Source: an uncultured Verrucomicrobiae bacterium
Lineage (GTDB): Bacteria > Verrucomicrobiota > Verrucomicrobiia > Limisphaerales > Palsa-1400
Direction: 5' to 3'
Assembly (NCBI GenBank): GCA_963707025.1
Contig: CAVPOM010000006.1
Location: forward strand, 1-64,000
Length of the DNA stretch: 64,000 nucleotides
Both the position numbers and the translations under genes were made by a program. Shown piece by piece: positions 1 to 64,000 of this stretch (position 1 is its first letter; each line of letters begins with the position of its first letter). The notes under the pieces are model-generated. The model did no database searches. It saw nothing but the letters and a program-made list of their open reading frames with translations, and was not told the DNA's origin.

Positions 1-18
1 TTCCCTTCACCCGCTCCA
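1..18 (+). tRNA. 3' end of tRNA-Gly (CCC-type), cut by the window edge; either the real gene end or another att-like copy
   Basis: TTCCCTTCACCCGCTCCA is the T-arm 3' strand, acceptor strand and CCA typical of tRNA-Gly(CCC); the 5' part lies outside the window. Confidence 0.55.
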
Positions 19-266
19 ACTTCATGCAATCACCTTTAAACCAACACCTTACGAACCATTCACAAACTTGGAAACGCCTCACTGCTAACGCCCACTGCTA
101 ACATTTCCAACGCAATGCAAGACAGTCTAGGGTGGTCAACCCATGAGGAAAGCGGCACGGTGGCAAGGTGTTTTGCCCGGCCATATGAAACTGATTCGCC
201 GCCCCTAAAACCTCCTTTCAAGTATAACACCCATGACGTGGAAACCTTTACATTGCGAATTAGATA

Positions 267-1106
267 ATGCAAAGTCCCTTCATGAAAGCAAACCGACTGT
301 TCCTCCATCCAGCCGGGAAGTTGATTTCGACCGCCTTCACGCTTATTGAGTTGCTGGTGGTGATCGCCATTATCGCCATCCTGGCGGCCTTGTTGCTGCC
401 GGCGCTGGGAAAGGCAAAACTGGCAGGGAAGAGGATTTCATGCCTCGATAATTTGAGGCAGATGTCGTACTCGCGCCGCATGTACACCGACGACAATTTA
501 GGGAACTTGGTCCTGTCTGTGGCCGACGAGGATAGCATAGATACAACCATCCAAACTGGCGATGCCAAGGTGCTGGTCTGCCCTTCGACCCATGTGCCCC
601 CGACCGCGCTGTCGGAGGATGGGTGGGGCACCGCCGATACCACTTACTTCGGCTTGAATTCTGAGGCGCCGTCCATACCTGGGAGCTACGCCATCAACGG
701 CTGGCTTTCGGTGAACCACACGCCGGTGGATTCGTATCCCCAATTCTTCTTTAAGAAGGAGGCGGACCTTCAGGCCCCGGCCGCGATCCCGCTTTTTCAG
801 GATTCAATCTGGTACTACGTGTTCCCTTTGGAAACAGATCCCACCCTGAATCCTGCAAACCTGCACGACGGCTACTCCGGCCATCGCTCCCCGTGCATCC
901 ATAGCATGGGCCTTTGTTTGATTGACCGGCACAACAACCGTCCCGCCGCCGCTGCGCCGACTGCTTATCCTTATTTCAGAGGCCAGGTGCTTCCCGGTAT
1001 CATCAACATGGCGTTCGCCGACAATCATGCTGAACTCGTGAAGTTGAACAACCTCTGGAGTTACAAATGGCATCGTGGCTGGATCACACCGAGTCCTCAT
1101 CCTTGA
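267..1106 (+). CDS. Prepilin-type N-terminal cleavage/methylation domain protein with H-X9-DG-like C-terminus
   Basis: [26 protein letters not shown]-terminal [17 protein letters not shown]. Confidence 0.9.
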
Positions 1107-1336
1107 GAGGGTTATCCATATCAGTATTGTGCCAAGCTCCTATTCCTGGCGGCCGGCTGCGCCAAGACATTCCGTTTAAGCCTCCTCAGGGCATGCCACC
1201 GCCTCCTTGTTGGCGCCGGTTAAAATCATTCACCCGATGAACGACAGGCTCAAAATGCTGAATCCCGCGGAAATCAGGCACTCCCCGTCTGAATCCGTGC
1301 TTTTCAGGCAAGAGTAATCCTTCTTAGCGGAGCATC

Positions 1337-1894
1337 TCATTGCGGCGGAAATCTCGGATAGCTTGTCTGCAATGGGGAATGACCGGGGCGATGACAAACC
1401 AGCGTCTGGACCCATTCGCAAAGCCGTCTTCCGAGGCGGCGGCAAGCTTCGCGGTCTGCTTCATTGCGGGGCTTTCCCGCGCAGATAGCGCCATAATGGA
1501 GTGTTTGGCCCGGCGCAACGTAATCCGGCACCCCAAACACCAGCATCCCAAAATTCATCATCACAATTTGCAATGCCAGACAGGTCAGTTCGCCGCCCCC
1601 AGCCAGTCCGCCGGAAGAGGTGAACGCGCACCCGATCTTTCCGTCTATCTTGGGCCAGAGCGGTTGGGCCGTAACGTCCCACCATTGCTTCATCTCCCAT
1701 GGGATTGTCCCCATATGCGTGGGGGCTCCGGCCGCAACGCCGTCGCACCACATCAAGTCCTCGGCGGTGGCCTCGGCGACCGTCTTGAGCCGCAACTCGG
1801 TCAGGGGAACGCTGCGGGCGCCCTCGGCCACCAACTCCGCCATCCTCTGGGTGTGTCCGTCCCGGCTGAAATATAAGACCAGGATGCGGGCCAT
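1337..1894 (-). CDS. Flavodoxin / WrbA-like NAD(P)H-dependent oxidoreductase
   Basis: ILVLYFSRDGHTQRMAELVAEGA, GAPTHMG, FTSSGGLAGGGE; start placed at MARIL. Confidence 0.85.
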   Translation of the reverse strand: MARILVLYFSRDGHTQRMAELVAEGARSVPLTELRLKTVAEATAEDLMWCDGVAAGAPTHMGTIPWEMKQWWDVTAQPLWPKIDGKIGCAFTSSGGLAGGGELTCLALQIVMMNFGMLVFGVPDYVAPGQTLHYGAICAGKPRNEADREACRRLGRRLCEWVQTLVCHRPGHSPLQTSYPRFPPQ

Positions 1895-2048
1895 GCGTGT
1901 TCCTTCGTTTTCCATGTCTTCAATCCTGCCGTTCCCATCCGATTGCCATATAGTGCCATGACAGTAATCTGTAACATTTGCAGATGTCAATTGCGTTCCA
2001 TAAAAGTTTTACCAGGCAAATGAAAACTTCAGCCGTTCCACTTGCCAT

Positions 2049-2075
2049 GAGGGTTCGATTCCCTTCACCCGCTCC
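2049..2075 (+). repeat. tRNA-Gly 3'-end copy 2 (att-like)
   Basis: GAGGGTTCGATTCCCTTCACCCGCTCC with no tRNA 5' half upstream. Confidence 0.9.
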
Positions 2076-2242
2076 GGTGTTATTGCCACGTCAATCCGAT
2101 GGGTGTCCCGGCTTCAGGCGGCCCCCACGGAAACCGTCCAAAAGCAGGACACGGGCGGGATGCATGGCGACTAATAATACACTTTACTCCAAGCGCGCTT
2201 TGACCATCGTTATATGGCACGGGTAAAGCTTCCGAATAATTT

Positions 2243-3460
2243 ATGACAAATATCAGATTATTCTCCTGCCTTGTTCTTGGAAGCGTCGCAGCGGTTGTCA
2301 CTCAGACGGCCCGGGCGCAGAACTTCATTGTCAACAGCAATTTCGCCACCGGTGATTTCTCCGGCTGGATGGTCGCCGAAACCGGCGGCGGCGGCAGCCC
2401 CGCTGACTACGGGGTAACCGCCGGAAACGATGGCGGCGCCAAGGTCCCCAATACCGGAGACACTTACGGCGCTTATTTTAATCCGAACGGCGGCACCATG
2501 GATCTGGCGCAAACGGTGGTGCTTCCCGCCGCCGGGAGTTACCTGGTGAGTTGCTATGTGCGGCCGGTGATCAATGACGCGGATACCTTGACCATCTACC
2601 TGGGCGGCGTGCCCGTCTTCACCACCAATCTTCAATTCGGGTCGCCTTACACCCAGATCACCGCCTCCGTCTCCGCGCCGGCTGGCTCGCAAGTGATTGA
2701 TTTTCAGTTCACTCCCGGCGGCGGTCCGATGTTTTTTGACGATGCGAGCCTGGTCTCGACCGCCGTGGCTCCGACCCCGTGTTCCGTCCTGGGCAGCGCC
2801 GACGCGGGCGCGGTCATCGGATTGGATGGCACGCGGATGGAAACCGAGTTCTCGCTGATTGATGGCGACGAGTACGTTTGCAAAGGCGGTTCGTTGGAAA
2901 ATCACCTTCGCAGCACCATCCACGGCAGCGTCTTCGAATTTAAAAACCGCCAAACCTCCGGCCGCGGCAGGATCGAAGGAACGGTGACAGTGGATCCGAC
3001 GCTGCTGGACTCGGTCAACGCCGACGCTTTGAACGCCTCCGCGACGCTCGCGGCCCTGACGCCAACACAGGTGTTGGGACGGATCAACCGCCCGACCGTG
3101 GTGACCGGCAACGGCGGTGTGAATATTATTGACATCCATGGAAACATCACCGAGTCACTCATCCTGAGCGGCAGCGCCAGCGATGTTTTTTTCATCAACG
3201 TTTCGGGCACCATTGACCTGCGCGACCGCTCGACTTTGGCGGTGATCAATGGCGTAACGCCGGGCGCCGTTCTTTACAACCTGACCGGCGCTGGCACGGT
3301 CGAGGTTCATGTTCGCAACGGCATTAACGGGACAATTCTGGCTCCCGATTATAACTTCATCCTCGAAGGCGAGTTCAATGGCGCGGTGATCGGCGGCGGA
3401 AGAAACAAGACGATCAATCTGGCCGGAGCGCGGGTCAATCAACCAGACTGCCCTCAATGA
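2243..3460 (+). CDS. Secreted protein: carbohydrate-binding-like domain plus choice-of-anchor-A / ice-binding-like domain
   Basis: Signal peptide ending ARA-Q; NSNFATGDFSGW; C-terminal VLYNLTG...NGTILAP motif. Confidence 0.6.
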   Translation: MTNIRLFSCLVLGSVAAVVTQTARAQNFIVNSNFATGDFSGWMVAETGGGGSPADYGVTAGNDGGAKVPNTGDTYGAYFNPNGGTMDLAQTVVLPAAGSYLVSCYVRPVINDADTLTIYLGGVPVFTTNLQFGSPYTQITASVSAPAGSQVIDFQFTPGGGPMFFDDASLVSTAVAPTPCSVLGSADAGAVIGLDGTRMETEFSLIDGDEYVCKGGSLENHLRSTIHGSVFEFKNRQTSGRGRIEGTVTVDPTLLDSVNADALNASATLAALTPTQVLGRINRPTVVTGNGGVNIIDIHGNITESLILSGSASDVFFINVSGTIDLRDRSTLAVINGVTPGAVLYNLTGAGTVEVHVRNGINGTILAPDYNFILEGEFNGAVIGGGRNKTINLAGARVNQPDCPQ

Positions 3461-3675
3461 TGCCAAGGGGCGGTCCTGGAGAAACGACCCTTTGGTTGTG
3501 GGAGAATCGGCTTTGTTGTGAATCACATTCGATCACACGGGGCGGACGCCCTTTACAAGAAGAACGATTTCGCTTGAAAGCAACAACCACGGTAACAACC
3601 ATCGTCGTGTTGCGGATTGTTCGCCGATGTGTGAACCCTTGATAATCAATGTGTCACATCGGCAGTTGTTGAGAA

Positions 3676-3703
3676 GAGGGTTCGATGACCTTCACCCGCT
3701 CCA
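3676..3703 (+). repeat. tRNA-Gly 3'-end copy 3 (att-like, 2 mismatches)
   Basis: GAGGGTTCGATGACCTTCACCCGCTCCA. Confidence 0.9.
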
Positions 3704-3817
3704 TTGATTATCAAGCACTTACGAATGAGTGCAGTAAAAGGGCAGTAAACGCGGGGGGATTCTCTGTGGGATACCAATCTTGAGTATCTATCCGTTATGC
3801 TGGACTAACACTACGGG

Positions 3818-4743
3818 TTACTTGGCCGGACGCGTCAGCCCTTGCGCTTCCAGCCAGTAGTAGAATTCGTCGATCCAGTGGTCGCTCGATCGCCCCTGTT
3901 TTCGCATGCCCCAGCCATGACCCCCCGAGCTAAATGCATGGAATTCCGGGCGGTATCCGGCCGCCTTTAGTGCATCGTAGAAGCGGACGATGTAACGGCC
4001 GGCAAGGTTGTCGTCTTGCGCCATCGCGATGAAGAAAGGCGGTAAACCTTGCGGTATCGGCGGCACGGATGCGATTGGGGCACCGTAAATCGGAGCCGCG
4101 TAGTTCGGGCGCGCATCGGGTTGTATGGCCGCATAAGCAGTGATCATCCCCCCGGCGGAGAACCCGGTGAAGACGATGCGATCCGCAGAGATGCCCCATT
4201 CGGCGGCGTGCGCGCGCACGACTTTGACGGCCTGGATGCCATCGGCAATGCCGTACTTACCGTCCTCGTCGATCAAAGCGAGGTTTTGAAGTTGAGCCCC
4301 GAAGCGCGCGCCGGCGGACTGATTCAGTTGCGCGGCATCCTGGCCTTCGAGTTGCACCGTCCGATACTTCAAAACGATGGCCACAAAGCCTCGATCCACC
4401 AGCCATTTCGCGACGTCATGACCTTCCGAATCAATTGACAGAGCTACGAAGCCGCCTCCGGGGGCGATAATAACGGCTGTGCCGTTTGCTTCGGGCGCGG
4501 CAGGGCGGTAACGGTCAGCGTCGGCGTGGCCACGTTGACCATGCGGCGGTTATTCCCGGAACCAAGAACGGTCTCCGTCTGTTTCCATTCTTCGGAGCCG
4601 GGGGCAACCCCGGGCCAGAGATTGATAACCGCCGGCGTCGCTGCAGCCGTGTTTTTGCTGGCATCTTGTGCGCTGGCTGAAGTTAAAAGGGCGGCTCCAA
4701 TCACGCAGAGTCCGATAAAAAATGTGCGGTCACTTTTGTTCAT
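3818..4743 (-). CDS. Exported alpha/beta hydrolase (esterase), frameshifted near 4510
   Basis: N-part INLWPGVAPGSE...PTLTV; adding one T gives VYRP...IIAPGGGF; C-part GFSAGG and GGHGWG. Confidence 0.8.
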
Positions 4744-4757
4744 AGACTTTTGCTCCT

Positions 4758-5760
<1,003 letters not shown>

Positions 5761-6783
5761 TTAGATATTGCAAATTTGCCGTTCGATTGCCGGGCCATGC
5801 CGGGACCGCCATTCGCCCGGCGAAGTTCCTTCCCATACTTGAAAGGCGCGAAAGAAAGAGTTGGCGTCTGCAAAGCCCAGTAAGAAGGCGGCTTCGTTCA
5901 ATTCCACTTTGGTTTGTTTCAGATAATGACGGGCAAGTTCGCGGCGCGTATCTTCAACGAGCTGCTGAAAAGATACGCCTCCGTCCGTAAGCCGACGCTG
6001 AAGGGTGCGGAGGCCAAGGCCAAGTTCTTGAGCGACATCTTGCAGCGTGGGACGTTTGCCGGCCAATGATCTCCGGAGTGCGTCCTTCACCTGTTCGCCG
6101 ACATTCTGCCTAGTATTCCGGGCTTCAAGTTCGGAGTCCAACTGCGTTCCGATCACCGTTAGCAATTCCTCGTTATGAGTGATGAACGAACGGTGAAGGT
6201 CAGCATTCCGAAACACCAGCGCATTGCGGCCGGCCTTGAAATGCAACCGGCAACCGAAATGCTTTTCAAGCAATTCGCGATGTTTGTTGGGCCGGGTCAG
6301 CTCCAACCGCAGCGGCGTGATCCAGCCATCAGTGCCGCGCTGACCGACGGCGAGAATCCATGACAGGACCATATCAACGAGCACATCGGGTTGGGGTTCG
6401 GCAGCTTCGACGTAGAAGAATTCCACCGCAGCTTCCTCAGCTTTTTCATGCACGCGAATTTCTTCCGGGCACGTCAGTTTTTTATATCGGCCGAGTCGTT
6501 CCAGGGCGTCGGCAAATGTGCGGCTGCACATTACAGCAATGCCAGCGGGGTGAGTGCGTTCGAATCGAGTTTCTGCCCCCAACCTCAGGCCGATTGCTGG
6601 ATCTGAAGCCATTTCGCCAACGGCCCTCCAAAGGGCGAACAGTTCAGCCGTCGTGACGTAAACTTTCTCCTGTTGAAAAAGTCCCGGAGGCAATCCTGCC
6701 CTTCGCAATAGCGTCGGCACCGATATTTTCTGCTCGGCGAACCGCTGTGCCCAAGTGCAGGAGATTCGTAATTGATCGCTCAT
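5761..6783 (-). CDS. AraC-family transcriptional regulator
   Basis: RTLQRRL...AFLLGFADANSFFRAFQVWEGTSPGEWR helix-turn-helix. Confidence 0.9.
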   Translation of the reverse strand: MSDQLRISCTWAQRFAEQKISVPTLLRRAGLPPGLFQQEKVYVTTAELFALWRAVGEMASDPAIGLRLGAETRFERTHPAGIAVMCSRTFADALERLGRYKKLTCPEEIRVHEKAEEAAVEFFYVEAAEPQPDVLVDMVLSWILAVGQRGTDGWITPLRLELTRPNKHRELLEKHFGCRLHFKAGRNALVFRNADLHRSFITHNEELLTVIGTQLDSELEARNTRQNVGEQVKDALRRSLAGKRPTLQDVAQELGLGLRTLQRRLTDGGVSFQQLVEDTRRELARHYLKQTKVELNEAAFLLGFADANSFFRAFQVWEGTSPGEWRSRHGPAIERQICNI

Positions 6784-6804
6784 AGGTTTATGGGCTGAGG
6801 TTTT

Positions 6805-8115
6805 TTACTTCGCCTTGACGTCGTAACAAAAAAGAGTGTCCTGATCCCGAATGTAGAGCTTGCCGTTCGCAATCACCGGATGCGCCCAGGCCGGTTTGTC
6901 CGTACGGTTGGGCTGATCGAACCGTCCGCGCTCCAGGAATTCCTTATGGCTGGGTTCAATCAGAACAATTGGTCCCTCCTCGGTGCGGTAGTAGATTCGG
7001 CCATCCGCGAACGCGACTGAGCCTTTGGTCACGCGGCGCTTGTCCGAATCCCGTTGGTTCCACAGAACCTCGCCCGTCTTGAAATCGAGGCAGACCAGAT
7101 AGCCACCTTCGTTGCCGCCGTTTGCGCCAAATAATGCGCCGTCGTGGAGGATCATGCCGCCGTGGTGATTCTGCATTTGTTTGGAGAGATAGACTTCCTC
7201 GGCATTGACACCGCCATTCGCATCCTTGCTCAGTTTCACCAACCCACCGCCCGCGCCGTAGGCCGAAGCAGCGAACACCTGACCATCTTGGTAGAGCGGT
7301 GTGGAACAGTTAATACCGAAGCTGTTGGCGACCCGCCGGTATTCCCAAAGCAATTTGCCGTCGGACGCGGCGACTCCAATCAGTGCCTTCTCCGTGAGTT
7401 GCACGTACTGACGCTGTCCATCGAAGTCAATTGCGATGATCGAGGCATAGGCAGCTTTGGGATTGCCGGGCACTGCGCTTTTCCAGATCGGCTTGCCGGT
7501 CAACTTGTCGAGAGCCACGATGGTCGCATCTTGCCCGCCAGGCGTGCAGATGATCTTGTCACCGTCCACCAGCGGGGACTCGCGGTAACTCCATGTCGGC
7601 ACGCTCCCGCCAAAATCGTCCTTCAGGCTGCGTTGCCAAACGATTTTGCCGTCTTGCGCCTGCAAACAGGCCAGGCCACCGGCCGTGCCCAGGACATAGA
7701 GCCGTTCTCCATCAACCGTTGGCGTGCAACTGGGCCCCTCCTTTCCCTGCGGCATTTGCTGTCGGGAAGGCGGGCCAAGGCGCGTCACCCACAATTCTTT
7801 GCCATCCTTCTCGGACACCACCCAGACGACTTCATCCCCGTCGCGATTGCCCATGCCGAAGATCCGGCTGGCGGCAACGGAGGGGGCGCAGTCGCCACCC
7901 CCGAGGCCTGTGATCTTCCAAGTAAGCAGCGGGCCATCCTTCGGCCATTCTTGGAGAAGGCCGGTCTCCTTGGATTGGGCCGTTCGGTCCGGCCCTTGCC
8001 ATTGAGGCCAATCAAACTGTCCGCATAAAGCGTTCTGCGCGAAAGTGGCAAGAGCAAGGGCGAGAGTGATGGTTCGATTCATGCGGGTAAACGCTTGCAT
8101 TCTGATTGCTGTCAT
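6805..8115 (-). CDS. PQQ-binding-like beta-propeller protein
   Basis: [35 protein letters not shown]. Confidence 0.9.
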
Positions 8116-8273
8116 GTTTTTAGAATAACCGAAACCAAAACTCTGTCACTCGCAAAACACGTCAATCTACTTGCCAAACACGCCAAACAAAAGCCGGTCG
8201 TCATTGCTTGCAAAAAATCCCGTTGATGAACGCTCAAGCAGACCGCGATGCGACGGCCGCATTGGTAATAATC

Positions 8274-8303
8274 ACGAGGGTTCGATCCCCTTCACCCGCT
8301 GCA
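8274..8303 (+). repeat. tRNA-Gly 3'-end copy 4 (att-like, degenerate)
   Basis: ACGAGGGTTCGATCCCCTTCACCCGCTGCA. Confidence 0.88.
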
Positions 8304-8391
8304 ACTGTTCCCGCGCAACAGCAAAGGCTCGCCTTGTCCAGAAAACTTGCCGCCGGCCAGACCCATGCTAGACTGACACCATCATCAGGCT

Positions 8392-8784
8392 ATGAAATGG
8401 AGCGACGAAAACCTGGATGTTTTGCAAAATCTGGAATTCAGCGTGGCGCAGATTTGGCGCGCCCATCCCGAAATGACCGATTATGCCGCCCTGCGCGCCT
8501 ACGAGGCCGCCTTCAAGCTTTACCGGGATCAATGGCGCGGTCACACCCCCAAGCCGCCCACGCTGACCGGGCTGGACGCCGCCGTCTTCGAAGCCGTGAG
8601 CGCGATGTGCGAAATCCGCCTCGGCCGCAGGGCCTGGCCCGGCGAGGAACGGGCTGGCATTCCCCCTGTCCCTCTGGAAAAGCTGGTCGGTTGCCTGCGG
8701 GAACTGGCCAAGTCCGTCGAGCGTCACACCCAGATGGGCGGGCGGCAGGGTTACCTGACTTTTATTGACAAGTTCCTGCCCTGA
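8392..8784 (+). CDS. Hypothetical protein
   Basis: 130-aa ORF with host-like codon usage. Confidence 0.7.
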   Translation: MKWSDENLDVLQNLEFSVAQIWRAHPEMTDYAALRAYEAAFKLYRDQWRGHTPKPPTLTGLDAAVFEAVSAMCEIRLGRRAWPGEERAGIPPVPLEKLVGCLRELAKSVERHTQMGGRQGYLTFIDKFLP

Positions 8785-8943
8785 TCGGGGACGCCCGCCA
8801 GTTTTTTGGCTGGCGGTTTCCGCCTCTTAATCTTAATCCTAATCTTAATCTTTTCCTCCCAAGGATCCGCCTTTTCCACCACGCCGGTTTGCGCTGGCAA
8901 AAATTACGAGGAGGAGTAGGCTTGGGATAACGATGAGGGGGTG

Positions 8944-9141
8944 GCCAAAAAATTTCAAAGGATTTTCCACTCCCGCTCGTCTGATGGGTTAGGAGAAGGA
9001 ATATGAGCCAGCCGGTCATAATATGATATGAGAACCTCGGCCGCATCAGCCTGGGCTGACGGGGGCCTTGCCCTGGACCCCGGCGCCCCGCCGCGCCAAA
9101 AATTTCAAAGGATTTTCCCGTCCCGCTGGTCTGATTGGTTA
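8944..9141 (+). promoter_or_regulatory. Two direct copies (period 150 bp) of a 47-48 bp putative ECF promoter
   Basis: GCCAAAAA(A)TTTCAAAGGATTTTCC..TCCCGCT.GTCTGAT.GGTTA at 8944-8991 and 9095-9141. Confidence 0.55.
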
Positions 9142-9714
9142 AAAGAAAGCCGCCTGGGGGACGCGGACGACGAGGCTTTGATCGCGCGAACCCGGCAGGG
9201 CGATCCGGCGGCTTTTGAGGCGCTTATCCGCCAGCATCAACGCATGATTTACTCGCTGACCTATCGCATGACCGGCTCCGCCGCGGACGCGGAGGACCTG
9301 ACGCAGGAAACGTTCCTCCGCGCCTGGCGGCAAATCGGTTCCTACCGGGCCGCCGCCAAATTCTCCACCTGGCTTTATCGCATTGCCATCAACGCTTGTT
9401 TGACTTGGCGCCAGCGGGAAACCCTCCGTCTGCAGGTCCAGGCCGGCTGGGCCGAGACCAACGGCGCGCCCCAGTTGGCCGGCGAAGCCACCCTGGCCCG
9501 CAACGAAACGGGCCGGATCGTCCATGCCGCCCTGCTCAAGCTGCCGGCCAAACAGCGCGCCGCCATCATGCTCACCCTCTACGATGGCCTCAGCCACGCC
9601 GAGGCGGCGGAAATCCTGGGTTGCTCGGAAACCACCGTTTCCTGGCGGGTCTTCGCCGCCCGGAGAAAACTGCAACGCTGGCTCGCCGCCGCGGGAGAAG
9701 GAGCCGCGCCATGA
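9028..9714 (+). CDS. ECF RNA polymerase sigma factor (true start probably near 9154)
   Basis: DAEDLTQETFLRAW, FSTWLYRIAIN, LSHAEAAEILGCSETTV. Confidence 0.92.
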   Translation: MRTSAASAWADGGLALDPGAPPRQKFQRIFPSRWSDWLKESRLGDADDEALIARTRQGDPAAFEALIRQHQRMIYSLTYRMTGSAADAEDLTQETFLRAWRQIGSYRAAAKFSTWLYRIAINACLTWRQRETLRLQVQAGWAETNGAPQLAGEATLARNETGRIVHAALLKLPAKQRAAIMLTLYDGLSHAEAAEILGCSETTVSWRVFAARRKLQRWLAAAGEGAAP

Positions 9715-10064
9715 AAGAGTTCGATTTGGAGTCAAAAATAAAATCCGTGCGCGTGCCCGAACGCGGCGAAGATTTCTGGCAGACGCTGCCTCCTCGCGTC
9801 CTGGCCCGGGCCCAGTCCGCGCCCAAACCCCGCGCCTTGCCTTTTCATCATTCACTTTTCGCTATTCTTAATTCAAAATTCGCCCTGGCCTGCCTGGTCG
9901 CCGGCATTTGCCTCTGGCAAAGCCGCATGCCGCAGGCCATTTCCCACCGCTTGCTGCAAGATGAGCGCCAGATGCGCCAGGCCCTGGCGCATTTGCCGGA
10001 GCGCCTCGACACCCTCATGCAAGACGAACACGGCCTGCACAGCCTGGTTCAGGACCCGCCATGA
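9711..10064 (+). CDS. Small membrane protein, putative anti-sigma factor
   Basis: ATGA overlap with the sigma gene; VRVPERGEDFW followed by one hydrophobic segment. Confidence 0.6.
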   Translation: MKEFDLESKIKSVRVPERGEDFWQTLPPRVLARAQSAPKPRALPFHHSLFAILNSKFALACLVAGICLWQSRMPQAISHRLLQDERQMRQALAHLPERLDTLMQDEHGLHSLVQDPP

Positions 10065-11182
10065 AAGCCTTCCAGCCAGCCATCGTTGCCGGCAAGGAGG
10101 CAATTCCAGGCGCGGAAAATGCGGAAGCTTCCGCGCCGAAAATCGTCGAGCAACTGGTCCACCAGGCCGAGCGCGCTGCCGCCAGCGACATTCATTTGCA
10201 AATGGACCAGAGCGGCGCGGCGGTTTCCTTCCGCCTGGACGGCCTGATGACTCCGGCGACCCAACTTCCCCCCGACCTCGCCGAGCGGGTCTTCGGGCGC
10301 ATCAAATTTCTCGCCCGCTTGAAAACCTATCAGGAATCCATGCCCCAGGATGGTCGTATTGACAAACACGACCTCAATGGGCAGTGCGACATCCGCGTGG
10401 CGACCTATCCGACGGTGACGGGAGAAAAAATCGTCCTGCGCCTTTTTAATCCCCTCGCCGCTAAGGGCATTGCCGAACTGGATTTTCCCGGCGAAGCCGC
10501 CGCGGAATTGCAACATTTCCTCCGCCAGCCTTCCGGCATGCTCCTTCTCACCGGGCCGGCCGGCAGCGGCAAGACCACCACCATCTACGCCTGCCTGCGC
10601 GCCCTGGCCGAACCGGGCGGACGCCATATCATCACCATCGAAGACCCGGTGGAACAAATCGTCCCCGGCGTCATGCAGACCGAAGTCAACGAAGCGCGCG
10701 GGCTGGATTTCGCCAAGGCGGCGCGCCATTTGCTGCGCCAGGACCCGCAGGCCTTTGTCATCGGCGAAATCCGCGACGAAGAAACCGCCAATATCGCCGT
10801 GCGCGCCGCCCTCACCGGCCATTTGGTCATCTCCACTTTGCACGCCGGTTCCTGCCAGGGCGTGCTGGAAAGATTGCTGGTTTTGTGCGCCGACCGCTCC
10901 GCCATTGCCGCGGCGGTGGATCTGGTTTTGAACCAGCGCCTCATGCGCCGCCTGTGCCGCGAGTGCCAGGGGAAAGGCTGCGCGGCCTGTTTGCAAACCG
11001 GCTATCAAGGCCGCGTCCCGCTGGTGGAATGGCTGCAAATCAACGACGCCTTGCGCGCCCAAATCCGCGCCCATCAATTGCAGCCGGTCGCCCCGCAGCG
11101 CGCCCTGGAGGAATCCGCGCGGCTGCTCTTGGAAAAAGGCATCACCAATCCTCCCGAACTCCAGCGAATTTTTGGCTTATGA
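10061..11182 (+). CDS. GspE/PilB/ComGA-type ATPase lacking the N-terminal domain
   Basis: ASDIHL, PQDGRI, GPAGSGKTTT, TIEDPVE, LRQDP, GHLVISTLH, CxxC pair; only 373 aa. Confidence 0.92.
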   Translation: MKAFQPAIVAGKEAIPGAENAEASAPKIVEQLVHQAERAAASDIHLQMDQSGAAVSFRLDGLMTPATQLPPDLAERVFGRIKFLARLKTYQESMPQDGRIDKHDLNGQCDIRVATYPTVTGEKIVLRLFNPLAAKGIAELDFPGEAAAELQHFLRQPSGMLLLTGPAGSGKTTTIYACLRALAEPGGRHIITIEDPVEQIVPGVMQTEVNEARGLDFAKAARHLLRQDPQAFVIGEIRDEETANIAVRAALTGHLVISTLHAGSCQGVLERLLVLCADRSAIAAAVDLVLNQRLMRRLCRECQGKGCAACLQTGYQGRVPLVEWLQINDALRAQIRAHQLQPVAPQRALEESARLLLEKGITNPPELQRIFGL

Positions 11183-12178
11183 AAAACGACGAATTTTCAT
11201 TCTTCAACCAGCAACTCGCCGCCATGGTGCGCGACGGCATCCCGCTGGAAAGCGCCCTGCGCCGCCTCTGCGCCGGGCATGCGCCAGGGCCAACTGCGCT
11301 CCGAACTGGAAAAGCTCGAGGCCGATCTGGCCAAAGGCAGGCCCTTGCGCGAGGCGGCCGCCGCCCGGAAGTTGCCGGAACTCTACCGTCAAATGCTCGA
11401 AGTCGGCGCGCAAAGCAACAATCTCCCCGCCGTCCTCACCATGCTGGCCGACCATTACCAGCGCCGCCACGTCGTCTGGACCCGGCTCAAAGGGTTGATG
11501 GTCTATCCGGTGATTGTTTTCATCGGCGCGTTTCTGCTGTCGTGCTTGTCGGCCTTTCTTTTGACCAACGTCCTTGACTCCGTCATTATGCCGGGGTTTA
11601 GCGGGGTTTTCGGCGTTAATGATTTCTTAAACCCTTCAGCCGTCATTTGGCTTTCGCCGCTGCTTTTGGGCGTGGCCGCGCTGGTTTTGTTCGGTGCCGT
11701 CACCGTCCCCGGCGTGCGGCGCGCCTGGCGCTGGCGCCTTCCGGCCTTCAAGGAAGCCAGCCTGGCGCAGGCGGCCTCGGCCCTGGCGCTGATGCTGAAA
11801 AGCGGAGTGCCGCTGGACAAGGCGCTGGGCCTTCTGGAAAAAATGGAACACGGCACTCCCGCCGCCACGGAATTCGCCCGGTGGCGGCAACGCCTCGCCT
11901 CCGGCCTGGGCAGATTTTCCGAGATGGCGGCCCTGAGCCGGCTCTTCCCGCCGCTTTTTGTTTGGACCGTTTCGCAATGCGGCGAGGATTTGGCCGCCGG
12001 CTTTCAGAGCGCCGCCGAAACCTATCAGTCCCGCGCCAATTACCGCGCCGAATTGCTTCTGTATTCGGCCCTGCCCTGTTCGGTGCTCGCCCTGGGCATG
12101 TTGATTATCATTCAAATACAGCCCGCGCTCGCCATCTTTACCCAGTTCATGAACTCCATCGGTGGGATTGAGAATTGA
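11179..12178 (+). CDS. GspF/PilC-like platform protein 1, frameshifted near 11275
   Basis: FNQQLAAMVRDGIPL then MRQGQLR...MVYP in the next frame. Confidence 0.8.
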
Positions 12179-12202
12179 GAGAAACACCCAATAATTCCAA
12201 AT

Positions 12203-13345
12203 ATGGATGAACTGCTTAATGAGGTTAACTGGTTTGAGTTGGCGGCGATTTCGTTTCTGGTTTGGTTCGACCTCGCCCTGCTCCTTCTTGTCCTGGTTCA
12301 TTACCTGGTGACGCTGCCCATGCGCCGCGCGGAACGGGCGCGGCTCTTTCTGGAATTGATCGAAACGGCCATCAAACAAGGCCGCCCGGTTGAAGAAACG
12401 ATCATTTCCCTCTCGCACAGCAATGACCGGTCCATGGGCCTGGGCTTCCACTTGCTGGCCTCTTGGTTGGAAAAAGGCTTGCGCCTCGGCGACGCCCTGG
12501 CCAAAGCGCCGCGATTTTTGCCGCCGCAAATCACCGCCATGCTAAACGCCGGCCAGAAAATCGGCGACTTGCGCAAGGTGTTGCCCTCCTGCCGCCAGTT
12601 GTTGAAAGACGCCGTTTCTCAAACCCGCGGCGCCATGAGTTACCTTTTTATCCTGACTTTTGTCATCACGCCTTCCGCGGTGGGGGTTTTCACCTACATG
12701 TCGGTGGAACTCCTCCCCAAGCTTAAAGAACTCGGCGAGTCAACCGGCGGCAGCATCACTGGAATTCAATTCCTCCTCGATCATGCTGCTCTGTTGCTCA
12801 CGGTCCAAGTCGGTTTGCTCCTTTTGCTCTGGCACGCCGCCTTTCTCTACATCGGCGGGCCGCGCGTTGTCTATTCCGTTTCAATTTCGGATTGGCTTCA
12901 TTTCCACCTGCCGTGGCGCAGAAAACGCCTGCAACGCGATTTCTCCACTCTGCTCGCCATCCTGCTGGATTCCGGCGTGCCCGAACCCGAAGCCGTCGGC
13001 CTTGCCGCCGACGGCACGGCCAACAGGTTTTTTCGCCGGCGCGCCGCCCGGGCCGTCGAGAGTTTGCGCCAGGGTGTGAAGCTGACCCAGGCCGTCCAGT
13101 CCCTGGATGATTCCGGCGAGTTTGCCTGGCGCCTGGCCAACGCGGTCCACGGCCACACCGGCTTCCTGCAAGCCCTCGCCGGCTGGCACGAATCCCTCGA
13201 CGCCAAGGCCTTCCAGCAGGAACAAGCCGCCGCCCACGGCATCACCAGCGCCCTGGTTCTCTGGAGCGGTCTTTTCGTTGGCGCCGTCACTATTTCCGTT
13301 TTCACGCTTTTGATTTCAATCACCGACACCGCCATCCTATGGTAA
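12203..13345 (+). CDS. GspF/PilC-like platform protein 2
   Basis: GLRLGDAL, FSTLLAILLDSGVP, several TM segments. Confidence 0.8.
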   Translation: MDELLNEVNWFELAAISFLVWFDLALLLLVLVHYLVTLPMRRAERARLFLELIETAIKQGRPVEETIISLSHSNDRSMGLGFHLLASWLEKGLRLGDALAKAPRFLPPQITAMLNAGQKIGDLRKVLPSCRQLLKDAVSQTRGAMSYLFILTFVITPSAVGVFTYMSVELLPKLKELGESTGGSITGIQFLLDHAALLLTVQVGLLLLLWHAAFLYIGGPRVVYSVSISDWLHFHLPWRRKRLQRDFSTLLAILLDSGVPEPEAVGLAADGTANRFFRRRAARAVESLRQGVKLTQAVQSLDDSGEFAWRLANAVHGHTGFLQALAGWHESLDAKAFQQEQAAAHGITSALVLWSGLFVGAVTISVFTLLISITDTAILW

Positions 13346-13716
13346 TCCGCCCGCGCCAACCTATAAAACCGCGCGGCATGTTGCTCGCCGAAATGGCCGT
13401 CGCCATCGCCATTCTCGTCATCGCCCTCCTGCCCCTGGGTTACGCCGCCAGCTTCAATGCCAGGCTTTTCCGCGCCAAATACGAGCGCGCCGTCGCCCTG
13501 GAAATTGTGGACGGCGAAATGGAAATCCTCGCCGCCGGCGAATGGCGCGCCCTTCCCGAAGGCCCGCAACCCTACGCCGTTCACGCCCAAGCCGCCGCCA
13601 GCCTGCCGCCGGGACAATTCCAATTCACCCGCGCCGGCAACCATCTTCGCCTGCAATGGTCCTCCATCGAAAAGCACGGCATCGGCGTCGTTGTCCGGGA
13701 GGTGACTGTCCCATGA
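13339..13716 (+). CDS. Type IV pilin-like protein
   Basis: RG-MLLAEMAVAIAIL prepilin motif with E5. Confidence 0.75.
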   Translation: MVIRPRQPIKPRGMLLAEMAVAIAILVIALLPLGYAASFNARLFRAKYERAVALEIVDGEMEILAAGEWRALPEGPQPYAVHAQAAASLPPGQFQFTRAGNHLRLQWSSIEKHGIGVVVREVTVP

Positions 13717-14222
13717 AAACCCGCGCGCTCCGCCCAACCGCCCCCCGGCGCGGCTACTTGCTTCTGGAATGCCTGGTTTACTTTATCGTGCTTGCTGCGG
13801 TCATGGTCGTCACGATGAGAGGATTCTATCATTGCTGGGACAACAGCAAGGCCCTGCGCCACAATGCCGATGACATCATCCGCGTCCTGCACGCCGGCGA
13901 GCAATGGCGCGCGGACCTGCGCGCGGCCAGCGCGCCGGTGCAATTAACCCAGGCCGGGGACGCCGAACAACTCCGCATCCCGTGCCCCGCCGGCCCGATT
14001 ATTTACACCTTTGCCAAAGGAGAACTCCGGCGTCAAACCACTTTCCCGGCCGCCACCAATCTGCTGCTCTCCAACATCCATTCATCCCGGATGCAATCCG
14101 ATCCGCGCCAGCGCGTCACCGCGTGGACTTGGGAACTGGAACTCAATCCCACGCGAAAGGATGCCAAGGTCCGCCCGCTCTTCACCTTTGAAACCGTGGC
14201 TGGCGCCGCCAGCGTCCGATGA
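13713..14222 (+). CDS. Type IV pilin-like protein
   Basis: RRG-YLLLECLVYFIVL prepilin motif with E5. Confidence 0.75.
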   Translation: MKTRALRPTAPRRGYLLLECLVYFIVLAAVMVVTMRGFYHCWDNSKALRHNADDIIRVLHAGEQWRADLRAASAPVQLTQAGDAEQLRIPCPAGPIIYTFAKGELRRQTTFPAATNLLLSNIHSSRMQSDPRQRVTAWTWELELNPTRKDAKVRPLFTFETVAGAASVR

Positions 14223-14461
14223 AAACAGGCTTATCCAATTCCCGTCCCGCGCGCCGCTCCCGAGGCGGCTCCGCCGTGCTGGCCATGCTGGCTTTGCTCA
14301 CGGTCATGATCATGCTCATCGCCGCCAATGTCGCCACTTTGAACCGGCTCAACCGGGAAGTCAAAGGGTTGGAGAAACGCCAGCTCCAGCGGCTCGATCC
14401 ATCGCTCAAACCCCGGCTGCATCCCTGGCAAACCGCCACCAATTCCCCATCCGCAAAATAG
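14219..14461 (+). CDS. Short PilX/GspK/ComGG-like pilin (no E5)
   Basis: RGG-SAVLAMLALLTVMIML; ATGA-coupled to the previous gene. Confidence 0.65.
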   Translation: MKTGLSNSRPARRSRGGSAVLAMLALLTVMIMLIAANVATLNRLNREVKGLEKRQLQRLDPSLKPRLHPWQTATNSPSAK

Positions 14462-14484
14462 AGCCGGCCCAGCTTCACCATCCT

Positions 14485-15177
14485 CTATTTCTTTTGGACT
14501 GGCTCCGGCTTGATTGTCTTCTGCGCCTTCTCCTTCTCCCACGCCTTGGCCAGCTCCTTGACCACCTCTTGCGGATAGTTCACCCCGCCGTTCCGTTTGA
14601 TCTCCCTTTCATAGACAGACCGGACCGTGTCGCCATAAACCCGGGCGCTGCCCACATAAGGGTAACAGCGTTCCCGAATCTCCGCCAAATGCCCGCTGGC
14701 ATCCACCAGCAGTTCGTAAGGCGGCATGGCCGGCACGACTCCCGGATATTTCACCGAGTCGTGATCCACCTCGACCGCCCAGCCCCCGTCAAATGGAATG
14801 GCGTTGAAGATCCTCTCCTTGACAAAAGACGGTCCGCGCCAAATCACATGCAGCAACTGGACCACCCCCGCCGCACCCTCCGCGCTTCCCACCGCAATCC
14901 GCTGCTTGCTCAGGAACGCCATCGTGGGAGTCTGCCAATAGCCGGCGCCCTTCCTCGGCTCCGCATTCTCCCGCGCGGCCGACATCAGAACCAGCGTTTC
15001 ACCGGTGGCCGAAACCAAGGCCCGGGGTTTCGCCGCCGTGTCCGGTTGAAACGCGCAGCCCGGCAGGTATTGCTTCACCAATTGTTTCAATTCAATTGCG
15101 TTCGTCGCCCCCGCCATGGAGCGGAGCGGGATGGCCAGAAGCATGGCTGTCATCAGCACAATTGTTTTCATATCCAA
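14485..15177 (-). CDS. Exported hypothetical protein
   Basis: MKTIVLMTAMLLAIPLRSMA signal peptide. Confidence 0.6.
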   Translation of the reverse strand: MDMKTIVLMTAMLLAIPLRSMAGATNAIELKQLVKQYLPGCAFQPDTAAKPRALVSATGETLVLMSAARENAEPRKGAGYWQTPTMAFLSKQRIAVGSAEGAAGVVQLLHVIWRGPSFVKERIFNAIPFDGGWAVEVDHDSVKYPGVVPAMPPYELLVDASGHLAEIRERCYPYVGSARVYGDTVRSVYEREIKRNGGVNYPQEVVKELAKAWEKEKAQKTIKPEPVQKK

Positions 15178-15383
15178 GGTCGCCCGCCCACTAACATACC
15201 ACCGGCCCTTCGTCTAATCAAATGGCCTGCCCGTTGGGCAGTGTCCTGCTTTGGTGTAGAGTCGAGCCTGTGGCTCGACTTCGGCGCACAGCACGTGGAG
15301 GGAATGGAACCCTCATCCCAGGCTTCTCCCAACCCCAAATTCCGGTCGTGTACGGTTAGATTGCATCTGATCCTCCCGAAAAG

Positions 15384-15675
15384 GTGTCCTAATTTGAGTT
15401 ATTTCTGACCGTGATTTTGGTGGTCAATGGGACATTTGCCCAAATATGCTGGATATTCGCGTCCACAATGAGGGCATGTCTTTTTGCTGATGGTGTCCTC
15501 CTCATCGGCGGACTTGTTTTTCTTCCGATATACGAATGCCAAAATCGCACAGACTGCCAAAATCCCGGCACAGAAGAGGTTGTATGGCACGCTGTGAGTT
15601 AATGCCGGGTTGGGAGGATTCCCATATCGGTCGGCGAGGATTACTGAAATACTCATTTCGGTAGTGTCCTAATTT
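15384..15675. repeat. 12-bp direct repeats GTGTCCTAATTT bracketing a small ORF
   Basis: Perfect copies at 15384-15395 and 15664-15675; 10/12 copy at 15241-15252. Confidence 0.75.
15399..15656 (-). CDS. Small membrane protein with C-terminal zinc-ribbon-like motif
   Basis: One TM segment, then CPHCG...CPID. Confidence 0.6.
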   Translation of the reverse strand: MSISVILADRYGNPPNPALTHSVPYNLFCAGILAVCAILAFVYRKKNKSADEEDTISKKTCPHCGREYPAYLGKCPIDHQNHGQK

Positions 15676-15770
15676 CACATCCCGAGACCGGGGGGGACCC
15701 CATGAATCCAAAAGAAAATGTTGAAATTCGCGGCCATCCCGCCTTCCCCGGCCGCATGGTGACGGTGATT

Positions 15771-16691
15771 TTATTTTAGCCGGTTGAAGGTGTCTTGCAG
15801 GATTTGCCAGTCCTTTTTGCCGGCGACTTTCTGTTGCGCCGCCGCGATCAGGCCGGCCTCCAGCTTGTTCTTGGTGGGACGGTCGGATTTGTAGAAGATG
15901 CCGAAGTAGCCCGGAAAAGGAGCGTTGGCCAGTTTGTAGGCGGCCACTTCGTCGGTCACGTCATGGTCGGCGGGCACGAGATTGAACAGGCCGCCTTTGC
16001 GGGGGTTGGAGGCGTCGAAGGCCCCTTCGTAAAACTCCACGCATTCGCTCAGGCATTCGATCACGCTGAAACCATCGTGGTCCAGGGCGGCCTCCATCAT
16101 TTGCAGCAGATGATTGGGGTTGGTATGGGTGGCGCGGGCCACAAAGCTGGCCCCGGCGGCAATCAACTGCTTCATCGGGTTGATCGGCTGGTCCAGCGCG
16201 CCCGCCGTGTCTGTCTTGCTCTTGAATCCTTGGGGCGAGGTGGGGGAGGTCTGCTTCTTGGTCAGGCCATAAACCCAGTTGTCCATCACCACGTAGGTCA
16301 GGTTGATATTCTTGCGGGCGGTGTGGGTCAGGTGGTTTCCGCCGATGGAATAGGCGTCGCCATCGCCCCCGAAGACAAAGGTGTGCAGGTCGGGGCGGGA
16401 GAGGGAAATCCCGCTGGCAAAGGGCAGGGCGCGCCCATGAATGAAATGGGCGCCGTAGGCCTGGACGAAATAAGGAAACCGGCTGGAGCAGCCAATGCCC
16501 GCGACGGTGGTGATTTTTTCGTGGGGTAGCTGGCGCTTTTCCAGCAGCTTGAAATAGAGGGCCAAAACGGAAAAGTCGCCGCAGCCGGGGCACCAGGTGG
16601 GGTGGTCGGCGGAGAGTTCTTTTTTGCTGAGCGGCTTGCGCTCCGGTTCGGCCGCTGGCGCCGGAGGCGCATCGAGGGTGATTTGGCTCAT
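15771..16691 (-). CDS. korB: 2-oxoacid:ferredoxin oxidoreductase beta subunit
   Basis: WCPGCGD, GIGCSS, HGRALP, GGDGD, YGLTKKQTSPT. Confidence 0.93.
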   Translation of the reverse strand: MSQITLDAPPAPAAEPERKPLSKKELSADHPTWCPGCGDFSVLALYFKLLEKRQLPHEKITTVAGIGCSSRFPYFVQAYGAHFIHGRALPFASGISLSRPDLHTFVFGGDGDAYSIGGNHLTHTARKNINLTYVVMDNWVYGLTKKQTSPTSPQGFKSKTDTAGALDQPINPMKQLIAAGASFVARATHTNPNHLLQMMEAALDHDGFSVIECLSECVEFYEGAFDASNPRKGGLFNLVPADHDVTDEVAAYKLANAPFPGYFGIFYKSDRPTKNKLEAGLIAAAQQKVAGKKDWQILQDTFNRLK

Positions 16692-16730
16692 AAATTTTAT
16701 CTCTTTAAATTTTTCCTTGCGTGGTTGAAA

Positions 16731-18554
16731 TCACATTTTGCCCAAGCCGGCGGCGATGGTGCTCCTGGCCCGCTCCAGTATTTCCCGCACGCGCCAGGTC
16801 AGGCCGTCGGTCTTGTTGAGGCCGCGGATTTTGGCATCGCAAAACCGGGCGCGCAACAGGCCGGCCAACTGGCCGTAGCCGTAAAGGCCCTCGTCGTTCA
16901 TCTCCACGACAAAAACGTGGTTGAAACCGGCGAAAATGTTTTCCAGCCCCGGCGGCAGCGGGTTGATGTAGCGGATGTGGACGGCGGAAACGCTGTCGCC
17001 CGCGGCGCGTGCCCGGTCCACCGCTTCGCGCAACGGCCCCTGGGTCGAGCCCCAGCCGGCCAGGAGGAGATTGCCTTCCGGCGGCCCATAGACCTGGGGC
17101 GCCGGCAGTTCGGCGGCGAGGTTCTGTAGTTTGCGGCGGCGCTTGGCGGTCATTTCCATATGCAGCTTGGGCGAGCCGGTGGGATGGCCCATTTCATCGT
17201 GTTCCAGGCCGCTGGCCACGGGATATTTCCCGTTCAAGACGCGCGTGCCGGCGACCTTGCGCGGCGTCACCCCGCTGAGGGTGTCCAGATCGTAAGGGGT
17301 GTATTCGGCCACGGCGCTCAGGTCCGGCGAAATGTCCTGGCAAACCTTTTCCAAGTTTGGCTCGGCAAAAGCCTCGATGCGCGTGGCAATGGCCTGGTCG
17401 CTCAAGATCACCACCGGCACATTATATTTGCGGGCCAGGTTGACCGCCTCGATGGCGGTATAAAAACAATCCTCCACCCCGGTGGGGGCCAGCACGACCC
17501 GGGGGGCGTCGCCGTGGCCGCCAAAACAGGCGATGTTCAAGTCCGACTGCTCGACGCTGGTGGGCAGGCCGGTGGAAGGTCCGCCGCGCTGCACGTCCAC
17601 CACAATCAGCGGCACTTCGGCCATGACGGCCCAGCCCAAGGCCTCCTGTTTGAGGGAGATGCCCGGGCCGCTGGAGCCGGTCACGGCCACCCGTCCGGCC
17701 CAACTGGCGCCGATGGCCATGGAAATGGAGGCGATTTCATCTTCGCACTGCACAAACGTCCCCCCATACTTGGGAAGTTCGCGCCGGAGCAATTCCATGA
17801 TTTCCGACCAGGGGGTGATGGGGTAGGCGGCGCCGAAGCGCACCCCGGCGGCGATCAGCCCGTAAGCCAGGGCCTCGTTGCCGGTCATGACCAACTGCTG
17901 GCCGCTGCGATTTTTAGATTCGATGAACTGGAAGGTCTCCAGCACGTTGCCCACCGAATAACCGTGTCCGGCATGGAACGCCATCATGGCATTTTTGACC
18001 ACGCTCTCGTCCTTGCCCCCGAATCGCTCCGAGATCAGCCGTTCCAGCTTTGGCACGTTCAAATCAAAAATCTTGGCCACCAGGCCCAAGGCAAAGATGT
18101 TCTTGCCCTTGTCCTTGCCCGAGCCGCCGATGGCTTCGATGGTCCGGCTGGAAATGGGGATGCCCAGATGGCGGTATTCCTTTTCCCACTCCGGATTGGG
18201 CTGGACGTGGTCCGAATCATAAATAATCATGCCCCCTTTGCGCACGGAGTTGACATGGCTTTCGTAGGAATGTTGGTAAAAGGCCATCAGCACATCGGCC
18301 TCATCCCCCGCGCTCAGGACTTCCCCCGAACCGATGCGCACCTGGAAAATGGAAGGCCCGCCCGAAATGGTGGAAGGGATGGTCATAAAGGTCATCACTT
18401 CCTGCGCGCTCCGGCCGGCCAGCCGGGCCAGGAACCCGCCGATGGCTTGAATGCCGTCCTGGGAATTGCCCGCAAAGCGGATCACCACCTCCGAAATCTT
18501 CGATATCTTAGGGACATCCGCCGACACCCCTGCCGTCGCGTTTGCATCACTCAT
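16731..18554 (-). CDS. korA: 2-oxoacid:acceptor oxidoreductase alpha subunit
   Basis: YPITP, EDEIAS, SGPG, QRGGPSTGLPT. Confidence 0.93.
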   Translation of the reverse strand: MSDANATAGVSADVPKISKISEVVIRFAGNSQDGIQAIGGFLARLAGRSAQEVMTFMTIPSTISGGPSIFQVRIGSGEVLSAGDEADVLMAFYQHSYESHVNSVRKGGMIIYDSDHVQPNPEWEKEYRHLGIPISSRTIEAIGGSGKDKGKNIFALGLVAKIFDLNVPKLERLISERFGGKDESVVKNAMMAFHAGHGYSVGNVLETFQFIESKNRSGQQLVMTGNEALAYGLIAAGVRFGAAYPITPWSEIMELLRRELPKYGGTFVQCEDEIASISMAIGASWAGRVAVTGSSGPGISLKQEALGWAVMAEVPLIVVDVQRGGPSTGLPTSVEQSDLNIACFGGHGDAPRVVLAPTGVEDCFYTAIEAVNLARKYNVPVVILSDQAIATRIEAFAEPNLEKVCQDISPDLSAVAEYTPYDLDTLSGVTPRKVAGTRVLNGKYPVASGLEHDEMGHPTGSPKLHMEMTAKRRRKLQNLAAELPAPQVYGPPEGNLLLAGWGSTQGPLREAVDRARAAGDSVSAVHIRYINPLPPGLENIFAGFNHVFVVEMNDEGLYGYGQLAGLLRARFCDAKIRGLNKTDGLTWRVREILERARSTIAAGLGKM

Positions 18555-19014
18555 GTTTTTAAGCAGTTAAAGTTTAAGTCTAATCAGCCTCGTCTTGAGG
18601 GAGAGGAACTTTCTTCAGTTCCGCCGGCTCCGCCGCACGCAGATAATCTGACAAAACGCTAACACGGCAATATAAGAATGTCAAATGTTGTTGGAATTCC
18701 TTAAGTGCTTGCCATACAATCGCATACAGCCAATATCACCCGGAATCGGGACGGCTCTCAGCAAAAGTATTAGCAATGCTAATTAAAAGTGCGGCCCGTT
18801 TTAAGCCCCGTCATAACGGTGGATTCGGCCTTTGCGGCCAGGAAAGGCTTGGGACTCGTTTGGTTTAACGCACCCCAATGTCCTCTTGTGCGCTGGACCA
18901 AACGCGACTTTATTCCGCGGCGCGACTTGTCCGACCAAGCCGCGCTGATACCCGGGCGGCCTGCCAGTGTGGGGGGCGACTTGTTGGACGCCCACTCATG
19001 CAGGCAGGGTGAGG

Positions 19015-19103
19015 TGCATTACAGCCGTTACACCGTTACAGTTGTTGATTATCAACGGTTTACGAAAACCGCCCCCGTTACACCCCGTTACACCCCGTTA
19101 CAT
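19015..19103 (-). repeat. Six-box GTAAC element, copy A
   Basis: Reverse complement aligns with copies B and C with one gap. Confidence 0.8.
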
Positions 19104-19290
19104 CCAGATTACCGTCCTTCATCAGATCGGTCAGGTCTTCGATGAGTTGCTCCCTATCGTTGGCCCCTTCGATGCTCTCCATTATCGTCAGCTCGCTTAG
19201 CACAGACAAAAATCGCTTGAACCGCCGGGACTCGATTTGCGCCAAAAAAACTGTTGTTTCAGGCTGTCTCGTGTGGCACCATAACTTTGC

Positions 19291-19464
19291 ATGAAAAACG
19301 TGTTCGTAAGCAACCACACCAACGGGATAGACTGGAAAGCGGAAGCGCGGAAGCTTCGGCGGACCGGGAAGCGCATTACCGCTTCGCGAACGGCTTCGAT
19401 GCGTCTCTTGTTGGCCACCGGCATGTACACGGCCAAGGGCAAGTTGAAGCCCCAATTCCGCTGA
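19291..19464 (+). CDS. 57-aa basic protein, putative antitoxin (not in the ORF track)
   Basis: MKNVFVSNHTNGIDWKAEARKLRRTGKRITASRTASMRLLLATGMYTAKGKLKPQFR; TGA overlaps the next ATG (TGATG). Confidence 0.6.
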   Translation: MKNVFVSNHTNGIDWKAEARKLRRTGKRITASRTASMRLLLATGMYTAKGKLKPQFR

Positions 19465-20036
19465 TGCTTTCCCACTCGCTTGCCATCGGCTATCACGGTT
19501 GCGACCGAAGTTTGGCCGGGCGCATTGTCGCCGGGCAAACAGAACTCAAACCAAGTGAAAATGCCTGGGACTGGCTTGGGCACGGCATTTACCTTTGGGA
19601 GGACAGTCCCGCCAGGGCCTTGCGTTGGGCAGAGGCCGAGGCTGGACGAACCGCAAGCAAGATCAATTCTCCCGCCGTCTTGGGCGCGGTGGTTGACTTG
19701 GGGAACTGCCTGAATCTCGCTGACACCGAAGCGTTGAGCCTGGTAAAAAACGCCCATCAAACTTATCTCGAAGCCTGTGCCGCCTCGGGCTTTTCCCCGG
19801 CGGAAAATCACGGCGCAGACCTGCAAATCCGCCGTCTTGACTGCGTTGTGATTGAAACGCTCCACCACTTGCGCCAGAAGGAAGGCGAAGAACCGTTCGA
19901 CACGGCGCGCGGCTTTTTCTTAGAGGGACGCCCCTTGTATCCGGCCGCCGGCTTCCGCGAACTGGATCACATTCAAATCTGCGTTCGTTCGTCCAAACAG
20001 ATCATCGGTTATTTCCTACCGCGCCGAAATGTTTGA
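19464..20036 (+). CDS. Putative ADP-ribosyltransferase-fold protein (toxin candidate)
   Basis: GYHG, WLGHGIYLWE and HIQICVR motifs. Confidence 0.6.
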   Translation: MLSHSLAIGYHGCDRSLAGRIVAGQTELKPSENAWDWLGHGIYLWEDSPARALRWAEAEAGRTASKINSPAVLGAVVDLGNCLNLADTEALSLVKNAHQTYLEACAASGFSPAENHGADLQIRRLDCVVIETLHHLRQKEGEEPFDTARGFFLEGRPLYPAAGFRELDHIQICVRSSKQIIGYFLPRRNV

Positions 20037-20289
20037 CGGTTCGACAGGCGCTGGATCAGAGCGGACGGGCCCGCGCCAGAAGCGCGCTGGCGAGGGCGGA
20101 ACCCTCAGCGCTCTGCGGTCAAACAACAAAAATAGGCGTTTATGCGGGAGCCGATTATGCAGGAAGAGTTTAAAAAGTGAGAACTGAAACCGGCTCCCTG
20201 CTTCCCTGCTCCTGCTCTTCAACCCGTGCGTAAGCGGATAAGCGGCGTCCCCCTATTCGCCTTGGGCGGGGCGTGATACAAACGCGGGC

Positions 20290-20625
20290 GTGAAGCAAAA
20301 CAGAGTTTCTGCGCGTCGCCGCGCGGCCCACACCGATGCCACCCAACGCGCTCAACTACTGGCAGCGTTTGATCGCAGCGGGTTGTCCGCCGCCGATTTT
20401 GCCCGTCAGCAGGGCCTTCATTACACCACCTTTTGCGGTTGGCGGCAGCGCCGGGATCAGGCCAAAGCCTCGCCCGCTTTTGTCCAAGTGGAGTTGGCCC
20501 CTCCTGTGGCGCCTGCGGAGTTGGTGCTGGAAATGGGCACCGTCCGGCTGCGTCTGGTGTCGGAAGCGCAATTGCCCCTGGCGGCGCGGCTGCTGCAACT
20601 CCTCCAGGAAGGCCCGCGATGCTGA
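20290..20625 (+). CDS. tnpA: IS66 accessory protein TnpA
   Basis: SGLSAADFARQQGL...W...FVQVEL. Confidence 0.85.
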   Translation: MKQNRVSARRRAAHTDATQRAQLLAAFDRSGLSAADFARQQGLHYTTFCGWRQRRDQAKASPAFVQVELAPPVAPAELVLEMGTVRLRLVSEAQLPLAARLLQLLQEGPRC

Positions 20626-20975
20626 GTTTTCACGCGCATCTCAAGGTGTTCCTGGCGACCGCGCCGTGCGATTTGCGGATGAACTTCAACGGGCTGTGGG
20701 CGGCGGCGCAGGAACGGCTGGGGGAAGATCCCAAAGGCGGGGCGTTGTTTGTCTTTGGCAACCGGCGGCACAACCGGATCAAGATTCTTTATTTTGACGG
20801 CACGGGCGTCTGCGTGCTGTCCAAGCGGCTGGAAGAGGGCACGTTTCACTGGCCGCAGAGCGCGGGCGCGCCCGGGGCCAAACTGCGCCTGGCCCCGCAA
20901 GCCTTGCAGCTGCTACTGGACGGGGTGGATTTGAAGGACGGGGCGCGCCGGGCCTGGTATGAGACCACTGCGTAA
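20619..20975 (+). CDS. tnpB: IS66 accessory protein TnpB
   Basis: DLRMNFNGL, FVFGNRR, KRLEEGTFHWP. Confidence 0.92.
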   Translation: MLSFHAHLKVFLATAPCDLRMNFNGLWAAAQERLGEDPKGGALFVFGNRRHNRIKILYFDGTGVCVLSKRLEEGTFHWPQSAGAPGAKLRLAPQALQLLLDGVDLKDGARRAWYETTA

Positions 20976-21051
20976 AGCATAAGAACATTTTTTCATAAAA
21001 TCGCAAAAAAGATTGAACATCTTGAGCGACGGATCGTCTGATTGACAGACG

Positions 21052-22578
21052 ATGACTCTGGCGGAACTACAAACTCAATTCAACCGGCTGCAAGAGCAAG
21101 TCTCCTCCTTGCAGCAGGCGTTGGAACAGGCCCAGCGCGAGAACACGGTCTTGCGCCAAAAGCTCGATGCGTTGGCCCGGCGGTTCTTTGGCAAAAAGAG
21201 CGAGCAGTTGAATGCCGCCCAACTGGAGTTGCTCCTCCAGGGGTTGGTGGAGAATGTCGTCTCCGAAGAAAAGAAGGAGCCGCCGGCGCGGCCCGCGCCG
21301 CGCCCTGTTTTTGCCACTTCCAAACGTATTCGCACCCCGGACCACCTGGAAGTGGTGCGCCAAGTGATCGAACCGGAGCTGGTGCGGGCCGAGCCCAACC
21401 AATGGAAAAAGATCGGTGAGGAAATCAGCCGTCGGCTGGATTATCAACCGGGCCAGTTCTTCTGGCAGGAAACGGTGCGGCCCAAGTATGTGCGCCTGGG
21501 CCGGCGGGAACTGCCGCCGGTGATCGCGCCCGCCCCGGCCCAAGTGGCCGAGCATGGCCTGGCCGCGCCCGGCTTGCTGGCGCAAATCCTGGTGAGCAAG
21601 TATTGTGATCATCTGCCCTTCTACCGGCAGGAACAGATTTTTCGGCAACGGCACGATGTGTTCATCAGCCGGCAACAGATGGTGCAATGGACCGCGCAGA
21701 GCGTGCGTCTGCTCTCGGCCATCCGCGATGACCTCAAAAAGCAACTGCGTCAGAGCCGTTATGTGCAGGTGGATGAAACGCCGGTGCGCTATCAAGACCC
21801 CGACCTGCCAGGCCGCTGCGGCCAGGGTTATCTGTGGGCGGCCTCGGTGCCCGGCCAGGGCGTGGTCTATGAATGGCACGCCAGCCGGGCGGCCCGTTGT
21901 TTGGACTCCCTCTTAGGTTCAGGCTACCAGGGCAAGCTGCAAAGCGACGGCTATAGCGCCTATCCCGCCTTTGTCAAAAACAAGGCGGTGGAACTGTTCG
22001 GCTGCTGGGCCCATGCCCGGCGTGGATTTTTTGAGGCGCAGGCACAAGCGCCCCAAGTGGCGGGCTGGTTTTTAAACCAGATCGGCCAGATGTATGGCTG
22101 GGAGAGACAACTGCGGTTGAGCCGGGCCGGGCCGGCCTTGCGCCAAGCCCATCGTCGCGCCCACAGCCGCATGGTGGTGGAACGCTTTCATCGCGCACTG
22201 CACCGGCTGCGCCCGCGCTACCTGCCGCAAAGCCCGCTGGGTCAGGCCATCAGCTATACCTTGAACCAATGGCCGACCTTGGCACGGTTCCTGGACCACG
22301 GCGAAGTGGAGATCGATAATAACCTGGTGGAAAACGCCATCCGGCCCACCGCCATCGGCAAAAAGAACTGGCTCTTCTTCGGCTCCGAAGAAGCCGGCCA
22401 GCGCAGCGCCGTCCTTTACACCCTGATCGAAAACTGCCGACGCCAGGGCGTGGAACCCTATACCTACCTCAAAGACGTGCTGGAGCGCCTGCCCACCACG
22501 ACCAACCAGGAAATCGGCCAACTGACGCCGCTCAACTGGAAGAAAGCCCGTCAACAGCAAGACAGGCTGGCCGCCTGA
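21052..22578 (+). CDS. tnpC: IS66 transposase TnpC
   Basis: FGKKSE, HLPFYRQ, DETP, CWAHARR, IDNNLVENAIR. Confidence 0.95.
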   Translation: MTLAELQTQFNRLQEQVSSLQQALEQAQRENTVLRQKLDALARRFFGKKSEQLNAAQLELLLQGLVENVVSEEKKEPPARPAPRPVFATSKRIRTPDHLEVVRQVIEPELVRAEPNQWKKIGEEISRRLDYQPGQFFWQETVRPKYVRLGRRELPPVIAPAPAQVAEHGLAAPGLLAQILVSKYCDHLPFYRQEQIFRQRHDVFISRQQMVQWTAQSVRLLSAIRDDLKKQLRQSRYVQVDETPVRYQDPDLPGRCGQGYLWAASVPGQGVVYEWHASRAARCLDSLLGSGYQGKLQSDGYSAYPAFVKNKAVELFGCWAHARRGFFEAQAQAPQVAGWFLNQIGQMYGWERQLRLSRAGPALRQAHRRAHSRMVVERFHRALHRLRPRYLPQSPLGQAISYTLNQWPTLARFLDHGEVEIDNNLVENAIRPTAIGKKNWLFFGSEEAGQRSAVLYTLIENCRRQGVEPYTYLKDVLERLPTTTNQEIGQLTPLNWKKARQQQDRLAA

Positions 22579-22665
22579 AATACAACGGCCAGCGGCAAGC
22601 AACTTCCTTGCCTGCCTACCGGGGTTGCCGCTTATCCGCTTACACCCGTGCGTCCCTTTCCCCCG

Positions 22666-23694
22666 TCAAGGAGCCACTTCCAGCCGAAAGAAAAGTTGGT
22701 TCCAATCGGCCACGTTAAAGTATTGCGGATACGTCATGGTGGAATTGGTGGCTGCGAAAGTCGAGCCGTAGTTGGTGAACGGGCCGTTCAAATTCGTGGA
22801 GATTTGCAACCGGTAATTCGTGCCGAGATAAAGATCGGCAAACGACGGAACGACTGCTTTCAATATCGAGATTTGTGGCGTGGATTCGTAGGCATACAAC
22901 TGTCCCACTTCGTTTGATGAAAGCGCTCGGTTGTAGATTCGCACATCGTCAATGAGACCGTTAAATACGTTCCATATTTGGCTGCTCCACTGCGACGCTC
23001 CAATCCGCCAAAACTGATTGTTGAGGTAATTCAGGGTTGAATCGTAGTATCCAACATACGGACTCGCAACGACTCCGGAAAGCGTTGAGATACCTGAATC
23101 CTGGGCGCTCAACACCCCATCAACATATACCAGAATTGTCCCATTCCCGTCCACTACGACAGCGCAGGAATGCCAACGATTATCATCTACGACCGTCTTG
23201 CTGTCGTTGAGAAAACTGAGAGGGTACGATCGATTGTCAAAAAACAGTTGGTTTGTTCCGTCCTGTAGAGATGAAAACCACAGGCTCGCAAAATAGTAAT
23301 TGTCCCCCGTCGGCGAGTATCCATCCGGCCCAGAAAAATCCGTGATTATTTGAAGTGCGGGGCCAAATTGTGGGTTGTAATTGGTTCTCGCCAAAAACCA
23401 GACTGAGATCGTCATCGCGTCATGCGGATTTCCCAAAGCGATTGAACTCCCAATGTCAACGTGGCTGTTGGTACCGTTGAAGGAATAACAAGCGTTGGAA
23501 ACCCCGAAACGGTCAGGCGCCAGCGTGGTGTTTATGTTGGTACCATTGTGTCCATTGCCGCTGGCGTCATTCGCATTGCCGTTGAACGGGTAATAGGCCA
23601 CAAGACCGTTGGTGAGGAAGGATTGGGCTTGGGTCTGAGCCGCCAGAGCCAAGCTAATTGTGAAGATTCCGAATAATGATGTTGTTGTTTTCAT
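22666..23694 (-). CDS. Exported LamG-like jellyroll protein
   Basis: GLVAYYPFNGNANDASGNG; FNGLIDDVRIYNRALS. Confidence 0.88.
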   Translation of the reverse strand: MKTTTSLFGIFTISLALAAQTQAQSFLTNGLVAYYPFNGNANDASGNGHNGTNINTTLAPDRFGVSNACYSFNGTNSHVDIGSSIALGNPHDAMTISVWFLARTNYNPQFGPALQIITDFSGPDGYSPTGDNYYFASLWFSSLQDGTNQLFFDNRSYPLSFLNDSKTVVDDNRWHSCAVVVDGNGTILVYVDGVLSAQDSGISTLSGVVASPYVGYYDSTLNYLNNQFWRIGASQWSSQIWNVFNGLIDDVRIYNRALSSNEVGQLYAYESTPQISILKAVVPSFADLYLGTNYRLQISTNLNGPFTNYGSTFAATNSTMTYPQYFNVADWNQLFFRLEVAP

Positions 23695-23704
23695 AAAGTG
23701 CTTT

Positions 23705-25154
23705 CACACCCGTCTCATAAGGGGAAAAGTCTGGTGCTGACCTGTTCATTTGCAAGGGTTTAATTGGTCTTCGGGGTAAAATGAGATTTTGATTTTTCCG
23801 AGTTTGGCTTTTGGGTTTGGTATGCGCCTGTTTGGGCGCGTGTGCTGTCCCATAGCTTTATTGGAAGCCGGGGAAATACGCCTGCTCGGGCCGCGCCAAG
23901 TGGCGAAAGCTGCCGCCTGCTGTCCCATAGCACGCCAGCAAATTGAGCAGATCATATTTCTCCCAGAGCGCCGCCCGCAAAATCGTGAACAGCCGGGTGA
24001 AGCTGTGCGCCCAGTTGGAGAGGTGACTGAGGTAGCGCAACAGCACGTAGGTCAACAGCGCCGTCCACACCTGCCAGCGCACGGCGTTGGCGTTGTGGCC
24101 CAGAAAATCCGCCAACTGCAAGGTCTGCTTGATTTGTTTGAAGAAGACTTCGATCTGCCAGCGGCAGCGGTAAAGGTCGGCCACGCTGCGCGGACTCCAC
24201 TCCAGGTTGTTGGTCAGGAAGGTCATTTCCCGTTCCTCTCCATCAATCTCGACCAGCGCCACCACCCGGCGCATCAACTCCGGCGCGGGTTTGTTCTCGT
24301 TGCTCAGGACGATCACTTCGTCGCGCAAAATCTTCGGGTCTCTGGAGGCGGGCATTTTCCGCACCACCTCATAGCCCATGTTCTCCTTGGCCCGCGTCAC
24401 CCAAAAGACCCCGCGCCCGTCCAAATCCCGCAAGTGGCCGAAGTCCACATAACCCTTGTCGAACAAGGCGATTTCGCCGCTCTTCAAGTCGGCGCACAGT
24501 TCCCGCGCCCGTCGGTTGTCGTGCTCGGCGGCAGTGTCCACAATGACAAAACCGGGCAAAAGATTCTGCAGATTCAACCGCATATGGGTTTTGGCGGCGG
24601 CCTTGCGCCGGCGGTGCTTGGCCCAGTCCAGGCAGTTGGCCACCAGTTCCATGGTCGTGCTATCAATCACATGGATGGGCATCTTGAAACGGAAGGCGGG
24701 GCCACGGCGCTGGCCCGCGGCAAAGCCGGGCGTCTGTGCTTTCAAATGCTCCAGGACCCGCCAGAAGAGTTGTTCGGCCATCTGGGCCGGACGCTCCCGG
24801 TTGGCGTGGGAGAGGCCGTTGCGGCTGGGGGCGCTGGCGCCGCGCAAAGTGGACAGCGGCCCGGAATGCAATTGCAGCGAGTCGCACAGATCGTTGAGTC
24901 CGATGCAATGGGTGAGTTGCGCGTCCAGCAAACTGACCGTGTGACTCCACGGACTGAAGGTGCGCGACTTATCCAGACCCCGGTCTCCCGCGCTATTTTG
25001 GAGACTTCATGCGCAGGAATGAGATTGCAAATCTGGCGCAAAACGTTAAACCGGGACCGTGTTGGTTTGATTTTTTTGTTTTTCATGCCTGCCTTGTGGC
25101 AGGTTCAAATGGTCAAGCCAACACTTTTTTCCAATTTCCTGTGGGATGGCTGTG
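23705..25154 (-). mobile_element. IS4-family element, copy 1 (transposase has a 1-bp deletion near 24977)
   Basis: Ends CACACCCGTCTCA / TGGGATGGCTGTG; 9-bp TSD AAGTGCTTT; nearly identical to 37655-39105. Confidence 0.95.
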
Positions 25155-25369
25155 AAGTGCTTTCATTCCGTCGGGAAGCCAACAGGTCCATTTCCATCCC
25201 GGCAACCCTCAATCCCGAACGGAATTGGACACCTGCCCCCGGCAACTAAACCAGACCTCTGGAGATGCGGACACTTTGAACCTTCTCCCGATAAAGTGCA
25301 AGCGAAATCCACGAAACTAGGCGTTACCGACATGGCAGCATTTTGCGGTTCGTGCTCTCTGGTATGGTC

Positions 25370-25591
25370 ATGTCCGGTATTCAGAAGCACCGCCGCCTTT
25401 TGGGTGAGGCAATCCGCGCCAAGCGGAAAGAGGCTGGATTCAGCCAGGAGAAGTTGGCAGAGAAAGCCGGCCTCTCCACCGTGTTTATTAGCCGAATCGA
25501 GCGGGGCGTCGAATCACCAGTGGTGGATAATCTCGTGAAAATCGCGAGGGCTTTGGGCGTGCGGGTCCGGGACCTGGTTGCCGGATTTTAA
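25370..25591 (+). CDS. XRE-family HTH regulator
   Basis: GFSQEKLAEKAGLSTVFISRIERG. Confidence 0.88.
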   Translation: MSGIQKHRRLLGEAIRAKRKEAGFSQEKLAEKAGLSTVFISRIERGVESPVVDNLVKIARALGVRVRDLVAGF

Positions 25592-25836
25592 TGCGGGTCG
25601 CTGAGAGGCTCTACCGGAGTACCAAGCGACCGCGCTTTGTCCGCGCATTCTTGGCAGACATGAGAACTCTGGGTGAACTGCTTATCTCCCTGAGGCGTGT
25701 GCTGTATTATTGGCCTCTTAATCTTTGCAACTGCAATTCTGTCGGGATGTTTGTAGCAAAATAGGTCCATCGTTTTTACCTTTCTTGGTTGGTTGGCCCA
25801 ATAATGCCAGCCGTTCAGGGCGTCGTCAAACCGCAA
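25588..25836 (-). CDS. Small hypothetical protein (start uncertain)
   Basis: CYKH...CQEC motifs; low GC. Confidence 0.35.
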   Translation of the reverse strand: MRFDDALNGWHYWANQPRKVKTMDLFCYKHPDRIAVAKIKRPIIQHTPQGDKQFTQSSHVCQECADKARSLGTPVEPLSDPH

Positions 25837-26210
25837 TTAAAACGGATTCCCCGGCGCTTCCATAAAATCGCCTTGGAAATCTGTTTCTGTCGCCGGCCCC
25901 ACATCAATGTTGTCAGCTTCCGCTGGCCGGGATTCCTGCCAACGCGATTCGGCCGCCTTATCGAACGCCAAGTCTGTGAATTTTCGCAACCAAGGAGGTG
26001 TAAACAAATTACGGCAGCAACCTGACTGGTTCATTTCGCGGCTGGCGGCGTTGCTTCTCAGTCGAAGATCCACGAGGGATATTCTCCTTCGTCGCGCCTT
26101 GCCAGCCGGGAAAATCCCTGCGTCATCTTGCGCCCGTAATTTATTTGCGCCTCCTGCGCCGAAAGCGCCGCGATCATGTTCTTTTTCCCCGCCTCATCCA
26201 GAACCGAGTA

Positions 26211-26297
26211 AACCGCGAAATACTCAAAATACGCGAACCCAGAAAGTATCGGCGGAAAAACTTTGCAGTTTTCGCGTGTTTCGCGTGTTTCGCGGTT
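26211..26297. repeat. Inverted repeat with 9-bp internal periodicity downstream of gspK
   Basis: AACCGCGAAATACTCAAAATACGCGAA pairs with TTCGCGTGTTTCGCGTGTTTCGCGGTT (23/27). Confidence 0.75.
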
Positions 26298-26402
26298 AAG
26301 AGAATTTCTTCCGGCCTGCGCAACAACAATCGCCGGTTCTTCCCGAAGAGGATGTCAGAAATAACTGAGGTTGATCGGCGCAGACCGGCGCCGTAAGCCG
26401 CT

Positions 26403-27662
26403 TCATTCCTCCCAATGAAAGCGGACACACTGAATCTGGGTGGCGTTTTGACCGCCCCGGCTGACGACGCCGACAAAGTTGCGCTTGACCCCGTTGATTT
26501 CCGCCTCGACATGCACCTCGAAGACATAACTGCGCACGTCGCAATATGCCGCCAGTCCGCCGGCCGCGATGCCGGCTGGCGGGGTGCCGGCAATGCCGCC
26601 CGGCGTGGCCCCCTGAGGCGGCACGCCCCCGGGCGGCATCCCTGCCGGCGGCATCATGCCCGGCGGAACCCCGCCGCCCGGCAGGCCGCTGTTCATTTCC
26701 TGCACGGAATGAAAGGGAACGTCGTCTTCGGTGCCAGGAATGCCATCCGGCCCGTTGCGCTGCTCGATGATTCGTTCGGCGGTGTTGGCGTCAATGCCTG
26801 GAATGAGTTGCAGGGTTTTGGCCGAGGCGGTGTTGATGTTGAGCTTGGCGCCAAAGGGGGAAAACAGTTCCACCAGGCCGACCGGATTGGGCACATCCTT
26901 GTTGGCCTCGTTGGCGAAGCGGCTTTTGGCGGCGTGCGGGGTGTGATTGAACCCCTGTTGCTGGTAAGCTGCCGGCGGGTGGTTGGTCGAGTTGGATCCC
27001 CAGTAAATTTCAGGCGTGACTCCCTGGACGAGCAGCAGTTCGGACATATCCTCAATCGGCCCTTTCTTGCAGTTATACGGCGGACTCATCCGGTTGTAGT
27101 ATTCGTTCTTGGCGCCGTTAATGCGGGAATCAGCGGCGGGACTTCTCCAGTCCAGGATCGAATCCATGATCTTGGAGGATTGGGAGGGGTCGGTGACGCC
27201 GCATTCCGTCAGCGCCTTCTGCAGGATATCCATCTGCGGCGCTCGTGGATCGGTCACGAGGTTGATGCAAAACTTCCGCTCCATGTCGGTGATTTTCACG
27301 GAGATTTTCCCATTGCCGAGGGGGAAATCTTTAAAGGCGTATCCGTCGCCGTGAGCATAAGCCTCCAGTTGCGGGTCGTTGTTGCTGCAGGCCGCGTTGC
27401 CGCCCGCCCAAAACTGGTTCAGCGCGTCAATGTCCCTTTGTTCCGGGCACTTGTTGCCCAGGGCGAAACGGGCCAGTTCGATGCCGGAACGGCCCATCCA
27501 CTCCAGTTCCACGTCATAATCGGTGATCTGCGCCAGGCGCATCTCCACCGACATGGAATAGGCAAAGGCGGCCACCAGGACGGAGAGCGCAAAGATGACC
27601 ACCATGACCAGCATCAGAGCGATGCCGCGCGGGGAGGAAGAATGGAGGGGTCGTGTTTTCAC
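26403..27662 (-). CDS. gspK: Type II secretion minor pseudopilin GspK
   Basis: RGIALMLVMVVI, ILDW, ELLLVQGVT, LNINTAS. Confidence 0.88.
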   Translation of the reverse strand: MKTRPLHSSSPRGIALMLVMVVIFALSVLVAAFAYSMSVEMRLAQITDYDVELEWMGRSGIELARFALGNKCPEQRDIDALNQFWAGGNAACSNNDPQLEAYAHGDGYAFKDFPLGNGKISVKITDMERKFCINLVTDPRAPQMDILQKALTECGVTDPSQSSKIMDSILDWRSPAADSRINGAKNEYYNRMSPPYNCKKGPIEDMSELLLVQGVTPEIYWGSNSTNHPPAAYQQQGFNHTPHAAKSRFANEANKDVPNPVGLVELFSPFGAKLNINTASAKTLQLIPGIDANTAERIIEQRNGPDGIPGTEDDVPFHSVQEMNSGLPGGGVPPGMMPPAGMPPGGVPPQGATPGGIAGTPPAGIAAGGLAAYCDVRSYVFEVHVEAEINGVKRNFVGVVSRGGQNATQIQCVRFHWEE

Positions 27663-28327
27663 TTGTGAGCCAGGACGGGCGGAACGACCACCCGTTGAAT
27701 CACCTCAAAGGGAAGCCTCGCGTCCTGGGGCGAGTGGCCCGTGCCGAGCGTGATGCGGATCATGGGCGGGACTTCGTTGGTTTTGAGGAACTCGGAAAGC
27801 CAGTCCTCATCCTTGGGCGACCAAAATTCCAAAACAAAAGCGCTCACGTCCCGCGCCAGGGTGATGGATTTGGGAGGATACTGGTCGCTCGGAATGGCCA
27901 GCAGCGGATACTGGGTCATGACAAGGTTAAGTTGGTTGCCCGCGCCTTTCTCCACGTCGAAAATCACGCGGCGCATGACCTGATCGCCAAAATAATCGGA
28001 GCCGAGAAAGGAAGCCGGCAGGCGGGCGGAGAAGCTGAGGGAGGCAAACTGAGCGTCCGAGGTGTCGGCGATAAAAGAATAGTAGCGAATGTTGGGAGTC
28101 GAAATCTCCAGGTTGTTGAGCGAGTCTTCCACCGCCCGCATGCTGGTGCGGGCGCGCTGGGCCATGGCCGCGGCCCTCTCCCCGGTCTGCGTGCCGCTGA
28201 CGATGGCCTTCCAACAGGCCATGATGCTGCCCATCATCAGCATGAACAGGAACAGGGCCACCAAGATTTCCACCAGCGTAAAAGCGCGGGCGCGGGTGTG
28301 GGCCGGCAGTTTCATAACCTGGTTCAA
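27659..28327 (-). CDS. gspJ: Pseudopilin, GspJ-like
   Basis: AFTLVEILVAL; W...P...IRITL C-terminus; gene order. Confidence 0.75.
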   Translation of the reverse strand: MNQVMKLPAHTRARAFTLVEILVALFLFMLMMGSIMACWKAIVSGTQTGERAAAMAQRARTSMRAVEDSLNNLEISTPNIRYYSFIADTSDAQFASLSFSARLPASFLGSDYFGDQVMRRVIFDVEKGAGNQLNLVMTQYPLLAIPSDQYPPKSITLARDVSAFVLEFWSPKDEDWLSEFLKTNEVPPMIRITLGTGHSPQDARLPFEVIQRVVVPPVLAHK

Positions 28328-28812
28328 AACTTCTTCTGCGACTCGGGCTTGAAGAGGAGGATGCTCATGGTGGAAAAAACTTTCTCCTCGTGAAAAACGG
28401 TCACATCCACCTGAAAAAGACCATTGGTCAGAATCTCATGAGGACTGAGCAGAAAGCTGTAGCCCGGATAAATCTCGCCGAAATCACCGCTGACAGGCAC
28501 CTCCTCAAGCTTGTTGGTCAGAGTCAACTTGGCCACCGCCATGGTCGCGGTGGGGGCGTTTTTCTGCAAAATGGCCGCGGCATGCAGACCGTTGCTCAGC
28601 ACCCCCAACAGGGCAAACATCGCCATAAAAAAGATCGCGGCCGCGATCATGACTTCCAGCAGCGTGAAAGCCAGCCGCGCGCGGTCCAGCCAGGCCCTCC
28701 CGCCGGCGGGCCTTGACAGAAGAATCAACGTCGCGCTGCCGTCGTGCGGCGGGCCGGGGACTTCCCGCCCTGCCACCCGTGACGGAGCCAGGGCTGTTGG
28801 GCGCGTCTTCAT
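28324..28812 (-). CDS. gspI: Pseudopilin, GspI-like
   Basis: AFTLLEVMIAAAIF; gene order. Confidence 0.7.
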   Translation of the reverse strand: MKTRPTALAPSRVAGREVPGPPHDGSATLILLSRPAGGRAWLDRARLAFTLLEVMIAAAIFFMAMFALLGVLSNGLHAAAILQKNAPTATMAVAKLTLTNKLEEVPVSGDFGEIYPGYSFLLSPHEILTNGLFQVDVTVFHEEKVFSTMSILLFKPESQKKF

Positions 28813-29315
28813 CGGGATGTCGAAATATCCGCCAGGGCCGTCACCTGGTCGAGGGTGATCGTGCAGAGCGTCCCGTCCTGGTCGGAATGAATGACGATCG
28901 TAAAGTCATCACTGGTGCCTTTGGCAAAGAAACGGACCGTGACAACATCCGTGTCTTCCAGCGCCAGTTCCATTCCATTCAACGAAATGGACTGGATGCT
29001 GATTTCGGGCGGAAGGGTCGTCATGGGGAAGACGCCAGGGGCTTCGAAGGTTTTGTCCGTGGGCCTGATGATCAGCTCCTGGGGGCCGGCTTTGAGGATG
29101 GCGCCGCCGCGGGCTTTCTGGCAGGCTTCCAGCAAGTCGGACTGGGCCTTGCGCATGCCTTCCTTGTGCAGGGCGCGCACAAAGGCCGGCACGCCCAGCG
29201 TTAAAGTCAGCCCGATGATGCCGACCACCACCAGGATTTCAATCAACGTGAAAGCCCCGCCCCGGCGGGCGCGGCGTGCCATCGGAGACCGAGGAGTAAA
29301 GGGGTTGGCGTTCAT
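28809..29315 (-). CDS. gspH: Pseudopilin, GspH/FimT-like
   Basis: AFTLIEILVVVGII; VRFFAKG. Confidence 0.72.
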   Translation of the reverse strand: MNANPFTPRSPMARRARRGGAFTLIEILVVVGIIGLTLTLGVPAFVRALHKEGMRKAQSDLLEACQKARGGAILKAGPQELIIRPTDKTFEAPGVFPMTTLPPEISIQSISLNGMELALEDTDVVTVRFFAKGTSDDFTIVIHSDQDGTLCTITLDQVTALADISTSR

Positions 29316-30601
29316 CCCTGCACGTTGATGCTGGCGGTGATGGAGAACAAAGCGGAGAGAATGGCGATGAGCAAAAAGCCGACGAAAATGGCCATGACAC
29401 AAATGATGATGGGCTCGATCATGTTGGTCATCACCCGCAGGCCGATGTTCAGTTGGTTTTCGTAGGTCTCGGCCAGGTTGGCCAGCGATCCGGGAACGTC
29501 CCCCGTCTCCTCGCCGATCTTGATCAGATCCACCATCAGTTGCGGAAACACTTTGCTGCGGGCCAGGGGCTGGGCGATGGTTTTGCCGTCGGTCACTTCC
29601 TGGCGGGTCGTGGCGATGGCTTGTTTGAGGATGCGATTGGGGACGATTTGCTCGGCGATCTCCATGGCTTTCAAGACCGGGACGCCGTTCTGGAGCAGGG
29701 TGGACAGGGTGCGGCAGAACTGGCCGAAAAGATGGAGGCGCACCACCTTGCCCACAATCGGCACGCTCATTTTCCAGCGGTCAATCTTGGTCTTGCCATC
29801 TTCGGTGGCCCGGTAGCGGCTAAAGAGGAAGCCCACGATGATGAGGATCACCAAGAGCAGCCAGGACCAATGCTTGAAGAAATCGTTGAGGGCGATCAAG
29901 ATCTTCGTCGGCAGCGGCAGTTCGACGTGCAACCCCTCAAAGAGCTTCAAAAAATTCGGCAGCATCACGGTCATGAAGAAAATCGAGATGGCAATGCCGA
30001 CACAGATGACAAAGGCCGGATAAATCAGGGCGGAAGTGAACTTGGCCTGCACCTCGGAAAAGCGCTCAAAATGGTCTCCCATGCGGCGCAAGACCTCGAC
30101 CAGCGCGCCGCTTTGCTCGCCGGCGCGGACCATGTTGACATAAAGATCGGAAAAGATGATCTTCTGTTTGGCCATGGCTTCGGACAGGCCCTTGCCTTCC
30201 ATCACATCCTGCTTGAGCTGGCGGCTCACCTCTGCCGGGATGCCCTTGGTTTCCAGGTGCGTCATGCTGTTGAGGGCCACCGTCAGCGGCATGCCGCATT
30301 TGAGCAAATTGGCCAGTTGATTGGTGAACGTCGCCAATTCCTGCAATTTGGGCTTGTGTTGTTTCTGGAGATTTTGGCGCAGGGCCGGAGGCAGGAATTC
30401 CATCCAAGACGCGCTTTTGGCGCCCGTTTGTGGCGCGGCGGCGGCAGCGGCGGCGGCCGCCCCTTTGGGCATCTCCACCGCGATGGGGAACAATCCCAGG
30501 CGCTCGATTTGCATCAAGGCAGCCCCCCGGTCAGCCACTTCCAGGATTCCCGTGACCACTTCACCCGATCGTTTTCGGGCCTTGTAATTGAATTGCGCCA
30601 T
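29312..30601 (-). CDS. gspF: Type II secretion/pilus platform protein GspF/PilC
   Basis: FNYKAR, MVRAGEQSG, ALIYP, IGEETG, MIEP. Confidence 0.92.
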   Translation of the reverse strand: MAQFNYKARKRSGEVVTGILEVADRGAALMQIERLGLFPIAVEMPKGAAAAAAAAAPQTGAKSASWMEFLPPALRQNLQKQHKPKLQELATFTNQLANLLKCGMPLTVALNSMTHLETKGIPAEVSRQLKQDVMEGKGLSEAMAKQKIIFSDLYVNMVRAGEQSGALVEVLRRMGDHFERFSEVQAKFTSALIYPAFVICVGIAISIFFMTVMLPNFLKLFEGLHVELPLPTKILIALNDFFKHWSWLLLVILIIVGFLFSRYRATEDGKTKIDRWKMSVPIVGKVVRLHLFGQFCRTLSTLLQNGVPVLKAMEIAEQIVPNRILKQAIATTRQEVTDGKTIAQPLARSKVFPQLMVDLIKIGEETGDVPGSLANLAETYENQLNIGLRVMTNMIEPIIICVMAIFVGFLLIAILSALFSITASINVQG

Positions 30602-30883
30602 AGCTGCCCGGCCAATGCGGCCGATTCTCCCTCTATTAACCCGCCGGAAGGGGAAAGTTGCAAGCCACAATTCAATCCGGCCAAGTTATTTTGAACGAAA
30701 AGAGCGCCGATCTGCTCTGATAATACGGAGAAGAAAAGCTGCTCGGCAGTGGTTTGGCAGAGGGGTCGTGCTGGTAATGAGGTGCGAGCAGCATGGATGT
30801 TGGCCTCATTACAAATTGTGCGCCAGGTGAGCGCTCCCGGACCCCATCACCTTGAGAGCCGGGCATTGCCCGGCTCTCCTTTT

Positions 30884-31174
30884 TTATTCCAAGCCGAGGA
30901 GTTGGCTGAAGATTTCATAGACGACTTTGCGGCGTTCGGCAAAAACCACCCTGAACCCCGGCCCATCCCGGCTGGGGACTGATTGAAGAATAAGGCGGCA
31001 GCGTTCCACCTTCAACTTGTAGAAACCCTCCAATTCATCCTCCAGCGGCTCGGGAAACGCGGTCCCGCGTTCCACGGCGCGCAGAACGTCCCGCAGCCGT
31101 TTTCGGTTCCCTGGCGGCTGGCGCCGGATGAATTCCAACGGTTGCTGTTCAATCGTTATTTTAAGCTTCGACAT
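30884..31174 (-). CDS. RelE/ParE-like toxin
   Basis: PLEDELEGFYKLKV...VFAERRKVVYE; lies downstream of the antitoxin. Confidence 0.7.
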   Translation of the reverse strand: MSKLKITIEQQPLEFIRRQPPGNRKRLRDVLRAVERGTAFPEPLEDELEGFYKLKVERCRLILQSVPSRDGPGFRVVFAERRKVVYEIFSQLLGLE

Positions 31175-31206
31175 GCGCCGCAGACCATGGATATTCACCG
31201 CGTGTG

Positions 31207-31449
31207 TCAAGCCCTGTCCAGGATGTCCAGCGGATGATCCACCGTCTTGCCCGCCTTGGCCTGTAGGATGGCGGACATGGCCTCCGGGTTGGCCAGAATC
31301 TCCATCTGCTCCAAAAGGCCGGCCATCCGTTTGCGCGGCACAATAAAAGCCACCACTTCGCCATTCCGGGTAATAGCGGAAGTTCTTCCCCTCCGGCACA
31401 GGGCGGGAAATTGCGCCTGCCCCTGCGTCACTGTCAACGTATTCTTCAT
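31207..31449 (-). CDS. Phd/YefM-like antitoxin
   Basis: TVTQGQAQFPAL...ITRNGEVVAFIV...MEILANP. Confidence 0.8.
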   Translation of the reverse strand: MKNTLTVTQGQAQFPALCRRGRTSAITRNGEVVAFIVPRKRMAGLLEQMEILANPEAMSAILQAKAGKTVDHPLDILDRA

Positions 31450-31608
31450 GGTGAACTATACATAGGCCATTTCGGGCAGAATGGCAAGCAGTCCTTCGTC
31501 ATGGGCTTTTCCTTGCCGCTCAATCCGCAATCGGCAATCCGTAATGGCCCACACCCCCAACATTTGCGCTTGCGCGAAGCGCGTGCGGGAATTTAAAGTG
31601 GTTCCGCC

Positions 31609-32712
31609 ATGAAACATCAGCTTGATTTCGAAAAGCCGATCCTCGAGTTGCAACGCAAGCTGGACGAACTCGAAAAACACCCGCAAAGCCATGCCATGGG
31701 CGCAGAGATCGCGGCCATGAAAACCAAGATCGCCGAAATGCGCCGCCAGGTCTTTGCCGCCCTCGGCGCCTGGGATCGCGTCAAAATCGCCCGCCACCCC
31801 AAGCGCCCGTTTATGCTCGATTACCTGGCGCTGGCCTTTGCCGACTTCTCCGAACTGCACGGGGACCGGCTCTATGCGGACGATCATGCCGTGGTGGGGG
31901 GGCTGGCCCGCCTGGATGGCCACAAGGTCGTCGTCATCGGCACGCAAAAAGGACGGGATACCAAGGAAAACATCCGTCGCAACTTCGGCTCCGCCCTCCC
32001 GGAAGGATACCGCAAGGCGCTGCGCTTAATGCAGTTGGCCGAAAAATTCGGCCTCCCGGTCATTTCCCTGGTGGATACTCCCGGCGCTTTTCCCGGCATT
32101 GGCGCCGAAGAACGCCACATTGGCGGGGCCATCGCCGTTAATTTGCGGGAGATGATGTCAATGGCGACGCCCATGATCGCTGCGGTCATTGGCGAGGGCG
32201 GTTCGGGGGGCGCTTTGGGGATTGGCGTGGCCGACCGGGTGCTCATTTTGGAAAACGCCTATTACTCGGTCATCAGCCCCGAAGGTTGCGCCGCCATTCT
32301 CTGGAAGGAGCGCTCCGCCGCCGCCAAAGCCGCCGAGGCCTTGAAGATCAGCGCCAAGGACCTGCTGGCCCTGGGGTTGGTGGATGAGATCGTGCCGGAG
32401 TCCCCCGGAGGTGCGCACAACAACCCCGCGGAAACAGCCGCCTCGCTCAAAGCAGCCCTCCTGCGAAACCTGGAAGAATTGAAAAAATATTCCAGCCCGG
32501 ACCTCTTGAAACTGCGTTACGATAAATTCCGCGCCTACGGGCGTTTTACCGAGAAGATAGAGACCCCCGCCATGCCTGTCGCGGCTGCCGTGGCCGCCTC
32601 CATCACTCCGCCGGCCAAAGCCGCGGAGGGCAAAGCCCCGTCTCCCCCGGCCTCCATCCTCGCCTTCGCGCCGGGAAATTCGGCGCCGGCCAGACCGACT
32701 CTCCAGCTTTGA
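31609..32712 (+). CDS. accA: Acetyl-CoA carboxylase carboxyltransferase alpha subunit
   Basis: LDFEKPI, ARHPKRP, PEGYRKA, GEGGSGGALG, YSVISPEGCA. Confidence 0.96.
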   Translation: MKHQLDFEKPILELQRKLDELEKHPQSHAMGAEIAAMKTKIAEMRRQVFAALGAWDRVKIARHPKRPFMLDYLALAFADFSELHGDRLYADDHAVVGGLARLDGHKVVVIGTQKGRDTKENIRRNFGSALPEGYRKALRLMQLAEKFGLPVISLVDTPGAFPGIGAEERHIGGAIAVNLREMMSMATPMIAAVIGEGGSGGALGIGVADRVLILENAYYSVISPEGCAAILWKERSAAAKAAEALKISAKDLLALGLVDEIVPESPGGAHNNPAETAASLKAALLRNLEELKKYSSPDLLKLRYDKFRAYGRFTEKIETPAMPVAAAVAASITPPAKAAEGKAPSPPASILAFAPGNSAPARPTLQL

Positions 32713-32714
32713 CC

Positions 32715-33686
32715 ATGCTCTCCGTTTTGACCTTCGAGCCGATCCTGAAGGAAAGGATCTGGGGCGGGCGCAATTTGGAGAAGCTCTACGGCAAGAACCT
32801 CCCGCCCAATTTGCCCATCGGCGAATCCTGGGAGATCAGCGACCGGCCCGGCGACGAAAGCATTATTGCCGCCGGCCCCTGGCAAGGAAAGACCTTGCAT
32901 CAAATCATGCAAGAGCGCCCGGCCGAATTGCTGGGGCCGCTCCCGGAGATGCCACAACGGTTCCCGCTCCTCATCAAGATTATTGACGCCCGCGACAAGC
33001 TTTCCTTGCAAGTTCATCCTCCCGCCATCCAGGCCGCCCAGCTCGGGGGCGAGCCGAAAACGGAAATGTGGTACGTCGTCCAGGCCGGTCCCGCGGCCGA
33101 GTTGTTCGCCGGATTGAAACGCGGGGTGACCCGCGCCGAATTTGAAAAGCAACTGGCCAACGGCGCCGTCGCCAATTGCTTCCACCGCATTCCCGTCAAA
33201 GCCGGCGACGCGCTCTTTCTCCCCAGCGGACGCGTTCACGCCATTGGCGCGGAAACCATGATTTTTGAAATCCAGCAGAACTCCGACACGACCTACCGGG
33301 TCTTTGATTGGAACCGGCTGGATGCGGCCGGCCGGCCGCGCCCGCTTCATCTGGCGCAGTCGCTGGCCAGCATTGATTTTGCCGATTTCGAGCCGTCCTT
33401 GCTGCCCGCCGCAACTGTCCCCGGCCATCCTGGAACTATCCGTCCGCTGGTGAAAGACAAACTTTTCCAGGCCGCTCTGCGGCGTCTGAATCCCGGCGAC
33501 GCCCTCGCCCTGCGCGGCGGGCGGATGAGCATCCTGGGCGTGGTGGAAGGCGCGTTGCGGGTCCACGATCAAGGCGAATCCACCACCCTGTCCGCCGGCG
33601 GCTTCTGTCTCATCCCGGCCTGTTGCAGCCAGGCGGTGGTGCAGGCGGAGGCCGGGGCTGCGTTCTTGCAAGTTGAGTTGGGTTGA
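32715..33686 (+). CDS. manA: Class I mannose-6-phosphate isomerase
   Basis: IWGG, GESWE, LSLQVHP, KTEMWY, HAIG, EIQQNSDTTYR. Confidence 0.92.
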   Translation: MLSVLTFEPILKERIWGGRNLEKLYGKNLPPNLPIGESWEISDRPGDESIIAAGPWQGKTLHQIMQERPAELLGPLPEMPQRFPLLIKIIDARDKLSLQVHPPAIQAAQLGGEPKTEMWYVVQAGPAAELFAGLKRGVTRAEFEKQLANGAVANCFHRIPVKAGDALFLPSGRVHAIGAETMIFEIQQNSDTTYRVFDWNRLDAAGRPRPLHLAQSLASIDFADFEPSLLPAATVPGHPGTIRPLVKDKLFQAALRRLNPGDALALRGGRMSILGVVEGALRVHDQGESTTLSAGGFCLIPACCSQAVVQAEAGAAFLQVELG

Positions 33687-33716
33687 TCCATTTTAGTCTG
33701 GGCCATCTGCCCGACC

Positions 33717-34139
33717 ATGAAATCGTTTTTGCTACGCTGGCTTGTCACGACTCTGGCCGTCCAAGTCGCAGCCCAGATCGTCCCTGGCATTAGTTGGGAC
33801 ACTTGGGCGGGCTTGCTGGTCGCGACCCTCCTGTTGGGCCTTCTCAACGCAGTGGTGCGTCCGGTGTTGATCTTCTTTGCCCTGCCGCTGGTGGTCCTGA
33901 CGCTGGGCTTGTTTATTTTTGTGATCAACGCGCTTTTACTTTACTGGGTTGGGCAGCTTAAGGACTTTCATGTGGCCGGCTTTGGCGCGGCGTTATGGGG
34001 TTCCGTCATCATCAGCGTCGTCAGCCTGCTCCTCAACCACCTGACGGGCGCCAACAAGACCCGCATCAATTTCCGCCGCGGCAAACCGCCCCGCCCACCC
34101 CCCTCCGACGAGGGCGGCGGCCCGATGATTGACGTATAA
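33717..34139 (+). CDS. YvlD-like 4-TM membrane protein (phage holin superfamily IV)
   Basis: LLNAVVRPVL, LTLGLFIFVINA. Confidence 0.85.
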   Translation: MKSFLLRWLVTTLAVQVAAQIVPGISWDTWAGLLVATLLLGLLNAVVRPVLIFFALPLVVLTLGLFIFVINALLLYWVGQLKDFHVAGFGAALWGSVIISVVSLLLNHLTGANKTRINFRRGKPPRPPPSDEGGGPMIDV

Positions 34140-34558
34140 TCCAACCCCCCGCCCAAGGACTCCTGCGCTCCACACCGTGCCCCAGCGCCGCAGGCCGGAC
34201 CTTGTTGAAGGAAGCGCGGGGTCGTTATCAACCAGTCGGGTGGGCACTCTAGATGGCCGAAATGGTGTGCCAATATGGCACAATATCGCCCTCGAATTAA
34301 TTCTTAAGTTGCTTATTTACAATAAGTTACAAACATTTAATGGCATCCAACAAAATGGGTTCGTTTGGCAAAAACACCATAAATGCCGGCGCTGATCTGG
34401 ATTGGAACAGGCTCCGAAAAATGGCGCGCCCACCCAATGTGACTGGCGCCCCGCGGCTCCCCTGTTGCCTCGTCTTTCACGGGGATGAGTTAAACATAGT
34501 TTCTAACTCCTGTCCATAAAAATCTTTACCGGGCGCACGCTCCATTCTAACGTTCCGC

Positions 34559-34969
34559 ATGGCCAGGAAAACCCCGACTGTGGAAGAACAGGCCGTTCAC
34601 GAGGGCGCGGACGCAAAACCAACGCCGGTTGCGCGCCGCCCCTCCTCCCTGGTGGACACCCGCGTCATCTATTGCGGCGACAACCTGGAGCAACTCGCCA
34701 AACTGCCCGACGCCTGCGTTGACCTCATCTACATTGACCCGCCCTTCAACTCCAATCGCAACTACGAAGTCTTCTGGGGCGAGACCAAGGAAAAGCGTTC
34801 CTTTGACGACCGCCACGCCAGCACCCAGGCCTACATTGAATTCATGCGCCCGCGCTGCATGAAACTCGTCCGCGTCCTTAAAAAGACCGGCAGCTTTTAC
34901 TACCACTGCGACTGGCACGCCAGCCACTACGTCAAAGTCATGCTCGACCAGATTTTCGGCGACAATTAA
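34559..34969 (+). pseudogene. Truncated amino (N6A/N4C) DNA methyltransferase
   Basis: GDNLE, IYIDPPF; ends at DQIFGDN without the SAM-binding motif. Confidence 0.8.
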
Positions 34970-34978
34970 AATTGTAAA

Positions 34979-37025
34979 ATGAATTACGTCGAGAGAATCA
35001 ATTCGTTGCTGCGCCCAAATCCAAGCGGAAAAATCCGCGTGCTGGATTTGTTTGCTGGTTGCGGCGGATTGGCGTTGGGTTTTGAAGCGCAAGGATTTGA
35101 AACGCTAGGCTTTGAGCAAGATGCCGACGCCTGTGAAACATACCGCCGAAATTTAAAGGGCGACTGCCAGCAAATTACGCTGACTCCGGAAACGCAATTC
35201 CCAAAAGCTGACGTAATTATTGGCGGGCCGCCGTGTCAGCCCTTCAGCGTTGGTGGACATCAAATGGGGCTGACAGATTCACGAGACGGATTTCCGATTT
35301 TCATTTCCGCCGTGAAGCAGGTTCAGCCGGAGATTTGGGTTTTTGAAAATGTGCGCGGAGTTCTTTACAGTAACCGCTGGTATTTCGAGCAGATACTCAC
35401 CGCTTTGAAGGCATTGAATTATGTCATCGAGGTGCGGCTCCTCAACGCTGTGAACTACGGTGTGCCGCAGAATCGCGAGCGGGTGATCGTTGTCGGCCAT
35501 CGCGGCGAATTCCAGTTTTTCGATGGGGAGTCCAATCGGGTCACGGCAGGAATAGCATTGGGAGAATCCATGCGACAAGCCCCCCCGGAATCCAAATTCC
35601 TCACGCCGAGCATGGATGAATACGTTGCAAAATATGAACGGGCTTCGTTTTGCATCCGGCCGCGCGACCTTTATCCGGACCAACCGGCCCGCACGGTGAC
35701 CTGCCGGAATCTTGCGGGCGCGACCGGCGACATGCATCGCATTCGTTTGGCTGATGGTCGCCGCCGCCGCCTTTTTGTCCGCGAGGCCGCCAGATTACAA
35801 AGCTTCCCCGATTGGTTTGAGTTTTGCGGTGGCGAAACGAGCCAGTTCAACCAGATTGGCAATGCCGTTCCGCCATTGCTGGCGTGGCATCTTGCCGGCT
35901 CGGTCAAAAAGTATCTGTCCACCACCAAACGGCTCACATCGGGTGAAATCCTCTACCGAAATCTTCCTGACCAGTTTGCTTTGCCGCTGGAATTCAAGGA
36001 GTCCAATGAAATGAAAATTCCAGCATTTGTCACCAACATGGAGAAGCCAGCCAAGCTTGTGAAACTGATCAATGAGGCGCTGCTGGTCCTTTCCAGGCTG
36101 GGCATTCCTCTGGATGACCTGAAACCACGAGAACTGGAAAAGATGGCGATGGCCTTCCTTGCGGTGGCTGATGTGAAGCGCAGCGCCGATTGGTCGAAAG
36201 CGCGGATTCGTGAAGGAAAAGAAACCCTCAAATCGCGGGACATCATCGCTTACCTCAATCAACACTTTGAGGAAAGGATTTCGATGGGTTCTTACGACGA
36301 CATTCGCCGTAAGGATTTAAAACTGCCTGTCGTGGCGGGAATCATCATTGCCAGCGCCAACAAGCCAAACGCCGCCCGCAACGATCCGACACGCGGCTTT
36401 TCTCTGTCTCCCGAATACGTCGAACTCATCCAACGGTTCGGCCAGCCGGATTGGGCGCAAGCGATAGAGGAGTTTATGGCGGACAGACCCACCCTGGCCG
36501 AACGCTTGGACGCCGCGCGTCAGACTCGAGATTGTTCCAATCAAGCTGCCCGATGGTAAAACGATTCAATTCAGCCCCGGCGAACACAACTTGTTGCAAA
36601 AAGCGATTATCGAACAATTCCTGCCACGATACGGACATGGCTCGGAAGTTTTGTATGTCGGTGACACTGCGAAGAAATTTCTGGTTCGGGAGGAAGCAAA
36701 ATTACGCGCCCTGAAATTTTTTGAACTCGAGCATGGAGAACTCCCAGACATCGTTGCATATTCAGCCCAAAAGAACTGGTTGTTTCTCGTTGAAGCAGTG
36801 CATAGCTCCGGGCCAATCTCTCCGCTCCGTCTTCTCGAATTAAAACGGCTGGCCCACGAATGCACGGCAGAAATCGTTTTCGTTACGGCCTTCCTGACGC
36901 GAGACACTTTCCGAAAATTCGCGCCGGAGATTGCGTGGGAAACTGAAGTCTGGATTGCCGATGCGCCGGACCATTTGGTGCATTTCGATGGTGATAAATT
37001 CCTCGGTCCCTACAAATCGAAATGA
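34979..37025 (+). CDS. C5-cytosine methyltransferase fused to a BsuBI/PstI-family restriction endonuclease (frameshift near 36524)
   Basis: DLFAGCGG, GGPPCQ, ENV, QIGNAVP; then EALLVL, SPGEHN, LPD, VEAV, IAWETEVW, HFDG. Confidence 0.85.
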
Positions 37026-37654
37026 GTCTCCCCTAATTGATTGAAAGGCCAGGCCATGGAGGGGGTCCGCCATTTTGTCACTATGACGACGCGCAGGCCC
37101 GCCCGAAAACGCCTCCTCTGCCGCCGTGCCCCGCCCATACTTTTGCGGCCCGCCGCCCGCCCAATTTTGCCCCCCATGAGCGTTTTTTGGAACAGAAGCA
37201 ATCAAAGCAAACGAAGAGGGCAATCCCTTCGTTGCCGTTCCCTTCTATTCGGATTCGGGTGGGCTGAGCCTCCATCCTCGCTTCAATTCCGCATTCCCTT
37301 GACAATCATTGCGGGGGGCTGGGAAAGGTGGTAAAAGGGAGGCATGAATTGTGGCCTTTGTGGTGCTGATCGCCCGTTGCAAAAATCCCTTATTATCCCG
37401 GAATTTTGTTACAAGCCAATTTATGACCCAATCCACCGTATCCAGGTTATTTCATCTGACCCTGCGAAGCCTGATAGGCTCTGGCAAAAAGGGTTACGGG
37501 AAAAGCTTTTATGTGCCTTGTGTGAACAGAAACTCTCGCCGTGGGAGACTTACGCCAAGCGTGTATTTGATGGCGTCGGAGTCAATGTCGTGCGAGACGG
37601 GAAAATGCTGGTCATTTCAAATATCGAATATGCTAAATTTCGGCTATTTCAACT

Positions 37655-39105
37655 CACACCCGTCTCATAAGGGGAAAAGTCTGGTGCTGACCTGTTCATT
37701 TGCAAGGGTTTAATTGGTCTTCGGGGTAAAATGAGATTTTGATTTTTCCGAGTTTGGCTTTTGGGTGTGGTATGCGCCTGTTTGGGCGCGTGTGCTGTCC
37801 CATAGCTTTATTGGAAGCCGGGGAAATACGCCTGCTCGGGCCGCGCCAAGTGGCGAAAGCTGCCGCCTGCTGTCCCATAGCACGCCAGCAAATTGAGCAG
37901 ATCATATTTCTCCCAGAGCGCCGCCCGCAAAATCGTGAACAGCCGGGTGAAGCTGTGCGCCCAGTTGGAGAGGTGACTGAGGTAGCGCAACAGCACGTAG
38001 GTCAACAGCGCCGTCCACACCTGCCAGCGCACGGCGTTGGCGTTGTGGCCCAGAAAATCCGCCAACTGCAAGGTCTGCTTGATTTGTTTGAAGAAGACTT
38101 CGATCTGCCAGCGGCAGCGGTAAAGGTCGGCCACGCTGCGCGGACTCCACTCCAGGTTGTTGGTCAGGAAGGTCATTTCCCGTTCCTCTCCATCAATCTC
38201 GACCAGCGCCACCACCCGGCGCATCAACTCCGGCGCGGGTTTGTTCTCGTTGCTCAGGACGATCACTTCGTCGCGCAAAATCTTCGGGTCTCTGGAGGCG
38301 GGCATTTTCCGCACCACCTCATAGCCCATGTTCTCCTTGGCCCGCGTCACCCAAAAGACCCCGCGCCCGTCCAAATCCCGCAAGTGGCCGAAGTCCACAT
38401 AACCCTTGTCGAACAAGGCGATTTCGCCGCTCTTCAAGTCGGCGCACAGTTCCCGCGCCCGTCGGTTGTCGTGCTCGGCGGCAGTGTCCACAATGACAAA
38501 ACCGGGCAAAAGATTCTGCAGATTCAACCGCATATGGGTTTTGGCGGCGGCCTTGCGCCGGCGGTGCTTGGCCCAGTCCAGGCAGTTGGCCACCAGTTCC
38601 ATGGTCGTGCTATCAATCACATGGATGGGCATCTTGAAACGGAAGGCGGGGCCACGGCGCTGGCCCGCGGCAAAGCCGGGCGTCTGTGCTTTCAAATGCT
38701 CCAGGACCCGCCAGAAGAGTTGTTCGGCCATCTGGGCCGGACGCTCCCGGTTGGCGTGGGAGAGGCCGTTGCGGCTGGGGGCGCTGGCGCCGCGCAAAGT
38801 GGACAGCGGCCCGGAATGCAATTGCAGCGAGTCGCACAGATCGTTGAGTCCGATGCAATGGGTGAGTTGCGCGTCCAGCAAACTGACCGTGTGACTCCAC
38901 GGACTGAAGGTGCGCGACTTATCCAGAGCCCCGGTCTCCCGCGCTATTTTGGAGACTTCATGCGCAGGAATGAGATTGCAAATCTGGCGCAAAACGTTAA
39001 ACCGGGACCGTGTTGGTTTGATTTTTTTGTTTTTCATGCCTGCCTTGTGGCAGGTTCAAATGGTCAAGCCAACACTTTTTTCCAATTTCCTGTGGGATGG
39101 CTGTG
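37655..39105 (-). mobile_element. IS4-family element, copy 2 (intact)
   Basis: Same ends as copy 1; TSD ATTTCAACT/AATTCAACT (8/9). Confidence 0.95.
37808..39037 (-). CDS. IS4-family DDE transposase
   Basis: IDST, FDKGY, YRCRWQIEVFFKQIK (YREK motif). Confidence 0.95.
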   Translation of the reverse strand: MKNKKIKPTRSRFNVLRQICNLIPAHEVSKIARETGALDKSRTFSPWSHTVSLLDAQLTHCIGLNDLCDSLQLHSGPLSTLRGASAPSRNGLSHANRERPAQMAEQLFWRVLEHLKAQTPGFAAGQRRGPAFRFKMPIHVIDSTTMELVANCLDWAKHRRRKAAAKTHMRLNLQNLLPGFVIVDTAAEHDNRRARELCADLKSGEIALFDKGYVDFGHLRDLDGRGVFWVTRAKENMGYEVVRKMPASRDPKILRDEVIVLSNENKPAPELMRRVVALVEIDGEEREMTFLTNNLEWSPRSVADLYRCRWQIEVFFKQIKQTLQLADFLGHNANAVRWQVWTALLTYVLLRYLSHLSNWAHSFTRLFTILRAALWEKYDLLNLLACYGTAGGSFRHLARPEQAYFPGFQ

Positions 39106-39546
39106 AATTCAACTTTCTCTTCTTTGGCGCTTGGGAGTTAGTAAAGCCGATTTCTTTAAGGAGGTAAATCTTGGTGCAAAACACGAAAAGGTGCTGCGGT
39201 TAGCCCTGATGAGTGAAGACCCATTAGACCCTTTGCAATACCCGTGTGCTTTGACCGGAGTTTTGATCGGCGGCACGTTTAATCCAGACGGTATTTTACC
39301 GCCAAGTCGCGTGCGCGGTGCCTACGATCACGGTTATTGTGTCTTGATCGGCGGGTTTCTTTACCATTTCATTGTAATGAGCCATCCCCCCCCGAAGGAG
39401 TTCGCGGGCGTTTGCGTATCCAAGGCGGGACAAATGCGAATACTTGTTCAAGAAGTTCGAGACATCCCTTTTCTCGCTGAAATCGTTCACGAGTTTGGAA
39501 CAGCGATTAGGGATAGGGAGCGGCGCGGGACTTCTTAAACAGAACC

Positions 39547-39614
39547 GTGAAAGTGAAAGTGAAAGGGTCGGTCCTGAAAGGGTAGTGAAAGGGTCGGTCC
39601 TAGAAAGATGACAT
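39547..39614 (+). repeat. Stuttered RAYT-end-like sequence
   Basis: GTGAAA GTGAAA GTGAAAGGGTCGGTCCT GAAAGGGTA GTGAAAGGGTCGGTCCTAGAAAGATGACAT. Confidence 0.65.
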
Positions 39615-39889
39615 GTTTCGTTCTTCGTTCTCTGCCTCCTCCCTCATAAAAAAGTCCCGCAAAATTGCATATTGTTGTTTTCTGGCCGCATGGTTGAGCT
39701 AGTTCGGTTCGGAACCGGCCGAATCGAAGTATAATCGTCCGGCAATGCAGTTCAAGCTCATTTGCCGCAAGGGAACGAAGCGCAACCAGCCGCAACCGAA
39801 TCCGGAATTGCAGAATGGAACAACACTATAAAGTGCGTCAGAGGCGCGGGCAGATCACGCATCCGCCTTCGCCAAGCCAGCGGGCGTAA

Positions 39890-39979
39890 ATGTAACGCAA
39901 GGTAACGGGGAGGTAACGGCCCCAAAAGCCTCAAGTCCCTCAGTTTCAACAGGTCTAACGGGGTACCAGGTGTAGCGCA
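39890..39979 (+). repeat. Six-box GTAAC element, copy B
   Basis: 72/90 identical to copy C without gaps. Confidence 0.85.
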
Positions 39980-40082
39980 TACAAGTGTCCATTCTCTCTT
40001 TTTAAACTTTCGCTTTTTTTCTCGCTCAGGGCAAGTGTCGGTCCCTGATTCCCGCCCAAGTCGAGGATGGCGCACGGCAAGA

Positions 40083-40130
40083 GCGTTCGGCGGGACGCCG
40101 AACGCGGCGGGCGAGACGCCCGCGCTCCCC
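40083..40130. repeat. REP-like double hairpin
   Basis: GCGTTCGGCGGGACGCCGAACGC and GCGGGCGAGACGCCCGC-GCTCCC. Confidence 0.6.
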
Positions 40131-40180
40131 AAAGATCTGCATTTCGGTGGTGCAATAGGAAGCTATTTATCATTTCTCAT

Positions 40181-41110
40181 TTATAATTTATCATTTCTCA
40201 TTTCCCGCTCAATCGTGTCCGCCATGGCGCCGGGGGTGAGGCCGAAGTGGGCGCGGGCTTCTTCCTGGTCGCAGGTGTCATGCAGAAATTCGTCGCGGGT
40301 GCCGAAACGGAGGAGGCGACCCGGGGCGCGCGCGGCGGCCAGCCATTCGGCCACGGCGCCACCCAGGCCGCCCAGCACACTGTGCTCTTCAATCGTGGCC
40401 ACCCATTTGAATTTGGCAAAGACTTCGGCCAGCAAGGCCTCGTCCAGCGGCTTGATGCTCGGGAAACTGACCACCTTGGCGGAGAGGCCGTGTTTTTCCA
40501 GTTCTTGCGCCGTTTGCATAACGGCGGGCAGCATGGTGCCGGCGCTTAACAGGCAAACGTCGGTTCCGTCGCGGATGGGCAGAGCCTTGCCGATGATGAA
40601 TTGCGGCTCGGTTTTGTGGACGGCCGGTTCCCCCTTTTTGCCGATGCGAATATAGACCGGATGCGGATATTGCAGGGCGGCCTTGAGGGCGCCGCGGACT
40701 TCCATGGCATCGGCGGGAGCGAGGACGGCCAGGCCGGGCAGCAGCCGCAGCATGCCCATTTCCTCGCAGGAATGGTGCGTGGCCCCCAGCGAGGCGTAGG
40801 AAAGACCCGAACCGGTCCCGACCAGCACCACCGGAACATGGTGGTAGCAAACATCCACGCGAATCTGTTCCAGGCAGCGATAGGTGAGGAAGGGGGTGAT
40901 GGTGTAACAGAAGGGGCGCAAACCGCTCATGGCCATGCCGGCGGCCATGCCGATCATGTTGGCTTCGGCGACGCCGCAATTGAAAAAGCGCTCGGGGCAT
41001 TTGGCCTTCAAATTATCGAAAAGCCGGTTGCCGATGTCGCCGGCCAGCAGGACGACGCGGGGGTCTTTTTCCGCCAGCTCGGTGATTTGTTTGGCGAAGG
41101 CGTTTCTCAT
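40181..41110 (-). CDS. Transketolase C-terminal subunit
   Basis: NCGVAEANMIG, LGATHH, TIEEH, GGLG. Confidence 0.92.
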   Translation of the reverse strand: MRNAFAKQITELAEKDPRVVLLAGDIGNRLFDNLKAKCPERFFNCGVAEANMIGMAAGMAMSGLRPFCYTITPFLTYRCLEQIRVDVCYHHVPVVLVGTGSGLSYASLGATHHSCEEMGMLRLLPGLAVLAPADAMEVRGALKAALQYPHPVYIRIGKKGEPAVHKTEPQFIIGKALPIRDGTDVCLLSAGTMLPAVMQTAQELEKHGLSAKVVSFPSIKPLDEALLAEVFAKFKWVATIEEHSVLGGLGGAVAEWLAAARAPGRLLRFGTRDEFLHDTCDQEEARAHFGLTPGAMADTIEREMRNDKL

Positions 41111-41112
41111 GG

Positions 41113-41536
41113 AAATGCAAAATGCAAAATGCAAAATGCAAAATGTTTGCTCATATTCACTTTCCGCGACTTTTGTTGATTATGGTGATGAAAATGGCAA
41201 TTAGTTCGCGTGTTTCGCCGAGGAGCGGCGCCGTTTTTGCCGGGCGGACGAGGCCCTCATCAACCAGCAACTCAATCCAGTATTCAGTTTCCTCCAATTC
41301 CCGAAGGGAGTCACCCATCTTGGAAATGAATTCCGCCTTTGACCGCCCGCGGTTTGCCTCGCGATAATTGGCTCCCACAGAAGTCCCGGATCGGAGGAGT
41401 TGCTTTCCGAGGACTTGGGCGACGGTTTCCTTTGGCAATGAAGTGTACAGGTGGATGATGCGCCGCGCATATGCCTTCGTGCGTATTTTCAAATCATGTG
41501 GCTTGTTTTCCATTTTGCATTTTGCATTCTGCATTT
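41113..41536. repeat. Inverted (AAATGCA)n heptamer arrays enclosing the four-helix-bundle gene
   Basis: 41113-41145 and 41511-41536. Confidence 0.85.
41157..41513 (-). CDS. Four helix bundle protein (23S rRNA IVP-like family)
   Basis: QLLRSGTSVGANYREA, SKAEFISK, ELEETEYW. Confidence 0.92.
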   Translation of the reverse strand: MENKPHDLKIRTKAYARRIIHLYTSLPKETVAQVLGKQLLRSGTSVGANYREANRGRSKAEFISKMGDSLRELEETEYWIELLVDEGLVRPAKTAPLLGETRELIAIFITIINKSRGK

Positions 41537-42375
41537 AAGAGTTCTTTCTTTGCCGCCGCAACTTCCTCCGCGGTCGGCACGCGATAATGCCAGTTGTTGT
41601 CGTCCTCCATGAAAGAGACGCCCCGGCCTTTGACGGTGTGAGCCACGATGGCGATTGGCTTGCCGCTGCCATCGGGGATTTTTTCCATGGCCGCCGCCAG
41701 CGCGGCCAGGTCGTGCCCGTCCACTTCGCTGGCGCTCCAGCCGAAGGCGGCGAATTTGTCGCGCAAGGAGGGCAGGGCCATGATTTGGTTGCTGCGGCCG
41801 GTGGCCTGCCACTTGTTGTAGTCAACAATAAGGGCGACGTTTTCCAGCTTCTGATTGGGTGCGAACAGGGCGGCTTCCCACACAGAGCCTTCGTTGCATT
41901 CGCCGTCGCTCATGACCACCAGGACGCGGTAGTCCTGCTTTTGAATGCGGCCGGCCAGCGCCATGCCCAATCCCACCGGCAAGCCGTGGCCCAGGGAGCC
42001 GGTGGCCAGTTCCACTCCGGGCGCGCAGCCCAGCGCCGGCTGCTCGGCCAGCGGGCTGTGATGTTGGGCGAAGCTGTCCAGCCAGGCGGCGGGAAAGAAG
42101 TTCCGCGCGGCCAAGGTCGCATAAAGGGCGCTGGCCGCATGGCCCTTGCTCAGAATAAAGCGGTCGCGCAGCGGGTCGCGCGGGTTGGCGGGGTCTATCC
42201 TCAAGATTTTCCAGTAGGCCGCCACCAGAATGTCCACGCACGACAGCGCCGACCCCAAATGGGGCGTGCCGGCGGCGTGCGACATTTCGATCAATTTGAA
42301 GCGCAATTGGCGGGCGATCCGCTCCAAATCCGCCCCGCCGGCCGGGGCCGGGCTGGTTGCCGGAGCGGGGTTCAT
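41494..42375 (-). CDS. Transketolase N-terminal subunit
   Basis: LSKGH, TGSLGHG, SDGECNEG, VDGHD, TVKGRG. Confidence 0.92.
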   Translation of the reverse strand: MNPAPATSPAPAGGADLERIARQLRFKLIEMSHAAGTPHLGSALSCVDILVAAYWKILRIDPANPRDPLRDRFILSKGHAASALYATLAARNFFPAAWLDSFAQHHSPLAEQPALGCAPGVELATGSLGHGLPVGLGMALAGRIQKQDYRVLVVMSDGECNEGSVWEAALFAPNQKLENVALIVDYNKWQATGRSNQIMALPSLRDKFAAFGWSASEVDGHDLAALAAAMEKIPDGSGKPIAIVAHTVKGRGVSFMEDDNNWHYRVPTAEEVAAAKKELLNAECKMQNGKQAT

Positions 42376-43409
42376 TTGTGCGGGAAGTGAATCATGCAGT
42401 GGATCACTTCCCCCGAGCGCATTTTGGCGATGCCCTCGTTGATGTCGCGCAACGGGATGCGATGGGAAACAAAGCCGGTGACATCGTAAGCACCATCGCG
42501 CAGCAGGCGCAAATAACGGGGGATGTCCTCCGCCAGGCTGGCGCCGCCGTGCGAACCGGTCAGGACCCTGCCGAAATGGAGCGGGAGGGTGTTGATGGAA
42601 AGTTTATTCTCAAAATGCATCACGCCAAAAATGACGCAGCGTCCCGCCCGCCCCGTCAGGGAAAAGGCCTTTGCCAGCACCTGTGGATTGCCGGTGCCGT
42701 CCACCACCACATCGGGGGCGTGGCCTTCCAGGAGGCGCAAGGCTTCCAGGGCGAAATCGGTTTTGGAGGAATTGATGAGGTGGGTGGCGCCGTAAGCGGC
42801 GGCCTTCTGTAATTTATGGTCGTGGAGATCCACCGCGATAATGGGGTTGGCCCCGGCCAGGCGCGCGCCCAGCACGACGCCCAGGCCGATGCCGCCGCAA
42901 CCGATAATGACCAGCGACTCGCCGATTTTGACCTTGGCATCATTGGAAATGACGCCGAAACCGGTGGTGAGCGTGTCGGCCAGGAGCGAGCAAACTTCGA
43001 AATCTGTGCCCGGGGGAACGGCGGTGAGGCGGTTTTCCGAAATGATGGCGTAGTCGTTAAAAGTGGTGATCCAGCCCGCGCTGGCTTTTTTGCCGTTCCA
43101 GCCATAGACCGGCGGGCGGGCTTCGATGCCTTTGCCCGGACGCCAATGGAGGACGACCCGGTCGCCGGGTTTGACCTGGCGTACTTCGGGACCCACCTCC
43201 ATGACCAGGCCGCCGCCCTCGTGGCCGAGCAGATGGGGCAGAAAAGGATCCGGGCCTTTGACGCCGTCAATTTCTCCCAGTTGCGATCCGCAAATGCGGC
43301 TGACGTGGACTTGGACGAGGACCTGCCCGTAGCTGAGGGGCGGAATCTCCACCTCATCCAGCACGAGGGGATGTTTTTGTTCAACCAGGATGGCGGCGGC
43401 AGTTTTCAC
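42372..43409 (-). CDS. Zinc-binding alcohol dehydrogenase family protein
   Basis: ICGS, LGHEG, GCGGIG. Confidence 0.9.
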   Translation of the reverse strand: MKTAAAILVEQKHPLVLDEVEIPPLSYGQVLVQVHVSRICGSQLGEIDGVKGPDPFLPHLLGHEGGGLVMEVGPEVRQVKPGDRVVLHWRPGKGIEARPPVYGWNGKKASAGWITTFNDYAIISENRLTAVPPGTDFEVCSLLADTLTTGFGVISNDAKVKIGESLVIIGCGGIGLGVVLGARLAGANPIIAVDLHDHKLQKAAAYGATHLINSSKTDFALEALRLLEGHAPDVVVDGTGNPQVLAKAFSLTGRAGRCVIFGVMHFENKLSINTLPLHFGRVLTGSHGGASLAEDIPRYLRLLRDGAYDVTGFVSHRIPLRDINEGIAKMRSGEVIHCMIHFPHK

Positions 43410-43445
43410 AATGGCAATTGACCGGTCCAGCTAAGCACAAGACGC

Positions 43446-44979
43446 TTAAAAATTCAAGAGCGACGAACCGCTGTTGAGCAGGGTGTGCTTGGAGATGGGG
43501 CGCTGGTTGCCGACAATCTTGACCGCCTGGGCGCCGGCCAGTTGGCCCAAAAATGTGCCCAAGGCAATGGGAAGCTGCCGGGCGGCGGCCAGGGCGGCCA
43601 GGGAGAAAAAGGCGTCGCCCGCGCCAATCGTGTCCACCACTTCGGTCTCCAGCGGGGGACACAGGCTTTGCGCCTGGTCCCGCAAACCAATGGTCTGCAC
43701 CGAGCCGCGCGTCAGCCAGGCGTAGCGCGATTTTAAATGCTCGCGCAGTTTCTTTAATTCCGCCAGGTGATCCAGATGGCGGTGCCCGCAGGAGAGCATC
43801 ATTTCCTGTTCGTCCAGGGTGAAGGCGTCGGCCCGGCGATATTGGCGGCTGATGATGTTGAAGCCGTGATTGTTGCTGTTGGTCTGGCAGTTGAGGGCCA
43901 GGAGCGGGGCGGCTTCCTGCACCAGCGCGCGCAGGGGCGGCTGCATCAGGCCGTGGCCGAAATCCAGCAGCAGCACCACGTCGGTCCCGGCGATTTCCTC
44001 GCGCAGCCGGGCCGCCAGGCGGGCCTGCGCCTCCGGGCCGGGGGCGCCGGCATCAATATAATTGACGGAGAAAAGTTTGCTCAATTCCTTGCCTTCCATC
44101 AGCGGCTCGACGTAGCGCTGCTTGATGATGGTGGTGAAGGCCGGGTCGCGGATGGATTTGTCCTCCTCCGGCGCGACCTGCGCGCGCAGGAACGGGTCCA
44201 CCCAGGGTTCGGTTCCGAGCAGGCTGAGGAAGCGCACCTGGCTGGTGAATTGCCGGAACGTGGCGGAAGACGGCCAGGGCGCCGCCGCACTGGGTTTCCT
44301 CGTGGAGAAACCGCCCGGAAATGATGCGGTTTTTGGAGGTCAGTCCCTGCACTTTGAGGAAGGAATAGCGGTCAAAAATGGTGTCGCCCATCACCAGCAC
44401 CTTCAAGCCGGCAAAGCTTTCCACCGCCTCGCGGAAATCTTTCATGGAGAATTCCCGCGCCAGGGCGTGGCAAAAGTCCTTCACCCCCTCCGGCAAATGC
44501 TCGAAATTGTGATTGAGCAATTTGGTGGCGCTGAAAATAACCGAGCCGGCGTAGCGGACCGCGGCCCCGACTTTCCCGGCCGTGGCGAGGTCTTTCTGGA
44601 GAAACTCATTCTTCTGGACGTTCGCCTCGTAATCCTTGCCCAGACAGTAAACATCGGGGCGGACGGCTTCGAGGACGGGGGAGGCGCTGGCAAAGGAGGT
44701 CACCACCACGTAATCCACACAGGACAGGGCGGCCAGGGTGCGGGCGCGCAGTTGTTCTTTGCAGAAGGGGCGGCCCGGGCCTTTGTTGACAAATTTGTCG
44801 GCCGTGAGGGAGACGACGAGCAGGTCGCCCAGGGCGCGGGCCTCTTCCAGATGGACGATGTAGCCCGGATGCAGCAGATCAAAGATGCCGTGGCAAAGGA
44901 CAATGCGCCGGCCCTGCTGCCGCAGGCCGGCAAAGAGGGCGGCGGCGGATTCAAAAGGGATTATTTTGGCGGCGGACAT
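43446..44979 (-). CDS. RfaE/HldE-like cytidylyltransferase plus PfkB kinase, frameshifted near 44255
   Basis: CHGIFDLLHPG, VNKGPGRP; DFGHG, DTIGAGDAF. Confidence 0.85.
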
Positions 44980-45238
44980 TTCAGATTTTCAGTTCAAGAG
45001 CCGGTTGCAAATCCCGGCATATTCCGGTCATGTTTTAGCCCGGCATGATTTCACAGGGCGGCGGCGGTTGGCAACCTTTTTTGCCCTGCGAATTTGGCTC
45101 CCGGCACATCCTGACACTGCTGCCGGCGGAGTGCGGCCGTCCCCGGCCGCAGCAAGCCAGGGTTTGTTTGCGTGCTCAGGAATATCACCGCCGCGCCGTG
45201 TTTCCCACTCTGCTGCGCCCGGGGACGGGGAATGGCGC

Positions 45239-45586
45239 TTAAATAAGACCTAAAACTTTCTTACCCAGCCTCTTACGACGCGGGGGATGCGGGATGGTTT
45301 CAAACAAGACCTGACGGCTCAAGCGTTGCATGGCTTTGATGGTGGCTTGCACCTCCCGCCACTCGGCAATGGCGTCATGGAGCCACTCATATTGTTCTTT
45401 GGAGAGAGCGACACTGACCGTTTTGCCTTTGACCTTGCGGGTCCACTGATAACAAGGGCCGCCTGCTCCGGGGCCGCGGTCTTGCACGTAGCCCTCGCTG
45501 ATCCAGCCGGTTCTGGCCAGCCGGTCGCGTAATTGGGCGTATTGGGCCTGCCATTGGGCTGGCCGGGTTGTTTTGTGAGTCGGCAT
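45239..45586 (-). CDS. Small basic IS-accessory protein (DUF6788-like)
   Basis: GPCYQWTRKVKGKTVS; stop codon lies inside the left TIR. Confidence 0.7.
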   Translation of the reverse strand: MPTHKTTRPAQWQAQYAQLRDRLARTGWISEGYVQDRGPGAGGPCYQWTRKVKGKTVSVALSKEQYEWLHDAIAEWREVQATIKAMQRLSRQVLFETIPHPPRRKRLGKKVLGLI

Positions 45587-45611
45587 AAAGAAAAGAGTAG
45601 CAGACGTGTCA

Positions 45612-45637
45612 ATAAGGCGGTATATATACCGCCTTAT
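45612..45637. promoter_or_regulatory. Perfect 26-bp palindrome overlapping the transposase start
   Basis: ATAAGGCGGTATATATACCGCCTTAT. Confidence 0.7.
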
Positions 45638-47124
45638 GCCCGACACCCCCTTCTTCCCGGCCTGGCGGCCCCGTCTGGCGGCGGCGGGCCGCCGCTGTGC
45701 CCACAGCCTGGCGCGCCTCCGTCACGCCACCTTGAGTCAGATCGAGGACCGCCTGGCTCCCGCCTTGCCCACCGACCTCCTGCGAAAACCGGCCGCCGGC
45801 GACTACTCCCGCGAGCAGGTTTACACTCTGGTTCGCACCTGGTGGTGCTGGGTCTGGCCAGTCTTCCAAGCCAACACTTCCTGCCGCCACGTCGTCCTTC
45901 AGGTGCAGGCCCTGCTGGCCTTGGTCCAAGGCCCGGAACCGGAGCCGGACAGCAGCGCCTATTGCCAGGCCCGCGCCAAACTCCCCCTGGCCTTGCTGGA
46001 GCAAGCCTTCGCGGCCAGCGCCGACAGCGCCGAAAAGCGCGCCCCGGCCAGTACGCTGCTACAGGGCCGCCCGTTGAAAGCGGTCGATGGCAGCGGCACC
46101 CACCTGCCCGACACCCCGGCCAATCGGGCGGCCTTTCCCCCCAGCCAAAGCCTGCAGCCCGGCGGCGGCTTTCCCCACCTGCGCGTGGTGGCTCTGTTCT
46201 CCGCCGCCAGCGGCGCCCTTTTGGCCAAAGCCACCGGCAGCCTGCGCTCCTCCGAACTGGCTCTGTTTCTCCACGGCTTGCGCTCGGCTTTGCACCCCGG
46301 CGACATCCTCTTGGGCGACCGCGCCTATGGGGTTTATATTATCGCCGCCGTCCTCCAACTCCTGGGCGTGGATTTGCTCGCGCGGGTCTCCGTGCGCAAC
46401 CGCAAGGTGGATTTCCGCCAGGCCCGCCAACGCCTGGGTCACTGGGACGCGCTCTTTACCTGGTCCAAACCCGGCCGGCCTTCGCCCCTGCTTTCGTTCC
46501 TGGAATGGCTCGGACTGCCGCCGCAGATCACGGTGCGGGTGCTGCGCGCGCGCCTGAGCCGGGCCAGGCTTCCGCACCCGCCACCTGACCCTGGTCACGA
46601 CCCTGTTGGATGCGGCGCTTTTTCCAGCGGAGGAACTGGCGGCCGCTTATGCCCGGCGCTGGCGCATGGAACTGTGCCTGGACGATCTCAAAACCACCCT
46701 GGGCATGCAGAGCCTGCATTGCCTCTGTCCCCGCATGGTGGAGAAAGAACTCCTGCTCTTCCTCACCGCCCATAATTTCCTGCGCTGGATCATGGCCGAA
46801 GCCGCGCAAAGCCAGAACGTGGACTTGGATCGGATCAGTTTCAAAGGCAGCCTGGACGCCTTCCGGCAATGGACGCAGGCACTGGCACAACTCGGACACG
46901 CCCGGAACAAAGGGGGACGGCGCCGCCAATTATGGCAGCGGCTGCTCCGAAGGCTGGCGACCGATCTGGTGCCCAGGCGTCCGGGAAGAGCGGAGCCGCG
47001 CGCTGTCAAGAAACGATCCAAATACCCCCATTTGAACAAATCGCGGCATCAATACCGCCAGCCCTGGAGCCGCAATAAACGCCGCCGTCTGGCCCGGGCC
47101 AAAAGAAAGGCTTCCCTTATTTAA
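45636..47124 (+). CDS. IS4-family transposase, frameshifted near 46562
   Basis: AYCQARAKL, VDGS, GDRAY, YARRWRMELCLDDLK, EPRAVK. Confidence 0.9.
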
Positions 47125-47201
47125 GCGCCATTCCCCGGGGACGGGCGCACTCCTGTCGCATTCTTGCGCCTGACGCCGGTAGCAGCGTCAAGATCCGCCC
47201 T

Positions 47202-47603
47202 TTGGCTCCCGGGAAAACCCGGAAGAGAAAATGGCTTGCGCCGGAACCAGTCTTATGTTTAGTTGCCCATAGCTTGCAATTGCCGCGACGCCATTTGGGC
47301 TTGGTGAAGGCGACTAAAACCGCCGCGGGGGGGATTTGCCTGGCCTTGGTGCTGGGGTTGTCGCTTCTGGCCGCCAACCAGTCTCTCCACCGGCTGTTTC
47401 ACAGGGATGCGGATGACGCCGGCCATGAGTGCGCGGTCACTCTTTTTGCTCACGGCCAGGTTCTGCATTCGTTGCCCGAATTGAAGGCCGCTTTGGTGGT
47501 TGTTGGCGTTGCTTGGCTGATGGCCTTGCCGAAATCTGTTATCCCGCCGGCCAGGGCATGGGTGTTGGCACCCGGACGCGGACCGCCTGTTTGCCTCTCC
47601 TGA
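47202..47603 (+). CDS. DUF2946-like small His/Cys protein (start uncertain)
   Basis: LH..FH.D....HECAV and C-terminal GRGPP. Confidence 0.6.
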   Translation: MAPGKTRKRKWLAPEPVLCLVAHSLQLPRRHLGLVKATKTAAGGICLALVLGLSLLAANQSLHRLFHRDADDAGHECAVTLFAHGQVLHSLPELKAALVVVGVAWLMALPKSVIPPARAWVLAPGRGPPVCLS

Positions 47604-47755
47604 TTTGGCAAAGTCTCCGAAGGATGAATTGTGATTTGACGCAATGGTCGCGTCTGCAATCCGCCCAAGGAGAATTCCTTTTACTGTTTACCGGCCTGTC
47701 TGCGGCCAGTTCCGCCATTGCGAAGCAGACGTCGGCCTTAGAGCCGTGGAAACTG

Positions 47756-48499
47756 ATGGATGCTGTTTTAAAAATTGAAAAGCTGCGCGTCGAATTCCGC
47801 TCCAAGGAGCTGGGGCAGCCGCTCAAGGTCGCGGTGAACGATCTGAGCCTGGCCGTGACCGCCGGGCAAGTCTTCGGGTTTCTCGGCCCGAACGGCGCGG
47901 GCAAGACGACGACCATGAATGTGCTGCTCGGTTTCGTGAACGCGACCAGCGGAGACGCCTGGCTTTTTGGAACCAACGTGCGCGAACCGATCGCCCGGCA
48001 GCGCATCGGCTACCTGCCGGAGCTGACCTACTATTACAAGTTTCTCAATGTCGAAGAGCTCCTTCGCTTATACGCCCGTATTTTTAATATCCCGAAAATC
48101 GAGACGGACCGGCGCGTTGACGCGGTTCTGAAACTGGTGGAACTGGATCATGCGCGAAAACGCCTGATCAAGACCTACTCCAAGGGAATGCAACAACGCG
48201 CCGGCCTGGCCCAGGCCCTGATTAACAACCCTGAGTTGTTGATCCTGGACGAGCCGACGAGCGGCCTGGACCCGGTTGGACGAATGAAGGTCAGGGAAAT
48301 CATTCAACGTCTCAAAAACGAGGGCAAAACGGTTTTCTTCTCTTCCCACGAATTGGGCGAGGTGGAGACGGTGTGCGACCGGGTGGCGATCCTGCATGAG
48401 GGGGAACTAAAGGAAGAGGGCAGCGTCAAGGGACTCGCGGAAAAGTATCAGTGCAATCTTGAGCAGGCATTTTTGCGCGTGATTGGCTACCAGGCCTGA
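47756..48499 (+). CDS. ABC transporter ATP-binding protein
   Basis: GPNGAGKTT, YSKGMQQR, LDEP. Confidence 0.93.
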   Translation: MDAVLKIEKLRVEFRSKELGQPLKVAVNDLSLAVTAGQVFGFLGPNGAGKTTTMNVLLGFVNATSGDAWLFGTNVREPIARQRIGYLPELTYYYKFLNVEELLRLYARIFNIPKIETDRRVDAVLKLVELDHARKRLIKTYSKGMQQRAGLAQALINNPELLILDEPTSGLDPVGRMKVREIIQRLKNEGKTVFFSSHELGEVETVCDRVAILHEGELKEEGSVKGLAEKYQCNLEQAFLRVIGYQA

Positions 48500-48505
48500 T
48501 TCTTT

Positions 48506-49282
48506 ATGAAAAACATTTGGGCGTTATCGTCTGTCGTTCTGAAAGAAAGCGTGCGTCGCAAGGACTTTTACGTCTTGTTCGTGGTCACGGCCATCATCAC
48601 TTTGGTAATGGGTTCTGTCACCCTGTTCCACGACAGCCAGATTGTGCGTTACCTCAAGGAAATTTGTCTGCTGTTGATTTGGATTTCCTCACTGGTGATC
48701 GCCATTACCATGGCTGCGCGGCAGATTCCCGCGGAACGGGAGAGCCGCACGATTTATCCGCTGCTGGCCAAACCGATTACGCGCACGGAAGTGCTTCTGG
48801 GCAAGTTTCTCGGCTGCTGGCTGGCGATGGCCGTGGCGTTGGTTGCCTTCTATATTTTCTTTGGATTGGTGGCGATGACCAAGGAGCATCATTGGCCGCT
48901 GGCGAACTATTTTCAGGCGGTGTGGCTGCATTGGGTCATGCTGGGCGTGGTCGTCGCCATCAGCCTCTTGGGATCGCTGCTCTTCAGCGCGGTTTCCGCC
49001 AACGTCACCATTTCCTTGGTGGCGGTGACATTCATCTTGTTGATCGGCCGCCATCTGGACCATATCGCCGTGCAATTCGGCGAACCGGCGCGCAGCGGGT
49101 TGATGGCGCTGTTCTTTGTCATTCCCCATTTGGAGTTTTTCGATGTGCGTGATCTGGTCATACATAATTGGCCCTCCATCCACTGGCTGGTCTGCCTGAA
49201 GGCGACGGCTTACGGCGCTGGTTATGGAGCGTTTTTTCTGCTGGCGGCGTGCTGGTCATTCCGCCGCCGCGCTTTGAACTGA
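48506..49282 (+). CDS. ABC-2 type permease
   Basis: ERESRTIYPLLAKPITR...LGKFLG; multiple TM segments. Confidence 0.88.
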   Translation: MKNIWALSSVVLKESVRRKDFYVLFVVTAIITLVMGSVTLFHDSQIVRYLKEICLLLIWISSLVIAITMAARQIPAERESRTIYPLLAKPITRTEVLLGKFLGCWLAMAVALVAFYIFFGLVAMTKEHHWPLANYFQAVWLHWVMLGVVVAISLLGSLLFSAVSANVTISLVAVTFILLIGRHLDHIAVQFGEPARSGLMALFFVIPHLEFFDVRDLVIHNWPSIHWLVCLKATAYGAGYGAFFLLAACWSFRRRALN

Positions 49283-49294
49283 ACGAAAGGCCAG

Positions 49295-50203
49295 ATGATG
49301 ACCACGCCACCTCCCCAAGCCAGCGCCAAGCGCCCAACCAGGAACTTTTCCGCGCTGCTTTGCTTGTCTCTGCTGCTGGTTTGTGGCTTTTGCCTGGCCA
49401 CGGATTTGAGCCTGTGGTTTCGCGATTGGCCGGGCAACCGGACCCAATCCGCCAATCCCATGACGGTGGCGATGGGTGACGCCTGCCACCTCTTTGCCAA
49501 TCACTTCTTTGTGAAAGCCGACGTGTATTTCCACAGTGGGATGTATCCCACCATTTACGACAACCTCGAATCGTTTAAGACGCCCCACATCGCGGAGGAT
49601 TCCGGGGCCATGAAAAGCAAAAACACCGGCGACGAAACCGCTTTTCTCGGCCCGCCGCGCAACTGGATTGATGCCTTCGGCCGGCAGTTTTACCCGTCGG
49701 TTCACACCCATCTGAGCGATGGCGGCGCCAACGGCCAGGAGGGCGAAGGAACGGTGGGTGAAGTCCTGCCGTGGCTGAAGCTTTCCACGGAGTTGGACCC
49801 AAAACGGGTGGAGGTCTATACGGTCACGGCCTATTGGCTGCGCCGCCTGGACAAGATAGACGAGAGCGAACAAGAGTTGCGGGAAGGATTGAAGGAGAAT
49901 TCGGGCGATCCGCAATTGCTCTTTGACTTGGGCCGGCTGTTTTTTGAGGCCCGCCATAATCCCATCAGCGCGCGCAACGTCTGGGAAGCGGGGCTGCGCA
50001 ATCTGGAGGGCCTGCCGGACAAGGACAGCGACAAGAACAAGTTTGTCGCCGAAGAGATACTCGCCGCCTTGGCGAACTTGGAAGAGACCGAGCATCATCC
50101 CAGCCAGGCCATCCGCTTGCTGGAACGCCTGAAGGAGGTCTCGGCGACCCCGCAAACCGTCCAAGGATGGATAGACCGGCTGAAAGGCCAGAAAGATCCA
50201 TGA
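49295..50203 (+). CDS. Membrane-anchored TPR-like protein
   Basis: N-terminal TM, KADVYFHSG, ELDP, helical C-terminus. Confidence 0.65.
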   Translation: MMTTPPPQASAKRPTRNFSALLCLSLLLVCGFCLATDLSLWFRDWPGNRTQSANPMTVAMGDACHLFANHFFVKADVYFHSGMYPTIYDNLESFKTPHIAEDSGAMKSKNTGDETAFLGPPRNWIDAFGRQFYPSVHTHLSDGGANGQEGEGTVGEVLPWLKLSTELDPKRVEVYTVTAYWLRRLDKIDESEQELREGLKENSGDPQLLFDLGRLFFEARHNPISARNVWEAGLRNLEGLPDKDSDKNKFVAEEILAALANLEETEHHPSQAIRLLERLKEVSATPQTVQGWIDRLKGQKDP

Positions 50204-50273
50204 GCGCCACCGCCGCCATTATGATCCGCGCGAACAAGATTGAGGAAAACGCGATAAGCCACCTGAAATCACC

Positions 50274-50960
50274 ATGCCATTACTTGAAATATCCCAACTA
50301 AAAAAGACCTTCGTCGCGCCTGACGGCTCGGAACACACGGTCGTAGATATCAAGAGCTACGGCCTGGCGGAAAAGGCGCAGGTCGCGCTGGCCGGCGAGA
50401 GCGGCTCCGGCAAGACCACGCTCCTGCATTTGATCGCGGGCATCCTCAAGCCGGATGCCGGCTCGCTGGTCTTGGCCGGCACGGAAATGTCCTCGCTGAG
50501 CGAAGCGCAACGCGACCGCCTGCGCGCCACCACCATCGGCTACATTTTTCAAACGTTCAATTTGTTGCAAGGTTACACCTGCCTGGAAAATGTCCTCCTC
50601 GGAATGTCTTTTGGGCCGGGAGCGGACCGCGTTTTCGCACGGGAATTGTTGGAGCGCGTCGGACTGGGAAATCGTCTGAAACATTACCCGCGGCAATTGT
50701 CCTCCGGACAGCAGCAGCGGGTGGCGGTGGCCCGCGCGCTGGCGAACCGGCCAAAATTGGTGCTGGCGGACGAACCGACCGGAAACCTGGACCACAAGAA
50801 CGCGACGGAAGCGCTCTCGTTGATCCGCACGGCGTGCCAGGAAAATGGCGCGGCCTTGCTTTTGGTCAGTCACGACCGCGAGGTGCTGAGCCAATTCGAG
50901 ATGGTGCAGGCCTTGGAGCAAATCAATCAGCCATCTTCCACGGAGGCACAATCTATATGA
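50274..50960 (+). CDS. ABC ATP-binding protein (LolD/MacB type)
   Basis: GESGSGKTT, LSSGQQQR, ADEPTGNLD. Confidence 0.93.
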   Translation: MPLLEISQLKKTFVAPDGSEHTVVDIKSYGLAEKAQVALAGESGSGKTTLLHLIAGILKPDAGSLVLAGTEMSSLSEAQRDRLRATTIGYIFQTFNLLQGYTCLENVLLGMSFGPGADRVFARELLERVGLGNRLKHYPRQLSSGQQQRVAVARALANRPKLVLADEPTGNLDHKNATEALSLIRTACQENGAALLLVSHDREVLSQFEMVQALEQINQPSSTEAQSI

Positions 50961-52165
50961 CACTTTGGCTGATCATCCTGCGGAGCCTGCGCCAGCACGC
51001 CTTGTCCACCGTCATTACGGCGCTGTCCATTGCCCTGGCGGGCGGCCTGCTCATGTCGGTCTGGATCGTCAAGGTGCAATCCCAGGCCACCTTCACCGGC
51101 GTCACGGGCGGTTTTGACGCCGTGCTGGGGGCGCGCGGGTCGAAGTTACAGCTCGTGCTCAATTCGATTTTCCATCTGGAGAATTCGCCGGGAAACGTCC
51201 ACGCGCCCGATTATTTGGACATCAAGAATAATCCTAATGTAGCCCTGGCCATCCCCATAGCCGTGGGCGACAACTATCACGGCTACCGGTTGGTGGGAAC
51301 CATCCCGGAAATGTTCGAGAAGGTGGAGTACTCGCCGGGAAAACATTATGAGCTGGAGCCGGGCGGCCATTTCTTCGACCCCACCCGCAAGGAGGCGGTG
51401 GTGGGGAGTTTTGTGGCGGAGAAAATGGGGCTGAAAGCGGGCGATACGTTTCATCCATATCACGGACTGATTTTCAACGAAAAGGATCAACATGCCGAAA
51501 CGTATGTCGTCGTTGGCGTGATGAAACCGTCCAACACTCCCACCGACCGGGTGATCTGGATTCCGCTGGAAGGCATCCAGACGATGTTGGGGCACGATCC
51601 CAAGGCGGCGACGGATGTGAGCGCGGTCCTGGTGAAATTAAAGGGCGGGGGCATGGTTGGTTTTCGGATGGATCAGATGTACAACAAGCAGGGCAACCGC
51701 CTGACCTTCGCCTGGCCGATTGGAGCGACGATGGCTGATTTGTTCAGCAAGATCAGTTGGTTTGACAAGGTGCTGGAACTGGTTTCCTACCTGGTCGCGC
51801 TGGTCGCCACCGGGTCCATCCTGGCCAGCATCTACAATTCCATGAACGAGCGCCGCCGGGAGATTGCGATTCTGCGCGCGCTGGGCGCCCGGCGTCGCAT
51901 CATCTTCGGCGCGATCATTTTGGAAGCGGCCGCCATCTCCGCCCTGGGCATGTTGGTGGCGTTTGTTTTCTATTGGGCCATCATGACGGGCGCGGCGGTG
52001 GTCATTCGCGCGCAAACGGGCATTGTGCTGGACCCGTTTAAATTCAACCCCGTCATGCTGTGGGCTCCGGCGGCGTTGATCGCGCTGGGCGCTTTTGCGG
52101 GGGTGGTGCCGGCGGTCAAAGCCTATCGAACCGACGTGGCCGGAAATCTGGTTCCAACCTCGTAG
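50957..52165 (+). CDS. MacB/FtsX-like ABC permease
   Basis: GARGSKLQLVL, ERRREIAILRALGA. Confidence 0.9.
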   Translation: MTLWLIILRSLRQHALSTVITALSIALAGGLLMSVWIVKVQSQATFTGVTGGFDAVLGARGSKLQLVLNSIFHLENSPGNVHAPDYLDIKNNPNVALAIPIAVGDNYHGYRLVGTIPEMFEKVEYSPGKHYELEPGGHFFDPTRKEAVVGSFVAEKMGLKAGDTFHPYHGLIFNEKDQHAETYVVVGVMKPSNTPTDRVIWIPLEGIQTMLGHDPKAATDVSAVLVKLKGGGMVGFRMDQMYNKQGNRLTFAWPIGATMADLFSKISWFDKVLELVSYLVALVATGSILASIYNSMNERRREIAILRALGARRRIIFGAIILEAAAISALGMLVAFVFYWAIMTGAAVVIRAQTGIVLDPFKFNPVMLWAPAALIALGAFAGVVPAVKAYRTDVAGNLVPTS

Positions 52166-52172
52166 GAGTCCC

Positions 52173-52649
52173 ATGAGATTGCCTTCCATCATCATGCTTG
52201 CGCTGGGGTTCGGATTGCTGGCGGGCTGCGGCCACCACCAAAACCACGCATCCGACGACAGTCCTCATTTGCATGTGGATACCCCGCCGCACGGAGGAAC
52301 GCCGGTGGCTTTGGGCGACGATTATCAGATCGAATGGGTGCTGGATGCGCCGGCGGGACTGCTGCAGGCTTACGTCCTGGACGGTGAGATGGAAAATTTT
52401 GTGCGCATCGCCGCGCCGTCGTTTGAACTGCGCGCAAAACTCCCGGGGCGGGAGGAAGTCCTGCATTTTGCGGCAGTCGCCAATAGCGCGACCGGCGAAA
52501 CGGTCGGAAGCACGGCGTTATTCGAGGTCCGGGCGGAATGGCTGAAAACCAACAATACCTTCGACGCCCTGCTGCCGGAAATCAACGTGGAAGGGACCGT
52601 GTTCACCAACGTGACCTTCAATTTCCCCAAGGGAAACGACAAGGACTAG
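52173..52649 (+). CDS. His-rich lipoprotein
   Basis: LAGC lipobox, HHQNH, PHGG. Confidence 0.75.
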   Translation: MRLPSIIMLALGFGLLAGCGHHQNHASDDSPHLHVDTPPHGGTPVALGDDYQIEWVLDAPAGLLQAYVLDGEMENFVRIAAPSFELRAKLPGREEVLHFAAVANSATGETVGSTALFEVRAEWLKTNNTFDALLPEINVEGTVFTNVTFNFPKGNDKD

Positions 52650-52672
52650 AACCGATCCAACATAACAGCAAT

Positions 52673-53374
52673 ATGATCATGGCAATCAAAATGCGTAAAA
52701 CTGCCCAAGTCGTCTGGATGTTGCTGGCTCTTGGGACGTTCGTCCCCGCCATCTCCGCCCAGCAGGCGGCGGGCAAGAAACCGGTGGCAAAAATCCAGGG
52801 CGAATCCATTGATTCCGCCGGGGACCAGCCGGCCGCAGCCCGGCCGGCGACGAATCCGCCCTCCACCGCGCCGGCCAAGATTGCGACGGCAGCCGAACCA
52901 GGACCGGGAACTGCCAGCGCCGCCACCAATGCGTCCCCGGCGGGAAGCCCCGCCGTCAAGGGAGGATATTTGGTCGTGGATTTTGAGAGGCTTGCCTCGT
53001 TTGACTTTGATCCGCCGTCTTCCTCCGCCACCAATCATGTTGGCGCGGCGGACGAAGCGGACGGGGAGATACCGGCGGACATAAAAGCGCTGGACAAGAA
53101 AAAGGTCATGCTAAGGGGATTTATGATGCCGGTGATAATGGACGGAGACAACACCACAGAATTCTTTATTACGCGAAATCCAATGTGTTGCGCCTTCGGC
53201 ATGCCGGTGAAGTTGAACGAACTGGTGACAGTCAAAGTTGGCGGCAAGGGGCTTGAACCGAACATGGGCCAGCCCGTCACCATCAAAGGAACTCTGCACG
53301 TTGGCGCCATCCGCGACAGCGGCGATGTCACCGGCGTTTACCGAATGGATGGAGAAGCGCTGGTTGAGGAATAA
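52673..53374 (+). CDS. DUF3299-like exported protein
   Basis: LRGFMMP, EF, CCAFG, GTLHVG, YRM. Confidence 0.75.
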   Translation: MIMAIKMRKTAQVVWMLLALGTFVPAISAQQAAGKKPVAKIQGESIDSAGDQPAAARPATNPPSTAPAKIATAAEPGPGTASAATNASPAGSPAVKGGYLVVDFERLASFDFDPPSSSATNHVGAADEADGEIPADIKALDKKKVMLRGFMMPVIMDGDNTTEFFITRNPMCCAFGMPVKLNELVTVKVGGKGLEPNMGQPVTIKGTLHVGAIRDSGDVTGVYRMDGEALVEE

Positions 53375-53485
53375 GCGCGTTGATTGATGGCATTCAATCC
53401 CCACTACCGAGAATGAAATGAAGAAGGCTGACGAGGCGGACATGGCGCTGCAAGTATTAGACTGCTGGAAAGAGCGCAAAGAACC

Positions 53486-54259
53486 ATGAGCGCCGCCGCT
53501 GCCATATTGATCCGCACAGGCGTGGCGTTTTTGATCGCCTTGGCCGGCGGCATGGCCAGCGCCTTGATGGCCAGGACGCACAAGCGGCTTTGCGCGCTCA
53601 TCAGCCTTGGGGCGGGGACGTTGTTAGGCGTGACGGTGTTCGCGATTGCACCGGAGTGCCTGGAGGCGTTGCGGGCATGGCAGTTCGCGCTGGCGGCGGC
53701 CAGCGGGTACGGCCTCTTCGCGTTGATTAGCAAGTACGTCTTCCATGTTTGCCCGGCCTGCGCGGCCAGCCATTTTGACGAGGCGACCGCGCACCGCTTC
53801 GGCGAGATCGCGCTGGCCATGATGGTGGCTCTGGCCATCCATTGCACGGTGGACGGGCTGGCCCTGGCGGCAGGCCATGAAGAAACCGGCGAGAACGCGC
53901 ACATGCTCGATACGACGATCATGTTCGCGATTTGTGTTCATAAAGCGCCGGAAGGCATGGCCCTCGGCGCCTTGCTGCTCGGAGCTGGTTTCGCCCCGAT
54001 GAAAATGCTGTGGATGGTTGCAGCCGTCGAATTGACCACCATTTTGGGCGGTGTTCTCGGCCATTTTGTTCTGCACGGAGTTTCCGAATTTTGGCTGGGA
54101 GCGGCCCTGGGTCACGCCGGGGGCGGATTTCTTTTTCTCGCCACGCATGCGATTCTGGGTGAGATTTGGAAGCACCATAAAGGCATCGTGCTCGGGTTTT
54201 TTACCGCCGGGTTTCTTGTCATTGGCCTGTTAGTGGTCGGTTTTCACCTCAAAGATTAG
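53486..54259 (+). CDS. ZIP-family metal transporter
   Basis: IHCTVDG and VHKAPEG motifs. Confidence 0.88.
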   Translation: MSAAAAILIRTGVAFLIALAGGMASALMARTHKRLCALISLGAGTLLGVTVFAIAPECLEALRAWQFALAAASGYGLFALISKYVFHVCPACAASHFDEATAHRFGEIALAMMVALAIHCTVDGLALAAGHEETGENAHMLDTTIMFAICVHKAPEGMALGALLLGAGFAPMKMLWMVAAVELTTILGGVLGHFVLHGVSEFWLGAALGHAGGGFLFLATHAILGEIWKHHKGIVLGFFTAGFLVIGLLVVGFHLKD

Positions 54260-54348
54260 CCTGGCATGGCGGAGGCTTCTCCCAAAAATAACGGCGCTGG
54301 TTGTGTCATCGCCTCAACCGGTGTGATTGGCTCGCTGTGCCTGGATGA

Positions 54349-54612
54349 TCAAAAATGCGCACATACGTCAGCGTCTTGGTCGGGACCGGCCAATACAATG
54401 CGCTCCAATCTCTCCGAAAAGCGGCACCACTCCGGGATGATGTCAATAAATGCCTGAACGTCCCGCTTGCTGACGACATGGTGGAATCCGCGTCCCGGCG
54501 ACTCGCGATCAAGAGCATATCCCTCGTGCCCGGTGGGGCGATGGCGGTTCTTGCGCTGCACACGCCCGTCTTTGACCTTGGTGGCCGTGCGCCTGTTGAA
54601 GGTGGTGTGCAT
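54349..54612 (-). pseudogene. Short hypothetical ORF, possibly a truncated gene remnant
   Basis: 87-aa ORF with a protein-like N-terminus and abrupt end. Confidence 0.3.
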
Positions 54613-54717
54613 GGTTCAACAGGTTAAAACAGGAGCGCGCAGAGGCAACAGACATTTCCCCTTTTTCCTCTCCGGGATCTCCCGTTCAAAATCATCTTCT
54701 CCGTCGCCGCGGCGCGC

Positions 54718-57210
54718 TCACTTGTCCAGGTCGGCGCGGATGGTGCGCAGGCCATAGACGGCGCCGATTTCGTTGCCTTGGGTGGCTTCAAAGCGCACGG
54801 TGACTTTCTTTTTGCCTTCCACCAGGGCGGCGGGGATTTTGTACTCGACATCGTAGAACTTCGGCTCGCCGCGCGCTTCGATGGTCTGCTCGCCCACTTT
54901 CTGGCCGTCCACCAGCAGGTCCGCCGTGCGCTTGCGCCACTCGTCCGCGTAATAGGTGCAGACCAGGGTCATGGGATGGGCCGGATCCACCGCCAACTCG
55001 AAGGAAAACCACCGGGTGCCGCGCCGTCCGTAATGGCCCATCGTTTCCTCCGGCGTGCTCTCCTCCGGGCTGGAGGCTTGCTCGTTGGCGTCCCGCTCTG
55101 CCTGCATCTGGCCGGGTTGGACGAAGCCGACGGTGGCCAGTTTGAGCTTCTCCTCCCGCGCGGCTTGGGCGGCGAAGTCAGGCGATTTCGTAATCCATTC
55201 CACGGGTGTGAACGTGTCCCAATAGGCCGCATAAGTGCGTTCGTGCAAACGGTAGAAAGGCGCAAAGGACACGTCGCGGTCGCGGCCCACGCCCACGGAT
55301 TGGAAATTGCCGGGCTGGCCTGGCACCGGTTTGAGCCATTGCTCAATGGAGATTCCGGCGGAAACGAGCACCGGCACATTGTTGGAGGCGGCTCGTCCGC
55401 GCCTTTCCGGCCCAAGGTCGCCTGCCAGCACGAGCGGGCCCCACATCAGGGCCACGCGGCGCGGGTTGTCGGGGAGCGGCTCTTCATGCAGTTCTTTGGG
55501 CAGCACCAGCGCCACGGTGTCGCCGCTTTTCCAGGCGCGGCTGATTTCGACATAGGAACCGGGCTGGGGCAAGTGCGGCACCGGCTGGCCGTTGACGGTC
55601 ACGGAGAAGTTCCGGCCGGCCCAGGAGGGACGCCGCAGGGCCAGGGTGAATTTTCGGGCCGGGGCGAACCCGAGGAAGCCGCTGCCCTGGACGGCGACTT
55701 TCAAGGAGGCGGTTTCGCCTTCCGGGAAGGTGGTGTCCATGACCAGTTTCACCTGCTCGTTTTTCCAATCTGCCGTGCAAGGCGTGTAAAAATTCACCCA
55801 CAACCTGGTGTCTTTCGGGGTCCTGGATTCGTAATAAATGCCGTCGCCGTGGAGGGCGTGGTTTTCCATGCCGGTGCCGACGCAGCAGGTAAAGCTGTCG
55901 AACATATCCTGGTATTCATGGGTGACGCCCCGGCCCACCGGCACCATGTAGCAGGTGCGGCCATCCTTGGGATCCATCGAGCCCAGCACATGGTTGAACA
56001 AGGCCGTCTCCAGGAACGCCGCGTAACGCTCGTCGGGTTGCAGGGCGAAAAGCTCGCGGGTCATTTTGAGCATGTTATAGACGTTGCAACTTTCGTCGTC
56101 GCGCCCGTCAACGTGGTTGCTCAATTTGTCGGGGGGATCGAAGTATTCATCGTGCCCGTGTCCGCCGGTGGCGTAGCTGTGGTGATAGACGACTTGTTCC
56201 CAGAAAAAGCGGGCCGCCTCGCCATCGGTCTGGTTGCCGGTATAAACGTAGCGGGAAAGTTCGCCGATCATTTTGGGGACGAGGGTGTTGCCATGCTTGC
56301 CGCCGAGAATGTCCTTGTGCCCGGCCAGCGGATTGACGATGGCCTTGTGTTCAAATCTGTCGGAAAGGGCCAGCCAGCGCGGGTTGCCGGTGTCGTGGTA
56401 AAGGTCGGCCAGGACTTCGTTCATCCCGCCAAATTCGGTGCTGAGCATGCGCTGGTCCTGGTCCTCGGTCAGCTTGCCCACAATGGACTCGACCCAGCCG
56501 GCGAATTTGATCTCGACCTCCAGCGCCGCGGTATTTGCCGTGCAGCGATAAGCGTCGCGCAAGCCGGCGAAAATCTTGTGCTCGACATACCAGGGCGACC
56601 ACATACCATTGAGATCAAATCCGCCGGATTGAATGGTCCCCTGGGCGATGGCCTCAAAACGTCCTTTGCCATCCAGAACCTGGCCCCGGCCCCGGCGGCC
56701 ACCGGCTGCGGTTGCACCAGCGCCGCCGGCCCCGCGCGGGGGACTGGCCATGAGCGCCCCGATGTAGCCATCGCCCTGTTTGTCCTGGATTTCCCTCAAT
56801 TCACTGACCATGTAATCCACGCGCCGTTTGAATTCAGGATTGCCCGTCGCGGCGTACATATAACTGATGGCGGAAAGGTAATGCCCGGCGATGTGGCCGG
56901 TCAGTTGCCGGGTTGCGCCGGCGTCCCACCCGCCGTAGCCGCCGTCGGCCTTGCCTTGGAGTCCCGCCCGGACGCGCAACCAGTAAAGCATCCGGTCCGG
57001 CTCCAGTTCGAGCAGGTATTTGGCGTCCAATTCCTGCGCGTGTCCGAGCGGGCCGCCCGTCAGGCGCACGTCCGACAACGGCAGCGGCTGGGCCTGGAAG
57101 GGGACCGGTTGGAGGATCGGGCTGGCGGCGCCGGGCGCATTTTGAGCCGGCGCCGTCCGGGCAAGGCAGGCGAAGGCAAGGGCCGTTGAAACACAAGTTA
57201 AAAACTTCAT
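54718..57210 (-). CDS. Glycoside hydrolase family 127/146-like (beta-L-arabinofuranosidase-like)
   Basis: GHIAGHYLSA, EFGGMNE, ESCNVYNMLK, FTCCVGTG. Confidence 0.9.
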   Translation of the reverse strand: MKFLTCVSTALAFACLARTAPAQNAPGAASPILQPVPFQAQPLPLSDVRLTGGPLGHAQELDAKYLLELEPDRMLYWLRVRAGLQGKADGGYGGWDAGATRQLTGHIAGHYLSAISYMYAATGNPEFKRRVDYMVSELREIQDKQGDGYIGALMASPPRGAGGAGATAAGGRRGRGQVLDGKGRFEAIAQGTIQSGGFDLNGMWSPWYVEHKIFAGLRDAYRCTANTAALEVEIKFAGWVESIVGKLTEDQDQRMLSTEFGGMNEVLADLYHDTGNPRWLALSDRFEHKAIVNPLAGHKDILGGKHGNTLVPKMIGELSRYVYTGNQTDGEAARFFWEQVVYHHSYATGGHGHDEYFDPPDKLSNHVDGRDDESCNVYNMLKMTRELFALQPDERYAAFLETALFNHVLGSMDPKDGRTCYMVPVGRGVTHEYQDMFDSFTCCVGTGMENHALHGDGIYYESRTPKDTRLWVNFYTPCTADWKNEQVKLVMDTTFPEGETASLKVAVQGSGFLGFAPARKFTLALRRPSWAGRNFSVTVNGQPVPHLPQPGSYVEISRAWKSGDTVALVLPKELHEEPLPDNPRRVALMWGPLVLAGDLGPERRGRAASNNVPVLVSAGISIEQWLKPVPGQPGNFQSVGVGRDRDVSFAPFYRLHERTYAAYWDTFTPVEWITKSPDFAAQAAREEKLKLATVGFVQPGQMQAERDANEQASSPEESTPEETMGHYGRRGTRWFSFELAVDPAHPMTLVCTYYADEWRKRTADLLVDGQKVGEQTIEARGEPKFYDVEYKIPAALVEGKKKVTVRFEATQGNEIGAVYGLRTIRADLDK

Positions 57211-57473
57211 AGGCCTAATATATGGCAATGAACCGGCTTTAGACAATGCACAATCCACGCCGGAATTGACCGCTGATGGATGTAGATTCACCTATCTGCG
57301 GGCAATTCCGGATTCGTTTGCGGTGGGCTGCGCTGTCTCCGCGCAACCCTGGGCTGCAAGCTTCAAACCCGTTGGGATTGGAAAACCAGCTTCAGGCCAT
57401 TTTAGCTTTGACATAACGGGAGGGGTGTGGGATTTTTATTCGTCGTCAGTCAAAGTTGTAAAACCTATTTTAG

Positions 57474-59585
57474 TTGCTTGTGAAAAAAACGTTCCACGGC
57501 GCAGCCGTTTTGCTGCTGTTCTCAAACCTCAATCTTCAACTTTCCACCGCCCACGCCCAGGGCACGGCGTTCACCTATCAAGGCCGCATGCTGGACAACG
57601 GCACGAACTTCAACGGCGCGGGCCAGTTCAAGTTCGCGCTGGTCAGCAGCACCAACCTCAGCAGCCAAGCCACCGCCACAGCCAATATGGGCGGCAGCAG
57701 TCCCTTTGAATTCGTCGAGAGTTATACCATCGTCTCTGGCGGCAGCGGTTATACCACCGCGCCGACGGTGACCGTTGCCGGCCCCGGCGAGTCCGGCTCG
57801 ACGGCTCTCGCCACGGCGACCATCAGCGGCGGCACGGTGACGGCCATCAACGTCATCAGTCCTGGTTCGGGTTACAGCGGCACGCCCATGGTGACGATTG
57901 CCGCGCCCCCACCGGACATCACCTACACGACCTATTGGAGCAATGACGGCACGAGTGTCAACGGCAGCCAACCAACTGCCACCGTGAGTGTGGGCGTCAG
58001 CGATGGGCTGTTCACCGTGGTTTTAGGTGACACCACCTTGGCGAACATGACGACCATTGACCCTTTATTGTTCAAGCAGTCGAACCTGCAATTGCAGATT
58101 TGGTTCAGCGATGGGGTGAATGGTTTTGCGATGCTGAATCCACTGCAAAATTTGACCCCGACGCCGTATGCGATTTATGCGGAAAACGCAAATGGTTTAT
58201 CGGCCTCCCAATTGACCAGCATTGGCAATACCAACGGAGGCTCGGGCAACTTCTTTGTCGGTCCATCGGGCAATCCGACGACGAGCGGCTTTTGGAACAC
58301 GGCCGATGGCGTTGGGGCGTTTGCAACCAACACGAGCGGGTCACTAGACACGGCCATTGGCTATCTGGCTCTTCAGGCCAACACGAGCGGCATCGATAAC
58401 ACGGCCATTGGAACACATGTGCTTCTCGCCAACACGAACGGCTCCGCAAACACGGCCATTGGCACTGGGGCGCTCATCGCCAACACGAGCGGCTTCAACA
58501 ACATCGCGCTGGGCTATCAGGCTGGCTATTTCATCACCACCGGCAGTTCCAACATTGACATCGGCAATAAGGGTCTTTCCACCGACACCAATATTATCCG
58601 CATCGGTAGCGTCCAGAGCCAGACGTTCATCGCGGGCGTCATCAACGGCAACGGCAGCGGGCTGACCAATCTCAATGGCGCGCAATTGACCGGCGTCATC
58701 ACCGGCAACGGGGGCGGGTTGACCAACATTCCTGCCAGCGCGGTTGTGCCTGCTCCCGCCGGCATGGCGCTGATTCCGGCGGGAACGTTCCCGATGGGGG
58801 ACACCCTGGATGGCGAGAGCGACGCCATCCCGACAAACATATATGTGTCGGCGTTTTACATGGACGTGAACCTGGTGAGCTATGCGCAATGGCAGTCGGT
58901 GTATTTTTGGGCCACGAACCACGGGTATGGCTTTGTGAATGCGGGTGCCGGGAAGGCGGCGAATCATCCGGTGCAGACAGTGGATTGGTATGACGCGGTG
59001 AAGTGGGGCAATGCGCGCTCGCAGCAGACGGGTTTGACGCCGGTGTATTACACGGATTCGAACATGACGGTGGTTTATACGAATGGGGAGACGGATGCCG
59101 TCTATGTGAAGTGGTTGGCCAATGGGTATCGGTTGCCGACGGAAGCGGAGTGGGAAAAGGCGGCGCGGGGCGGGTTGAGCGGACAGCGGTTTCCGTGGGG
59201 CAACGTCATCACGGAAAACCTGGCCAACTACAACGGAGATACCGCCGATTTTAGCTATGATTTGGGGCCGAACGGATACAACGCAGCCTTTACGAACGGA
59301 TTGGTGCAACCCTACACGAGTCCGGTGGGATATTTTGCGGCGAACGGGTATGGACTGTATGACATGTCTGGGAATGTTTTTGAGTGGTGTTGGGATTGGT
59401 ATGGAACGCCGTATGGACAACCGACCAACACGAATCCAACCGGACCGGGAACCGGGAGCAACCGCGTGTTGCGCGGTGGCCATTGGCTCGACCCCCCCAA
59501 CAACGCGCGATGCGCGGATCGCCTCGACACCATCCCGCTCAACGTCAGCAACTACCTCGGGTTTCGTTGTGTGAGGGGGCTTTAG
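57474..59585 (+). CDS. Exported protein with C-terminal FGE-sulfatase (CLec-fold) domain
   Basis: AQGTAFTYQG, NTAIG repeats, YRLPTEAEWE, GLYDMSGNVFEW, RGG...GFRC. Confidence 0.9.
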   Translation: MLVKKTFHGAAVLLLFSNLNLQLSTAHAQGTAFTYQGRMLDNGTNFNGAGQFKFALVSSTNLSSQATATANMGGSSPFEFVESYTIVSGGSGYTTAPTVTVAGPGESGSTALATATISGGTVTAINVISPGSGYSGTPMVTIAAPPPDITYTTYWSNDGTSVNGSQPTATVSVGVSDGLFTVVLGDTTLANMTTIDPLLFKQSNLQLQIWFSDGVNGFAMLNPLQNLTPTPYAIYAENANGLSASQLTSIGNTNGGSGNFFVGPSGNPTTSGFWNTADGVGAFATNTSGSLDTAIGYLALQANTSGIDNTAIGTHVLLANTNGSANTAIGTGALIANTSGFNNIALGYQAGYFITTGSSNIDIGNKGLSTDTNIIRIGSVQSQTFIAGVINGNGSGLTNLNGAQLTGVITGNGGGLTNIPASAVVPAPAGMALIPAGTFPMGDTLDGESDAIPTNIYVSAFYMDVNLVSYAQWQSVYFWATNHGYGFVNAGAGKAANHPVQTVDWYDAVKWGNARSQQTGLTPVYYTDSNMTVVYTNGETDAVYVKWLANGYRLPTEAEWEKAARGGLSGQRFPWGNVITENLANYNGDTADFSYDLGPNGYNAAFTNGLVQPYTSPVGYFAANGYGLYDMSGNVFEWCWDWYGTPYGQPTNTNPTGPGTGSNRVLRGGHWLDPPNNARCADRLDTIPLNVSNYLGFRCVRGL

Positions 59586-59658
59586 TTTTTGTGCTTTTAC
59601 ACTTTAACCCTTTTGAACGAGTGAGTGCGTTTTGATCAAAGTCAAAGGTCAAAGGGTC

Positions 59659-60702
59659 AAAGGGGTCAAACCATATATTTGCACTGTTTTGCGCTTGCCA
59701 CGCTCAGTGCATTGCGGCACGATGGGCCGATGCCACGGCAATTGCGCATCGAGTATCCCGGGGCGATCTATCATGTCCTGAGCCGGGGAAATCGTCGGGA
59801 AGCCATCTTCGTTGATGATGGCGACTGCCATGATTTTATCAAAACCCTGGCCGAGGCTTGCCAGAAAACCGGCTTCCAAATTCACGCCTTTTGCCTGATG
59901 AAAAACCATTTTCATTTGGTGGTCGAAACGCCGCAAGGCAATCTGGTGGCCGGAATGCGCTGGCTCTTGAGCACCTATTCCAACCGGTTCAATCACCGGC
60001 ATGATCGGTGCGGCCATGTTTTCAGCGGGCGCTACAAAGCACTGGTGGTGGATGGCAGCGGCCGCGGGTATTTGCGCACCGTTTGCGATTACACTCACCT
60101 CAACCCGGTCCGGGCCGGATTATTGCCCGCGGCCAGCCGGCTGCTGGAGTATCCCTGGAGCAGTTTTGGGTTTCTATTTGACGGAGGTGAAACATCGGCC
60201 CGGGTGGCTGCGGGTGGACCGGTTGCTCGGCGAGCATGGCATTGCCAGGGACACGGCCTCCGGGCGGCGGGAATTTGAGGGCCGGATGGAAAGCCGCCGC
60301 GCCGGGGAGGGAGAGGCCGGCCCGTGGAAGGGGATGCGGCGCGGATGGTGCTTTGGAACAGCCGATTTCAAGAAAGGACTGCTGGAAAGGCTGCAGGGAC
60401 ACTTGGGCCCAAACCACTCCGGCAGGCTGCGCCAGGAGGCGGGCCAGGCGGGCGCGGAGGCGCTTATCTCCAAGGCCCTGAGGCGGCTGGGATGGAAAGA
60501 GGAGGAATTGGGCAAGCGGGCCAAAAGCGACCCGGGCAAAGTGAGGTTGGCGGCGCAATTGCGCCAGGAGACGACCCTGACCATCGGGCAGATCGCGCAG
60601 AGGTTGCACATGGGAACCCGCAACACCTTGGCGACAAACCTGCAAGGAAGAAAAGGCACGAACGGATGAACGGGATAGCGCAAATATGCGGTTTGACCCC
60701 TT
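59659..60702 (+). mobile_element. HUH/RAYT (Y1) element with 26-bp terminal inverted repeats
   Basis: AAGGGGTCAAACCATATATTTGCACT (59660-59685) versus reverse complement of 60677-60702, 23/26. Confidence 0.8.
59730..60669 (+). CDS. REP-associated tyrosine transposase-like protein with C-terminal HTH, frameshifted near 60172
   Basis: YHVLSRGNRR, MKNHFHL (HUH), GRYK, YTHLNP, YPWSS. Confidence 0.9.
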
Positions 60703-60846
60703 CCCCGCCAGGAGACGACCCTGACCATCGGGCAGATCGCGCAGAGGTTGCGCATGGGAACCCGCAACACTTTGGCGACAAACCTGCAAGGAAGAAAAGG
60801 CAGGAACGGAGGAACGGGATAGTGCAATTATGCGGTTTGACCCTTT
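60562..60846 (+). repeat. Tandem duplication (period 144 bp) of the transposase 3' end and right TIR
   Basis: 60562-60702 repeated at 60706-60846 with few mismatches. Confidence 0.92.
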
Positions 60847-60850
60847 CGAC

Positions 60851-61573
60851 ATGAACACATCCCATAATTATAAGCTGGCTGTTGTTGTCCCCCTTGTGGC
60901 AATTTGCACATTCATTCCATTCCGTACAAAGGCGCAAGGGAGTTTCCAAAACCTTGATTTTGAGAGCGCCAACCCAGGCACGTTAACGCCAAATCCAACC
61001 GGGCCACCTTATGCTCTCAATGTTCCGGTAGCAAATGCACTTCCGTCGTGGAGTGTATATTACGGCGACATCCAGCAAACGGTTGTCAATGTTAACGATC
61101 CATCTTTGGGGGCCGCAGCCGTCGCGCTCATTGGCCCACAAGACAACCCAATTGATGGAAACTACAGCGTTTTGCTCCAACCTGGCGGTTCCGTAAATTA
61201 CATCAGCGCCTCAATTGCTCAGGATGGCACGATTCCAGTAGGAACGGAAACCTTGCTTTTTAGGGCGTGGCAACCGATGTCCGCGCTGCCGTTTTCCGTC
61301 TCCTTCGCTGGCAACAGTCTTTCGCCCGTCGAGATTTCGTCAGGCCAAAGCCCATTGGGACAAGGCTATAATGTTTATGCCGCCGCAATAGGTGCTTTCG
61401 CGGGGCAAAATGGACAACTGGAGTTCACAGTGAACGGCGAAAACTATAACAGTGTTTTGCTCGACGATATCGCCTTTTCCCCAAACACCGTGCCCGAACC
61501 CCGCACGCTGGCGCTTCTTGTCATGGGTGGGGTGGCGCTGGCCGTGCGCCGCTGGCGCGCCAAGGCTTCATGA
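60851..61573 (+). CDS. PEP-CTERM exported protein
   Basis: FQNLDFE; VPEPRTLALLVMGGVALAVRRWR. Confidence 0.9.
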   Translation: MNTSHNYKLAVVVPLVAICTFIPFRTKAQGSFQNLDFESANPGTLTPNPTGPPYALNVPVANALPSWSVYYGDIQQTVVNVNDPSLGAAAVALIGPQDNPIDGNYSVLLQPGGSVNYISASIAQDGTIPVGTETLLFRAWQPMSALPFSVSFAGNSLSPVEISSGQSPLGQGYNVYAAAIGAFAGQNGQLEFTVNGENYNSVLLDDIAFSPNTVPEPRTLALLVMGGVALAVRRWRAKAS

Positions 61574-61667
61574 GAACGTAAATGGGTCACCTTCCACTTC
61601 CACCCCCTTCAGACTAAGTATCTCCAGGTCGTAGGAGATCCGTTTGTGATTAAATAGTGAAATTATT

Positions 61668-62384
61668 ATGAAGATTAACACAATAGCACTTCTCCTAATC
61701 TCGGCGACAGTCGAGGATGGCTTTTCGCAAGAAGCGTTCCAGAACCTAAATTTCGAGGCTGCTGATGTTGCTGGTTACGCTCCAAACAGTTCCACGGTTC
61801 CGACCAGCAGCGCATTTCCCGGTTGGCAAGCGATTTATGGCGCGAATCCGCCATCTGCCCAGGTTTGGTATGACGGTCTAAGTATTGGCGGTCCAATGAT
61901 TTCGATTTTGGACAACAAGGCAGGGTCGCCGATCCAGGGAAATTATAGTGCCGATCTCTTTGCGGCAGTTGTAGGTACGACTACCTACAGTGTAACTCTG
62001 AGCCAGACTGGCGTAGTTCCCGCAAGCACAGAATCCATAGAGATGGATGCCAATCAGGCGGCGTCATCTTCATTTGTTGTGACGCTTGGAGGTGAACCCG
62101 TCAACATGGTGCCGTTGCAAAGGTTTGCCAATTACACGTTGTGGGGCGGCGATGCCTCAGCGTTTGCAGGCCAAGACGTGGCATTGAGCATTACCGAGCT
62201 GCCGCCCGCAAATCAAGAATATTCGCCCAGCCTGCTTGAGTTGGATAACATCACTTTTTCCCAAACGACGGTCACACCAGAACCTGGCACCCTGTCGCTC
62301 CTTGTTGTGGGCGCCACGGCATTTGCTGTGCGTTCGTGGTGGAAGCGCGTCAAGGCTTCCCGGCAGAAGCCCAACAAGGCATGA
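61668..62384 (+). CDS. PEP-CTERM exported protein, paralog of the preceding gene
   Basis: FQNLNFE, PIQGNYS, LDNITFS, TPEPGTLSLL. Confidence 0.9.
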   Translation: MKINTIALLLISATVEDGFSQEAFQNLNFEAADVAGYAPNSSTVPTSSAFPGWQAIYGANPPSAQVWYDGLSIGGPMISILDNKAGSPIQGNYSADLFAAVVGTTTYSVTLSQTGVVPASTESIEMDANQAASSSFVVTLGGEPVNMVPLQRFANYTLWGGDASAFAGQDVALSITELPPANQEYSPSLLELDNITFSQTTVTPEPGTLSLLVVGATAFAVRSWWKRVKASRQKPNKA

Positions 62385-62531
62385 GTTTATGGCCTCTCCT
62401 GGTCCACTAGGCAACCAATAGCATGGCACTTGGCACCTATTGGAACGGCGCCAAATGAGCTTCGCGTTACTTACCTGCCCTGGCTCAATGGGGAGAGTTT
62501 TCACTTATCATTCCGAACGCCTCAACACATC

Positions 62532-62611
62532 AAAGGGGTCATCATATATTTGCGCTGTTCGCCCTGTTTTGCGCTTGCCACCCTCTGTTCTTAGCGGCAC
62601 GATGGACCGAT
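62532..62611 (+). repeat. Orphan copy of the RAYT left end and leader
   Basis: Matches 59659-59731 (AAAGGGGTCA..CATATATTTGC..CTGTTTTGCGCTTGCCA..GCGGCACGATGG.CCGAT). Confidence 0.8.
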
Positions 62612-62822
62612 TCTCATGTCTTTGGCAAGATACCACGGCGCTTTGTCGTCTTGAGGCCAGAGGTTTATACGGTTTCCGCATCTTTCGGATTTGTTTCCAT
62701 GCAAATCTAAACAGATTCTTTCCCAATGGCGGAAAATGAGGCGTTGAAAAAACTGGACGGGCAGAAAGAAAAAGGCAAGGGCACGGAGGAGAAACAGACA
62801 GAAAGCAGCGCAAAAGAAGGCA

Positions 62823-62912
62823 ATGTAACGCAAGGTAACAGGCAGGTAACGGTGGCAGAATCCACAAGTGGCTCACTATCAACAAGTGTAACGGGGTTAC
62901 GGGTGTAGCGCT
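62823..62912 (+). repeat. Six-box GTAAC element, copy C
   Basis: Colinear with copies A and B. Confidence 0.85.
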
Positions 62913-62973
62913 GCAATGCCCCCTTTGGCGAGCGTGGGCCGTGACCGCTCCCAACCTCGCCAAAGGCCACGTT

Positions 62974-63257
62974 ATACCGTTTCCAGTTCGTAACTGCACT
63001 ATTGCCAATGCGATTGGCGGCGGTCACAGACCGCCGCTACAGTGCAAAAGCAAACTGGAAACGGTATTAGCCGCGCCGCAGTCGAAGGGGTCCAACAATA
63101 GCTTTGTCCAAGCCTGCTCAAAGAGGGCCATGATTCAAGTTCAAGTTGGGCAAAGCTATAGTTATGCCGTTTCCAGTTCGTAACTGCACTATTGCCAAGG
63201 CGATTGGCGGCGGTCGCAGACCGCCGCTACAGTGCAAAAGCAAACCGGAAAAGGTAT
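62974..63257. repeat. Two copies of a 94-bp MITE-like unit containing a GTAG-type REP hairpin
   Basis: 62974-63067 and 63164-63257; 15-bp TIR ATACCGTTTCCAGTT (perfect in the first copy); inner GCGGCGGTCACAGACCGCCGCTAC. Confidence 0.8.
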
Positions 63258-63328
63258 TATCTTTGATGACCCCTTTGAGGCTCTCCCGCGAGGAGAGGGG
63301 ACAGCGGTCGTCCTCCGTGGGTTGGCGG

Positions 63329-64000
63329 TTAGTTGCCTGGCGAGTGCGGTTGGGAATTATTCGCCTTTAAAATCAAGCTTCGCACCCGGGCCGGCAACAC
63401 CGGCGGGCGCACTGATTCCATGCCCCAACCGAGGAGGACTTTCGCCGCCGCGCCGCAGATACGCCCCTGGCACGGCCCCATGCCGCAACGGGTCTGCAAT
63501 TTCGCCTCGCGCCAATGGTCGTGCTGGCGCACCCGCCCCAGCGGGATGTCTTCGCACCGGCACAGCAGCGTGTCATCCGCGGCCAGGGTCTTGAGTTCCG
63601 GGCGCAACGCGAAGGCTCTGGCCAGCGCTTGGCGGAATTTGTGCCAGGAGGAGCGCCGGGCGAACAAGGCTTGCGCGCGCGCCGGCTGGTTGCCCGCCGC
63701 ATAACCGGCAATCCGCCCTTCCACCAGCGCGCAATCCGCACCGCCCACGCCCGTCGGCTCGCCGGCGCAGTAAATCCCTTTGACGCTGGTTGCCTGCCAT
63801 GCATCCACCCGCACAAAGCCGTCCTGCAACTGGCAGCCTGCCGCCAGGGCAAGTTCCACGTTGGGCACCAATCCGAAGGCGCACGCCAAGAGGTCGCATT
63901 CCTCCGTCCAGGTGCTTTCTCCATTGGTCAGCGTGACGCTGCGGACTTGGGCGCTGCCTTCCGCGCGCACCGGCCAGACGCCGCAACGGTAAGGCACGCC
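63329..64000 (-). CDS. FAD-dependent oxidoreductase with BFD-like [2Fe-2S] domain (HcnB/OoxA-like), 5' part outside window
   Basis: CRCEDI, TRCGMGPCQGRICG, RPP. Confidence 0.85.
   Translation of the reverse strand, partial: GVPYRCGVWPVRAEGSAQVRSVTLTNGESTWTEECDLLACAFGLVPNVELALAAGCQLQDGFVRVDAWQATSVKGIYCAGEPTGVGGADCALVEGRIAGYAAGNQPARAQALFARRSSWHKFRQALARAFALRPELKTLAADDTLLCRCEDIPLGRVRQHDHWREAKLQTRCGMGPCQGRICGAAAKVLLGWGMESVRPPVLPARVRSLILKANNSQPHSPGN

Follow-up and report, generated by a model that had tools for sequence, protein, structure and literature searches.

The 90-base repeat that occurs three times in the window (the whole 64,000-nucleotide stretch analysed here) is likely one arm, that is half, of an iteron origin that belongs to a solo DUF3631/RepAM protein, and its assignment to the DUF3631/RepAM family is in our judgement very likely. 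The array is a real feature, derived from a known helicase-origin pair and lying outside the AICE, satellite, IS91 and MITE families, and there is a fair chance that it represents a new class of element. The window contains:

19013..19103, minus strand: copy A, with six boxes, from the subfamily to which the array of the full DUF3631 gene belongs
19081..19185, minus strand: tail of a DUF3631/RepAM helicase gene, truncated at its 5' side, 35 codons, 86% identical
18940..19012, minus strand: downstream segment common to A-type copies
18838..18856, minus strand: junction motif on the array side of island A, at its edge
18846..26370 (far edge approximate): island A, about 7.6 kb, with an IS66 element, a LamG-domain gene and a DDE_Tnp_1 IS
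34150..39889: accessory DNA that flanks the multi-box end of copy B
39562..39605, plus strand: two RAYT-type (Y1) end motifs upstream of B, in the orientation of B
39890..39980, plus strand: copy B, a six-box direct-repeat array of the B/C subfamily with an IHF-like core and degenerate boxes 4-6
57292..63280: island C, 6.0 kb
62533..62556, plus strand: RAYT-type left-end fragment
62727..62822, plus strand: charged open reading frame entering copy C
62823..62914, plus strand: copy C, a six-box array of the B/C subfamily

All three copies lie where a sequence-only reading of the window had placed them, and its description of them was reproduced: B and C are identical at 72 of 90 positions without gaps, and in the three copies the boxes follow one another at 10/10-11 bp and then, beyond a central core, at 8/9 bp. 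The RAYT-type ends that it had noted inward of B and C were recovered as well, two for B at 302 and 328 bp upstream and one for C at 290 bp, in the orientation of the array. A profile made from A, B and C (E<0.001) detected 51 copies at 43 loci of the 6.96-Mb genome, with the core ending in (T/G)CAA(C/T) in 50 of them, six boxes in 37 and inverted boxes in none, and a count of the GTAAC triplet gave 48 for the genome against 0 for the reversed-genome control. The claim that boxes are conserved while spacers drift extends to the whole set (box columns 94%, spacer columns 74%, p 6e-6, 51 copies). The core is TTGAT-like in 25/51 copies, with an exact CTTGAT in 7/51, and 24/51 match exactly what we take to be the IHF consensus, WATCAANNNNTTR. 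An RNA family, which the sequence-only reading had named as a way in which it could be wrong, was rejected, as the window has no Rfam match at the gathering threshold, and a phage origin was set aside after a single exact array pattern gave 0 matches to viral contigs.

B and C represent a divergent subfamily. A B/C-type pattern gave no match to metagenome contigs, so that no full gene could be attached to this subfamily; the frame that enters copy C is possibly a relic tail of another rep variant, for which no full gene was found. Further variants were seen, one with TAACGG-type boxes that the profile misses (G000 C6:391676-391740; L064, L079), and one with a longer, different core at which two direct boxes are still terminal (L058, L075, L105:4310-4420). 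In G015, about a dozen copies of a second array family are followed downstream by an end similar to that of an array-bearing MITE of the same genome. Arrays are also borne on tandem duplications; those at G000 C3:251691/252341 and C2:62211/62861 are unrelated and both have a period of exactly 650 bp, while six further tandems have periods of 99-217 bp.

The accessory DNA beside B is composed of a methylase fragment, a C5 methylase-BsuBI/PstI restriction module and a DDE_Tnp_1 IS. The restriction module (34963-37030) is 83-94% identical in three congeners and apparently moves alone, since the congener copies lie on contigs apart from those of the flanking genes. The DDE_Tnp_1 IS (37655-39105 and 23700-25150) has about 40 near-identical copies in the genome and was recently very active. 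Beyond B, AT-rich short repeats lie at 40167-40200 and a gene of the 23S rRNA intervening-sequence family at 41160-41534, inside the transketolase cluster. Island C holds a gene with an FGE-sulfatase domain, a Y1 transposase and two low-GC3 genes; its Y1/RAYT element (59660-60845), which carries a frameshift, has ends in inverted orientation, the 3' one being duplicated, and the RAYT-type fragment at 62533 is similar to this element's end.

The earlier statement that no cognate protein is evident was wrong. Copy A overlaps a 35-codon DUF3631 tail, with boxes 1-2 within its last codons and the stop codon in box 3, and a full 467-aa gene at C6:380153-381556 terminates in the same array; its DUF3631 domain (PF12307, E 1e-23, above cut-off) was the sole one found in the genome, and no integrase was found at this gene. 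Upstream of the A-type copies runs a common reading frame whose end falls within the array, and DUF3631 tails of 25-94 codons lie at fourteen other places, copy A included. The suggestion of an orphan iteron origin was essentially right, and what had not been recognised as a described element belongs to the RepAM/DUF3631 family and resembles one arm of a satellite-type origin. The closest homologues of the protein are mostly labelled Verrucomicrobiota or Limisphaerales. DUF3631 corresponds to RepAM (PMC3218068), which is reported in a review (PMC2440964) to bind 8-bp repeats that lie 3' in its own gene, in a hairpin with a CTTGAT site, and to have no rolling-circle motifs; it is argued there to be a rolling-circle initiator without the usual motifs. 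In many solo DUF3631 genes (L023-L031, L034-L037, L039, L046, L059-L064), the likely -35 is overlapped by a palindrome, TTGGAC-N7-GTCCAA, that lies 35-50 bp ahead of the start codon and looks like an operator; half of it resembles RAYT-type ends, and the site possibly serves autorepression or a shared regulator.

The predicted structure of the 467-aa protein (pLDDT 81) aligns with MCM helicases (Z 17.0, rmsd 3.6, 238 residues), and also with SCCmec Cch (Z 12.5), PriRep1, a SaPI Rep (Z 11.0), and SaPIbov1 Rep (Z 10.2), the alignments with SaPI Reps extending to residue 376-381. The predicted C-terminal region has a winged-helix pattern, read from secondary structure, followed by a long helix. 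The cognate protein is thereby predicted to be an MCM-like helicase with a winged helix; its Walker A/B residues are invariant, and it is a candidate self-loading hexamer with predicted ATP-dependent unwinding. No nuclease or recombinase fold was found among the matches listed for the model, no HUH/Y2 match was obtained from Pfam or from the fold search, in which the C-terminal part was covered within the whole model, and a PDB sequence search gave nothing significant.

Homologues in related genomes keep the layout of the array, with boxes TGTAGC, TGTTGC or TGTAAC and a similar core, most of them having 4+2 boxes versus 3+3 in this genome. The six satellite-type DUF3631 origins (L044, L045, L049, L050, L067, L068; the L045 protein has Toprim and PriCT-2 domains) are palindromic and fold strongly, with z of -2.3 to -8.2; the A, B and C arrays form no hairpin (z 0 to +1.6), and the segment downstream of A is no more stably folded than its shuffles (z -0.8). 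As in the array, the spacing in the right arm of the satellite-type origins is box-35 bp-box-box. In a tree of 108 distinct proteins, the solo proteins form a clade of 35 tips (support 1.0) with 0 primase fusions and 29 arrays, its sister group of 28 tips has 3 arrays and the other 45 tips, outside the wider 63-tip clade, have 0, counts that come from an array model trained on about 15 positive loci and from sets containing near-duplicates. The direct-only array was found at 0/15 primase-fused loci with 3' room. Integrases were found at 3/5 proteobacterial loci tested versus none among 53 neighbours of 14 solo genes, and no primase was found among the scanned neighbours of solo genes, the scan covering 76 of 132 called ORFs at a cut-off of 1e-8 with an ORF caller that can miss low-GC genes.

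Within the family genomes, to which our distribution figures refer, the array model has matches in 14 of 31, leaving 17 of 30 relatives without any, and copies are most numerous in G015 (103), G019 (83), G014 (73) and G043 (44). A DUF3631 match is present in each of the 8 relatives that reach 10 copies or more. Arrays occur in 11/17 rep-positive versus 2/13 rep-negative relatives (p 0.01, with kin that are not independent), and three genomes with a long primase-type fusion as best match have 0 arrays. The TAACGG-type variant may explain the rep-positive genomes G002, G009 and G017, in which no array was matched. Box sequence varies, hence BLAST with copy A matched just 1 of 40 relatives and a profile search was used instead.

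The fixed polarity described for three copies holds genome-wide, and the random placement of further copies that would have spoken against it is not seen. Of the two 3-kb flanks, the one on the multi-box side has the lower GC at 40 of 43 loci (p 3e-8), and still at 39 when the first 500 bp of flank are skipped. At 35/43 loci this side lies farther from a codon-adapted single-copy gene (median 4,093 versus 432 bp), and it is more repetitive at 35 loci (of 43). Control repeats have no significant bias (REP-like 12/24, RAYT-end 24/45, hexamer-repeat 74/133, MITE-end 7/10). Among top-ranked matches in relatives, the same polarity was found at 28/40 in G015 (of 103), at 25/35 in G019 (of 83, with one two-array locus set aside) and at 4/4 in G014; it is weaker yet significant in G015 and G019, where 12/40 and 10/35 are opposite or tied. 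An array that is inverted upstream of its gene faces that gene nonetheless, and the GC step is reversed along with it in L061 and L063; L046 is an exception, its array facing away from its gene. Arrays lie at a median of 9% into the island (p 9e-11) and in the outer fifth at 29/43 loci, a clustering that persists even against a truncated uniform expectation (p 4e-9). The role as a recombination site is without support, as an integrase lies within 20 kb at just 3/43 loci in a genome-wide search that excluded serine recombinases. A tRNA-linked island was likewise rejected, with no tRNA in the window and a tRNA within 15 kb at 8/43 loci.

Synteny was examined at 14 loci, each against 3-5 congeners, and was resolved at 8, B being one of five loci that gave no clear comparison; fragmented congener assemblies favour the detection of simple sites. 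At the 8 resolved loci, the array faces the insert from a position 55-365 bp within one edge of the strain-specific DNA. Near-empty sites were found for A (47 bp in congener G003 versus 7.6 kb), for the locus of the full gene (90 bp versus 4.8 kb), for C5:201866 (0 and 150 bp versus 6.3 kb) and for C9:284528 (0 versus 4.8 kb). At C, C7:301925, C6:231565 and C5:318847 the congeners have different fillings, that of C in G003 being 3.1 kb without an array. C4:421542 is ambiguous or contrary, with DNA 390 bp from the multi-box side that is common to G003. Of the 10 places in the genome that match the junction motif of island A, 8 follow an array at a distance of 50-157 bp, and the 3' half of the motif is part of a REP-like arm also present at the empty site. 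Contigs from four sequencing runs mainly covered IS3 and offered no empty site, one of them having the same 217-bp tandem as C5.

The proposed nucleation of islands by the array goes beyond what the comparison shows. Four of the 8 resolved sites are variable in congeners too, which argues that the array is unnecessary for the hotspot; no array was found in the fillings scanned at three of these four (C, C7:301925 and C6:231565), and array-less islands are present in the same stretches. Cargo does not appear to be copied with the array, since the upstream DNA common to copies is at most about 480 bp (full genes excepted), no common far end of islands was found and modules of the cargo are present at other places where no array was seen next to them. 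Two further regions were noticed. A 5.8-kb module, in two copies that are 92% identical (L183:6083-12038, in G000 C7, and G000 C8:107375-113214) and present also in G004, encodes a 1,750-aa protein with a P-loop motif and a 258-aa partner, both without Pfam match, and looks like a mobile defence or toxin-antitoxin pair. The other (L017:1-7200, G000 C2:97,700-107,200) is integrase-linked, adjoins tRNA-Lys and a divergent tandem array pair, and encodes a 435-aa protein that is rolling-circle Rep-like by eye and has no Pfam match.

How, then, could half an origin come to mark one edge of so many islands? Perhaps the half-origin spreads as orphan copies, unwinds in one direction and lets islands grow on one side, a complete scheme to which we give about an even chance. 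A few intact rep genes would supply the helicase in trans, and one hexamer would be bound on the six boxes; with no inverted set for a second hexamer, we infer that unwinding would proceed in one direction. This would release short origin-centred copies, whose reinsertion might occur by microhomology or aboard REP/Y1 and ISL3-type MITEs. It would also make the DNA on one side fragile, and incoming DNA would gather there, so that the island would build up on that side only. The Reps of SaPIs are described as self-loading hexamers that bind iterons via the winged helix, at origins that have two or more opposed iterons to either side and load two hexamers (PMC9371898; bioRxiv 10.64898/2026.10.17.759575). 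Since opposed iterons are conserved and needed in SaPIs, a direct-only array may not fire.

The polarity could instead be acquired passively, a full promoter-rep-array unit being inserted in an intergenic gap, where the costly gene is deleted or overwritten by IS or cargo and the array survives against the host gene. We regard this as unlikely, even though several observations fit it. In fact, C5:82735 has 460 bp of the full-gene upstream sequence and the array but no gene, and three more loci retain 140-230 bp of that sequence, as would be left by internal deletion of a full element; gene tails persist at the fourteen other places, the gene is on the multi-box side in both array orientations, and two full G015 elements are 85% identical from promoter to array. 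Yet the A-type copies are ragged at both ends, their 3' ends varying over about 90 bp, and all except the full gene start within 260 bp of the array, which favours copies that were born short. That truncation points fall within 260 of 1,380 bp and that tblastn found no 5' or internal rep gene fragments are hardly what gene decay would leave, rep coding sequence lies upstream in just 3/79 copies of relatives, truncated forms were themselves copied, and 50-100 full insertions per genome would be needed by a route that is unspecified. Other elements evidently help copies to move: a 0.9-kb duplicate, 99.9% identical, has its start precisely at a RAYT-type end, same-orientation RAYT-type ends lie upstream at 8/43 loci (about 6 independent) versus 0.3 expected, array-side junctions fall within a REP-like element arm at four loci, and ten G015 copies (L135-L144) lie inside a 330-bp MITE with terminal inverted repeats, several with 7-8 bp duplications and six in or against another array. 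We take this MITE to be ISL3-like from its end features. The genome has 10 matches to Y1 genes elsewhere; a scan for REP arms was noisier than its control (227 left arms versus 357) and was set aside. Inert arrays moved in this way by Y1/RAYT and ISL3-type MITEs into existing hotspots, with those pointing into core genes purged by selection, would also suit the other inserts found at 4 sites in congeners. Nonetheless, we consider this account improbable, because such ends are absent from most copies, orientation selection alone predicts arrays throughout islands rather than at their outer fifth, boxes are conserved over spacers and high copy number is confined to genomes with a DUF3631 gene.

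The array might also be a polar roadblock or insulator, whose bound protein blocks forks or transcription at island edges and which the host retains, or an integrase arm-type site, rather than an origin in use. The flanking host gene does point toward the array at 29/43 loci versus 44% expected (p 0.002), and the exact IHF consensus in nearly half of the copies would suit such a site; but orientation has no bias against local GC skew, taken for the replichore (23 versus 20), integrases and tRNAs are as scarce nearby as given above, the array is missing from over half of the family relatives and the Walker A/B residues of the cognate protein are invariant, and we hold this explanation to be very unlikely. 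One-directional unwinding with a one-sided hotspot is the reading that we favour over decay and hitchhiking, and it can operate together with the rival routes.

Taken further, the system may be an integrase-free parasite that seeds genomic islands from tens of copies in several related soil-type bacteria. More specifically, and only tentatively, as this goes somewhat beyond what we would call probable, it would be a minimal selfish element made of a self-loading MCM-like helicase and a one-armed origin, without integrase, transposase or primase, whose origin is copied by one-directional re-replication and whose copies seed one-sided landing zones, serving as dispersed island organisers in a Verrucomicrobiota lineage. 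Satellite-type helicase origins are known as one per element, two-armed and beside a primase and an integrase, whereas here one arm is loose at 50-100 copies per chromosome and tied to the location of foreign DNA. If the mechanism is true, it would be a way for DNA to move and for islands to form without a recombinase, and would offer a testable answer for hotspots at fixed sites without an att site. Even under the rival explanations, a predicted MCM-like helicase fold is assigned to RepAM/DUF3631, a natural series of matched box variants becomes available for studying iteron recognition, and the array provides a strand-oriented marker of island edges. Solo DUF3631 genes with dispersed arrays were not found described in the literature searched, subscription papers excluded.

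Among known systems, the array resembles REP/RAYT sequences (PMC3733652) and MITEs in being short, high-copy, intergenic and lineage-patchy. Unlike them, it is non-palindromic, lacks terminal inverted repeats of its own and is strongly polar, and it was not assigned to these families although some copies ride in MITEs. IS91/ISCR elements and Helitrons have a fixed end downstream of their gene, ragged 5' truncations and one-sided accessory DNA. The array shares with them an end downstream of a gene, the ragged 5' truncations and the one-sided accessory DNA; membership was rejected, as its 3' ends are ragged too and thus give no exact fixed end, and upstream cargo is not co-copied. In the Pfam and fold searches no HUH domain was seen in the cognate protein. 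To the SaPI/PICI Reps and SCCmec Cch the cognate protein is likened by its predicted AAA+ ring helicase fold with a C-terminal winged helix, and the origin by iterons of 6-7 bp that run from the last rep codons around an AT-richer core; the present element differs in having all boxes direct and no primase, integrase or phage-interference genes. The RepAM origins of pMEA300, pMEA100 and pSE211 belong to the same Pfam family and have short repeats at the rep 3' end (PMC2440964, PMC3218068), and the TTGAT-like core of half of our copies may recall theirs, exact CTTGAT being the minority noted above. The array differs from them in being without hairpin, inverted repeats, integrase, tRNA site or transfer gene, and in existing as tens of orphan copies, as opposed to one origin per element. 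As integrases are rare near it, no primase was found fused or among the scanned neighbours in its clade and its boxes are never opposed, it was placed outside both AICEs and phage satellites. The DUF3631 satellites of other bacteria, primase-fused or integrase-linked, have a homologous protein and the same right-arm layout but keep both arms.
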